DNA of 64,000 nucleotides from Selaginella moellendorffii (taxonomy: Eukaryota; Plantae; Lycopodiophyta): the NCBI RefSeq assembly GCF_000143415.4, contig NW_003314289.1, positions 566,292 to 630,291 on the forward strand. Reading direction: 5' to 3'. Position numbers and translations under genes: made by a program. Shown here in pieces: positions 1 to 64,000 of this stretch. The notes below the pieces were generated by a model, which was not told the origin of the DNA, searched no databases, and was given only the letters and a program-made list of their open reading frames with translations. How positions within the stretch are numbered: position 1 is the first letter of the stretch; each line of letters opens with the position of its first letter.

Positions 1-917
1 AGCATGACAAGGGTGCATTAGTTTTTCATTAGTATAATATTACTTTTACAATTTAGTAACAAAATCCAATTAAACTAATTAAATAATTGGTTTTATATTG
101 TAAACTTTTATAAATGTTACATAGATAATAGTTGTAATTTCATACTATAGGTTGAGTGAATAATATTTTACTATAAAACTAAGTTACAATCATTTAGAAT
201 AACCAAATATCTATTTAGAATGCAATCAGAAAAATAGTTATCTCTATTAGGAGACCAAAAAATAGTATCATTCTCTGAATGTAATGCTAATTTCCATTAT
301 TTGGAAGTCCTATGTTACAATTTTTATTGTTGCCTAATGTTTCTGTAGACCACATTTTATATTTACCAATATATAAAATAAGATTATAATTAAAATTCAA
401 AAATAATATTACTTTTCTGTTTGGAAAAGCTAAAAAAAGTTATGTACTTAAATATTAGTAGGGCCTATTGGCATACTAATAAAAACAAAGCACTGGTCAT
501 TATTTATAAATCGAGCCTTTTAGTTGGACTATGTTGAGATGGTACAACTTAATAGTTTATAAATTTTTTATAATTGTACTGAGAGATGAATCTGAAGTAA
601 TTAGTAAACCGGAATAAATATTAACTGAATTTTGTAATTCATATTTTATAATATCTCAACTGTCTCTAATTTACATTCTCTAGATGTTGTACCAGCATAG
701 GCAATAAATATGTGATTGTGCATGCTTGCATTATATATTTACATGCAGATTTATTTTTTTGTTTTGAGTTGTATGCAAAAATATTATGCATATAATTTCT
801 TTTTAATTGCTATATAAACAATTGAAACTTGATTGTGTATATGATATTTTTGTCATGGGATATGCCATATATGCATAGGGTATGACATCTTAAACTGTCA
901 TGGAACATATCATATTA

Positions 918-1333
918 GATAACATGGTATTACAGGATATTTTTTTAGTTTCATTCTCATGTTATAGATTTATAATATTTTAGTTGTTATTGAGTGGAGA
1001 TTTATAATCTTTTAATTGTGATCATCTTTCTCCACTCATTTTGCTCTCTCATATTTTTGCGGCTTATTTGCAGTGGAGCACCCTAATCTAGGTAGCGATT
1101 GATTGACATGAACAATCAATCATGAGAAATTGACTGATTGATAACATGGTATTATAGAGTATTTTTTTATTTTCATTCTTGTGTCATAGATTTATAATAT
1201 TTTAATTGTCATTGATTGTAGATTTATAATATCTTAATTGTGATCATCTTTCTCCTCTCATTTTGCTCTCTCATATTTTTTCAGCTTATTTGTAGTGGAG
1301 CACCATAATCTAGGTAGCCATTGATTGACATGA
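918..1333. repeat. Diverged tandem duplication, two ~195-bp units, period 222 bp
   Basis: GATAACATGGTATTA...GTGATCATCTTTCTCC...GATTGACATGAA occurs at 918-1112 and again at 1140-1333. Confidence 0.85.
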
Positions 1334-2102
1334 AAGAAAATGAAATCAATTAGGGAAAGAAAAACATTTCTTTAAGTGCTTAGGTTTTTGATATGGTAGT
1401 TTTTCTATAACCAAGTAGATTTTGTTGTAGCCAAGGTAATCCATTAACTTGATTGATTTCTCACATTTTTAGTCACACATTTAAATTTTTTACATTGTAG
1501 TGGTTTCTTATGTTTGAGTATGTTACATAGCCTTTCTTTCTTAGGCATGTTGCAAATCAATTCATGTGTTGAAAAATATCATACTTATAAGCTCTAATCC
1601 AAAGTCTAAACTTTGCTGACAATTAAAAATATTTGCTATAGAATTGAAATTTATGTAGTACAAAAAATTGCACACGTGGAATTGATATGTCCTTTACCAT
1701 GCATGTGTAGTAGGCATCCTATACATTATAAAAGGCCTTTCTTTTTGTGAGTCACATATATATATTACAGCATATATTTTAAACTTCTGCCAAATTGCCA
1801 ACCCCATTCATGTACATCTTCTTTTACTCCCCCAAATTACAAGCATAAATTGCTTGCCATACCATAGTGTTATTAAAAATTCAACAATTAACAGTAATAA
1901 TAAACACTATTTCTTATCTGAATATCATTACTTACATCTTAATCATCTAAATGATCCCTCATTTCTTCTTAATACATTTTTATCATATCAAACAAATTCA
2001 TTAAAGAAATATTTATATATTTTATTTAATACTTTAAGTCCTATTTTACATGACACTTTCAACATGAATCAGTCAATTCGTTTAAGTTGAACAAACTGTA
2101 AT

Positions 2103-2842
2103 TCATTTCCATTGGAAAGCTCTTGCATACCTCCAGTAGCTCAGTTGGTCCATGTCAATTGAGAACCCCGCACCCTTGAGCCCAATTTTGACACGCCCGA
2201 AATAGTACCTTGCATCAGCCAAGTTCCATAAAAAAAATGAAACAGAACTACTACAAAGAAAATCACGTACTTCTTCTCCAATGGACTTTTCATCGGCCTC
2301 AAATTCAGGTTCCACAACATCCTCAGCTCCAACATCGATCGCGGCAGCCTGAAAACTTTCCGAATCCACATTGCCTTCACATCTTGGCATGGCTCTTTTT
2401 GATAACATCGCGAACGAACAAAGCTCTGTTCGTGTTGTCCGTGAGAACTTCCACCACGATTCCAACACCACCAAAGCCGTATGCCTGGATTGGTTTTAAC
2501 TCTTTTGCAGCGCAAACAAAACGCAATGTGAGTTACCTCAGAAGTCCTGCTGGTGTCTTTTGCTTTCTTGATGTTGCGTTCTATGAGACCTTCGCTTTCT
2601 GCACCAGTGTTGCCAATGTTAAATTCCGTCCCTCGCCCTGAAAAACCGATCCAATTAGCAACAAGCGAGAGAAAAAATCACAAATGCGGTACGCTTGCAC
2701 TATCTCTTTGCCAAGCCTGGCATTAACTTTGTTTCTCTTCAAGCCTGTGCCGCCTGCAGCACTGCCGATTACATTAGAAGCTTCAGACGACAAAGAAAAC
2801 GCTAACCTTTCTGTCCACAATCTTGCACGCTCGCCTTCCCAT
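2103..2842 (-). pseudogene. YebC/PmpR (TACO1-like) family gene, apparently frameshifted and internally deleted
   Basis: Exons read (HLWTSAPLE)MGRRACKIVDRK, NKVNARLGKEIVQA, NLTLATLVQKAK, AYGFGGVGIVVEVLTDNTNRA and AAIDVGAEDVVEPE. I find no phase-0 acceptor that keeps exon 2 in frame, and KSHAKM runs into TGA where the conserved middle segment should be. Confidence 0.7.
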
Positions 2843-3057
2843 TTCCAGAGGAGCAGAGGTCCATAGATGAAAACAACTCGCGTTTCCCGCGTGCTGCCAT
2901 GACGAACGTTTCCGCGATGTGCTCTCACAACTGACTTCATTTGCAAAACTCTAAAACCCTAGAGATCGATATTCACCTGAGAAGGAAGCATTAACTACAA
3001 CAACAAAGAAAAACTATAGAACACATACAATCTTACGCTGTACAAGCTTCGGTGTCT

Positions 3058-6000
3058 TCACATCAAAGTTGCCAGGCCAACAAGCCCTGGACCATCGTCC
3101 TCTTTCACTCCCGGTTTCCCTTTCGCNNNNNNNNNNNNNNNNNNNNNNNNNNNNNNNNNNNNNNNNNNNNNNNNNNNNNNNNNNNNNNNNNNNNNNNNNN
3201 NNNNNNNNNNNNNNNNNNNNNNNNNNNNNNNNNNNNNNNNNNNNNNNNNNNNNNNNNNNNNNNNNNNNNNNNNNNNNNNNNNNNNNNNNNNNNNNNNNNN
3301 NNNNNNNNNNNNNNNNNNNNNNNNNNNNNNNNNNNNNNNNNNNNNNNNNNNNNNNNNNNNNNNNNNNNNNNNNNNNNNNNNNNNNNNNNNNNNNNNNNNN
3401 NNNNNNNNNNNNNNNNNNNNNNNNNNNNNNNNNNNNNNNNNNNNNNNNNNNNNNNNNNNNNNNNNNNNNNNNNNNNNNNNNNNNNNNNNNNNNNNNAATT
3501 CGCAATTCTTGTTGACTGATGGAAGGCAGAGACATCAAAACGCCGTCCAAAAACAAGTAAGTAACATAGTAAAAAGGTGCAGAGGGACTTACTTGTTTAG
3601 GCGTTGACGTGTGTGGAGATAGTTTCACTAGAATTTCCCGGAGCAAACCGAGAAGTTCAGCATGCGCTGCGCTGTTCGACTCTAGTGTCAAGCTCTGGAT
3701 TATAGCAGTGAACATATCTTTCCCCACGATCTCTCTTAAGTTGGTGTCGTTAAGTGGACCAGCCACGTCAATCACAGCTCCACAAAAAACCGCACCTCTG
3801 TGAACCGCATCGCTATCTGGCCATTGCAATGACTGAATTCCTAGATGGACCGTTGCGAAAGCAGCAGCGGAGTGCTGGATTACATAACTGCGAAGAAAAA
3901 AGTAAATGTTAAACCATAAAGCATAAGAACTTCCAAGTACTCAGCTCACCAAAGCATTCCCGGCTGCTGCTCCGGATTGAGTTCACTTGAGGCCATGATA
4001 GCCAAAAGTGTGCAGACTTCACGAGTCAGTTCCCTTAGCATACGCTCCTCGACGAGTTCCGTATTGATTCCCGAACTTCCGTCCACTGCAAATAAAGTGC
4101 CAGTCTTGACAGCACCTTCCCTCACGAGGTTTTCCCAGGCTAGTGGCAGGGTCGCATGACAATGAACAAGTAACGGTGGCAACAACTGACCGAGCCAGAC
4201 TTCTCGGAGAGACTGCGGGCAAAACCTTACAAATGACTGTATAACCGAGTGAACCAGGGAACGAAGATGGCGAAATTCCATTGAAGAAAGACTCTCCATG
4301 AGCCCAGTTGCTAGAGGCCCACTCAGTCCAGACATGTTGACGAAGAACTGATTCCCTAAGCGAGAACTTGCATAACGTAAAACGTTGTATCTGTACGGTA
4401 AAAGTTAGGAACTGCCAGTCGTATACATTCAAATACGTTACCCACTGTCGCGAACAGATTTGAGCCAGTTTCTTAGTTCATCCTCTTTGTGATCGACTGT
4501 CTTAGATTCTCCAAGTATCGATGCTTGCTCACTAGCGCTTAAATGTATTGCTTGGCGAACAGGCGGAGGCAACGTGGATAGAATCGATGGAATCCACAGC
4601 GAGTGCAAGCAGCGTAACAACTGCAGGAAATCCACGTTATTAGCCTTCATTCTGAATGAGACATGAAAGAATTACCTGTATCAAAGGCGGCAAAATCCAA
4701 GACATGTGAACTGCCATGGGATGTGAACTAGGATTACCTTCCACACCAGCCGCACATCTTCTGAGCGCCTTTTCAAAGAAATGAATGCTGTGAAAAATGT
4801 ACCACATGCCTTCGTCCCCAGACAAGTTTTCCGTGGTAGTCGTACCCAGTAGTCGCACAAAACCAGCAGGATCACACAGATACTTTTGTTGCCAGTCGGA
4901 GTGACACCAATAATCTCTGAATGGTCCAAGTAGCCATTCCAAAACTTGATTTTGTTGCTCCTGCCTGCTAATTATATCAGGCAGCAATAAAAGACATCTA
5001 AAACATACCCGGCAGTAGAACCCGCAACCAATAAGGATTCACCCAACAATATGTACTCCCCACGAAGGAGGTGGCGCTCCTGCTGTAGCCTCGTCATTGT
5101 TTCAGCAACAATCTGCACTAACCCCATCAATCTAAAAGCACGACGTCATGAAAAATATACCTGCATGTGAGGAAATAAAGCTGGACCCGCCAGTTTTGCT
5201 ATACGCAGAAACGATGTGCAGACTTGAAATCTTGCCTTCGAATTGGTAGAGCTCGCTTCCTACAAAAGAACATTAAAACATGATTTGTCCACAAGAACAA
5301 AACTAACCTTTGAGACTACAGGCACTGTTACTAAAAGTTGAAACAATTTCTGTATCACCGTAGGTACTGCAGTTGGTACATTCTTTATGTAAGGCACAAG
5401 AGCATCAAAACACTTTGCGTGGATCTCCACAAGCTCCGGTTCACTCCAATGGACGGTCAGCAATCGCTGCAATAAACCTAGACACATCATCTAAGTATAC
5501 ATTTATTCCAGTAGCTCACAACGTACCATCCAGAAGCTCACTCGTTCCTCCACGTGCAAAACATCCGGTTACAACTGCATCCAGCATGGTATGTGTACTC
5601 TCGAGAATGAAATACTCCTGCAAGGAAGGGTTAGATAACAGTATTGAATGCAAAATAAAAACCTGAGAAGATATCTTCTCTTTCGTCAGAAAAACATCAA
5701 GGCGTTGAACAACTTTTGTAATGCCCAGGTCATGATGGTGATGTGCAACCAGTCGAATTAGTTCTATCTGCAGCAAGCGCAGCATTAGTCTTACCCTTCA
5801 AAAATTTACTTCGCTTACCAAACGGCCACGATACTGGCTATAATCCACCGCAGATGTGAATTCTTCTTCCTGGCCATCTTTTAGAAGCTTCTGAAATGCC
5901 ACATCAAGTAGCACGCTCGCGGTTTCAATCGGAACAACCACTGTAGGTCTTGCTATGATCACCTTGTTCCGCTCTACCGATAAAGAATCACGTAATAGTC

Positions 6001-7619
6001 CCTGCAAGAATCTGTCAGCATTTACGATGACAGTGTTTAGAGGATATTTACCAGCCATAATGGCAATGCCTGAACATGCAACGGAAATTCAGAGTGTTGC
6101 AGAAACTTCAACATCTGTGAAAGTCATTTGGTCAACTCAATGTCCTCCCGAAATGGATTTACCTGACGATAATACGTTGCAAGCTTTTGATTGTTGGATG
6201 AAATCACCTGCAGATTTTGAGACCCAAGAGCGACAAGTGCTTCGCACAGGCACTCCGCGAACTCCAGAGGGGCACTGCCACCCCCATCGTAATGAACAAA
6301 ATATGCGTCGCAAACGGACGAAAGAATTTCATAGACGCGCGCAAGCACAGAATTGAAGAGCTCGACATCTTCGTCGTATGGCTTTCTCCTATGAACTATT
6401 ATAGTCAAACCAATTTAATGAGAAAAGCCAGCATATGTTACCTGGATAGCAGTTGCTTTAAAATCTCACAAGCGGCCAAACGAAACTCTGGCGAATTTAT
6501 CAAGAAACCACAACTGAAACAAGAAAGTGTCAAATGTGAAGTTCACGCGGGTACTGATGGATCCTTACGCTTCTACGAGGCCATAGCTAGAGAAGTTGGT
6601 GACAGGAGACCATTCTGCGTACACAAGAACAGCTTGTAAGGCAGCCGTCACAACAGCGGCATGCTGCTTCGCTAGCTCCATTTGCTGCAAATGCATAGCT
6701 TCCATCCCAGCGCCAAAATGTTTTTCCAAAAGCTGTTTCAAAACAAATGAATACCCTCTGTAACAAAACGAGAAACATGGCACTTACTTTGTAGAAGAAT
6801 GGAAAGAGCTGGGGAAGACTTTCTGTAAGTTCTGACAACAATTGCCTCCTCCGCGTGGCTGCCAGTGAGGAAGATGTGAGAATAATAAACAGAAGAACAG
6901 AGACATACTTTCTAGATCTTCGTTGTGAACAATCACATCTTCTGGAAGCCAACGCATCACCATAGCAACCATTTCAGCCTGTCAAATCCTTTTGAGGACA
7001 GAGAATGAAAGTGAAGTTTTAGCTTACGTGAACAGGACTCATGTCGCTTATAGGAAGTAGAGATTTTAGCATCCCTTTCCAAACGTCCGGTTCTTCCCTT
7101 CTCGTAACCTTCACCATCCAAAGAAGTTATAAAACTTCCGAGCTAGAACACGTAAACTACTCACCTCTGCCACTAGTGCGGCGGTCTGGCTCTTCATAGA
7201 CCATGCCTCGTGAGGAGTAGCAAATTCTTTTACCATATCCAGCACCATGCCAGTCATCTTCCCTTTTTCTTCATGGTTGAGCTCGTCCCACCTAATTCGA
7301 ACCAGATGCTGCGATCGAGAAGAGGAAGGAAGAAAAAGGAGTTTAGCCTACGTAGGAAAGAAGCGATGCGTTACTTGTAAGAGCTTCAATCCATAATGCC
7401 GGACTTCGAGAGGCTGATTTTGGCTCGATAACGCGAATGCAGTTCCTCCGAGCACGCGCACGTCCCCCGATTTGATCTGTTCATGAAAAACACCGTGAAT
7501 TTCAGCCGAAATACGCTGTCCCAACAAACCGAATCCAAAAATGCTATTGCTGCCAGACGATCTTGCGCGCAATCGAGAGCCGCCTTCACTGCGGCAGCGA
7601 CGCTCGCAGGATCGACCAT
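3058..7619 (-). CDS. HST: Exportin-5 / HASTY (multi-exon; assembly gap at 3127-3496)
   Basis: MVDPASVAAAVKAALD, IKSGDVRVL, MRWLPEDVIVHNEDLE, LLEKHFGA..LAKQHAAVV, SMEFRHLRSLVH, C-terminal EDDGPGLVGLATLM* match plant HASTY; short GT-AG introns. Confidence 0.93.
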
Positions 7620-7816
7620 CGCGGCGTCCAAAGAACCCTACTCTCCACCGGAAGAATCCAAAACCCTAAACTTAAACAGTGACGTGGCAAAAGCGTTATG
7701 ACTTGGCGTAAACCAATGGCGAGCTTCCACGTCAGCATGATAATCCAGCATTATAGGCTGCTATTTTGTTCCCGTTAGCTAGAATTTCTTCACGGAGAGG
7801 ATGATCTCCGCGAGGT
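7620..7816. promoter_or_regulatory. Probable bidirectional promoter between HASTY and TBL
   Basis: 197 bp between divergent ATGs; telo-box AAACCCTAA (~7661), ACGTGGC (~7682), CCAAT, CCACGTCA (~7727). Confidence 0.55.
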
Positions 7817-9562
7817 ATGAAAGTCGGGCACTGGCATAGGTCTGTGGCGCTGCTCCTGGGAATTATTGCCACGGCGCTCTTGTTCGTGGCGATCAGCCAC
7901 GATCTCCGCTCCTATTCCATCGAGGTATCGACATCGACATGGATTTCGGCCGCAGATTCTCGCAATGCCGGCTCGATCGCGTCGGAAGTGGTGGATTACG
8001 AGGCCCGGGAGGACGAATTCACCGATCCGGAGCCTTTAGATCAGCAAGAACAGGAAGAACAGGGCGAGAAAGAAGAGGACAAGCCAGAGGCTAGGGAAAT
8101 CGAGGGCGGGGATAGCAATGGGGCGGCTGGAGTGGGATTTTCTCCAGGGAATTCGACGAATCGGGAGTGTAATCTCTACGAGGGGCGCTGGGTACGCGAT
8201 GAATCATACCCACTGTTCCAGCCTTTCACTTGTCCATTCGTCGACACCGCCTTTCGGTGCCAAGAAAATGGACGCAAAGATAAAGGCTACTTGCAATGGC
8301 GGTGGCAGCCTTTTGGATGCGACATACCAAGGTACTAGATTTTTTTTTCTCTATCCTTTTGGCTCTATCGAAACGTTTCTATGCATTCTTCTAGCTTTAG
8401 TTTGACGAAAGCATGATAGAATGAGCTATGGAGAGATTATTTTTCCTGTCATGACTCGAAAGTTTTTTTTTCTCTATCCTTGTGCTCAAACTTTTCTTAT
8501 GCATTCTTCTAGCTATAGTTTGAAGAGAACATAGATAGAATGAGCTACGAAGAGATTCTTTTTCCTGTCATGACTCTAAAGATTTTTCTTCCTTCCGCAG
8601 ATTTAATGCGTTGGATATGTTGAAGAGACTACGGAACAAGAAGCTCGCCTTTGTGGGAGACTCTCTGGGGAGGAATCAATGGGAGTCTCTCGTGTGCATG
8701 CTCTATCAAGGAGTTTCCAACCGGAGCAACGTCTTTGAGGCAAGAAGGCAGCAAGTTGGAAAGGCAAGGCCGAGCTACTCGGTAAAGTTTCCAGACTACA
8801 AGACGCAAATCGACTACTACCGCACGCATTTCCTGGTTCCCGAGGGTCGAAGGCCTCCAGGAATAACCGAGAGGAGGAGGATCAAGTGCTCTTTGCAGCT
8901 GGACAAAGTAGACAAGACCGGCTCCAAATGGAAGAACGCTGATATCTTGGTCTTCAACTCGGGACACTGGTGGAACCATGGAAAGATCTCCAAGAGGTAA
9001 GCTTTTCCTCACTTACATGACGTCTTCTCTGTCTCAAACTTGTGTTTGATCTTCCAAAAGGTGTTTCTTCATTGAACGGAGTAACTACACCTTGAACATG
9101 GACGTCCATGCTGCCTACGAGAGAGCTATCCAAACTTGGGCTTCATGGGTTGACAATCACCGCGGAAAGAAAGTTTTCTTTCGTGGTTTTGCTCCAAACC
9201 ACTTCAGGTACTCGGGAGAAAGAACAGAGAGTTTTGATAAAAAGACTTTCTATGTTTGTGACAGTGGAGGAGATTGGAACACTGGAGGGACATGCGAGAC
9301 ACACATCCAGCCTCTTGACGATGAATCAAAGCTAGACAAGTATCCAGACAAAGTCGAGGCCGTGGAGAACGTCTTGAACGCCATGAAGACGCCGGTGACG
9401 TTTCTCAACGTGACGAAGCTCTCGTTGTTCCGCAAAGATGGTCACGTCGCTGGATGGGGAAAACGCAACGGCAGTGGTCGCCAAGACTGTAGCCACTGGT
9501 GCCTTCCCGGAGTCCCAGATACTTGGAACGAGCTTCTCTACGCGTCTTTAACCCGGAGCTAG
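7817..9562 (+). CDS. Trichome birefringence-like (TBL/PC-esterase) polysaccharide O-acetyltransferase
   Basis: N-terminal TM segment, CNLYEGRWV..CPFVD..FRCQENGR..WRWQP..C (PMR5N), FVGDSLGRNQWESLVCML, FNSGHWW, QDCSHWCLPGVPDTWNELL. Confidence 0.95.
8340..8581. repeat. ~122-bp tandem duplication inside TBL intron 1
   Basis: TTTTTTTTCTCTATCCTT...TATGCATTCTTCTAGCT...GATAGAATGAGCTA...TTTTTCCTGTCATGACTC present twice. Confidence 0.85.
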
Positions 9563-9731
9563 AGTTTTGGAAAGCGCTGTGCCTAAAAATCTCTCTTTTG
9601 ACGACACTAAAGACATTCGATTCTAGGCTAAATAATGCACTGCTTCCGAAAAATTGGTTTTAGTGCCGCTGCGGTGTGAGAAACAAAGTTAGACCAAATG
9701 GAAAAACTAGAAAAGTTTACCTTGTGCGCTC

Positions 9732-11949
9732 TCAAAAGCTGGCTTCGGCCGTGGCAGCCTCGTCCTCGTTAGGAGATTCTTCCCTGGCAAATTCCTCCAA
9801 AAGTTGCCGCTGCCTATCGCTCATGGTTCTGGAATTCAAGGAAACGACGCGTGAGTGAAGATCTAAAGGCGATAAGAACTGAAGTAGAAAACTCACACTG
9901 GGATGCTCACACGGAAATGGATGTACTGATCGCCATAACCAGGACGTTGAACCATTCTCATGCCTTGGAAAAAACGAAAAAGTAAAATCAAAGTAGAAAA
10001 GAAAAAACTCGTCTAGTCTCAAAGTACCTTTTCCTCTCATCACTTGTTTTTGACCGGGTTGAGTGCCAGGCCTAACCTGTTTTAATCGAAAATCCATGGT
10101 GAAGAATACCCCCTCGTAACAACTGGGCATACCTTCAGCATGACTGATCCTCCCAATGTAGGCACTTGGACATTTCCACCCAAGGCAGCCTACAAACATA
10201 CATCCGCTCGTGTCTAAAACAGTAGAAAATAAAGATGAGAAAATGTTACCTGGATCATGGTGACTGGAGCATCGACGTGAACATCAGCACCCTCTCTCCG
10301 AAAAACTGGATCAGGCTTGACCTGGAACGACCCAAACTATTACCTCCGCAAACTGTAGGAAACAATCGTACCTCCACTCTAACAATAAGATCTGCGGCTC
10401 TTTGGCCCCGAGCACCACAAGCTCCCTCGCCAACAACTTTTATGTCCGCCCCACTCTCAACACCTGATACGCAACAAAAAAACGAACATAGTTGAGAAGA
10501 AAACACAAACTAGCACGGCCCATTATCACTTACCAGCAGGAATATCGATCAAGACTTCCTTGACACCCATAACGACGCCGGAGCCCTGACACCCGTTGCA
10601 ATGCTCCTGTAATTCTCAACAATCAGAATGGTGTTGATTCACAAAAGCAGTTTACCTTTACATATTCTCCTGTTCCTCTGCAATTCGTGCAACTTGACTC
10701 GAACGAAAAGAATCCCTTTTGCATGAAAACCTGTTCAGAAACATGAATATCAGAGTTACACGTGGGAAAGAAGGAGAAACCTTACCCTCCCAGCACCCCT
10801 GCACGACTTACACATCTGCGGCTTTACTCCGCTTGGAACACCAGAGCCCCCTGAGGAGTAAAATCTGATATAAAGCACAGAAAAAAAGAAAACAAAAGAA
10901 GAAGAAAAACTTACTGCACTTGTCGCAGCGTATTTGAGTGCGGTATGTGATTTTCCTTGCGCAACCGTTTACCGCTTCCATGAAATCAATATACACATTT
11001 TCCTGTTGAAGAGAAAATCAAGATGAGTTTTACAATGCAGGGAGTCTACAGAGAGAAAGCTTACATATGTGTTTTTCTTCCCACCAAAGACTGTACTGAA
11101 GATCTGAAAGTTGCTCATGACAATGAGAACAAAGTCGTCAAAGATTTTGAGTTGAAGCTTACGTCTTCCATGTTAGCACCACGACCACCGCCAGTAAACA
11201 TGTCGAATACGGAGCCAAATCCGGCACCAGGACCAGGCGGTACTCCATCAGCTCGTTGAACATAAGCCTCATGCCCGAGCTGAAAAGGAGCTAGCGGTTT
11301 GTCTCGGAGATAAAAGAAGGAAATCCCACCTGGTCATACAGATTCCGCTTCTCATCGTCCTTAAGAACTTCGTATGCTTGTTGAACCTCCTGAAACTTCT
11401 TCTCGGCATCTGGATCCTCCTTGTTCACGTCAGGGTGATGTTTCTTAGCAAGCTGCGAGAAAAGAGAACAACCACTTCGAGTTATAGAACACGCAAGAGC
11501 TTCACGAACCGCATAGTAAGCCTTTTTCACATCGGCAGCGCTTGCCGTCTTGGAAACACCCAGAGCGTCATAGTAATCGTTCCTCAAGGCTGTCACAAGA
11601 AAGCACACAGGGTGAGCAAGATCCGAGAGAGGAAGAAAAAACCAAACAAAAACCACACCTGTAGAATGGAATCCTCGAGCATTGAAGCTAAATCCAAATC
11701 CTGTGAAGCCAGCATTGTTATAAGCACGAGCAAAACTACTGTAGCAATGTCTCTGGTCACAAGAGAAAGCGTTCTCCTGCACAAGCGCTAACTGAGAAAA
11801 ACTAGGCTGCGAGATTGAGAAACTTCTACCTTGTTCCCGGAGCCATGGATTGCGCGATCACACAGCCGCCGCTCCCACACGCCCGATCCGCCATGGTGAC
11901 TCCCCAATGCCGTCTTGGCAGCGCGCCGAATGATCTTGTGATGCACCAT
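9732..11949 (-). CDS. Type I DnaJ/Hsp40 chaperone, GFA2-like, probably mitochondrial (copy 1)
   Basis: [20 protein letters not shown]-domain, G/F-rich linker, CxxCxGxG zinc fingers, [30 protein letters not shown]. Confidence 0.92.
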
Positions 11950-12168
11950 TGCCCTCCAAAACCCCGGGAAATCTCACAGCATAAACCCTACATTTTGCTC
12001 AAAAGGGTGGGACAAGATATTTTAGGGGCCTAGGGTTTAAGCTTCTACATTGCTCTATTGATGTTTACAAGGTTCTAGATACTCAAAAATGTGCTTCCAC
12101 TGGAGCGGGAATGATCCAATCAAACTAGGTGTGAGCCACCGCCAAGAAGGAACGCTACCTTTTGTGAA

Positions 12169-14244
12169 TTAGAAGCTCCCTTCGGCTGTAGCATTCTCGT
12201 CTTCGTTAGATTCTTCTCTCGCGAATTCCTCTAGAAGTTGCCGCTGCCTATCACTCACGGTTCTGGAGAATCAAGAGAAACAAGATCAATCGCAAAGAAC
12301 ACTCGCAAGAACGAGAAAGAAAATCATACGTTGGGATGTTGACGCGGAAGTGCACGTATTGGTCGCCATAAGCGTGTCGTTGCGTGACTTTGATACCTGA
12401 GGAAGACGAGGAAGTTAAAAGGAAGCTCAACTCTCAAAAGTACCTTTTCCACGCATCACTTGTTTCTGACCGGGTTGAGTACCAGGCTTGACCTGTGTTC
12501 GCAAAACCAAGATCAAAATCCATTTCCTTAAAAAGTATAGCCTACCTTCAGCATGACTGATCCTGTCAGTGTTGGCACTTCAATGGTTCCACCCAGAACA
12601 GCCTTGAAAACATTTCGAGTTATCAGAAAAGAAAGGAAAACTAAAGAAAAACGATCTACCTGAACCAAAGTGATCGGAACATCAACGTGGACGTCAGCGC
12701 CTTCTCTCCGGAAAACTGGATCGGGCTTAACCTGCATCAAAAGAACTCGACAAGTTAAACAATAACTCTGCGAGCGACCGAGGATTCATACCTCTACTTT
12801 GACTATGAGATCTCCGGCTCGTTGTCCCCGAGAACCACTTCCTCCCTCGCCAGATATCTTCAAGTTCATTCCACTTTCAATACCGGCGGGAATCTCCACA
12901 TCAACTTCTTTGACACCCATCACTGTGCCAGACCCTTGACAGGCCTTGCAATGCTCCTGCGATTTACCAAAAGCTTTAGATCGTTCTTCATGCTAATATC
13001 CACGTACCTTGACAAACTGGCCGCTTCCTCCGCATGCTGTGCAACTGGACTCCACGGAAAAGAATCCTTTTTGCATGAATATCTGGACAGAGAATCGTCA
13101 TATTTGACAGAACACGAAGAGGAAAAAATCCTACCCTCCCAGCTCCCCTGCACGACTTACAAGTCTGCGGCTTTACTCCGCTTGGAACGCCAGCACCCTC
13201 TGCCAACACAAGTAATATCAAACTAACATCTACAGGGACGAAAACTGGAAAAGACTTACTGCACTTTTCGCATCGTACTTGAGTTCGATATGTGACTTTG
13301 GTTGTGCAGCCATTTACCGCTTCCATGAAAGAAATTTGTACATTCACCTGTACAGTAGTTAAGGTCAAATTTAAACCTTGAGAACGAGGAATCACACTTA
13401 CGTTTGTGTTCTTCGGTCCTTTCCCACCGAACATCGAATTTAAAATCTGCGAAGGAAAAATTCACACCTTAAGTTCATTCATTAGAAATTCTGCGCTTAC
13501 ATCCTCCATGTTTGGACCACCACCGGGGCCATTGAAGATGTCCTCAAATATCGAGCTGAAACCCGGACCAGGCCCAGGCGGTACTCCATCTGCTCGCTCG
13601 ACATAAGCGTGATGTCCCACCTGATAAAAACACAGTCTAAAACTCCTTTCAATCCAATTAATTCTTACTTGATCATAAATACTCCGCTTTTGATCGTCTT
13701 TCAAAACTTCATATGCCTGCTGGATTTCCTGGAACTTCTTATCAGCCTCAGGATCGTCCTTGTTCATATCAGGATGGTGTTTCTTGGCAAGCTGCGAAGA
13801 AAGAAGATCAAAACTATACAAAAAATCACCCTTTGCATACCGCATAATAGGCTTTCTTGATATCTGACGCACTAGCTGTCTTTGACACCCCGAGTGTATC
13901 GTAAAAATCGTTCCTTGGAGCTGTCAGCAGCAGTACACTGAGAAAACATCCATGAAAGAGCCAAATACCTGTGGAATGGAAGCCTCTAGCACTCGATGTG
14001 TAAAAAGCCCCTCTTCCAACATTGCTATGCGCAAAACCACTATAACAATGTCTCGAACCATGCGAATATATATTCTGCTGTGAAACCTCTCCAGATGAGA
14101 TCGCTGAGAACTAAAATTTTCGCAAATTCTGACCTGAGTCGCCGAGCTCCGGATGTTCCCGCCCTCCCACAGGCCACAGCGGCTCAATACAGCCCTCACA
14201 GCGCGTCGCCCTGCTGCTCCAGAGATGATCCGATGATGCACCAT
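12169..14244 (-). CDS. Type I DnaJ/Hsp40 chaperone, GFA2-like (copy 2, tandem paralog)
   Basis: MVHHRII start parallels copy 1 (MVHHKII); [35 protein letters not shown]; ends ENATAEGSF*. Confidence 0.92.
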
Positions 14245-14408
14245 AGCGCATTCGCGAATGCCGGAAGAAATCCCAGCCCGGCCAGCTGCTGCGAAGCGTG
14301 CCCGCGCCGCGGAGCGCTCTCGTCACGAAGCGCCCTAACCCTAATCCTCTGGAGTATATTCGTTCGCATCAAAGGGTTTAAGGCCCAAGATTTAGGAGAC
14401 ACATGGCG

Positions 14409-16148
14409 TTATATTACTCGCAGAAGGCAATTTGTTAAATATGAGCCCTCTGGATACGCCAGATCAATCGGGTGGTCTGGTCCAGCTCCAGAAACACGAA
14501 GCAATGCGGCTTTTCTTCCAGCGGCTCTCGCAGCCTCCTGGAAACCAAAGAAGATTTTTCAAACTCTCTAGGCCTAGAACAAAATGAAGAGGAATGGATC
14601 ACCTGGATGATCGATAAGAAGTTCTGGCTTTGTGCCACAGCGCCAGAGCACGAGCAAGTCATTAGCAATCCACCAGGTTTGGTTAATTGCATCGCCATTG
14701 CGTTTAGGTTGCGGTATTTGATCGCAGCTTTCTCGAGAAACTGGAAAGAGAAGTAGTGAGCCTTCTGTCAGTGGCCAGAAAAGAAAATTTAAGAGAAACC
14801 TTGCGGCTCGGTGCCAGCTTTGGAGGATCAAGCACAACCACGTCCCAGGTTTCTCCTTTTGACAGCGCGGCTTTCATGTACTGAACAATGTCCGCCTTCT
14901 CAAACGTAATCACTTGTGGATCTATGTTGTTGAGAGAGATGTTTGCGTCCGCAAGGTCTATAGCAGACTTCGAGGAGTCAATGCCTGCACGGATGAAGAT
15001 TATGAATCACGAAGGCAGACTACAAGATTATAAAGTTACCAATGACTCGAGAAGCTCCTGTGATGGCTGCGTTGAGCGCAAAGGCACCAGTGTAGCAGCA
15101 AAGATCCAAAATAGTTTTATCTTTGCAAAAGGACCTGAGTGCCAGCCGATTATCTCGCTGATCGACGTAAAATCCAGTCTTTTGTCCCCCCAAAGAGACT
15201 TGATAAGCAATACCATTTTCAAGCACCTGGCAGCACAAGCTCGTATCACTGAAAAATCCGTCACTAAATCCCTCAATAAACAAATGAATAAGAGAACTTA
15301 CGTGAACTTCTTCGGGGCTTTCTTCTGATTCAATCACGCATTCGAAGCCTTCTTCCTTCAGCAGCTCCACAGATGGCCTCCAAGTCAGAAGTTTCGTCCC
15401 GACTAATCTCTTGAGAGTTTCCTCTATGTTCGTCTTGTATTTTTCAACCCACGCAGCAGACGATGCCACAACTATATGGTTGTCAAAGACATCCACCACA
15501 AGTCCCGAAAGCCTGGAATAAAAGAGCAGCTCAATACAAATGTAACAAAGAAAGAAAGCTCGACACATACTTGCCTATCACCCTCACTGTTGACAAGCCG
15601 ATAAACATTTGTTTCACCGGAAGGAAGGCCCAAAGCTTTTCGAAGCGCAAGAGCTCCAGACAATCTAGTCTCGATAAGCTTCTCAATATCAAAGTTGGAG
15701 TGTGGATCTCTGGAGAAAAGAAAGTAGCATACCATGAGAACAAATTCTTTCCTTCATAATTCTTTACCTTGCAGCTTCGTCTTGGGTTTGTAACACACGA
15801 ACCCGAAACATAGAGACCGCATTGTAGACTCCCCAAGCGATAGGCTCTTCGGCGCCATTCGTGACAAGCACGAGATCCCCCGTCTTGGGAGGAGGCCGAC
15901 CGATAATCCGATCGATGGCGCCGCTAAACACCATGGGATTGCCAGTGACGAAGATCTGCGCCTTGCCCTTCTTCAAAACGACCCTAGCAACACCTGGCAT
16001 TGCATCCATTGCGATCAAAATGCCGCGAAATATCACAATCTCCGGAGAAATCCTTACCAGGATTCGAAGACGCTACTTCCGCCAGGCGCTTGCTTCCAGC
16101 GGCGGAGCTTGCAGCCCATCGCGCCACCAGAGGCGCCAAACACGACAT
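14409..16148 (-). CDS. rlmI: PUA-domain SAM-dependent RNA methyltransferase, RlmI (m5C1962)-like
   Basis: [84 protein letters not shown]. Confidence 0.88.
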
Positions 16149-16244
16149 GAAAAAGGAAGAACCCTAAGCCTCCGTACAACGGCTTTAGATATTTGAAAAT
16201 AGGGCTTGTTTACCACAAAAGTTTTAGGTCGAACTACCAGAGCG
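16149..16244. promoter_or_regulatory. Very short bidirectional promoter between the RlmI-like and DHU1-like genes
   Basis: 96 bp between divergent ATGs; telo-box-like AACCCTAA at ~16159. Confidence 0.5.
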
Positions 16245-18990
16245 ATGGGGATGGACGGGCGCCTAGACCTTCTTCCAATGTAAGCTCTTGTGAGATATTT
16301 GGGAAAATCTGTGCATCGCTCGCTTTTCCAGGTATGCGGCAATGTGCAAGCGCCACAAAATCGATCAAAACCCGGCGATCGTCAGAGCTCTCCAGAAGGT
16401 ACTCCTAGGTTCTTATCTCCTAGCCGGGCAATCTCACTCGATCGGGATTCCAGCAATTCGCCGCGGGCGGCGACGAGCTGGAGCTCGAGGTAGGCGACGA
16501 CGTGGGAGAGATCGAGGTTTGCTGCGTCAGGGATTTTCTCAAGCTAGATTTATGGTCGGCGTTGGATTTAAAGATCACAGGCGACTGCTCGAAGAGCTGG
16601 AAGAATAACACGCTTGTAAGTTTCTTGACGGCGTCCAAGGACAGGCTTCGTCATGTAGATCTCAGCGCATGTACCTATCGAAGAGAATTCGTAAGGTCAG
16701 TACTTTTGTTCTTCGTTCCTTGCATTTGTTTCACACTTTCCTTTCAGGTTTCTCTATAGAGTTGGTTTATCCTGCGAGACTCTAAAGCTTGGCCTATGCA
16801 GCGCGCCTACATGGAAGTTTAACCTCGCCGGTGAGTTTCATCGCTTGGAAGTTCTCATAGTGGATCACAGCCGAAGTATCACCCTCTTGTCAAGCACTTG
16901 CTTCGAGGGCATGCCAAAGCTAGCGAAGCTTTCAATGTGTGGCACGGGCATCGTCAACCTTTGGACAACATGTCGTGCTCTTTCCAAGCTGCCGAGCCTC
17001 CGAGAGCTTCGCTTCCAGCGCTGCGTGTGTTGCGAAGGGACTGGCCACTGTATTGCTCCGCCGCCCGACGATTGTGAGGGGAAAAACATTTCAGCCGGGA
17101 GTTCTGGTGATGACCAAGAAGTTGAGAAAATGGAGATTTTTCAGAAGGGGACGGATGAGAGTGACTACTGGGATAGTAGCGGCGATGAAGAAGAGGAAGA
17201 AGAAGAAGAAGAACAGGAAGAATATGATGAACTTGGAGAAGAAGAAGTTGTAGAAAGCGAGCTGGATACTGATCTGGACGAACAGTTCGTTTATCTCGAA
17301 ACTGTGGAACCCGAAGCTGGAAACGTTGCTGATGAACCACCAAAGGCCGAGGAGCGGCAACTAAGCTATCGTTTCCAGTCAACAATATGTCACGAGAAGT
17401 TCTACCGACAGTTTATGATATCGTCACTCCCGAAGCTTCAAGTACTGGATAATCTGGAGATCACACAGGAAAGCAGGAAAAAGGCATGGATAGTCTACTG
17501 CGACAACTTTGAGCGCTCGCCAAACACTCGGCGACGGCGAGAGGGCATTGTGGAGATACTTAAGAGCAGGGAGAGAGGCGGCGACCGGGGGCCTCACAAG
17601 AGGAGGAAAATAAACGAGACGAGAGCTCTGTCTACTTCCAAGCTGTGTGACTGGCCTGCTACAAGCGTCGTCTACAATCCTTGCAAGTCCAACGTGGATA
17701 TTAGCAGGAGACTTAAGCCGCGGCAATTTGAGTACCACCCCAAGGATCCAGCTCTTATGGTTCTCGGGACACTAAACGGAGAACTAGCTGTGGTAAATCA
17801 CGAGGAGGATAGACTGGTGGCTTATATTCAAGCTTCTGCAGTTCAGCACCGCGTGCTGGGATTATGCTGGTGGAACAACGAGCCTGACAAGGTACCCGTA
17901 TATTTCTCTTTTCTTCTTTCCAATTCTTTTTCTTTCGTTTGCAGTTTATAGCAGGTTCTGACAATGGTGTGTTGGAACTTTATAGCTTGTCTCGGATGCG
18001 AGCTGCGACTATGGCGTGCACATATATGTGCGGTTCAGTGCACAGATTTAACGACTTCGAGCAGCTCACCTCCGTTCATATCAATTCGCAAGACGAGCTC
18101 TTTCTCGCAAGTGGCTACAACAAGAATATTGGCCTCTACGATCTTCAAACCGCCAGGCTAGTCAAGGTATTTCCTGATCTTCACGAGGACCATATAAACG
18201 TCGTCAAGTTTGCGCATCACTCGCCCAAGACGTTCGCTACGTCCTCGTTTGACAAAACTGTGAAGATGTGGGACCTTAGAACGACGATGACTTCGCCAGT
18301 TTACTGTACTACCAGTCGATCCGGGAACGTCATGCTGTGTTTCTCTCACGACGACCATTTCGTTTTGGTTTCCGCGGTGGACAATGAGGTAACTTCCATC
18401 TCTTTTGAAGATCTTTACGATCCTGCATTACAGGTAAGACAGTACCTTGCTGCCGATGGAAGACTTCACACGAAGTTCGACATCACACTAGCAAATAGCA
18501 GGCGAAACTACACAAGATCATACTATATGAACGGCAGAGACTACATTATCACTGGCAGCTGCGAAGAAAACCGGATCGGAGTTTACAGTGCTCAAACTGG
18601 AAGGCGACTGAGAGATGTAACGCTGGAGGTAACTTCCCATTTATAGTTTCAAGGCTATAGCTAACTGTTTGTGCAGGGACGAGGTGTAAATAATTCCTTG
18701 TACGTGCAGTCACTGAGGGGTGATCCTTTTAGAGTAAGTCAAGTTCTTACGTCTACTCTTTAGATTCAAGTAGCTAAGATTGCCTCAAACAGGATTTTCA
18801 CATGTGTGTCCTTGCGGCTTACAATCACCCTCACCAGCGATCAGAGATTGTCAAGGTGAAGATACCTTCTTTCTTTCTCTACTCCTGACCCGGGTATCTT
18901 CACCAGATCAACATGGTCGCGTCAAGCAACTACGTCGGGCCTACAGATTCTCAGTCCTCGTTCACTGGCGGAAGCGTCAGCGGAGCATAA
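16245..18990 (+). CDS. DHU1: LRR + WD40 (DWD) protein, DHU1-like CUL4-DDB1 substrate receptor
   Basis: LRR segment (MPKLAKLSMCGT..LPSLRELRFQ), YRQFMISSLPKLQVLDN, KPRQFEYHPKDPALMVLGTLNGE, HINVVKFAHHSP..FATSSFDKTVKMWDLR, NYTRSYYMNGRDYII. Confidence 0.8.
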
Positions 18991-19026
18991 ATTCTTTCAA
19001 AAACAAGCCAGTCCTGGTTCCACTCG

Positions 19027-20311
19027 CTACTGCAAAGTGATTACTAGACGAGAGGAACTCGCTTGCAGCCGCTTCAAGTCATTGTACATCTGGGGATGCC
19101 GGGCCTCGAACAGCTCCATCAGATTCCACTCCTCACTGTCCTGGAGGAGACGCGAGCAATTCACAGTCAGGACCTTGAGCCCGGGGCAGTGGACGAGCAG
19201 AGCTTCCAGCAGCTCAAAGCATCCGTTCTCTTCGAGAAAAACCGTGGCCTTGACAAGCTTAAGTTTGGCCAAGACATCGCCATCAATCTCCTTACAGAAA
19301 CACTGCAGAAGGAAAGACAGTTTTACACTCAGAAGAAACCGAGCTTTTACGTACCTCGAGCATGTTGCCGCCGAAAGTGATGGTGTCCAGCCGCGAGAGG
19401 CCGTTAAAGAACGTTTTCCAAGCAACAGGCTCCGGGTCCGACACCGAGACATCGATCTTCACCTCGGAGATGTTGGGTACGAGCTCCACAATGCTGTGAA
19501 TCTCCTTAAACTCCCACTCACTTCCTCCCATTGTCAGGATCTCAACATTGTCGAGCGAAACCACGATCAAGTCCTTGCAGCGCGACGGCAAGTGTAACTC
19601 CCGGAGCTCTGGAGCGACAAGAACACAGCTGATCCCGTCCAGCGTGAGGCACTTGAGGTTCATGGTTTCCAGCATGATGAACGGCGGCCCAGTCTCGGGA
19701 CCCTCACGACGATCCACTGCCAAATGGACGCTGTTAACGTTGCTGTTCGTGAGCCTCACTTTGGCGGTCTGGAAGTTCTTGACGACCAGCTTGTCGAGAG
19801 CCGGGCAGTGATTTAGAACCGAGACCACGGCCGGGTGCTTGAAGCTGGAATCGTCGAGAACGCATTCACGGAGGGTGGTGAGATCGAAGTTTAGCATCGG
19901 GAGGAGGAACGCTATCGATCCATGGACTCGCAGGGCCGAGAGTTTTGAGCAGTTCTTCACCAGGTTCCAGAGATTAAGCTCCTTTGTGCTCACATACCAG
20001 AGCTCCAAGTCCTGTATGGAGTCTTTAACTATTTCTATCCAGCTTGAGAGGAGTTCTTCCGGAATGTCGCAGCCCTGGTGGATTTCTATGGCGAGATTCT
20101 TGATGGAGTGGGCGCGGCGGAGCATGGGAGCCACGGCATTGGCGTCGGATTGCTGGGCGAGCATGAAGTGGAGGGAATCGACGTACCTGGAGAGGGATTG
20201 CCAGCGGCGGCACACGGGCGCTAGGGTTGCGATGCTGCGCGCGTCCTTGAGATCGGCGAAGATGGAGAGGACGGCCTCTGCGGGGAGGGATTCGAAGCTC
20301 GCCTCCTCCAT
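19027..20311 (-). CDS. F-box/LRR (RNI-like) protein, two exons
   Basis: FESLPAEAVLSIFADL..LAPVCRRWQSL F-box followed by LRR-like repeats; intron at ~19305-19352. Confidence 0.85.
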
Positions 20312-20353
20312 TGCATTAGAAGCAGAGGAAACCTAAAACCTGGAAGAAATATC

Positions 20354-20410
20354 TCCACGTCGGGAGTGCCACGTGTAAATAATTCTTCCACGTATGCATG
20401 CCACGTGTTA
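20354..20410. promoter_or_regulatory. Cluster of four ACGT-core (G-box/ABRE-like) elements upstream of the F-box gene
   Basis: CCACGTCG, GCCACGTGT, CCACGTAT and GCCACGTGT within ~55 bp, with an RY-like TGCATG. Confidence 0.5.
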
Positions 20411-22361
20411 ACTACCTGTTTGTATTGGAGCCGGAGACGCATTGTTGCTGGGATCGCTCCAGCCATTATAAGCAGCTTGATAGCTTCCATTCTCCTCTCC
20501 CCATCTAGTGTATGATCTAATCGGTATTGGGAACATTTAGTTCTTCCTTGTTTTTTTTTTCTGTTTCTTCTGCCAAGAGTCATGTACAAAGATGGCGAGA
20601 CTTTGATGAGATCCTTGCTGACCGTCAAAGTTGCAGATATCCAAACCAACAATGCAGGAGGAAAATAAACAAAAGGTGAAATCAAATGATAAGCAAGAAT
20701 ATTAACACTAAACCTTAATTACTAGGAGAACATTTTAGATATATTCCTTACTTATAAGTTCTCAAATTAAAAGAATAAACATGGCAAACACTCCTGAAAT
20801 TGTAGCTTTTCTCTACTAACAGGCTGTGCTAAAACTGGAAGCTAGCACTCAAGATCAATACAAATTTATAATTTTTCTGGTACTTAAAAGTTGAGCATCT
20901 GCTCAAATGCTGCATCCACAAGAATTCAATAAATTCCATGTTCTACTATTGTCAATGGTAGATCATTAGACACTCTGTTCATTGTTCTATATCTTGGATA
21001 ATTCTTTGTAGATTCATTATTTCAATGGTTCTGTCAAAATAAACAAACCCGAAGGACAGCAGATGTGTTGTGGTTCCTCCAGCTTAAGTAATCTTGAAAT
21101 TGTCGACTGGATGTAGAAAGCCACCTTCAAACTTAACAATTAGAGAAAAAGAATACCATCTCTACTGGAATTGCTTGAAATTGTTTTTTGTCCAAATCCC
21201 CATGTGAACAAAGTCCATTGAACAATTCTTTATGTCCAAATTAAGCTAAAATTTTGGGATGTCCTAAACCCTAATATTGATTAGAAATTAGATATAATTT
21301 GTATTCATGATCATTAAAACTTGATTTTATAATAATTAGAAATGAAAAACAAATAATATAGATTTGTGAGTGCATAGAATATGAAAAAGAAATACAGAAA
21401 TGTGCATATTAATAAGCCCAAAAACCCTTATACAACCCAAATGTTCAAGAGACTTTATTTGGACAAGTGGAAAAATGCTTGTTAAATACTGATCCCAAAA
21501 TTTAGCATCAGCACCTCATGGTAATCGTGAAGGTAAACTCAACTCTGTTAGTAGTATTATATCATGACTATATAGGGTTTTATATCGCGAAACACTATTA
21601 AAACTTTGTACCTCTATTAAGTCGTCAGGCTCAATTCCAGGCAATATTAGCAATCAATTCAGACTTAACAAAGAGATAGCAAATAACCATTATAATCCAA
21701 ATGTTGAAAGTTCAAATACTTTATAATCATCCCTTTAAAGGTCTGAATACACTATTCCACTAATCCATCTATTTTTTTATAATAAATACTCGTGAAAGTG
21801 TGGCATATCCCTAGTCTCAAATATTAAAGCATGAAATGCCTCATTTATAAATACAAGACCATTATTTGAGAGAATTTGCTCCAAATAAGAATGTTAGAAC
21901 ACTTGTCAGAAATCCCCTAATTTTTGCCACATTCCTGACTCTCGCCAGATTTTTGACCTGCAGACCACATTCCTGACTCTCGAGACACTTCCCTATTCCT
22001 GACTCTCTGATTTCTTGTATGATTCCTGAGTCTCGAGCCACATTCCTAATGATGATGTGGCGCCTCCTCAACCTCAACTATATTTAGGTTGTCCTCGATC
22101 CAAGAGTGGTGGAGCTTTATTATTCTATAGTATATATAGGTTAGCCTTGTTCCATTTCTCCACAATCTGAATGAACGCCAGTTTAAGGCCTCTTTTTTGT
22201 TTCCACTAGCTTTTCTCTTTGTCTTTTGCATTTTCCAGTCTTGATCTTGTTGGGGGTCTTGACAGTTTGATTCAGATTGTGTTTTTTCGTTTTTTGCTTT
22301 AGCTCATCTTGATTGTTTGACTACCTTTGCCTTTTTTTCCCCTTTTTCTTTCTTCTTGCCG

Positions 22362-24238
22362 ATGGAATCTCCAAGCCATCCTAATTTCTTTGCCAAAGTC
22401 CTTGCAAAAATCCAGTCTGAGAATACCGAGTTGAAGGCGACCCTTCTTCACATGCAGCAGGAGCTTGCTTCACTTTCGGCTCAAGGATCCAGCAAAGTTC
22501 CAGAACCAAAGGTGAGTTTCCCGGCGAAATTTTCAGGCAAGCGTTCGGATCTTCGTGGATTCCTGAACCAGATGGAGCTGATCTTCGCACTTTAACATCG
22601 ACAGTACCCCACTCCCGAGTCTCAAATCAGCGCAATTGGGATGTTGCTCAAAGGTGCAGCTTTGTCATGGTTTTCTCCTTTTCTGGAGAAGAGCATGAAA
22701 GGGGTCGTGGTTCCGGAGTTGATGGATCTTCAATTGTTCAAAGAAAAGCTCGAAGCATGTTTTGGTGAGACTGATTGGGTTCGGGCTGCTACCACAAAGA
22801 TGAGACATCTCTCTTAGGGGTCTCGTCCTGCCTCAATCTATGCTACAGAGTTCCAACTCCTTGCCTTGGACACTCAGTGGGATGAGCAAGCCTTGATTGA
22901 CCAATTTTGTTTCGGCCTCAACAACGGTGTCAAGGATTTGTTGCTCACCATGGAGGATCCCAAGGACCTATCGGACGCCATCAACAAAGCTGTTCGATGT
23001 GACAATCGTCTCTTTGAACATCATCAGGAAAGTCGTCGCGCCGCTGTTTTTCCGTCCCAAACTCAGGAATCCCAGCTTGAGTCTTCGGGGCATACTCCTG
23101 AACCTACTGCTCCAGTCGCGATGGATATTTTTGGTACTCCCCAACTCATTAGAGGGAAGTTGAGTTCTGCTAAGAAGCAACGTCGAATATCTCATAATCT
23201 TTGCCTCTACTGTGCTGATCCTAATCACAAAGCAGCTTTGTGTCCCAAGAAGCCTCCCCGACTGCTCGAGTTCACTCTGCCTCAAAGTCCACCTCTGTTG
23301 CAGTCGGGAAATGACCTTGTCCAAACAAAGTAGGAGCTGTTCATTTGGACTCCCCAAATAAAAATCACTTTTCTTCTTTATCAAGCTCCTCACCACCTTT
23401 CATCAAAGGCACCACCAATTCCTGCAACTTCTGCATCCCATGTCTCCTTTCTTTCACCGGACAATCAGGACTCAAGGCTCTGGTGCTACTAGACTCGGGT
23501 GCAACTTCCTGCTTCATGGACATGGACTTTGCTACCTGACATCACATTCCTCTTTCTCCTACCATACAGGATCTGAGGGTTGAAGGTATTGGCGGGCATT
23601 TTGTGTCTCCATCTTCTGGAATTAGGGAAACATTGCCCATTCGAGTACACATCAGGTCCACCGTCACTGATATCACCTTCAACGTCATCAACAACAAGTC
23701 CTCCTCTGTGGTGCTCGGTGTTCCTTGGTTCCAACTACATCAGCCTCAGATTTGTTGGAAGGAGTTACAGCTCATCTCTCCCACATCACCATCTCCCACG
23801 GCTTCCCCTGCTATTCATCGAGTCCGAATCAGGAAAAGTTCCCTAAACTCAAATCGGGGTTTTATTCCTGACTCTACGAAGTTTTCACCCTCTTCTTTTT
23901 CCTCTCTTCCATCTTATACTAGACAGTATCCTCGTCTCATCATTCCATTTAGTCGCACGCCTCCTCCTATCTCCACAATCACTATGAAAGAACTCCTTCA
24001 TGAAGAACTTATTTTCCTTTTTGTTTTGCATGTTTCTCCTGTTAGTCTTCCTGAGAAGTATCATGATTTTGGGGATGTGTTTGACAAGAAAAATGCTAGT
24101 GTACTACCTGTTCATCGGCCTTATGACTGTCCCATTGATTTACAGGAAGGAGCGTCACCTCAGTGGGGGCTTATCTATGGGTTATCCCCATCCGACCTTA
24201 AGGCCCTCAAAGAGTACGTGGATGAGAACCTTGCCTCG
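22362..24238 (+). pseudogene. gag-protease-RT(N) of the host gypsy element
   Basis: Several in-frame stops (e.g. 22593, 23537); LPEKYHDFGDVFDKKNA..PIDLQEG..IYGLS. Confidence 0.85.
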
Positions 24239-24680
24239 AAGCTCTATTTCGTTAAAGTGGGAATTGTCATTATCCCACTTGTAAAATAAGGTTTCCAAAC
24301 CTTTATATAGTATATAAATATAACAAAATTCAACTGCATTGAGGCACATGCCATTTTATTTTAAACAAGGAAATGTCTACTCAATCACTTCTCCTCCCCC
24401 TGCCACTGCTTCACCTCTCTCTTCTCCTTGTCATCGTCGTCCAATTTCTTTCCATCCTTTTAATATTGGCTCAGTTGCTCCGAGTCTAGGTGGAGCCCAA
24501 GTCCCCATTCAATCTTTACTTTCCCATTATTAATAAAACAACTTCGTAGACTTCCAATAACATGCTGTAACACTTCTAGTATAATGCAAATCCTCTCAAA
24601 GAATTGTCTTTTAATATTAATACAATTGCATGGAACACCATGCCATAATAAGTTACATTTTTAAATAAATACATGCCATC

Positions 24681-27600
24681 TCAGACTGTTATTTTTTGCC
24701 TCCAACGCCTATACAATAATCTTGGAATTTCATCACTCTCCACACTATCAGGATTTAAACCCAATAGTAATGCCATCTCTTCTCTAATACGTCCACGCTC
24801 ATGTTCAGTGGTCGAAGAACCCATCCGGTTGAGCAGATTATGGAGATGCGGATAGTGCTTGGCTAGACAATATACATGCCATAAATGATGACTGGTGTCT
24901 GTCCGATCAAATGGCTTCTGATATACCGTTCCATCTGCCATTTGGTTGATTTCTGCAGCCACCTCCTGGACTGGCCGGTTCTCTATCACCATCGCTCCAA
25001 GCCGTTTTGCAAGGTCCCCCAGAACATACGGTTTCTTCTCCCTAGTTTCCATACTGCAAGAGATGGGGTGCACTGCATATGTGTGCGTGTTCGCTGCAGT
25101 TTTAATCGGCGAGTCATCGATGATGAGGATTTCACTTGAGCTAGCAGTCCGGTTCATCACTACAGCCTCTGGCTTGACGAAGATGGGCTTGCTACCCCTC
25201 ACATGGACCATAGTCAAGCAATCCTCCTGCGTTAGGAGAAAGTCAAATGGTAATATTACTCGCGTCTGATCGTGCATCATCTGTAGCAACGTTAATGCAT
25301 TGTGGCGCATCATGGATGTCCAAACTCCCAATTGCAAATTGAACCCGGCCCTCTGTTTTAAGTGTCGCATGGTCATTATTAGATCCCGCAGTTTCTCCCG
25401 TGTGATTAATGTGAATCTGTCTCTTTTGACCAACTTGCGACCGCAGGCTTTGGAGGGTGCAATGACATTCGAGGACGAGCCACGCTCATGGGAGAAAAGG
25501 ACACCGTTCAGATCAAAAACGATACAGTACCTTCGCCGTGACTCTGAAATGAAATGCGTCAGCATAAAAAATGGTACAAGTCAATTTTACCATCTACAAT
25601 ATTAGCGAATGTTGCTCCCAATGGTCGTTGAGAGGGTTTTGGTCGAGGAAACGTGAAGGGCGGAAATACTCTCCTCTGCAATGTGGGGTCAATCGCATCC
25701 GATGGCGTGTGGGCACATGCCATTTCAGCTGTAGACTCTGGTACAACTGGCTCAACAGTGGCATGGGGTGGTTCCGATGGCGTGTGATCACACGCCATTT
25801 CAGCTGGTGCCTCCGTTGGCAAAGTGGACATGACCGAACAAGCAGCAGGGGCGGTGTAGGGAGGTTCCAACGGCGCGTAGTCAGACGATTGGGCACACGT
25901 TGAGTCCATTGGAAATGAGGATACGACCGGCTCGGCGGCTGGGGCGGCCTCATGTGGGTCCAATGGCGCCTGGTCACCGTCAGTTGGATACGTGGACAAG
26001 ATTGACTCAGTGGTATGGGCAGCATCAAGTGGAGCGTGGTCAGCTTGCTTGGCGTTGATATGGATAGTAGCCTCCACCAGCTCTGATGACTCTTGCAGCC
26101 AAGTAGAGTCCACTGGCGGATCCATATGCATGTCCAAATATCTCCCTTCGATTGAGATGGTATCCTCCCGTGCTACTAAAAACAAACTCATTAGCACATT
26201 GAATCGACTATACTGTATTTACCATCAACTGCTATTGAGGAACTAGGACCGATATCACTTGAGCGCACTGCTGATTCTGAAGGATTGGACATACGTTTCG
26301 ACCCTTGCTTGGCACTATCCTTCCTCGACACTAAAGGCTAGAGTTTGTAAATTCAACTGAATAATCTCTACTTACCATTTGCTCTGCGACCTACATGGAC
26401 AATGTTAGAAATGGTAAAAGGTTAGGAATGGATGTATTATTATTTACCTGATGGTTTGTCTTGTATGACCTTCCTCCGCCGCTCTTTGGCCACCTCAGGC
26501 TGGCCATCGTCGTCATCATCGTCGTCGTCGTTATTGTGATCGTCACCATTGTGAGGACCATCCAAGTCCTCTTCGTCCTCCTCTTCTTTGTCCTCCTCTT
26601 CTTTGTCCTCCTCTTCGTCCTTCTGCTCTTCTTGCTCATTATCTTTCTCTGGCTCCTCATCCCCCTCCTGCATTTCTTCCATAGGCTGCTCAGGCTGGAT
26701 GGCTTGTTCTTCCAGGACCATCTTGGGAAAATCATCTGGCCGAGTCTCCATCTCAAAATACAAGACATCCATAGCTTGTTTTAGTGCGTGACCTAGGACC
26801 GTATCCTCACCCGACTGTCTTAACATGGTTTCTGCACGTTCTTGCACCCTTCGAAGACGACGAGATGAGAAAAACGTGGCCCTGCCTTGAAAAGCTTCCC
26901 TCATCCATTGTACCTCTCCATTGAGATTGGGGAAGGGGAGTCCGCCATAGGAATCTGAGTCATGAGGTGGTGACTGCCTGCTTTCACTCAGCCCTTGATC
27001 TGCAATGAATGGCATGAGCACACACGCCATAACCGCGAGGCATTACCTATCATCTTTTCGTTGCCCTTCTTCCTTTTCGAATCAAACACCTCTGATCTCG
27101 ACGACTGTCCAACGTGCTTTCGCTTTTTATGACCACTGTCAGTTTGAGCTTGGCTGGTGCTTGCCTGTTTTGCCTTTGAAGAAGTTTCTCCTGCAAGGAA
27201 TGGCATGAGACCACACGCCATTGCAAATATAATTTGTACCTCCTTTTTTCCTATTGCTTTTCTGTTTGTCCTTCTTCGATGCGCCACCAGTGCGCTTTTC
27301 AGTCCTCATGTCTAAATATTCACAACGATCTATAATCAAAATGGCGTGAGGCCTCACGTGACCTTACCTTGTGCAGGTTGTGAGCTCGGCCCAACATGGG
27401 TATCTTCAAAAGTAGCTGTTAACGCCGTTTCAGCATCTGGGGGTGGCCACGCTCCTGCATACAGAGCTTGTGAGATAACATTTAAACTTAAAGTGTGTAC
27501 TCACCAGGTTCGCAGAGAAGATACTGTTTTTCTTTGGCAACTGTAATTATATGCTCCATTGAAGTCATCTCTTCAATGGAGTTTGTCACCGCAACACAAG

Positions 27601-30303
27601 GGACACCCTTGAGTAGTGCGGCTCGAAAGAATAGTCCGCCGCAGTTGTACTCGACAACGCATTTGCCCTTGGAGTCGGAAGCAGATGACCCACCCGCTAT
27701 TGCGTTGAAGACCCAGCTGAGCATTTCCCATGCTGCACCTGGAGCTTTCTTTGGATTCGAAAGCTCCATAGCCGTCTTCAGTTCCTCAGGCACGGGTAAA
27801 TTGACCTCCCTCAGATCAATTCGATTGGCCTTGTCGAACGAAGCTGGGAAGTCACTCCAGTCCCACTCTGCTGCAGGACCAATAACAAGGGCGAGTGTGA
27901 AGATGCGGACATTCGTCGGTATCTTCTTCTTAGCCATTATCCCATGGATCTCCCGCATCTCCTTGCCTTTCAACCGAGCCTTCACCTCGTTCAAGGCCTT
28001 CCAGAACTTGTGATAGGATTCGGAGTCGTAGATCATATAGTGGACTGAAGATTCCACCTCCGCAAGTCCCACCATTAAGTCAATGATGGAGCTGACTTCG
28101 TCTGCATGAGTGATCTCCTCGTTTGTGAAGTCCATCACACAAAAGATGTTCTTGACCTGCTCATCTCCGCGGGAAACGATGCTCCTCCACCTTTGATCCT
28201 CATCCGAATTCAAGTATACCCGGTAAGGTTCTCGATAGGCCTCTGCTGCGGGGTCGAGCTGTTTCTGAAGCCGGCGGTCGACATCAATCTTAATGAAATT
28301 TGGATACTGATCCAACTTCTCAGCTTTACTTTTCGTGGCATCCCGCAGCAGATCGATGAACTTGGGGGCCCCCTTCACGTACTCGTCGATGTCTTCATTT
28401 GACAACTCCAGCGCTTCCATCATCTCTTGCGTGGTGTCGATGCTCACCCTCTCCACGGCCACTTGCTCGAAGATCCAATCCTTCAATAGCGCACGAGCTC
28501 TCAGAGTCGTGCACAAGTCCTCGTATGTCACAATATGGCCGGGAGTCATTTTGGTCTTGTTGAAGACAACCTCACCACGTAGAAGAGCATTAGCCACTGT
28601 CAGAAGGTCGTCATCGTCTAGAGACCGCGAGAAACGCAAGGCGTTGAGCTTCAAATCATTGGGCTTCCGGCCGTCCTCCACACCCATTGAGTTTGGCAAC
28701 TCCCCGTCATGGTACCTCCTCAGCACATCTACCCATTTGTCAAAAACAACTTTTGTCGCGAGTAGAATGTTATGGATGCTGAGTGTGTCATTGACCCCCA
28801 GTGTTTTCGAGAGAAGACTCGAGAATTCCTGCAATGGAAATGGCGTGAGGCCACATGCTATGCCACATGCAACGAGGCTTACCTGCCAGGCGCTAGTTGC
28901 TAGTGCACGTCCTTGTCCTGGTTTTTGTGGCTTCTTCAGTTGAACCCAGAGCTTCCGTGTTCGTGCCAATGTCTCGTGCAGACCCGATTTGTAGCATGTT
29001 TCTTGCTTGACATTCTGCGCGTGGGAGATGTATATGATAGATCGGAGGGGCGAGTTGCCTTTTATCAGGCGGACAACTCTTGTCTTGAAGACTTTCTTCA
29101 CCTCCTCGCCCACCATAATATCCACAACTATCTCTTGCATCGCCAAGCTAGAATGCTGCCCGGAGACGGCATAGAACCGGATGTTCTGATCGTCCAACAC
29201 CTTCCTATTGATCAAGTCTGGAAACCTCGTCTCGCCCTTCATTGTTCGGTAGTAGGGGATCACGTCTGCGATGTCGGGTGTTACTGGACTTGCCAGAACC
29301 TTCTGCTTCAGTTTCTCCACCCACTCATCAGATACTAGCCTGTGGTTGTATTTGCTTTGGATGTCGATACGGCTCACGTCGATTGTATATACATTGTTGG
29401 AATAGTAACAAGTACTATTATCTACGACGATTTTTGCTGCCTCTTCTTGCTCTTTCTGCTCTTTGCGGCTCTTCTTTTTGGTGGGTGTAGTGTTCGAACC
29501 CGAGGCAATGGCATCACTGAGTAGCTTCTTTTTTGGAGCAGGAGAGTCGGACGTCGGCTTGAGCTTGACCACCCTTTTCTGCTTTGAGGTAGTTTCCAGA
29601 TCGACCCCCTTCCCCTTTGCTTCGCGAACTGGAGTCACTCTCAACGGCTCAATGTTGGAATATAGTTTTTGAACATCGCCGTAGGTGAGGTCCGTGGATT
29701 CCATGTGATCTTCATAGACCCGCAGCGTCTTTGAAATTGTGGGCCTCCTGGACAACCTCTCCCTAGCTCCCTCTAGGAATTCCTCATAGCCGCTGCCCCC
29801 CTCCGGGAAGCCGCTAGGATGTGCAAGGTGGATCTTGAAGGCAGACGCTGTCTCTACCACAAGTGCCAGTCCATATTCTTGCATGGAACTGCATGGAGTG
29901 TCTGTCACTTGGATGAGGATCCCCATGCATTCTTTTCTCCCACCATCTGTGTTGTACAGCCTCAGATCCTCGCCTTCTATCCCGAAAGTCCAACTGGTGA
30001 GCTCCTCCCCCTTCTCTGCATCCACATTGACAGTGGCTGGAAGAAGAACGCAATTCCTCGCCTGTTCAGAAATGCACAACAATTAGAGCTGACAGATGAA
30101 AAGCTAGTAGCTGGAAATAACGTGAGGCCACACGCCATTCACCACTGCATCAGATGTCTTGAGGCTGCATCCTAAGATGGCGTGAGGCTACACGCCATCT
30201 GTAACCGGACTGCACTCGAGAGCCCAATCGGTGCATGCCAATGTTGCTACTGAATGGCATGTGGCCTCATGCCATTTTCTACTTGGCCTAAAAGACTTAC
30301 CAT
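24681..30303 (-). CDS. Predicted 11-exon, ~1,640-aa transposon cargo protein: ParB/Srx-like domain + degenerate DNA-MTase-like fold + acidic/Pro-rich linker + FCP1/NIF-like HAD domain
   Basis: ATG|GTAAGT at 30303 splices to 30061; in-frame 54-bp intron at 28829-28882; eight downstream phase-1 GT-AG introns keep the frame open to 24681. Motifs: IDVSRIDI..NHRLVS..FYAVSGQHSSLAM; NPKKAP..VVEYNCGGLFFRAALLKGVPCVAV; IVFDLNGVL, GVWTSM, IIDDSPIK. Confidence 0.7.
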
Positions 30304-30519
30304 TTGAAGCCGAATGGAGGCGTGACAACCGGACTCGCTGGCGAATGTGCACTGTGTGTGCAGCGGATTGTAGCAGCAAGGCTACTCTGCCACTTACAGT
30401 TGGAGAGTGGCGCTGAAATCTCCCGGGACGCCAAGTGGGCTGCGTGTGGGTGGCGGATTGGGCGGCGGAGTTGGCGGCGAAGTTACAAACTGGGTGTGTC
30501 TTGAAGTGGACGCCGATGC

Positions 30520-30675
30520 ACACGAGCGCGATGCGAGCGCGAGTGGACGCCGATGCACACGAGAAACCTGTAGAGAAGTGGGAGCGCGAGTGGGAGCGCG
30601 ATGCGAGCGCGAGTGGGAGCGCGATGCGAGCGCGAGTGGGAGCGCGATGCGAGCGCGAGTGTGCGAGCGCGAGTA
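30520..30675. repeat. CpG-rich tandem repeats (GCGAGCGCGAGTGGGAGCGCGAT-type)
   Basis: Repeated GAGCGCGA units upstream of the cargo gene. Confidence 0.85.
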
Positions 30676-31107
30676 CGAAGCAAAATGCAAAACCTAACCT
30701 CACACGCGCGAAATGTCACGACGGTTGGTAATCCCGCCACGTCATCATTTCTCGGACTTGGGCGCCACCATTAATTTCTGGATCGGCGCGCGCATGCGTG
30801 AAATCCAAAAGAAATCCGCAACGTCATCATTCCTCGGACTGCATGCACGCGAAATCCAAAAGAAAGATCATGATTGGGATATCATTTAATACCCTCGCTA
30901 TATTTATACCATGCATGATTGGATATTCCAAAGCATCTTGTATTTCCAAAAATGCCAGATGTTCAGCTAAATAAATTGTCAGAGGATTTGATGTGACGTT
31001 CAAGCATGTGGGCTCATGCAATTTTGATCCCAAAAAATGCACCAAAAAATGCTCGGCGTCATCTGGCGTTATCTCTTGAATGGCGTGGGGCCGCATGCCA
31101 TTTTCAG

Positions 31108-32945
31108 GAGCACATAGGAGTATATTCCTAGAATATTCTGACACGCGCGAGATTGTTTTGAGTTTCCTGGAGATCCAACCGTTAGATCGCAACTAGATTT
31201 TACAGAATGGTATACAATGTCCTTCTTGATGACCCTGCAAAGAAGCATCTCGATCGGACACCACATGAGACCACACGAGCCTTACAATGTTTCAGGGGCA
31301 TTTGCCATAGATCCGACCGTTATTTTGCTCCAAGATTCTACAGTTTGGTGTGCATTGACCTTTCCATCGACACTACAAAAGGACATCACAATCAGATGCG
31401 GGATCACAAGAAACCAACTTCACTAACTCTGGTTTCACCAAGATCTACGTAAGGAGTTATGAAATGAAAGGACCCTCTCTATTGAAATGTGTTTATGGTC
31501 CTAAGGGCATTGTGACATATCCAAGGATTTTGCATCAAGTTCTGTATTTGCATGTTTATCAAGCTACTGAATTGCTAAACCCTAAACCCTAAACCCTAAA
31601 CATGTGGCAAATGCTGCGTGAAGAAAGATGCCCTTTCTGGGCAAATGCTGTAAGAGGCAGATGCCGAGCAGATGTATCTCAGGCTAGTGAAGGGGACAAA
31701 GGAATGTAAGCAACCAAAGGAATGTAAGTAGGGCATGTGTTTGTAAGTTTAAAAATGCCTCAACCACTTAAATTCCCAAGTAAATAAAGCTGTTTCTATT
31801 TTTGGTACAGGTAAACTTTATAGCGTGTGGGCTCATGCAATTTTGAACCAAAAAATGCACCAAAAAATGCTCGACTAGCATTATTCTTTGAATGGCGTGT
31901 GGCCTTATATTGCCATAAATGACACAGCATAATTATTCCTTTACACGGCGAATAATCTTGGAGCACATAGGAGTATATTCCTAGAATATTCTGACACGCG
32001 CGAGATTGTTTTGAGTTTCCTGGAGATCCAACCGTTAGATCGCAACTAGATTTTACAGAATGGTATACAATGTCCTTCTTGATGACCCTGCAAAGAAGCA
32101 TCTCGATCGGACACCACATGAGACCACACGAGCCTTACAATGTTTCAGGGGCATTTGCCATAGATCCGACCGTTATTTTGCTCCAAGATTCTACAGTTTG
32201 GTGTGCATTGACCTTTCCATCGACACTGCAAAGGGACATCACAATCAGATGCGGGATCACAAGAAACCAACTTCACTAACTCTGGTTTCACCAAGATCTA
32301 CGTAAGGAGTTATGAAATGAAAGGACCCTCTCTATTGAAATGTGTTTATGGTCCTAAGGGCATTGTGACATATCCAAGGATTTTTCATCAAGTTCTGTAT
32401 TTGCATGTTTATCAAGCTACTGAATTGCTAAACCCTAAACCCTAAACCCTAACCCTAAACATGTGGCAAATGCTGCGTGAAGAAAGATGCCCTTTCTGGG
32501 CAAATGCTGTAAGAGGCAGATGCCGAGCAGATGTATCTCAGGCTAGCGAAGGGGACAAACGAAAGCTAGCTATAAACATGACGGGATGCAAATAGATTAC
32601 TAGGCTGGTCCTGCGAAAATCAAAAACCATAATTGAAAACATTGAAAATGCAAAAAGAAAGGTTTATAATATTTTTGAATTTTAAGCAACCAAAGGAATG
32701 TAAGTAGGGCATGTGTTTGTAAGTTTAAAAATGCCTCAGCCATATAAATTCCCAAGTAAATAAAGCTGTTTCTATTTTTGGTACAGGTAAACTTTATAGC
32801 GTGTGGGCTCATGCAATTTTGAACCCAAAAATGCACCAAAAGATGCTCGACTAGCATTATTCTTTGAATGGCATGTGGCATTATATTGCCATAAATGGAC
32901 GTACACACACAGCATAATTATTCCTTTACACGGCGAATAATCTTG
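31108..32945. repeat. Near-identical tandem duplication (units 31108-31960 and 31961-32945), each with a (CCCTAAA)n tract
   Basis: GAGCACATAGGAGTATATTCC starts both units, 853 bp apart; telomere-type tracts at 31575-31600 and 32428-32459; the ORF track shows duplicate peptides. Confidence 0.92.
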
Positions 32946-33269
32946 GCGCGGATCGCTGACATGGCATGGCAAAGTTCGAATCACTGACATGGCACAGCTG
33001 GATCGAGGCAAGGACATGATGTGACAAAGTTCAACCTCCGACAGCAAAGTCTAGAAGCTACTCAGTTTGAAATTTGTCAGAGGAATCATAAGATCTGGTT
33101 TGTCAGAGGATTTGATATGACGTTCAAGCGTGTGTTATTTTTGAATTCTCGAACTCATTCCTAGGTCTATCATTTTTGTGCGCCGTGTTCTTGGTTCCGC
33201 TGAGCGCAGTGAGCGCTGCTTGTGTAAGCGGCGTTGTGAGCTGTGGTTTATGCGTCTACAAGCGGTTGC

Positions 33270-33390
33270 GGCATTGCGAGCGCCATTGCGAGCGGCAGTT
33301 TATGCGAGTGGCAGTTTGTGCGAGCGGCGCTACGAGCAGTTGCGGTGTTGCGAGCGGCGCTACGAGTAGTTGCGGTGTTGCGAGCGGCAC
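33270..33390. repeat. CpG-rich repeats (TTGCGAGCGGC core, ~30-bp unit) upstream of the transposase
   Basis: GCGAGCGGCGCTACGAG(C/T)AGTTGCGGTGTT repeated. Confidence 0.8.
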
Positions 33391-33754
33391 TGTCTTTGGT
33401 GTGGCTACCGCTTCCTCTTGATATTCGGCACTTGTGCTTCCTGGTATGTTCACCATGGAATGGTTTAGGACCACATTTAGAAATGGCATGAGGCCACATG
33501 CCATCTTGGGCCCTTGCAATTTCATGGCTAGCGTATTGTCATGTATGTTTTTACTTGCCTGCAGCTGTGTGTATATCAAGATGGCATGAGGCCTCATGCC
33601 AATTTTGTGAATGCGAAATTTCATGTGGGTGTCAATAGCATGTTTGAATAATGGCATGTGGCCTCATGCTATTGAGGTTGTTTGGTATGTTATGATTTAG
33701 GCCATTCTCCAATCATTTTTTGTATGGTCTTAACTTCTTTTCTGCACTTTCAGA

Positions 33755-36700
33755 ATGGCCTTCAGGGTTGGGGAAAAGGTTTACATTTTGAATGGTGGGA
33801 AGAGAGTTGCAAAAGGGACCCTTGTGTCTATGGATCGGAACTTTGTTATACACTGTCAAAGGCTTGGGGAAGGCAATGCTGCTGTATCAGTAGAGACTGT
33901 CTTCGATGGGAATGTGGTCGCTATTGAACGAGGAGAGATGGTCGTCGGGGTAAATGTTGTTGTTGCCTTGAAAAATCTTCAGAAGAAAGCAGATGTTGGG
34001 GACAGCGCAAGTGCGACGCATGTTCCCTCCGTGGATCTTAAGAACCGTGCTACATGGATTCAGGCAAAGGTGTTTCTAAACAACCCCGAGGGGGAGGTGG
34101 TAGCTGAGGGCTTAGCCACAGTTGTCGATCCAAGAGATGCGGTTGCTAATCAAGAATTGGGCTGGGATGATATTGGAGTTGCAATTTTAGAGGTTGTTGA
34201 CACAGAAGAAAACAGTCTGACTATTGGAAGCATTGTGCGGTGGAAATGGAGGCACTTAGTGTTTGAGAATGTGAAGGATTCACAATCAAACACCACTACA
34301 ACTGATGACAGAAAATCTCTTCATGGGAAAAGAAAGTACACTTTCCTAAAGCGCAGNNNNNNNNNNNNNNNNNNNNNNNNNNNNNNNNNNNNNNNNNNNN
34401 NNNNNNNNNNNNNNNNNNNNNNNNNNNNNNNNNNNNNNNNNNNNNNNNNNNNNNNNNNNNNNNNNNNNNNNNNNNNNNNNNNNNNNNNNNNNNNNNNNNN
34501 NNNNNNNNNNNNNNNNNNNNNNNNNNNNNNNNNNNNNNNNNNNNNNNNNNNNNNNNNNNNNNNNNNNNNNNNNNNNNNNNNNNNNNNNNNNNNNNNNNNN
34601 NNNNNNNNNNNNNNNNNNNNNNNNNNNNNNNNNNNNNNNNNNNNNACCACATTCTACAGAATCAAAACTGAGTTCGAGGAACAAAGGGTTCAACAGGCAG
34701 TCCATGGGAACGACGGTACGCACAAAACCAGGGGTCATGTTGTATATGGAGAGGCAATCTTCAAGAGGTTTGTCGAGACATGTAGCGAGCAGCAACCACA
34801 TAAAACCCGCCTCTTGGAAGATGGAACACGAGACACCCAACGAGTTCTCCCTTCCATGTATACCAAGGGGGCCATATTGGAAGATGTGAATCGGGAACTC
34901 CAGAGTAATGGCTACAGGAAGCTGAGCCAATCTAGATTTAGTAGATTGTGGAGCAACAGGTTCAGGGATGTGAGTATAGGAAAGTACTCCAGCTTTTCAA
35001 AGTGTGACGAGTGCACTGCTATCAAAATGGCTTTGTCGAAGAATTCTTGCAGCGCTCAAGAGTGAGAGACGTTGGTTAGAAGGCGGCTCGACCACAACAT
35101 CGAGCAGAGAAGCTGCAGGACTGCATATTATCATAACAGGATTCTCTCCATGGAGAGACCTGACTCTTACCTCTGCATCATCCACGACAAAATGGATCAG
35201 AAAAAGACGTGCTTACCTCGACTCAATCCTGCCCCCAAGGCAATCTCTTCATCCATGCAGCTGCCTGTGTCTCTGTTTGGCATAATCGCTCATGGGCATG
35301 GTGCCCAGAACTATGGGAACTTCTTTGTGCCTCTATGGGGTGGCGGGGGTGCAAACATGATGATTGCGTCCTTAGCAAAACACTTAAGGTCTCTGCAAAG
35401 TGCGCAGACTGAGCTGAACGGCCAACCCTTGCATAAGGCCCTTGTCGATCGAACCCCATACAGGGTTCAGCTGGAGGAGGAGCAAAGGCTTGCAGTATCG
35501 CGTGGGGCCCCATACCATCCCAGTGAATATGTTGGCCGTCAGATTGTAGGGTTATCACGTGAGGCCTCATGCCATTACGACGAGGCTGGTCGCCCGGTGA
35601 ATGCACAGCCTCATCCAAACGAAGCAGAATCTCAAGGAAGTTCTTGCGGCCGATGTGGCCTTCCACCCCATCTTCTGCTCCAAACAGACAATGCTGGCAG
35701 TGAGAACAAAAACATGTACGTCTTCGCGTACTTGGCGATGCTTGTTGCCAAAGGCATATTTGAAACGGTTACACTTGGCTTTCTCATGGTTGGGCACACT
35801 CATGAAGACGTCGATGCCATGTTCAGTCACCTGGCAGAGTCCCTCCGGCGATCCAATGTCCTCACCCTCCCACAACTCTACGATGAATTCCAAAATTGCA
35901 TCAAAGGCACTGTTGAAGCTGCACTTGTGACAGAGGTTCCAGACTTTAAGGGGTTTGTAAGAGGCTACATCAGGGACGGATCCGAAACGCTGATTGGCCA
36001 CTCCAAGCCTCTTCAGTTTCATTTCAGCATGCGTGACGGTGCTCCAGTGATGAGGTACAAGATGAGAGAATGGGACACAGTGTGGCTGCCAGTGGATGGC
36101 ATTGAACTCTTCAAGAGAGATCCCATAATTGGGGAACCTATGATTCCTCAGGGTTCCCCACGGCCGATGCACCCGGATGGACTCAAAGACCAGGAAAGTA
36201 TAGTGGCCGGGATTAGACAGCATATTGCCTTCTGGAAGAGGGGGTTGGTGTTTGGTGGAGAATCCTATTTTAAGAGGTGCAAGCCTTTGCTCGAATACTG
36301 GGAGAAGATTATATCTGCTATCCAAAATGGGCCGGTTGTATATGAAGAATTGGAAGAGTCCTTTTGGCCAGAACCCAGAGCACCAGATAGTAGCGGAACA
36401 ATGTCCTCTGGAAATGCAGTGACAGATAACGATGTTGAGGATCACTATTGTGGGCCGAGGAACAAGAAGCCGGATTCAGCATTCAATCCAGTACAGGTCT
36501 GCAAAGGAATGGTCGTGCTTGTCAGACCCAGTAATAAAAAACAAATGATATGGGTGGGGCGCTGCATCACTGATGCAGAGGAGGACGCGGAAACTAACTC
36601 CTTCAATGTAACTGTGGAGTGGTTCAAGCCAAGTTCCGGATATACGAAGGATTGCCTAGAAAAGAGATGGGTGCTGAATCCAAGGGATCCCAGCATGAGC

Positions 36701-36823
36701 ATATCGGTGGATAATGTTGTGCATGGTTGGATGCGGAAGCAGAGTGCCACCATCACCTTGCCAGACCATGCAAGAGATGCAGCAAGAGCATTCATAACCT
36801 GGGTTCAAGGTGAGATTCATTAA
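33755..36823 (+). CDS. Sola1-like DDD transposase with one in-frame TGA (35063-35065) and an N gap (34356-34645)
   Basis: FSKCDECTAIK, IIHDKMDQKKTCLP, LLLQTDNAGSENKN, FLMVGHTHEDVDAMFS; ORFs 33755-35065 and 35072-36823 share a frame. Confidence 0.8.
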
Positions 36824-37512
36824 TATTCCTTTACTAAGTTTTTAATGTATTTTATTTCAAGGTGAACAATCCGAATCTGAATCAGAGGAGGCGTGATGGC
36901 ATGTGGCCCTTTGCACTAGTATATCTTAATACCGGTCTGAGAAATAGAATGGCATGTGCCCTCAGGCCTTTTACTAAATCACCTTTGAAAGAAATGCAAG
37001 CCTCTATGTCGTAAAAAAAAGGTACTAGAGAAATTCCTTAATAATATGAATGTTATTTAGTTTCATGAAAATACACTAAGGGTCAAATGAGTTAAATGAC
37101 TTCTCCAGACTAGCAATGCCTCTTGCTACACCTTCACAATTAGATTCGTTAGAAAAAGATAACATTGAATAATATCTAAATGTTCTCACCATTAAGTTAT
37201 ATGTCTGGCTAATAGGAATGACGTTCATCTTGGAAAGCTCACCACACGCTCAATGAACAAACAAATAGTGTGTGCGCGCATGCCATCGCTCTTCTTTAGC
37301 TTCAGATTCGGCTTGTTCACCTTGACAATGAGATTTTTTATACAACCAGATGGACTCAGTCTGGACACAAAGTCACCGCGCTAGTCACCATGCCCCAGAT
37401 ATGTCTAGCCCCTAGACAAAAAACATATAATTTCACGTCATTTTCAAATACTTGAAAATTTGTACCTAGTCCCATTTTACTGAATAAATCCCACTTTAAC
37501 GAAATAGAGCTT

Positions 37513-38450
37513 CTCGGGGTACATTCAACATTCGCAGTCTCCGGTTGGAGCGCTTATCTTCTTTGTCAAGAAGAAGGATGGGAGTTTGCGGGTAGTCATT
37601 GACTATCGAGGTTTGAACAAGGTGACTATTTGGAACCGTTATCTGCTGCCCCTGATCTTGAACCTATTGGAATGCCTCAGTGGTACCCACTTCTTCACCA
37701 AGATCGACCTCTGTGGAGCATACAACCTGATCCAGATCCGGCCTGGTAATGAATGGAAGACTGCATTCCGAACCCGCTATGGCCACTTTGAGTACACTGT
37801 CATGCCATTTGGCTTGACAAATGCTCCAGCAGTTTTCCAACACATGGCGAACGACATCTTTTGGGAGTTTCTTGATCAGATGGTGATCGTCTACCTCAAT
37901 GACATCCTCATCTACTCAAAAACTCAGGAGGAGCATGACAAACATGCATGCAAGGTGCTGGCAAAGCTGCGAGAAAATGGCCTATACATGAAGCTTGAGA
38001 AATGTTCCTTCGATCAGCAGTTTGTAAAGTTCCTTGGGTACATTGTCACTCCTGAGGGTATCACGATGGATCCTGCCAAAATCAAGACTATTCTCGAATG
38101 GGAGCTTCCACAATCAATGTCGGACGTTCAAGTTTTCCTTGGCTTCGCCAACTTTTACCGCAAATTCATTGATCATTACTTTGACATTGTCCTTCCTCTC
38201 ACGCATCTCACTCACAAGGATGTTCCCTTCTCTTGGTCTGCTGTTGCCCAGCAGGCCTTCGACACACTCAAGGCGGCCTTCAGTTCTGCTCCCATCTTGC
38301 TCCACACTGATCCCTCACAACCTTTCTTCATTGAGGCTGACGCCTCTAACTTTGCCATCGGTGCTGTGTTGTCTCAACTCGGAGTGGATCAAGAATTTTA
38401 TCCAGTCACTTTCCATTCTCGGAAATTCCAGCCTGCGGAGATCAATTACA
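37513..38450 (+). pseudogene. RT-RNase H of the host gypsy element (3' half)
   Basis: DYRGLNKVT, KTAFRTRYGHFEYTVMPFGLTNAPAVFQ, YLND(D) motif, EADASNFAIGAVLSQ. Confidence 0.92.
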
Positions 38451-41400
38451 ATCATCTTAGACTCCTCAGACTCCATCTTAACACTTCCACATGTCATTTA
38501 TTGGTCCTCTTGGGTCCCTTTTTTAAAGACTCACAACTTGCTTTATGTTCATTCTTCGAGCACTTCCTTGGGAGTTCCACTCCCACTCTCAACTATCCAA
38601 GTTGAAACTTTTAGTCCAAATGTGTTACGATCATTTAGCTTTCCCTTTGGCCACTACCACATGGCACCCTTTCGGCTCCACTTTGGGGCTTAGGGATGTG
38701 TGTCTCACATAGGGATAAGGGTCAAGTGTTAACTCTCCCCCTTAACTACTCCTACATGGTGGCAACTGCCATTTCTTCCTGAGTTCTGATTGTTAAGATT
38801 GTAATCTTGAGTGTCAAGGTTGTAATCCTGATTGTCAGGAAAATACTCAAATGCATGGTTAATCTATTTTGCTTCACTCTCCCATGACTGAATGGAGCTT
38901 CGTTTTGAAGCTCTTACTGCTCCATTATGGCGCTTGGCTTTGTTGGCGTTGGATTTCCTGCGAGTTCGACTTTGAACTTGTTGAGTCTTTAGTGGAACTT
39001 CTCATCATTGTCATTCTCCTTGTCGTGCTTGTTTGCATTGTCGTCTTCCATTACTACAGGCTGCTCCAACTTCAAAATGCAAATCTCGTTGTGGAGCTCC
39101 ATGTTTTTTAGCGAGCTGGTCGTTGATGTGTTATGTCTCCACATATACTATCCCCTAGAAGGACATATCTCTAGGGTTAGGGTTTTGCCCTTTGCCATGG
39201 AGTGTCAAGTTTGAGTCCTTGTAATAACTTTCTTGAGTTTTCTCTTTATTGGTGTGGTAGTGTTGGAGAAGCTTGCTTCATGTTGGTTTTTGGCACATTT
39301 GTTGATGAGTCTTGTGAGATTTGTTGGTCTCTAAATCTTGCTTTTTGTTAAAGTTCTTCAAGTCATTATTTTTCTTCATATTGCTTTCTTGAGTTTGATT
39401 CTTCAAAGTCTTTTTTGTGTTGGATTTTTGAACTTGAGCTTCATATTTCTTGATTGCATTAAGTTCTTGAGCTTGAACTTTATACACCTTGAATGTGTTG
39501 AATTCTTGAGTTCGAGTCTTTGTAATCTTGATTTCTTGATCTTCATGCTTGTAACTCTTGTTGATGTTTCATTTTTTCTCTTCAAAGTTAAAACCTTTAT
39601 TTCTTTCAAGGTTGTTGTTGATGACATTTGAGTTGTACAATTGGTATTTCTTGAGCCTATTAAGGTGGACGGTTTGGAGATGCTCGCCATCAAGTGTTGC
39701 AATTGTTACCATTCCCAGAGCTTTGAATTCTTGGATGAAGAATAATCCTTCCCATCTTGACTTCACTTTGGAGCCAATTTTCTCGATGTTTCCTTGAAAC
39801 TAGAGTACTTGATCATTGATCTTAAATTCTTCACTTTTCTTTAGTCTTCTCTTTCTGTCATGGTTGGCTTTTCTTTGAGTTTGAATGGCTTCAAGTGTCC
39901 AAATTACTTGTAGTCATTCTTCGTCAAGTTTTCTAGCATTGCTAGTCTTCTCTTGATTGATTCTTCTTGGTTGATCTTGTAGTGTAGTGTTATTTGTAGT
40001 GAAGGAATGATGTACTTGAGTGGTGAGAGCTTCTAAACTGTAAGTAAGCTTGAATGGTATTGAATTTATTGAAACCTTGTATGAAGTTCAATATGCCCAT
40101 AGGGCATTGTACATGTGATCATCTCTGTGTTTTTTATTTGTCTTTATGATTTTCTTGAGGATGTTCTTGAGTGTCTTGTTTGTAAACTCTACTTAACTGT
40201 TGCCTTGAGGGTAATATAGTGTTGAAGCCTTATGCTTGATCGTGAATTCTTGAGTCAGAATTTTGATAGTGTTGTTGAGTTGATGAAGTGTGTCCCTCGA
40301 TCAGTGACAAGTTCTCAAGGTAAGATATATCTTGTGATGATATTTTTGTAGATGAATTTTGCTGTTGCAATCTTTATTGGTTGAGCTTCAGCCCATTTTG
40401 TTATGTAGTCAGTTGCTATGAGGATGTACTTGTTTTGCTTAGAGCTTGTTATAAGTGGTCTAACAAAGTCGAGTCCCCATTGTTGAAATGGTTCCAGTGG
40501 TGTTGTTAGATGAAGCTCTTCATTTTGTTTCTTTAGTGCATACTTAGTTTGTTGAAAAATATTACATTCTTGACAAAATTTTGCTAAGTCATGCCAAAGT
40601 GTTGGCCATCAGAATCCCTCTTACAAAATCTTGCAAGCTGTGATTTCTTTTGCAAAGTGGCCTCCTACTTGTCCATAGTGGGCTTCTTCAAGTAGATCTT
40701 GAGTTTCTTCAGGTTGTACACATCTTCGTAGTATGTTGTCTCATCCTTTCTTGTATAATCTTTCTTCCACGACTGAATATAATCGTGTCCTCAAAATAAA
40801 TTGTTTACAGTGATCAGAGATAGAGTATCAACTTGGTATTGTTGTTGTTGTGAGGTAGTAGTAGATATCATCCATCCATGTTAGTGATGTGTGGATATGA
40901 AGTATATTGTAGTCAAGAAAGTCATCCATGTTGTATTTCAGTTGTTCACCAATTGTAATGTGGCTGAGGTGGTCGTTATATACATGTTATTTGTTGGGTT
41001 TGTGAATAATCTCAAAGTTGTATTCTTGAAGCAATAAGAACCATCGGGCAATTCTACCGGTGAGGAAGGTCTTGTTGAGGAGGAGGTGTAGAAGTGCTTT
41101 GTGATCAACTATGATCTTGACTTTGGTGCCGAGTAGGTAGTGTTGAAACTTTTGTAACTCTAAAATACAAAAGTTACACCACCGATAATTATCAATTGTA
41201 TCCACCATCACCAAAAGAACAAGTTCCAAACAACACCGAAAACATAACACTCATCAACCCAGCAACATCGTATGGCAACATGATCACCTACCTGATTTTC
41301 ATTAAAAGTAAAACTGAAGATGCAGAAAGACATCTTTAATAATTCAACTACATCATCAAAGTTAACCAGTAACATACAAATGAAGCACTTCTTTTTCCTT

Positions 41401-44400
41401 TTACACTCAAAGGCAAAGCACTTGAATGGTATTACAATTGGAATGAGACTGGAATGAGACTACAAAGAAGCATAAATCTTGAAAGCATATCTAGAGTTAA
41501 AGCCTCTCATCAAAGTTCATCTTAACTGAGTCATCCCGAAGAACAGTACATATTGCATAACAAATCCTAATATTCAAGAAAACAATCTTGAAGGCAAATT
41601 CTTAAGTCACAAAAATCGACACACCAATCAAAATCAAGAAGCAATGAGATTGACTAGGAATCAAACTTGAACAACTCCAACTGATTCATCAACAAATCCA
41701 TTTTGAAGAAGACCTAGCACTTCAACAAGAAGGAACTCAACTCATATCTATGCTCAACCTTGAAGAATTAACTAAAGAAATTGACTTAGGAATTGAAGAC
41801 AAACCAAAGAAGCTCTACATGGCCAAAAACCTTGACCTTAACTTCAAGAAAAAACAATCAATCTTCTCAAAAGGTATAAAAATGTTTTTTCTTGGTCATA
41901 TATAGATTTGCAAGGAACCTCCTAAGATCTACATGCACCGAATCGAGCTTGTACCTCAAACTATACCAAGAAAGCAAGCAGCCTTATCAAATGAACCCTA
42001 ACATGCAAGCGAAAGTTAAAGAAGAACTTGACAAGCTTGAGAACGCTAGCTTTATCTACCCAATTCAAAACCAGAATGGCTATCACCACTTGTCATTATC
42101 CCTAAGAAAAGTGGAAAACTCAAAATTTGTATCAACTACAAAAACATCAATGATGCAACCCGAAAAGACACTTTCTCGATTCCATTTTCTGATGAAATTC
42201 TTGATATAGTAGTTGGACATAAAATGTACTCATTTCTTGATGGCTTCAGCAGCTATAATCAAGTTTACATTGCACTCAAAGATTAGCATAAGACAGCCTT
42301 CATCAATTCTTGGGGCGCTTATACTTATCTTCAAATGCATTTTGGTCTTTCTAATGCACCATTTACTTTCCAGAGAATCATCACTAACACATTTCAAGAT
42401 TACCTCATTGACTTTATATGATTTTTTATGGACAAATTTAACTTCTTCAACAGTAAAGAACAACATCATTCTTAAGCATGTTGAATGCTTATTGACAATC
42501 TTGAGTCAAGTTGTAGACATGATTTTTCTTGAGAAGCGCTATAAGGGGTTTTGCAATCTTTGCGTAATATTTAATGAAGCATCGATGGTATCCCATTTTG
42601 CCAAGGAAGGATCATAGTCTGGTGATGTTTATTAGATGTTGCATGTTAATGATGGCAAGTGTCTTGGCTTTGTCGACAAGGATGCATTCTTTGCAAACAA
42701 TGTATCCAAGTAGGATGCCAGATTTAATGAAGAAGGTAGATTTCTCTGGGTATAAGGCAATGTTGTTCTCTCGGCATCTGATGAAGCATTTATCAAGATG
42801 TTGGATCAGTAACAAGAGCTCTAATACTCGCCCAACCAAACTGGGACAAAGACTTCAACATACAAGTTGACACTTCTGACTATGCCATTAGAGCGATACT
42901 TTCTCAATAACAACAAAACCTCAAAGATCAACCAATCTATTATGCTAGTCGAAGACTCAACTCAGCTAAGATGAACTCCACCACCACCAAAAAAGAAGTC
43001 TTAGGAATGGTCCACACATTGGTCGTATATCTTTGTTTAGTTATAAATCTTCTATTGTTGAGTTGTTTTTTAATTTTGTCATACTTCTGTGGCTTGATTC
43101 ATTGACTTGTGTTGCTTATCATAGGTGTTGAATATCATCTCAAGGATTTCTTCTTGAGCTTGAGTTTTCTATTGTTTGTTTAGTATTGAAGGTTGTTGGA
43201 GTTATTGTAAGCAACCAAAGAGAACGACTCGAAAGACGATCCATGGGGTTCAAATATAGAGGGAAAGGGCCCATGAACAAGGTGACCTCCCAGGAAGTTT
43301 AAATTCAAGAGCTTACATTTGGTATCAGAGTGGTCTCAGGTCTGACTCTGTTGGTTAGCTAGGGGAATCACACCACATGTTGATTGACATCTAGCAGGTC
43401 CAGTTTGCTCCCGCTGGGCTCGACCTAAGGGGTAGGGTGTCAAGAGAGCAGGGCTCTTAGAAGAGCTGCAGCTCTCAGCTTCCGTTCACGAGGGTGTGAA
43501 CTTACAAGGAAGCGTGGTGGATTATAAGCAACCAAAGAGAATGACTCGAGAGGTGGTCCATGGAGTTCAAATATAGAAGGAAAGGGCCCATGAACAAGAG
43601 TGCACCCCCTTTTTTAATTGGTTAAGGGTTTTGAGATATTTGGGGTTAAGCGTCCTTGAGTTTGAATAGTACTAGGCTAGGTGACCTCCCAAGAAGTCTA
43701 AATTCAGGAGTTTACAATTATCTTCTACTTTCTTGATTTTCTTGTCGTCGGTCTCACTCTTGTATCTTGAGTGGATCAGGTTTATACTTGTACATTTGAT
43801 GTTATACTGGATTTTTTTGAGTTGTCATTTTCTTGAATTTGCTTTCTTGAATTTATTTTGTTGGATTTGTTGTTGATGTCTTTGGTTTATTGTGTTCTTT
43901 TTTAGGAAATATTGTGTAATTATAGAATCATATGGTGTAAACTAACACAATCTTGTGTGTTGATATTTGTGTTATTACATCATACTCGTACAAGTGTATT
44001 TAGTGTTCTTTTGCCCAAGCTCTTTGTATTTCTTCATCTTGTAATTCATGTATAGCTGTGTCGACGGGTATAACGCATCCATTGAAAAATTGTCATCCGA
44101 TGATTTCTTTGATTTATTGTAGTAGAAAGGTTGGAAGTTTTTCGTAAATTCGTTATACTTTGTGCTGATTGTGGTGTTTTTTCTCTTCTATTTGGCAAAT
44201 GTATTCTTGATCTAGGTAGATATTGGAGATCTAAGAAAGTTTAAGAATGGTTCTCCACGTGTAGAGTTTGGTTTTGTCTTGGTTTCCTATAAACTTCTCA
44301 TAATGGATAATGACTCTAGAGCAGATTGGTGTATGTGCTTTTTTTCTTTGTTAAAAATTTTTTCTTGAATCTCGAGAGGTAGATTCTTGAGTGTCTTTAG

Positions 44401-46372
44401 GAGTTTTCTTGTATCCTGCATTCAAAGATCAGAAATATCATAATTGCAATTTCTTTGATTTTCACATTTTCTTCTTTTGATTCTATTGCATTGTTATTCT
44501 TGGTAGTCTTGTATTTATTGAGTTTCTTGTTATGATGCTTTGATAATTTCTTGAACTTCTCTTGGGATTATTTCGATGATGATTGTGTTTTTGTTTTATA
44601 GTTTGGTTACAAGAATTTTAGTGATGACTCAAATTAGTGTTATTGTGTCGATATCAACACACCAAATTTGTCTGTGAATTCAAAAGTTGGTATTTTCTGT
44701 ATTGGTCTGAATGACTATGATTGGAATTTCAGTGCTTCAAATTAAATCTTGAGGTTGAGCTCTTCGAGTTTGTGTATAACCTTAAATTTGAGGTTGTTCT
44801 TGTGCTTGTTGACATGACAGTTGTCCTAGAATGTATTTTTGTTTGTTGTGGTTGAACTCTCAACTACGGTAGAACTCTCAAATATGGTGGGAGATAAAGT
44901 TAGGGTTGTTCATTTGTAGCAGATCTTTTAATCTTGAGATTTCTTGTTGGTGTAGTTGATGGCAGAGTTGATAGTCTTTAATTTCACTAATGCACATTAC
45001 TATGCTTCGATGTGAACTTAGGTAAGTGTTATTGTTGATAGTGTGTTGCTGATTGGTCCTTGCAATAGTCAAAGTAGAATCTTTGTGTTTTCTTGAGTGT
45101 TGGAATTTCTTCATCTAGCAAGGACTTCACAGATTTCTTGTTCAACAGTTCTATTTTTGGTTGTTGAGAAAGTTTATTATCAAAACCTAAAGTAATTGGT
45201 ATAAAATTTTCTTGTTTATGTATTCCTAAGAAATTGATAAAAGTGTGATAAAAAATATGACTTCAATTTACCCACATCAATCTTTAAATTGTTATGAAGT
45301 GGTCAAACTAGATGTAATTTTGCTTATGTATACTTCCATTCTTTTTAGTTTTCTTTCTTCTCTATTGCTTTGCTAACTTCCTCTTTGTCTTTAATTCTCA
45401 AAGTAGTCTTCTTGGCTATGCAATAAGCACATCTCCTCTTCAGATAGCACTTAGTGTATAGCTTTGTACAGTTCTGGAAACCAAAAAGAAGACAATTTTT
45501 ATATTTGGTATATGCTCGGTTTGTAAAGGGATAGTTGTATTGTTTCATTTGCTATTGTAGACTTTCTTGACTATCAAAAAAGTATTCTTGAGTGTAAGGA
45601 AAACTTTTTTGAGTCTTCGGGAAAAGTTTCTTGAATTCTACAATCTTGAGTGTTCTTGAATGTTGGTTGTAATTGCATTGATTTCAGTGGAGACGTGTAT
45701 ATTAGTTTTCTGCCATCTTCAATCAAATTGGGTAGTCCTTGTTTTGTTGAATTTCATTAAGGTCTTTACGATTTTACCATCTTCATCTCTTTCTCTTCTC
45801 TTTAGTATGTTTCTTAGCATTTCCTATTCAGATTTTAGATTTTTTTTATAATGTCTCCTATCCCATTATGGTTGCAAGTGAAAACTAGAAGATTTTTGGT
45901 GAAGATAGGCTGCAATTTTGTTGCAAGTGCAAAAAAGAATTTGGTGAAGAATTAACTGCGACAGTTTGCTGTTATGATTGTGCGTTAGCACAATAATTCT
46001 CACCTTGGAACAAACTACCAAACACATGAATCAATCAGAAACTAACTTAAGACCTTTGATCCCCAAGGAGGCTTATACAAGTGATCATGAGTAAGGATAA
46101 GTTTGACATCATTAGAATACTTTAAGTCTTGAGCAAATGGATGTGCATTGGTGATAGAATAGAGTATAATAAAGATAGGGATAGAGGTCTTAACTACTCC
46201 TATATAGTGGCAACTGCCACTTTTTCTTGAGTCTTGACTATCAAAATTGTAACCTTGAGTGTTAAAGTTATAATTTTAACTGTCAAGAAAATACTTAAAT
46301 GCATGATTAATCTGCTATGCTTCACTCTCCCACGACTGAATGAAGCTTCATCTTGAGGCTCTTATTGCTCCA
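38450..46372 (-). mobile_element. Old AT-rich degenerate Ty3/gypsy element with internal inversions
   Basis: Integrase remnants on minus (39570-41150), RNase H C-part QKFQHYLLGTKVKIIVDH on minus, RT pieces on both strands; ~185-bp direct repeats at 38740-38930 and 46189-46372. Confidence 0.7.
43206..43716 (+). mobile_element. Cassandra-like TRIM with 5S rRNA-derived LTR sequence
   Basis: LTR1 43206-43317, PBS TGGTATCAGAG, LTR2 43523-43716 containing GTTAAGCGTCCTTG..AGTACTAGGCTAGGTGACCTCCC..GAAGTC (5S A/IE/C-box-like); TSD GTTAT/ATTAT. Confidence 0.85.
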
Positions 46373-49005
46373 AACACAAATCCATTTTCTTCCATGTTTT
46401 AATTTTTTATTAATAATTTTATCATTCCCCCTCCTCTTCAGATGAGCTTTTGACAATTCCAACACTAGTGAATTGTGAAAATGTGAGCCTTATCCTCACC
46501 TATTATCATACTAATTTGTCTTTAAACTCTCAAGAGAAACTTTATATTTCTAGAATAATAGCTAAGCATGATATAAATCTATAAACTTAAGTTTATATTT
46601 TAAGGAAACTAATGAAATCACAAAGCTGGTGAATTGCCATATATGAGTTTGCAAAAACATTTTGCAAGCACATTGATGAGTATGGTGGTTGTTTTATTAT
46701 GATAAAGGGCATATAAGCTTCTGTGTCTTCATATCAAAGCAAGAAGTTTTGATATTTCTACTTTAAGATTGTTTTCTAATTTTATTTAGCATATAAAGAA
46801 TCTACTTTTGGCAGTTAGAGGGACAAGACTCAAGACACTAAAGCTGCAAAAGAATGGAGTCATCCATAGTGATAGAAGTAAGTAATGTAATGTTTTTCTA
46901 TAAAAAAACAAGAAGGATGGTCCAAAGTTGAGTTTAGCTCACGAGTTTGAGCTCAACTCAACACATGTTAATACAAGTCAATGCTGTCAACTATAAGTCT
47001 TATTAAGGAAATCTAAATTGAAAAAATGAATGTTCTAACAAAGTTTAAAATATTGAAGCATATAAGAACCTGAATCAAAAGTTTCTATTAAATTGAGTGG
47101 TTTAGAAAAGACAAAGATTATAAGAATTTATATTTTCTACATTTTAATATGACTACTTTTTCAACTGTCATATTTTGACTTTTGTAAATTATTAAAAAAG
47201 AATTAAAAGAAAAAAGTTGAAATATTTTGATGGTTAGACATTATTAGTGTATATTAGTCAAAGCAAAATACATTCCTTTATTTAAAAGGATTTTTAGGGT
47301 TCTTGAGATAATGGGAAGTAAGGAAAACAAAAACTCTATAAGTAAAAGTTGTAGTGCATAGCAATATGAGAATGTTAATTTTCTCACTATCACAATCTCC
47401 ATATTACACTCTTGATCCTCTAGGAATGTGAAAATTACTATCAATATTGATGAAAATGCTCATGTTACTTCCCAAACAATAGTTCAAAGTAAGAGAAATG
47501 AAGAAATGAATAATATAGTGGAAAGCACTAACAGATTTACTCTATAAAATATTTTATAGCATTTATAATTTATATATTAATTTACATTGAAAACTTTGTT
47601 TGCCTGCCCATATTGCAATCCTTCTATATAAGAAGAGCAAGGTATATTTTCACAGTGAATTCCCACTAAAAGTTTTTGGAAGTTGTTTGTGAATAATAAT
47701 AATAGAAATTAAAATCTTTTTATAAATTCAAAAGTAATATCACATCATAGTGGGGCATGCTTGTATGCTGACATTCTCTTCTATGAAATTGCCTTTTAGT
47801 CTTAGAAATGTAGATAGACTTTATTCCACTATAATATGATTTATATTTCCTTGCAGTCTATTTCCCTAAAAATTTTGCACATATGTCAAACAATATATGC
47901 ATAATGGAGTAAGTGTTCATTAGAATGATAGAGTATGTATACACAATAATCTAGAATTCTAGAAGCTCTTTTGTTTACAAGCAAGCTATAATTATAAAGT
48001 CCTAGTTTTAAGACTGACAATTTACAAATTTGACTATTGTTAGTATCATACAAAATAAACTTCATTCCCAAGACTAAAATTTAGTATATAACCTATAAAA
48101 AAAAGTTATAGTCATTATAGTTTTTTTGTTGTCTTTAAGGTTCTTGGAATGTTGAAAACTAAGGGGCTAAGTATGAGTAGCAATAACTTTTTTTTGAGCC
48201 ATTTCTATATAAACTTAATCTCTACCTTCATCCCTATGTTTTACCAACAATCCACTTTCACCTCTATATAAAAATCTTCTTTTTGCTGGGGGCTCTAGTA
48301 AAGTTGAATTGGTTTTTGACATTAGTTACCATATTTACAAATTGGTTCAAAGTTCCATTGCAGTAAGGGTGGAAAGCTCCTTATATATGAAATTTTAGAT
48401 ATTGCTACTAAAAAGGGATTGCCTTTAGCATTTCAAGAGTAATGTCACATGTTTTTATAAAATTTTGCTTCTGATATGGTGGGATTGTTTGAAAACACAA
48501 AACACTATTATATTTGGTGTTTAATATATTACATTTTTTTAGACAAAACAAATAGCTCTATGGGTCTATAAACTTTTTTGAAGCATTATAACAATTGCCC
48601 AATAGTGAGTCTAGAAAATATGCATATATGGTTATACAATATATTCAAGAACAAATTACAAACATATGCTTCATGGTGAGGAACAACATCCCTTTGGGAA
48701 ACACTATATTGGCTAGTGTAGAATATGGTATTTTTAGGCCACCCTACAGTGGATTTAATATCTAGAATTGCTTTACTATACTATAGTATTGTCCCTTTTA
48801 AAAGAATGTTCTAGAGTGGGATATCCATAATATATTCATGCCTATGGTAATCTTTCTATATTATAAAATAATTACAAAAACCAAGGTATTAAAAGTGTAA
48901 TGTTTGATTTAGAAATAGTTCGTAAGAAGAAAATGTATAAGCTCTCTTGCCGGCCTTTAGATCCACACAATAACATTCCCATTCTTCAGTTAGCACTGTT
49001 GAGGT

Positions 49006-51543
49006 CATAGTTACGAACACGAACACGGAACACGAACACGAGCCTCAGATTTCAGGAACCCGAACATGGAACACGATCACAGCCCACGATGGCTCACAAA
49101 TATTCTACTGAGTATTCTAAGAATATGTTATTTAAAATTTATATTCTATTTCTTATTATATTATTATAGGAATATGCTATATTTTATTATATTATTCTTA
49201 ATATTTTTATTTGCACATAAACTACTTCACACTTTTAAACTACTCAAATATCCTGCATCTCATCGTCATCTTCAACCTCATGATCTTCGACCTCATGATC
49301 TTCGACATCATCTCCATCTTCCTCTTCCTGTCCTGACTCAAGCTCGTCTTCAGGATGAGGAACTGTCTCCAGGACTTTGTAGCTTACAAACTTGTCGTAA
49401 TCACGATCATTTTTGCAGGTTAACAACCTGGTGTTGCAAGCCACAAAAACCAGACCCGCTGTCCTGTCCATGGTAAGTCTGTTCCTCTTTTTTGAAGAAA
49501 CATGCTCGAAAGTACTGAACAATCTCTCCACCGAGGACGACAAGCATGCCTGACTTAGAACTCGAATGGCCAACTTCTGAAGAGCTGGAGTTTCATAACC
49601 ATAGTCCTCCCACCAATGTACAGCTCCCCTCTTAGTGCGATCAGCCTTAGCATCATATGAGTTGAAAATGCCTCCTATCCTCCGGTAAGTTAAAAGCTCA
49701 TCACGTATCACATCCCTCTCACTGGATGTAAACATGGCCAGCAGATAAGCATTCCAGTCCTTCATGACCTCTCTGTTAGCATGCTTTTCATACTCCTGAA
49801 ACTCGGGGTCCAACATGTATGCCATCGAGTGCATGAGCGAGTGATACTCATGCCACCTATTAGACATGATCTGATGAAGTTCCCTGTACCTGCCATAATC
49901 CGACTGTCCTTCCTCTAAACTTGCATCCAACCTGTTCATGCACTCATATATCTTTCCAATCGCAGGTATATCACCGTCCACAACACGAAGAAGCAGCATA
50001 ACATCCTTGGACACCTCTAGCATGTCCTTAACCTGTTGCCAGAAACTGTCATCAAAAACCGTTGCATAACTATCCCTTCCTGCTCTCGACTTCGACTCAG
50101 GCCTTGCTCTGTACGCAGGGCATACGAACATCTGTTGTAAAGCTTCTCGGAGCTCCACCAGCCTCTCCATCATAATGAAGTTGTAGCCGAACCTGGTATC
50201 ACAATAACGCAGCAATCGCTTGTGAGTAAACTCCGCCAGCAGTGCCACTATATGAGAGTGGTTTCTAACGAAGATCACCAAAGACTTTCCACGCTCCAGA
50301 AGTGTTGCCATCCATGGAAGTACACCGAAGTCTTTCAAGGCATTGTTCAAGCAATGGGCAAAACATGCTGCCCATTGAATTTTCGGGTACCTCTGTTGCA
50401 AAAGTGCTGCTGCTGCTCTGTTTGCATTTTCCCCATCGGTCACAACCATGACAACGTTCTCTGCACCTACAATGTTAATGCCTTCTTCCCAGCAGCGTAG
50501 AGTATTTTCAGCTGTTTTTCCTGTTAAGGAAATGTCAATAGCCTTCAAAAAAGCTCCTCGTCCTTGACTATATGCCACAAGCCCCATGATATGCCGATTC
50601 CTCCTATCTGCCCACCCGTCTGCACATATGGTTGCACCCCTCTGCTCCCACTGCTTCCTCAAGGACGCCATCTCAATGTCAATGAATCGTTTCTCTTTCA
50701 CCAAAAGCTTATCCCGGAGATCATCATATTTTGGTGGTGCATAAGGCACACCATGCCTGGCAACTTCCTGTATCATGTTGAGGAAGTAAGGTGACCGAGC
50801 CTTGACAAATGGAATGTGTTCATTCCAGAAAAATCTTCCGATAGCCACATCAACTTGGTTCTTCCGCTCAGGATCCATCGAATCAACAATATGGACTTGA
50901 CTCTGTTTGCTAAAAAACAGGGAACTGCAGCCACTTCCACTTGACTGGGATGATACCACCGGTGGAAATCCTTGGACATTGCCATCCATTCTCATAGAAG
51001 CACCACCAGATTCATTCGGCTGTTTCTTCCCCCTTGCCCCTTTCTCGGAATCAATAACCTTTTGCATATTGAGCAGATCCGCTTTCTTGTTACCTGGGAT
51101 GAGAGGACAACTCACAATATCCTTGCTGCCTGGGCCTTCTCCTAACAGATGAGCTCGCACACAATCAACACCACTCAGTTTGTTCACCATTGGGTAGTAT
51201 TTGCATGACCATAATTTGTGGCCATGCCCCTTGCTCTCAAGAACACTTACCTCATCCCACCATCGCGAAGAAGGATGCTTTCACAGTATGCTGGATTGCT
51301 GCGCCATGCTTGTTTGCCTTGGATTGCTACTGCTATGCCCTGAAATGGTGCGCCCTGGCTGGATTGTCGTGTGATGCCATGCGCCCTAAAACCAGAATAT
51401 TCCGCGCGAGAATATTCTGAACAGTGGTCCGTGTTACTAACACGGACCACTGTTCACGAACACGGCCGTGGGAACACGACCCATGGCCGTGTTCGTGAAA
51501 CACGGTGAACACGGCTGGGATCCCGGTCGTGTTCGTAACACGG
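49006..51543 (-). mobile_element. hAT DNA transposon, 2,538 bp
   Basis: 8-bp TSD GTTGAGGT (48998-49005, 51544-51551); TIRs CATAGTTACGAACACG / CCGTGTTACGAACACG; subterminal AACACG repeats. Confidence 0.95.
49244..51190 (-). CDS. hAT transposase (DUF659 + C-terminal dimerisation domain)
   Basis: TICADGWAD, VVTDGENAN, WAACFAHCLN, TRFGYNFIMMERL, WWEDYG..LQKLAIRVLSQ..SSSVERLFS..KKRNRL. Confidence 0.92.
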   Translation of the reverse strand: MVNKLSGVDCVRAHLLGEGPGSKDIVSCPLIPGNKKADLLNMQKVIDSEKGARGKKQPNESGGASMRMDGNVQGFPPVVSSQSSGSGCSSLFFSKQSQVHIVDSMDPERKNQVDVAIGRFFWNEHIPFVKARSPYFLNMIQEVARHGVPYAPPKYDDLRDKLLVKEKRFIDIEMASLRKQWEQRGATICADGWADRRNRHIMGLVAYSQGRGAFLKAIDISLTGKTAENTLRCWEEGINIVGAENVVMVVTDGENANRAAAALLQQRYPKIQWAACFAHCLNNALKDFGVLPWMATLLERGKSLVIFVRNHSHIVALLAEFTHKRLLRYCDTRFGYNFIMMERLVELREALQQMFVCPAYRARPESKSRAGRDSYATVFDDSFWQQVKDMLEVSKDVMLLLRVVDGDIPAIGKIYECMNRLDASLEEGQSDYGRYRELHQIMSNRWHEYHSLMHSMAYMLDPEFQEYEKHANREVMKDWNAYLLAMFTSSERDVIRDELLTYRRIGGIFNSYDAKADRTKRGAVHWWEDYGYETPALQKLAIRVLSQACLSSSVERLFSTFEHVSSKKRNRLTMDRTAGLVFVACNTRLLTCKNDRDYDKFVSYKVLETVPHPEDELESGQEEEDGDDVEDHEVEDHEVEDDDEMQDI

Positions 51544-52364
51544 GTTGAGGTTGAATCATCCTCATTTTAACTTCTTCATGGAAATAGAATTTTCAATTTA
51601 TTATATTCCAGGACAAAATTGATGGTGGGGAGCTTCCTTAAGTTGAAGATTGCTACACCCAATTTATAGAAGAACCTATTTTTTATTTAGTGGGAACCAA
51701 TAAACATATTGAGAGTTTAATTCTAAGATGCTCAATATGCCTTTTTGTCTTGGCTTAGGAATTCATTGTAGTAGTTTTCTTAAGCACTATTAAAATTGTT
51801 GTATAAATAGTGTTATCAATTAACATACAATTGTTTAAAAGAAGTTGAAGGACAAGATAAATGCTACATAGAGCTGGTAGCAAGTGAGAATGAAAATCTA
51901 CAATTATGATATTTAACACTAATACTATTATTGAAATTTGATATTGACATTTGATATATAACAGGCTTTTCATACAAGCTTTTCATTTCAAGGACACATT
52001 TAACTTTCTTCTATCCATATTTTTATATTTTATACTTAGGGTATTACCTTCATGTTGGACAAATATATAACTCGATGACGTGAATTTAATGTTTGGGTTT
52101 TATAAAGGCAAGTTGAAGAGTGATTGTTAGTTGCTTTGCAACTAATGATTGCTAGTAAATTTCATCTAGAACTGTTGACACTTACTTTGCTCGATGATAA
52201 TTTAGTAGTGATAAACTTGCTTTACCAAATGGTTTTGCAAAAGATCATATTGTAGGCTTGTATGGTTTTTCCATATTGATATATCGATTCTATTTCTATC
52301 AATATCATTTGGTTGCATTTAGTCTATGGTATTAAATTATATTGAGTCTTGGATATGGTGAATC

Positions 52365-53510
52365 TGTAAACCACAAATTTTTCCTTTCCAATTTGCCAAC
52401 TTACCTCATCTATCCGACCAACACTGCCTCGGCTTGTGCTAAGTTCCCTCGCCAAGGTTCTCGCCTATGGTACCAGCTTCTACTTGGTCCTACTTGGTTT
52501 TAGCTACTCACTGCACGAGCAATGGAGTGTTAGCCATCCATCTACGGATTCCCAAATCTCTCCCAATCCCCCTCCCCGGGTTAGGCTGGACTTAAAGTTC
52601 GGCTACACTCCCCGCAGGCACAAGCAGCCAAGCACACCAAGCCTCTAGATTCCTAACACCCCTTGGTACCACAAGACTTGATCATGGGACCCTCTAAATC
52701 CCAAGCCTTAGGTGCAACACTTGCTTCGGGACGTCGGGGTGAAACACCGTGGCCTAACGGCCCGGTATGGGTACCTCTACCCCCCCACTTCCATCTCGAA
52801 GGGAAGGCCCAAGCCCCTAGGAAGGGCCAGGACCAATGAGCCACAAGGTACTCAAGTGGGGCACCACTCCACATTAGTCGGGAGCACCGCAGTCGGTTTC
52901 CCTTTCGGGAGTGGGAGCTGCTCTTGAGCACTTCCCTGGGTGGCCCCTCCGGCACCACTCAAGCCCATGCTCACTCCTATTCAAGGCCCTTGGGCCCCAG
53001 TTTCAATCTCAAGTCGGTTTGGAAGCCCCACTGGAGAGTTCCTTCAAGACTGGTTCCTGGACCTCACTATCCCTACTATACTTTGGGAACCCCCCCCCCC
53101 CCCCCCCCTCTGGGAGATGCACACTTTGGGCGTTTACCCCTTGAGCTATATTAGTATTTGGACTTAGTCTCAGAATCGATCTCGGACTCAATCTCGGACC
53201 CGTCTTTGGACTCGGTCTCGGATTCGATTTCGGACTCGATCTCGGACCCGATCTCGGACTCGACTTTGGACTCGATCTCGGACTCAGTCTCGGACCCAAT
53301 TTGGATCTCGGACTCTGTCTCGAACTCGGTCTCGAACTCGGTCTCCGATTCGGTCTCGGCCTCGATCCCGGACTCTATCTCGAACTTGTTCTCAGAGTCG
53401 GCCTTGGACTTGATCTTCGACTCGGTCCCATTTGATGAACTCTTTGTCATTTCGGTCATGCTTTCGAGGATCCTTTAGCCTACGACATCTCGGGGAGTCG
53501 GTTCCTTACA
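52365..53510 (-). repeat. 3' LTR (1,146 bp) with poly-C tract and 12-bp-period minisatellite
   Basis: Highly similar to 58598-59742. Confidence 0.95.
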
Positions 53511-54299
53511 ACTCCACCACCCATAGAAGAAGTTTGATGCTCACATCAAACGTCTCTTTTTTATCCTACGACTTGTTGACCATGTCGCCGGGGGCATCCC
53601 CCCACTTAGCGGTGTGCCTAAGTTAGCCTCCCCGGCCAAGAGCCCATGACAACGGAGTATAGGTGTCCCTACACTCCTCACCTCACCACGCCCTAGTATA
53701 GGGTCGGGACTTGAACCCAGCCTTGCTTTACTAGGGGGTTGGGACTTGAACCCAACCTCCGTAGAATACGTCTACAGATTCGACATCCCCACGGGGAGTT
53801 GGGCGTAGTGCCCTATGCCTGGTCGACCTAGCTAACCCATGCTAATTAGCTTACCTTCGGCGTGCCTTTGGGTCCCAACATATGCCATTGCTCAACTTCA
53901 CAAATTAATAGTTTAATTGAACTTTGCATATTACAAGTACATAGAGTTCTGCGTTGTAGAAATTCCTCCACTAGATCTCGCACGTTCGCTAGGTTCTCCT
54001 CCGGTTCCCACGTTGCTTCGCAGTGTGGAAATCCTTTCCACTTCACATGGAACTCTCTCACCTCGCGTGCTTGTCGCTTGCTCTTGCACGCATTGAGGAT
54101 GGCCTCGACTTCGTATTCCTTTTCCCCTTGGATAACCTCAGGTAAAGGTCTTACTTGGTCCTTGCAAAGTGGATCCTCAAAGTACAGCTTGAGTAAGTTC
54201 ACGTGGAACACTGGGTGCATCTTCCCCATCTTTCGAAGAAGTCAGAGTCGGTAAGCCACTTTACCGATTCATGCCTCAATCTCGTAAGGCCACGCGAAC

Positions 54300-54351
54300 C
54301 TGCTTAAGGAACTCAAGATCAATTTATTTATAGGAATACATGCATTTTTAC
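54300..54351 (-). other. 52-bp GT-AG intron-like insertion in integrase
   Basis: CAAAG|GTAAAA...TTAAGCAG|GTTCGCG; removal restores RKLTQRFA.PYEI. Confidence 0.75.
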
Positions 54352-54771
54352 CTTTGGGTCAACTTTCGGCTGATCCCACTTGGTGGCCTGAGGTTCTTGG
54401 TGTTCAGCCACACCTTCTCCCCAACTTGGAACTCTACATCCCGACGCTTCTGGTTCGCGTATTTGGTTTGCCTTTGTTGAGCCCGTTCCAAGGAATCCCT
54501 CACTAGATTAGAAATATGCTGAGTCTTTCCGCCATGAATGCCTCCACTGCAGGTAACTCTCCATGGTACTCGGCCATGCCGAGCTCCACAGGACCTTCAA
54601 TAGCTCGCCCATTGATGACTTCCCATGGACTCACCCTGATACTCGAATGTGGTGAGTTGTTATAACACATTTCCGCAAGTCCCAAATGACTTACCCAATC
54701 GGTCTGGTCTTCTGAGATATAGCATCGCAAATAATCCTCCAGCTGCCTATTCACCCTTTCCGTTTGTCCGT

Positions 54772-54818
54772 CTGTCAAGAAGTGTTAGTGCCAACCAACT
54801 TGACCTAATACCCCATAC
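54772..54818 (-). other. 47-bp GT-AG intron-like insertion in the integrase catalytic core
   Basis: GTATGG donor, CACTAAC branch-point motif, CTTCTTGACAG acceptor; removal restores HPQT(N)GQTERVN. Confidence 0.8.
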
Positions 54819-57800
54819 TTGTTTGTGGGTGATAGGCTGTGCTGAATTTCAACTTGGTGCGATACTGTTCCAGGAGAGTCCTCCAGAACCTACTAGTGAA
54901 GATCTTATCTCGGTCTGAGATGATCTCTTCTGGCCTTCCCCGCACTCGAACCACTTTTTTGAAGAACAGCTTTGCCACACCTTTCGCATCCACTTCCATT
55001 GTGGTGGGTATGAAATGTGCCATTTTCGAAAATCGGTCCACCACCACAAATATCGCATCAAACCCCTCGCTTGGGGGAAGTCCCGTGATGAAGTCCATCG
55101 TAGGACATTTCCACGGATGATCTGGAATTGGGATGCTTTGCAACAAGCCCCCANNNNNNNNNNNNNNNNNNNNNNNNNNNNNNNNNNNNNNNNNNNNNNN
55201 NNNNNNNNNNNNNNNNNNNNNNNNNNNNNNNNNNNNNNNNNNNNNNNNNNNNNNNNNNNNNATCGTCTTGGGCACCCTGCTGTGTCCCGCAAGAGGTCTG
55301 TCATGACACTCTTCTAAGGCTACCTTCCTTAGTTCCCCTTCTAGAACATACACCCTCGTTTTCTTGTAATAGATGAGTCTGTTGCGTTCTGCATAGCCTG
55401 TTTTCTCTTCCGTTGGCAGCTCACCTCTCTGGTGAGCTTCCCGTGCCTCTAGATTCCTCAGCAACCAAACTTGGCCAAGGCATTGGCCCACCGACCTTGT
55501 TTCCCTCTCAGGTCGGGCTGTGACAAGACGTGTTTCGTTGCCACATTGTCCGGGTAAACCTTGAAGTGTCTCCCAAGGTAGTGTCGCCACTCCTTGAGTG
55601 CCTTGACCACCACAAAAAATTCCTTCTCGTGGGCAGGCCACTTCTGTTGAGCCTTGTCCAACTTCTTCGAGAAGAACGCTACTGGATGGTTTTCTTGCTT
55701 CAAAACTGCGCCCAAGGCAAAGTCCAAAGCATCCGTTTCTACCTCAAAGTCCTTACCAAAGTCTGGTAATGCCAACACGGGAGCCTTCCTGAACTTCCCT
55801 TTGAGGTGGACGAATGCCGCTTCGCATTCTGCTGTCCATACCATCTTCCCTTTTCTTGTTTGGTCCGTTAAGGGCAGGGGTACTCTCGAATAGTGTTTGA
55901 TAAACTTTCGATAGTAGTTGCATAGCCCCAAGAACGCCCTCAACTTATGTACATTCGATGGTCGCTCCCATTCCTGGATCGCTTGGACCTTCTCCAGGTC
56001 CACCTTGAGCCTGTCCTGGCCCACCACATGCCCGACAAACTTTACCTCTTGTTGAGCAAAGTCACATTTGCTCTCTTTAGCATACAGTTTATGTTCCCTT
56101 AGTTTCTCAAACACCTTCGCTAAGTGTTCGGCATGCTCCTCTAGCGTCTCACTATAGATCAGGATGTCATCAATATAGACGACCACGAAGTGATCCAGAT
56201 AGGGTACAAAGATATGGTTCATTAATGCCGAAAACGTTGCCGGCGCATTGCACAGCCCAAAGGGCATCACCAGAAACTCAAAGCTCCCATACCTGGTTCG
56301 ACAGGTTGTCTTCTCGACATCTTCCTCTGCTACTCTGATCTGGTAGTATCCTAACCTCAGGTCAATCCTCGAGAAGTATTTTGCCTTTCCCAACCTATCG
56401 AACAGGTCCTCAATCCTGGGCAAAGGGTACTTGTTCTTCTTTGTATACTTGTTGAGCAACCGGTAGTCTATGCACATGTGCATAGATCCATCTTTCTTTT
56501 TCACAAATAACACCGGCGCCCCATACGGCGACTTGCTCAACTTAACATACCCTTTGTCCACCAGCTCCTCTAGTAGGCACTTGAGCTCCTCGAGTTCTTT
56601 CTCGTTCAAACGATAGGGGGGATGAACCACCGCCTCAACACCCTTGACCAGCTCAATCTTATGTTCTATCGGTCGTGCGGTGGGCAACCCCGCCGGTAAC
56701 TCCTCCGGCTTGGTATTCTGGAATTGGTCCAACACCCGTTGGATCACTAAAGGTACTTCTTCCGTTCCTGTCTTTTTGTCACTCTTCACCGACAGTAAGC
56801 ACAAAAATGCTGCCTTAGTTCCTTTAGTGAGTTGTCCTCTCGTGGACACCAGGTTTAAGTAGGATTCTTTGGCCTTGCTTTGCCCTACCTTTAGATCCTG
56901 GGTCTCCACCCTAGATCTTCTTCCTTGGGCATTCGCCAGTACCACAAGGTTTCTACCTTGTCCATGCAGGGCTACCACGAACCGATTGAACCAGTCCATT
57001 CCAAAGATCACGTCAAATCCCGCCATGTCCAATATGGTGAAATCCATGTCCACTTTCCATGTCCTTACTTCGACTCTCGCTTGTCGAAGTACCTCATTGG
57101 TGCTTTGGCTACCTTGAACAAACTCTATAGTCCTTGGTTCGCCTAGCCATTGCACCGTTAGTCCGGCTTGCCAGACTATGTCTGCAGCCACAAAATTATT
57201 TGAAGCACCCTTGTCAATAAGGATCTTAACAAAGCTACCTCCTAGCTTCCCTCGGAGGGCTAGCAGATGTCGCGAACGACTCTCTAACAAAGTTGCTCTT
57301 GTAATGAGTAACTTTGAGTTAGGGACTGGATCACATACCTTAGTTTGGATTTCACCCGACTTGATGGCCATATTGGCTCTAGCCTTCTTCGGGTAGGGAC
57401 ATTCCCTCAAAAAGTGTCCCGCTTCACCGCAGTTGTAGCATACGTTGTTTCCCATGCTACTATACAACTTGACCTTCTTATCCGTGGGTTTGTCTCTTTT
57501 CGCTTGACTCCCCCACGTACTCGCTCGCTGGCCACCGGATTTGCCTTTCCGGAACCCCGAGGACTCATTCTTAGAGAAACTCTTCTTGAATTTCCCTCTA
57601 CTAAACGTTCCCCTTGGTTTGGCCCCTTTGCTAAATGTGGATCCTGACCCCGTCATTTTCCCCTTTCGCAGGTTATCGTTGAAATGCACCTTGATGGCCG
57701 CATCCAACGCTTCCTTGTAGTTGGTCGGGTTCCACCGCATCACTTCACTGCGAGCCCAGGTTTGCAAACCTGATATAAAGGCATGGAACGCATCCATATC

Positions 57801-58597
57801 CCCCATGTCTGTGACAAGTATCCTCTTTGCCATAAACCCATTCACATACTCTTGAATGGTTCCGGTCTGCTTCAGCCTACTCAGCTCGTCCCTTAGATGT
57901 AGAGTAGCATTCGGAGGAACGTAAGTTGTGCGGATCCTCGCCTTCATCATTTCCCAAGTGGCCACCGGTCCTTCGTTGGCCTCTGTCATTCTCCACCAAG
58001 ACTTGGCATTATCTACCAAGTATGGTTTTGCACATGGAACCTTCTCCGAGCTCGATAATCGCAACGCTCGGAAGTAGTCCTCCATATCGTAAAACCAATC
58101 CTCCACCACCTTATAGTCATTCTCTCCCTTGAAGACCGGTGGGGGCTTTGGTTTGTACTTGGGAACTGCCTGAGGGACTGATTCCACTTCGGTTTGTTCG
58201 ACCTTGTCTGGTTTTGCCTCAGTCCCTGCCGAAGGGTCCACACCTTCTACACTGCTAGCATCCGCAGTCTTTTGCTTTTTCTTCCGCTTCTCGTCACGTT
58301 TTAGCTTGCGTACGAGAGTCTCTAGTAGGGCATTGGTCTATGCCAATTGTCCTTTTAGAATGTCCAATCGAGCCTTGGAAGACCGAACCTTGCCACCGGA
58401 CTCCTGTTTGGAAGTTTCCTCACTGGAGTCCTCCTCATGCAAAGATTCCTCATCCATAGCCTCTTGTTCGACCGGAGGCTCCAGCTCTGGCAGAGGTTCC
58501 GTCTCCACCTGGGTTCGCTTACGCCCTGCCTTTGCCATCTCCCAGCAATCCACCTCTATCCTTCGCTAGAACAGACAAAAAGGCTCCGATACCAAAT

Positions 58598-59742
58598 TGT
58601 AAACCACAAATTTTTCCTTTCCAATTTGCCAGCTTACCTCGTCTATCCGACCAACACTGCCTCGGCTTGTGCTAAGTTCCCTTGCCAAGGTTCTCGCCTA
58701 TGGTACCAGCTCCTACTTGGTCCTACTTGGTTTCAGCTACTCACTACACGAGCAATGGAGTGTTAGCCATCCATCTACGAATTCCCAAATCTCTCCTAAT
58801 CCCCCTCCCCGGGTTAGGCTGGACTTAAAGTTCGGCTACACTCCCCGCAGGCACAAGCAGCCAAGCACACCAAGCCTCTAGATTCCTAACACCCCTTGGT
58901 ACCACAAGATTTGATCATGGGACCCTCTAAATCCCAAGCCTTGGGTGCAGCACTTGCTTCGGGACGTCGGGGCGAAACACCGTGGCCTAACGGCCCGGTA
59001 TAGGTACCTCTACCCCCCCACCTCCATCCCGAAGGGAAGGCCCAAGCCCCTAGGAAGGGCCAAGACCAATGAGCCACAAGGTACTCAAGTGGGGCACCAC
59101 TCCACATGAGCCGGGAGCACCGTAGTCGGTTTCCCTTTCGAGAGTGGGAGCTGCTCTTGAGCACTTCCCTGGGTGGCCCCTCCGGCACCACTCAAGCCCA
59201 TGCTCACTCCCACCCAAGGCCCCTCGGCCCCAGTCTCAACCTCAAGTCGGTTTGGAAGCCCCACTGAAGAGTTCCTTCAAGACTGGTTCCTGGACCTCAC
59301 TATCCCTACTATACTTTTGGAACCCCCTGCAGCCCCCCCCCCCCCCCCCCCCCTGGGAGACGCATGGCTTTGGGCTTTCACCCCTTGAGCTGTATTAGTA
59401 TTTGGACTTAGTCTCAGAATCGATCTCAGACTTGATCTCGGACCTGTCTTCGGACTTGGTCTCAGACTCGATTTTGGACTCGATCTCGGACTCAACTTCG
59501 GACTCAACCTCGGACTCGGTCTCGGACCCGATTTGGATCTCGGACTCTGTCTCGAACTCGGTCTCGAACTCGGTCTCCGATTCGGTCTCGGACTCGATCC
59601 TGGACTCTATCTCGAACTCGGTCTCAGAGTCGGTCTTGGACTCGATCTTTGACTCGGTCCCATCCGATGAACTCTTTGTCATTTCGGTCATGCTTTCGAG
59701 GATCCTTTAGCCTATGACATCTAGGGGAGTCGGTTCCTTACA
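58598..59742 (-). repeat. 5' LTR (1,145 bp)
   Basis: Adjacent to the PBS; highly similar to 52365-53510. Confidence 0.95.
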
Positions 59743-59749
59743 GAATCAC

Positions 59750-62700
59750 TCTTAGATGATATGTTATTTATAGTTAAGTATTATTAAAGGATTAATCTCG
59801 GATACTAAGTATAATATCTTTGACCTTGGTTAACTTGATTGCTAAAGAGCTTTGAATAGTGATTCACTCTTGCTTTCTTTTAATTTTATTCTAATGTTTT
59901 TGAAATGATACTTTGTTGTTAACATTGTTATGTTGAGATTTGAGTGAAATGAAATGTCTTTCTATAGGATTAATATTGAGTTTCATTAGTATCGATGTAG
60001 ATAGTATTAATGATTTGGCTGTAGTTTTGTGTTATTGACATTCATGCATTTGTTAGTTAGCAACTATATTGACATTCAAACAAGCTGAGTGGCAAATTTG
60101 AGTTAGTTGTGTTTTAGACGAGATTGTTTAATAGGGTTGAGTTTTGGCTTTTCCTTGAAAAGTGATTTATTCATAGACTATGCTAACTTCACGAAAAGAG
60201 TTAATGATCAATATTAAAGTTGTTAATTCTTTATTAGATTTAAGTTGAAGATATATCAGTCATTGATGATTCTTTTTGTGCTTGTTATGAAGTAAGTTAC
60301 GTCTTGCTATAGAAGATGGATTCATGGAGAATCGTTTGGTGATCACTTGTTCAGCATAACTTTGTTGTGTTTAACTTTTGAATTAGTGCAAACATACTCT
60401 TAATTGTTTTTGGCATTATGAAATTTAACTTCTGGATGTGCTGAGAAGGATATTGTGGGTTGTACTATGATTTTTTCTTTGGCATTGATATTAGTTTATG
60501 CGAAACTTGTGATCATTGTTAGGTGAGACTTGGCTATAAACCTTTTTCAAGCTTTTGGTTCTTTGAGTTTTATATTCATTGTTCCTTGGGGAAGGCATTT
60601 TGGCTCATTAGTTTCGATATTGAATTTAGTATTTGTATTTGGCAATCATTGGCAATGATTGACTATCATTTGGGATAATTAATTATCCTTGTTAAAAGTT
60701 TTATTTGATTTTTGTTGATGTAGAATGATTTGCTATTTTTTAGGATGGTGGATTCTTTCTTCGACAATGATTATGCATCTCTCTATTGATGGGATGATTG
60801 ATGATTTTTCATGATAATTAGTTGTTTTCTTTGATGGCTTTTTTACTTTTTGCATTACTATATGTTCTTTGCGGTTTGCTCTGGACTAGTCTCTTGGGTT
60901 TGAGATATCGGTAGGATGTTGCTGATGCTTGCTTAAGAAACTTGAGTTCCTTAGTATAGTTGACTAAAATCTATTTAGATTAGCTGATATGATCATGAAT
61001 GAATATTTGTTTGTTTTGCAACATTTATTTTGTTCTATTGATTATTTGTTACAATTTTTTTTGATAGATTGGATGATATTTCCTTTGGGTGATGCATTCA
61101 CGAGCATTTTACTTGTTAATTGATGATACTTTGTGTTCTTTGAATTGTCTTTTATAAATTGTTTGGCATACTATTTGCAAACTTTGATAGTTAAGGTTTA
61201 TTATTAAGTGTTCTTGATGATATATTTGTTATTGAATTTTGTTAGATAGTGAATCTTATATTTTCCAATTATGATGATCTTGGTGGTTTCTAGACTATAA
61301 TTTTAGTTTATTGGATGATAATTTATTTGGAATACTTTTGTGTTCTAATCTAGATTTATTCTTTGATATTGTCCATCTTTTGATTTTCTTGTTTGGGCTA
61401 GTATAGGTAGATTGGATTCGAAACTTCATGTACATAGTGAAATTTCTAGTCACAGAGTAACTACTATCAACTAATCACATCACCTACCTCTCTTTCAATG
61501 TTCTTTATTTTGTTTGAAAAAGGTATGCCTATATAAACAACTTTAACTACATTTAACTTTAACTTTACACTTATAGCAGTAAAGGTGGCTAACTTCATTG
61601 GATATTTCTGTAGGCTCCTGAATTTAGACTTTCCGGAAGGTCACCCAACCCAGTACTATTCAAACCCAAGGACGCTTAACCCCAAGTATCCCAAGACCCT
61701 TAACCAATTAAAAAAGGAGGTGCACTTTTATTCATAGGCCCTTTCCCTCTATATTTAAACCCTATAGATCGTCTCTCAAGTCGTTCTCTTTGGTTGCTTA
61801 CTATTTCCTTGTTGGCAATGGCCAAAAGGTGTTTGAGTTATAGCACTTTGCATTAGATAGAGAGATTATCCTAACTCATTTCAATTGGTGCATTTTTTAT
61901 AAAATATAAACACCATGAACTTTTTCTAAAGTTGTTTCCTTAGTGGTGGTCTAGACTAAAGTATGTATTAACAAGGACATCGATCTTCCTTAAGGGGGGG
62001 AGAGTGTCATGAATATGACTGCGAGTATCAAAAATTACCTATTAATGAATTCTTTTAGATATTCTTTCTTTACTACCATGACAACAAGAAGTCAGTATTG
62101 CTGATCCCTTTTTTAGTCTCTGCCTAAACTAGTTGAGAAATTGATCTTCACATGTGTATTTGACCAGATAAGCACTAATGATGGAAATCCTAAGTTGTCA
62201 TTAGTTAAGCATACTTAACACAGTGATGAGAAACCTATGTTATTAGCTTGCACTTGCTACTGTTAAGAACCTCGTGATATTGAGTTTGGTCCCTCAATAC
62301 TGACCAAATGATAGCTTACTATGTCTGTCAAAACACTCTCGCTACCATGCCCCTTGTGTTGTTTTATTTGGTCCCATTAGCTATTTATGGAAAGTGTCTA
62401 AATCTACTAATTGGGCATATCTATGGAATGTAGAGATTATCCTGAACACAATAATGTTGTTTCTACTTCCAAATTCACAATATAGCGCCATTCCATATTT
62501 AGTAAGTTTCATGTTTGTCCCACAGACTAACTCTTGGTTGTTTAGGAGTTTTGCTCCATTCCTTCATTCAATGGCCCAAGGCCCTAAAACTCATGTTCTA
62601 TGTTGTTGTCCTTGAACACGTGCTATGTAACACGTGGCATATAGTGGGTTTAGGTCCACTTCGTGGTTATCCTATAATAAATCACCATAAGATAAAGAGT

Positions 62701-64000
62701 GAAAACCATATATACTACATCATGTGCTAGTGGAACATAATTTGGATCCTAGGCATTTAGTAGTAGAACTAAAGTTTGATCTTGGCTATTTAATTATGGA
62801 ACTAGAGTGTGATCTAAAGCTTCCTCAACCTCTCCATCATTACTAGCATTGCCATTATTACTAACATTGATAACTTCCTCTTGGTTTAGTATAGGGGTTT
62901 TCTTCCTTAGAAGCTCCAACTCCTAAAAGCAATCTATCTTTTGTGCTTTTGGAATTCTTACAAATATTATTGGTTACATTCTGCCATCCCTTACACCCTT
63001 TGCAACAAATCAAGTGCAAATAAGTGCCTCAAATGGCATGCCTCTATATCGAAGATACCTGTAAATAATATATTTAAGAAAGATCTTAGAAATTGTGTTA
63101 TACTTATAAGCCATGAAATAATGCTCACCATATTGACAATCATAAATTGTCATCCTTGTCAATCTTTATAAGTTGCCAAGCCTCCAAATGGCTAATAAGC
63201 ATGTTATCGAATTCAAGGGACTTCCTCCTCTAAATAGAATCCCAATTATTTATGATCTCAGGTGTGACAGTAATGATCTCTATTGTTTTTGGTTTGCAAA
63301 AAGAGACTAAAAACATATTGATATTCATTATAAAGCTATTTTGCTTGAACAAACTCTATGTCTTAATTGACATACTTGGATGCTATATACACAAGGTTTG
63401 TCTGCTATAAATAGTATAAGGGGTTTCCTAGATCAAGTCATCAGGGCCTAGCCATTTGAGCACTTCAAAAGCTTTAGCACAAATTCTAAGTTAGCAACAT
63501 TTAAGGAGTTGAGAGCAATTAATAGATTATCTAAGGTTGTCCACTCTTCAATCCTAATTGCTAATAAGCCATTCCAAGTTTAGTAAAGGAAAAAAGTTAT
63601 AAATATCAAGGTGGTGGAGAAAGTAATTGGTTATATTAGGGAGATGGATGAAGAACTCTTTTGTAAAGTAGATCTATCAAAGTACAAAACAATATTGAGG
63701 TATTATAATAAGCATGAGCTTAAGTTTGGTATTCTACAAATTTAACCACAACTTCATATAGTGTTTAGTAAAGTTGAGATAAAAAAGGACAATGATGAAG
63801 ACTAAGGAGATAAGACAAACGATGCAATAGTTAAAAAGTTAGCCAATATCTTGTATTCATGTAACACTTTTATCACTTTCTACTCTTCAAGTTTTAACTT
63901 TCTCTATTTTTCAAGTATTTCAAATTTGTGTGGAAGGCAATTCCAACTATTGTTGAGCCATGGTTATGCCTTACTTCACTTACCTATTAGGGACAAAGAA
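59750..64000. mobile_element. Highly decayed gypsy-type pol remnants
   Basis: AT-rich with no long ORFs; residual integrase/RT-like segments; PPT-like AAGGGGGGGAGAG followed by TG at ~61992-62006. Confidence 0.45.
61609..61802 (-). mobile_element. Solo LTR of the Cassandra-like TRIM (194 bp)
   Basis: Reverse complement matches LTR 43523-43716 including the 5S-like segment; perfect TSD ATTTC (61604-61608, 61803-61807). Confidence 0.9.

Follow-up and report, generated by a model that had tools for sequence, protein, structure and literature searches.

Structure of the element and its insertion site

The analysed window, a 64-kb stretch of Selaginella moellendorffii DNA, contains a DNA transposon of 13,274 bp that interrupts a gypsy pol gene and carries two divergent genes, a transposase gene on the plus strand and an accessory gene on the minus strand, separated by a repeat-rich spacer. 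Its ends are formed by terminal inverted repeats (TIRs) of 24 bp, the left one beginning AAG (24239-24262, plus strand) and the right one being its inverse match (37489-37512, minus strand); the 24-mer AAGCTCTATTTCGTTAAAGTGGGA has exactly two matches in the 64 kb, both perfect, where none are expected by chance. Directly outside the TIRs stand the two copies of a 4-bp, staggered-cut target site duplication (TSD), CTCG (24235-24238 and 37513-37516). The gypsy pol gene is read on the plus strand, and its left half, at the protease-RT junction (23603-24238), and its right half with RVT_1 and RNase H matches (37517-38605) share one frame, in which LKEYVDENLAS is followed across the junction by GYIQHSQSPVGALIFFVKKKDG; the transposon plus one TSD amounts to 13,278 bp, a number divisible by 3. 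When the rejoined gypsy protein is compared with another gypsy polyprotein of the same window (55458-58241), the two align at E 2e-91 with no gap at the junction.

This 13.3-kb unit is a genuine Sola1-type cut-and-paste transposon. The initial annotation had described perfect 24-bp TIRs with a CTCG duplication, a gypsy RT restored by excision, and two divergent genes around a repeat-rich region of ~3.4 kb, and all of these hold, the spacer measuring 3.45 kb; its claim that the whole unit moved as one, with a 4-bp TSD, is confirmed by the TIRs, the CTCG copies and the rejoining of the RT. Neither a second copy of the transposon or of the interrupted gypsy RT nor an LTR pair around them was found in the 64-kb window. 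Among public sequencing runs, one contig holds a copy (L001) that is 97-98% identical to the present one on either side of an assembly gap; it is internally deleted and terminates at the same TIR base, beyond which a different flank follows (right flank AAAG). Further copies in public runs reach ~99% identity.

The transposase gene and its superfamily

The transposase gene (33755-36896, plus strand) comprises ~1020 codons, with 5' leader introns within the spacer and a possible last intron of 52 nt (36810-36861, plus strand), and its last exon is the source of a 47-nt inverted duplication (36857-36903 and 37279-37325). The assembly gap within the gene (34357-34645) is harmless to its reading: copy L001 has exactly 289 bp of coding sequence between the gap flanks, its ORF (P0002) is continuous through them, and the reading frames that border the gap in the window are consistent with this. 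The frame as first read requires one correction, an in-frame TGA (35063-35065, plus strand) where L001 reads CGA (Arg). This is an inactivating CpG transition (CGA>TGA), and because of this one stop the gene is a pseudogene in the present copy, which is unable to make full-length transposase. With the accessory gene and TIRs intact and the transposase broken, the present copy would therefore depend on sister copies.

The product is a Sola1-type transposase of the DDD/E class, whose RNase H-like catalytic core (35660-36070, plus strand; invariant D206-N..N-K-N and G-H-T-H-E-D-x-D) matches DUF7869 (PF25273) with 147.3 bits against a gathering cut-off of 26 (E 5.3e-43). The domain is present in 77 of 79 homologs, and the invariant columns are D39/D42, D206-N, N-K-N and GHTHED-D248. 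The published Sola1 signature blocks of Sola1-1_AP, S-D-N-C-G-G-Q-N-R-N and E-R-G-H-T (PMC3985635), score best at ORF residues 201 and 231, in order (z 5.2 and 2.5), and fall on the invariant D206, N207, N212-K213-N214 and G241-H242-T243. The Sola1 assignment made in the initial annotation is upheld by this placement on D206-N-x4-N-K-N and G-H-T.

It could be argued that the transposase has only a few motifs in common with Sola1 and represents an unnamed DUF7869 superfamily of its own. The block test covers the short published Sola1-1_AP core blocks (PMC3985635 supplement), the first Sola1 catalytic block gave no gap-free alignment to the transposase in it, and the TSD sequences misfit the AWWT target preference that has been called a Sola1 hallmark (PMC3845634): CTCG in Selaginella, CAAT in a relative from the moss Ceratodon and the right flank AAAG of L001 all depart from it, on only two full sites and one flank. 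This alternative is made improbable by the ordered fall of blocks 2 and 3 on invariant columns and the poorer fit of Sola2 and Sola3 blocks, by the 4-bp length of the TSD in both elements, by a TIR that has AAAGTGG at positions 16-22 in common, and in register, with an insect Sola1 MITE (PMC3845634), and by a Sola1 element of Ectocarpus with the same two-gene layout.

The accessory gene and the predicted domains of its protein

The accessory gene (24681-30303, minus strand) has at least 11 exons and encodes ~1642 aa. The frame of its coding sequence stays open between 30061 and the stop codon at 24681, and the likely ATG lies at 30303-30301, with GTAAGT immediately after it. In a gene model curated on canonical GT-AG sites, 10 short canonical introns leave the 1642-codon frame open, and the gene as first modelled is corrected to a multi-exonic one; introns placed automatically, with splice sites left unscored, also kept the frame open but were implausible and were set aside. 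The 72-nt intron at 30133-30062 is spliced in one 59-nt contig of a run presumed to be RNA (X20). Another run presumed to be RNA (X19) was rejected as expression evidence, since it follows the genome through the introns and is probably DNA. Word-based homolog searches with the 864-aa accessory ORF, either whole or as residues 225-864, gave no match. The relatives retrieved by a full HMMER search were weak and numbered only 18 (best E 4.2e-12); no Pfam domain was found in them except low-complexity noise in one.

The protein has a predicted ParB/Srx-like N domain (29000-29413, minus strand; ORF residues ~224-361, motif FYAVSGQHS), followed by a predicted helical, ParB-HTH-like part that extends to ~residue 535. 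The AF2 model of the ORF was built from a 16-sequence alignment and reaches pLDDT 80-93 across residues 1-410 (a single-sequence model, with pLDDT 31, was unusable). With this model, a VIA fold search returned PadC (Z 9.6), KorB (8.9), pNOB8 ParB (8.3) and Srx (7.4), its top 8 matches all being ParB/Srx proteins (Z 6.1-9.6), Foldseek returned Noc and ParB (probability 0.97-1.0), and ParB appeared in 9 of 10 rows of an Atlas search. A ParB/Srx fold with a helical DNA-binding part is a structure prediction; the Pfam ParB domain has no match in the protein even at E 10, and the family profile retrieves no ParB and no methyltransferase among PDB sequences, the sole match (E 0.001) being an unrelated cytochrome. 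The GxxR-type nucleotide-binding motif of ParB is replaced, the family alignment reading (A/V)SGQHS.

Further towards the C-terminus, a weak Rossmann/methyltransferase-like remnant (27512-27793, minus strand) contains a motif-I-like VVEYNCGG. Its indications are the family alignment, an Atlas feature lead and VIA matches to various Rossmann methyltransferases (Z ~5), which fall where the model has pLDDT <50. The beta-class methyltransferase domain PF01555 has no Pfam match in the protein, and the DPPY-type motif is absent in five aligned relatives, which read DFTN, DLRR, DSAN, DATT and DFAR at the expected position; a methyltransferase-like remnant is doubtful on this modelling. Nearer the stop lies a NIF/FCP1-like HAD phosphatase domain (25083-25529, minus strand), which scores 27 bits on PF03031, where the cut-off is 21.8 (E 4.2e-06). 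The catalytic DxDx(T/V) is not satisfied, the accessory protein reading IVFDLNGVL (DLNGV) and its Ceratodon counterpart LVLDINDLL, with the second Asp being Asn in both, and ordinary phosphatase turnover appears doubtful because the general acid/base Asp is replaced by Asn.

The spacer and the palindrome array

The 3.45-kb spacer between the divergent genes (30304-33754) consists in part of a unit of ~820-980 bp present in ~2.2 copies (31003-32949), and it also contains short tandem repeats, telomere-like CTAAACC runs and 6 palindromes. These belong to a set of ~17 copies of a 22-bp palindrome, ATGGCRTGNGGCCNCAYGCCAT, that extends from 25702 to 36970 and has no member elsewhere in the window. 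Five sites are in introns of the accessory gene and two to three in the 5' part of that gene, six in the spacer and transposase leader, two in an exonic linker, two in the transposase ORF and one in the transposase 3' region. Overall the array is dispersed over mainly non-coding DNA, short introns to a large extent. Between the outermost palindromes and the ends of the element lie 1.46 kb and 0.54 kb, and several palindromes are clustered just upstream of the transposase start (33483-33672). Half of the 10 accessory introns are made of splice sites and one palindrome with little else; two of these palindromic introns form better hairpins than shuffled sequences (z -2.5 and -1.7), the others no better ones.

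Counterparts in a moss and in liverworts

A relative in the moss Ceratodon (L004) measures 13.8 kb, has 29-bp TIRs (26/29 matching) that begin AAGGG and a CAAT TSD, and encodes a transposase with 33% identity to that of Selaginella. On the opposite strand it carries two NIF-domain ORFs (50.9 and 38.5 bits), one with the same DxN motif, and it has 27 GTCGGC-N5-GCCGAC sites, which are found exclusively inside the element. A 625-aa ORF adjoining the NIF ORFs was considered as a ParB counterpart and rejected, as it has no similarity to the ParB-like protein. In the liverwort Calypogeia, a transposase locus (L005) has its own 20-bp palindrome in 9 copies, and no TIRs could be defined there. A family profile for the ParB-like ORF found none at the transposase loci of Ceratodon and Calypogeia. 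ParB-like loci of Riccia (L002) and Calypogeia (L006) have their own dyad motif each, one of them intronic.

These relatives bear on the status of the minus-strand gene, which the initial annotation had taken for cargo. It is a family-conserved accessory partner and no passenger, because both the Ceratodon relative, with its opposite-strand NIF genes, and the brown-algal Sola1-1_Ec32 of Ectocarpus, with an opposite-strand gene for a ParB and methyltransferase protein (Dinatale et al., Genome Biol 2025, PMC12477816), hold counterparts. A host gene captured by chance, as in Pack-type cargo, and of no role for the element would accord with a homolog of the C-terminal half of the protein that lies amid ordinary host genes in Selaginella moellendorffii; no DUF7869 gene was found within 10 kb of the accessory-homolog loci of this species and of Riccia. 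Such a capture is nevertheless highly unlikely given that a NIF gene with the same DxN motif has the same position and orientation in Ceratodon, that ParB-type partner genes occur in algal transposons (PMC12477816), and that the gene is intact in the present copy though the transposase is broken.

Possible function of the palindromes and of the accessory protein

The occurrence of an own dyad-symmetric array in each lineage examined suggests a transposon-encoded, sequence-specific self-recognition system. The palindromes would be sites for a dimeric protein encoded by the element, most likely the ParB-like accessory protein, which would mark or compact the element's own DNA and could thereby aid synapsis of the far-apart ends or provide a VANC-like protection against silencing; the HAD domain, with its Asp to Asn change, may have a phosphoprotein, e.g., the Pol II CTD, as its substrate or binding partner. 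The introns and the spacer may hold palindromes because they would be the only DNA of the element to tolerate such sites. We tentatively propose, as a possibility still short of probable, that land-plant Sola1-like elements practise self-recognition of this kind, a ParB/FCP1-like protein binding lineage-specific palindromes, shielding or folding the 13-kb element and co-evolving with its sites in mosses, liverworts and Selaginella.

Arrays at the Ceratodon L004 and Calypogeia L005 transposase loci, beside DUF7869 genes and with no ParB-like ORF detected, mean that the transposase could be the binder. The palindromes would then be its own binding or regulatory sites, comparable to the subterminal and internal motifs of En/Spm and Ac, with the ParB-like protein otherwise employed, and the clusters of sites just upstream of the transposase start in the present element and at L005 (7030-7478) would suit such a role. 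We regard this as somewhat unlikely: arrays also exist at the ParB-like loci L002 and L006, with no transposase detected within 10 kb, the sites occur throughout the element instead of being gathered near the TIRs, and palindrome binding by dimers is classical for ParB proteins. Alternatively, the palindromes could act in RNA, or be relics of introner-like small hairpin insertions behind the short introns, as the five introns that hold hardly more than splice sites and a palindrome, and the two that surpass shuffles as hairpins, might indicate. The remaining palindromic introns fold no better than shuffles, a palindrome is missing from five introns, and many of the sites fall between genes or in exons. 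The arrays of relatives differ strongly in sequence and include split dyads whose 4-5-nt spacers suit protein dimers, and all of this makes an RNA or introner origin decidedly unlikely. Taken as a whole, the locus is probably best explained by the recent insertion of a two-gene Sola1-type transposon together with a putative self-DNA-binding role of the accessory protein. Self-recognition, if true, could explain how very large DNA transposons remain mobile or evade silencing, and it is directly testable by binding assays and methylome comparison.

Comparison with known systems

With the Sola1 superfamily, for which Bao and colleagues (2009) are said to be the source, the element shares the D-N-x-G-x-x-N-(K/R)-N and G-H-T blocks, the 4-bp TSD, the presence of TIRs and the AAAGTGG at TIR positions 16-22. 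Insect Sola1 elements are 2-3 kb long, with a single gene and AWWT targets (PMC3845634), whereas the present element has 13.3 kb, two genes and a CTCG TSD. The closest parallel in layout is Sola1-1_Ec32, likewise a giant two-gene Sola1 element with a ParB-type partner on the opposite strand, whose authors propose that the protein binds and modifies its own element (PMC12477816). That protein has 1104 aa and a recognisable N4C/N6A methyltransferase domain (PMC12477816), whereas the Selaginella protein has ~1642 aa, a degenerate methyltransferase part and an added FCP1/NIF-like HAD domain, and the host is a land plant instead of a brown alga; palindrome arrays receive no mention in the Sola1-1_Ec32 paper (PMC12477816). 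Only part of the suggestion of the initial annotation that the family may be undescribed stands. A 2025 paper presents the giant two-gene Sola1 layout (PMC12477816), and Physcomitrella already has a Sola1 listing (PMC9033089), but no report of land-plant members, of the HAD fusion or of lineage-specific palindrome arrays was found in the literature, nor one of a land-plant FCP1-like version with such arrays. With the present data, the range of the recently described giant Sola1 transposons with a ParB-type gene grows from algae to include land plants. In two related elements, those of Selaginella and Ceratodon, the partner gene encodes an FCP1-like domain whose catalytic motif is altered in the same way.

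The FCP1/SCP (NIF) phosphatases of the RNA polymerase II CTD are resembled in a NIF domain above threshold and in the HAD fold signature, and differ in the catalytic motif, which is DLNGV here and DINDL in Ceratodon, with the general acid/base Asp being Asn. Bacterial and plasmid ParB-parS, KorB and Noc have in common with the present system the predicted N-domain fold, the helical DNA-binding part and palindromic sites for dimers, putative ones in the present case, whereas the accessory protein has no sequence-level match to them, no conserved arginine-rich CTP-binding motif and no ParA partner, and its context is eukaryotic and nuclear. A further parallel is VANDAL21 with its VANC protein in Arabidopsis, reportedly an anti-silencing system according to work by Fu and colleagues in 2013 and Hosaka and colleagues in 2017. 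Both combine a transposon-encoded sequence-specific protein (its binding being a prediction here) with short motifs amassed in the element's own non-coding DNA, and in VANDAL21, as is proposed here, the protein and the motif change together between lineages; VANDAL21 differs in belonging to the Mutator superfamily, in a VANC protein unrelated to ParB and in motifs that are ~9 bp long and non-palindromic.

Boundaries and insertion site

The ends of the element are set by a 24-mer, AAGCTCTATTTCGTTAAAGTGGGA, matched exactly by the left terminal inverted repeat (TIR) at 24239-24262 (+ strand) and the right TIR at 37489-37512 (- strand); these are its only two occurrences in the 64-kb window, with 0 mismatches and 0 expected by chance. 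CTCG stands before the left end (24235-24238) and after the right end (37513-37516), and the element plus one CTCG measures 13,278 bp, which is divisible by three. The translated left flank ends ...LKALKEYVDENLAS and the right flank, which encodes RVT_1 and RNase H, carries on in the same frame, the rejoined reverse transcriptase (RT) protein aligning with the gypsy polyprotein at 55458-58241 (E 2e-91) gapless across the junction. The insertion is therefore precise, of cut-and-paste type, with a 4-bp target site duplication (TSD), and the boundaries proposed in the initial annotation (perfect 24-bp TIRs, a CTCG duplication, RT restored on removal) agree with both the window repeats and the RT alignment. 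The window is shared with a DHU1-like WD40 host gene (16845-18646), an F-box/LRR gene (19292-20311), a hAT transposase ORF with DUF659 and a hAT dimerisation domain (49244-51190) and gypsy (55458-58241), the second gypsy element having an open gag-pol of 927 aa.

The transposase and its assignment to Sola1

The transposase gene (33755-36823, + strand) starts directly after an intron-containing leader, spans an assembly gap and comprises about 1020 codons in total; a possible 52-nt last intron would shift its stop from 36823 to 36896. The putative last exon with its stop (36857-36903) recurs inverted 375 nt downstream at 37279-37325 (47 nt, 83%), a pair through which the 3' UTR could fold into a long hairpin. 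The protein matches Pfam DUF7869 (E 5.3e-43) and has 79 relatives in a large protein collection, from mosses, liverworts, algae, sponges and molluscs, the best at 41-43% identity; D39/D42, D206-N207, N212-K213-N214 and G241-H-T-H-E-D246-x-D248 are invariant or nearly so in 14 diverse members.

Majorek et al. (PMC3985635 supplement) aligned RNase H cores, among which Sola1-1_AP carries the blocks ...YSDNCGGQNRNRF... and ...FLERGHTQS. In an ungapped BLOSUM62 scan of the transposase, limited to short blocks and scored as z against shuffles, both peak exactly on the invariant positions and in the correct order (z 5.2 and 2.5); the Sola2 and Sola3 counterparts fit more poorly and, in the case of the third block, do not fit. 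An insect Sola1 MITE TIR has AAAGTGG in common with the window TIR, in register at positions 16-22, and Sola1 elements produce 4-bp TSDs, in the insect study with a preference for AWWT (PMC3845634). The TSD length agrees; CTCG lies outside that preference. Because of the block scores, the shared AAAGTGG and the 4-bp TSD, Sola1 is accepted as the best assignment from this short-block comparison, as the initial annotation had suggested for the transposase.

The accessory gene and its protein

The opposite-strand accessory gene includes an 864-aa ORF (27488-30082, - strand) without a Pfam match and with 18 weak relatives among 1.8 billion representatives, those named being from Selaginella moellendorffii, Calypogeia fissa and Riccia sorocarpa. 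Ten canonical short introns were curated from the DNA (- strand: 30133-30062, 28882-28829, 27504-27455, 27367-27312, 27239-27191, 27046-27000, 26447-26391, 26375-26331, 26222-26176 and 25590-25544). The second is hidden within the ORF because its 54 nt are in frame, and its 18 residues are absent from the aligned Selaginella relative. With the introns removed, the frame is open from 30061 to a stop at 24681 (1642 codons), and a contig of public run X20, which is only guessed to be RNA, joins 30060 to 30133 as expected for a GT...AG intron. A candidate start ATG lies at 30303, with GTAAGT directly after it. A little upstream, at 30582-30672, a GC-rich unit of 23 nt, GAGCGCGAGTGGGAGCGCGATGC, is repeated in tandem (3.9 copies). 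CTAAACC, which is complementary to the TTTAGGG unit of plant telomeres, forms short runs at 31575-31601 and 32428-32460, the equivalent place in both ~820-980-bp tandem units of the spacer between the two genes, and these may be telo-box-like promoter elements.

Residues 200-864 of the ORF were modelled with AlphaFold2 from a 16-sequence alignment, with pLDDT 80-93 over the first 410 residues and poor confidence after. The best eight matches in an exhaustive structural search were all ParB/Srx proteins (Z: PadC 9.6, KorB 8.9, pNOB8 ParB 8.3 over 211 residues, sulfiredoxin 7.4); Noc and ParB were among the Foldseek matches, with probabilities of 0.97-1.0 but none with an E-value under 0.001, and of ten Atlas rows nine were bacterial and phage clusters of the ParB_N + HTH_ParB type. 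At the position of the ParB nucleotide-binding motif the family reads F-x-A-(I/V)-S-G-Q-H-S. These matches support a ParB-like module as a predicted fold. The C-terminal part contains a motif-I-like VVEYNCGG; since it reaches only Z ~5 against Rossmann methyltransferases, in a low-confidence model, and a DPPY-type motif is absent at the expected position in all five relatives reaching there (DFTN, DLRR, DSAN, DATT, DFAR), a methyltransferase remnant is doubtful. The best relative of this half, SELMODRAFT_409495 of Selaginella moellendorffii (GL377575.1; gene at 10001-11425 of locus L003), is surrounded by ordinary host genes (ArfGAP, VQ, Pet100), has no neighbouring transposase, and may be a fragment that was domesticated or left stranded. 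The last exon encodes a NIF/FCP1-like HAD domain (Pfam score 27 bits, cut-off 21.8) whose catalytic motif reads DLNGV, not DxDx(T/V).

The palindrome array and decay of the window copy

A 22-bp palindrome, ATGGCRTGNGGCCNCAYGCCAT, is present about 17 times within 25702-36970 (0 expected) and is absent from the remaining 50 kb of the window. Half of the ten curated introns consist of little besides splice sites and one palindrome; the other copies lie in the accessory 5' part (2-3), the spacer and transposase leader (6), a Pro/Ala-rich exonic linker (2), the transposase ORF (2) and its 3' region (1). The linker pair falls within a 75-nt tandem duplication (25698-25806) and appears to be translated (..AEMACDHTPS.. 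/ ..AEMACAHTPS..). Copies vary at both arm CpGs (CG to TG/CA), and the ancestral form was probably ATGGCGTGAGGCCTCACGCCAT.

The best near-identical homolog of the transposase, P0002, is encoded by an ORF on the 3.6-kb contig L001, which comes from a public run and is 97.4-99.3% identical to the window on both sides of the assembly gap. Between the gap-flanking sequences it has exactly 289 bp with the ORF uninterrupted, a length consistent with the window reading frames on either side. L001 is a different copy, without 33764-34005 and 35888-37378 (window coordinates) and stopping at the identical last TIR base before unrelated DNA (AAAG...); the family therefore has several insertions, deletion derivatives included. 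Copies ~99% identical to the window element are present in contigs of other runs from the same organism. Where L001 has CGA (Arg), the window transposase has an in-frame TGA (35063-35065), and the differences between window 24400-30380 and runs X1, X2 and X19 are mostly A/T in the window and G/C in the others, which is the signature of C-to-T decay in the window copy. The A/T bias, the CGA-to-TGA stop and the CpG variation of the palindrome arms together look like methylated-cytosine deamination in a silenced copy.

Related loci

In the moss Ceratodon purpureus (CM026428.1), 29-bp inverted ends (26/29) flanked by a perfect CAAT duplication enclose 13.8 kb around the DUF7869 protein KC19_7G136300, which is 33% identical to the window transposase; like the window TIR, these ends begin AAG and have TATTT at positions 7-11. 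Two ORFs upstream on the opposite strand contain a NIF domain (E 1.9e-13 and 1.2e-9), one reading LDINDLL, the same Asp-to-Asn change as in the window protein. Selaginella moellendorffii and a moss, at least, thus have in common a two-gene layout that includes a NIF domain. The dyad motif in the Ceratodon element, GTCGGC-N5-GCCGAC, is unlike the window palindrome, and all 27 copies fall within 2420-15694 of the locus (L004), inside the element. At a transposase locus of Calypogeia fissa the palindrome is different again, TCACGAACCATGGTTCGTGA, in nine copies, one of them between two segments of the transposase ORF. Split dyads occur at the loci of the ParB-like homologs, AAACCTCACGC-N4-GCGTGAGGTTT in Riccia and TTGCCTCGAGA-N4-TCTCGAGGCAA in Calypogeia, one copy being intronic. 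With its own motif at each locus, lineage-specific dyad arrays are thus present at all five loci examined. The Riccia sites (locus L002, CM100799.1) are at locus positions 2619, 3024, 8607, 8657 and 12971, and their half-site GCGTGAGG is also the inner half-site of the window palindrome, with the order of the halves reversed and 4 nt between them.

Proposed mechanism and comparison with known systems

The window copy has a broken Sola1-type transposase gene, its accessory gene and its TIRs are intact, and it has sister copies elsewhere; it would be mobilised in trans. As RNA, just two palindromic introns give a better fold than shuffles do, and a role of the palindromes as RNA is therefore not favoured. 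The palindromes would instead be bound by a dimeric element-encoded protein. There is perhaps an even chance that this is the ParB-like protein; the transposase, the product of the other gene, is a possible but less probable binder. Once bound, the array could help the two far-apart ends of a 13-kb element to meet, or it could counteract silencing in the way that VANC acts for VANDAL elements. The DxN HAD domain would be a phosphoprotein binder without turnover, with the Pol II CTD as a possible partner.

No description was found in the literature of this two-gene Sola1 kind in land plants, of an FCP1-like domain in which a DxN motif is conserved, or of element-specific, largely intronic palindrome arrays. 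The kind itself is already known from the 21.5-kb Ectocarpus Sola1-1_Ec32, in whose description palindromes are not mentioned and whose opposite-strand gene encodes a 1104-aa ParB-like + N4C/N6A methyltransferase protein (Dinatale et al., 2025; PMC12477816), from the ParB-HTH-methyltransferase fusions catalogued earlier in chlorophytes and chytrids (PMC4738411), and from Physcomitrella, which is listed as having Sola1 (PMC9033089).
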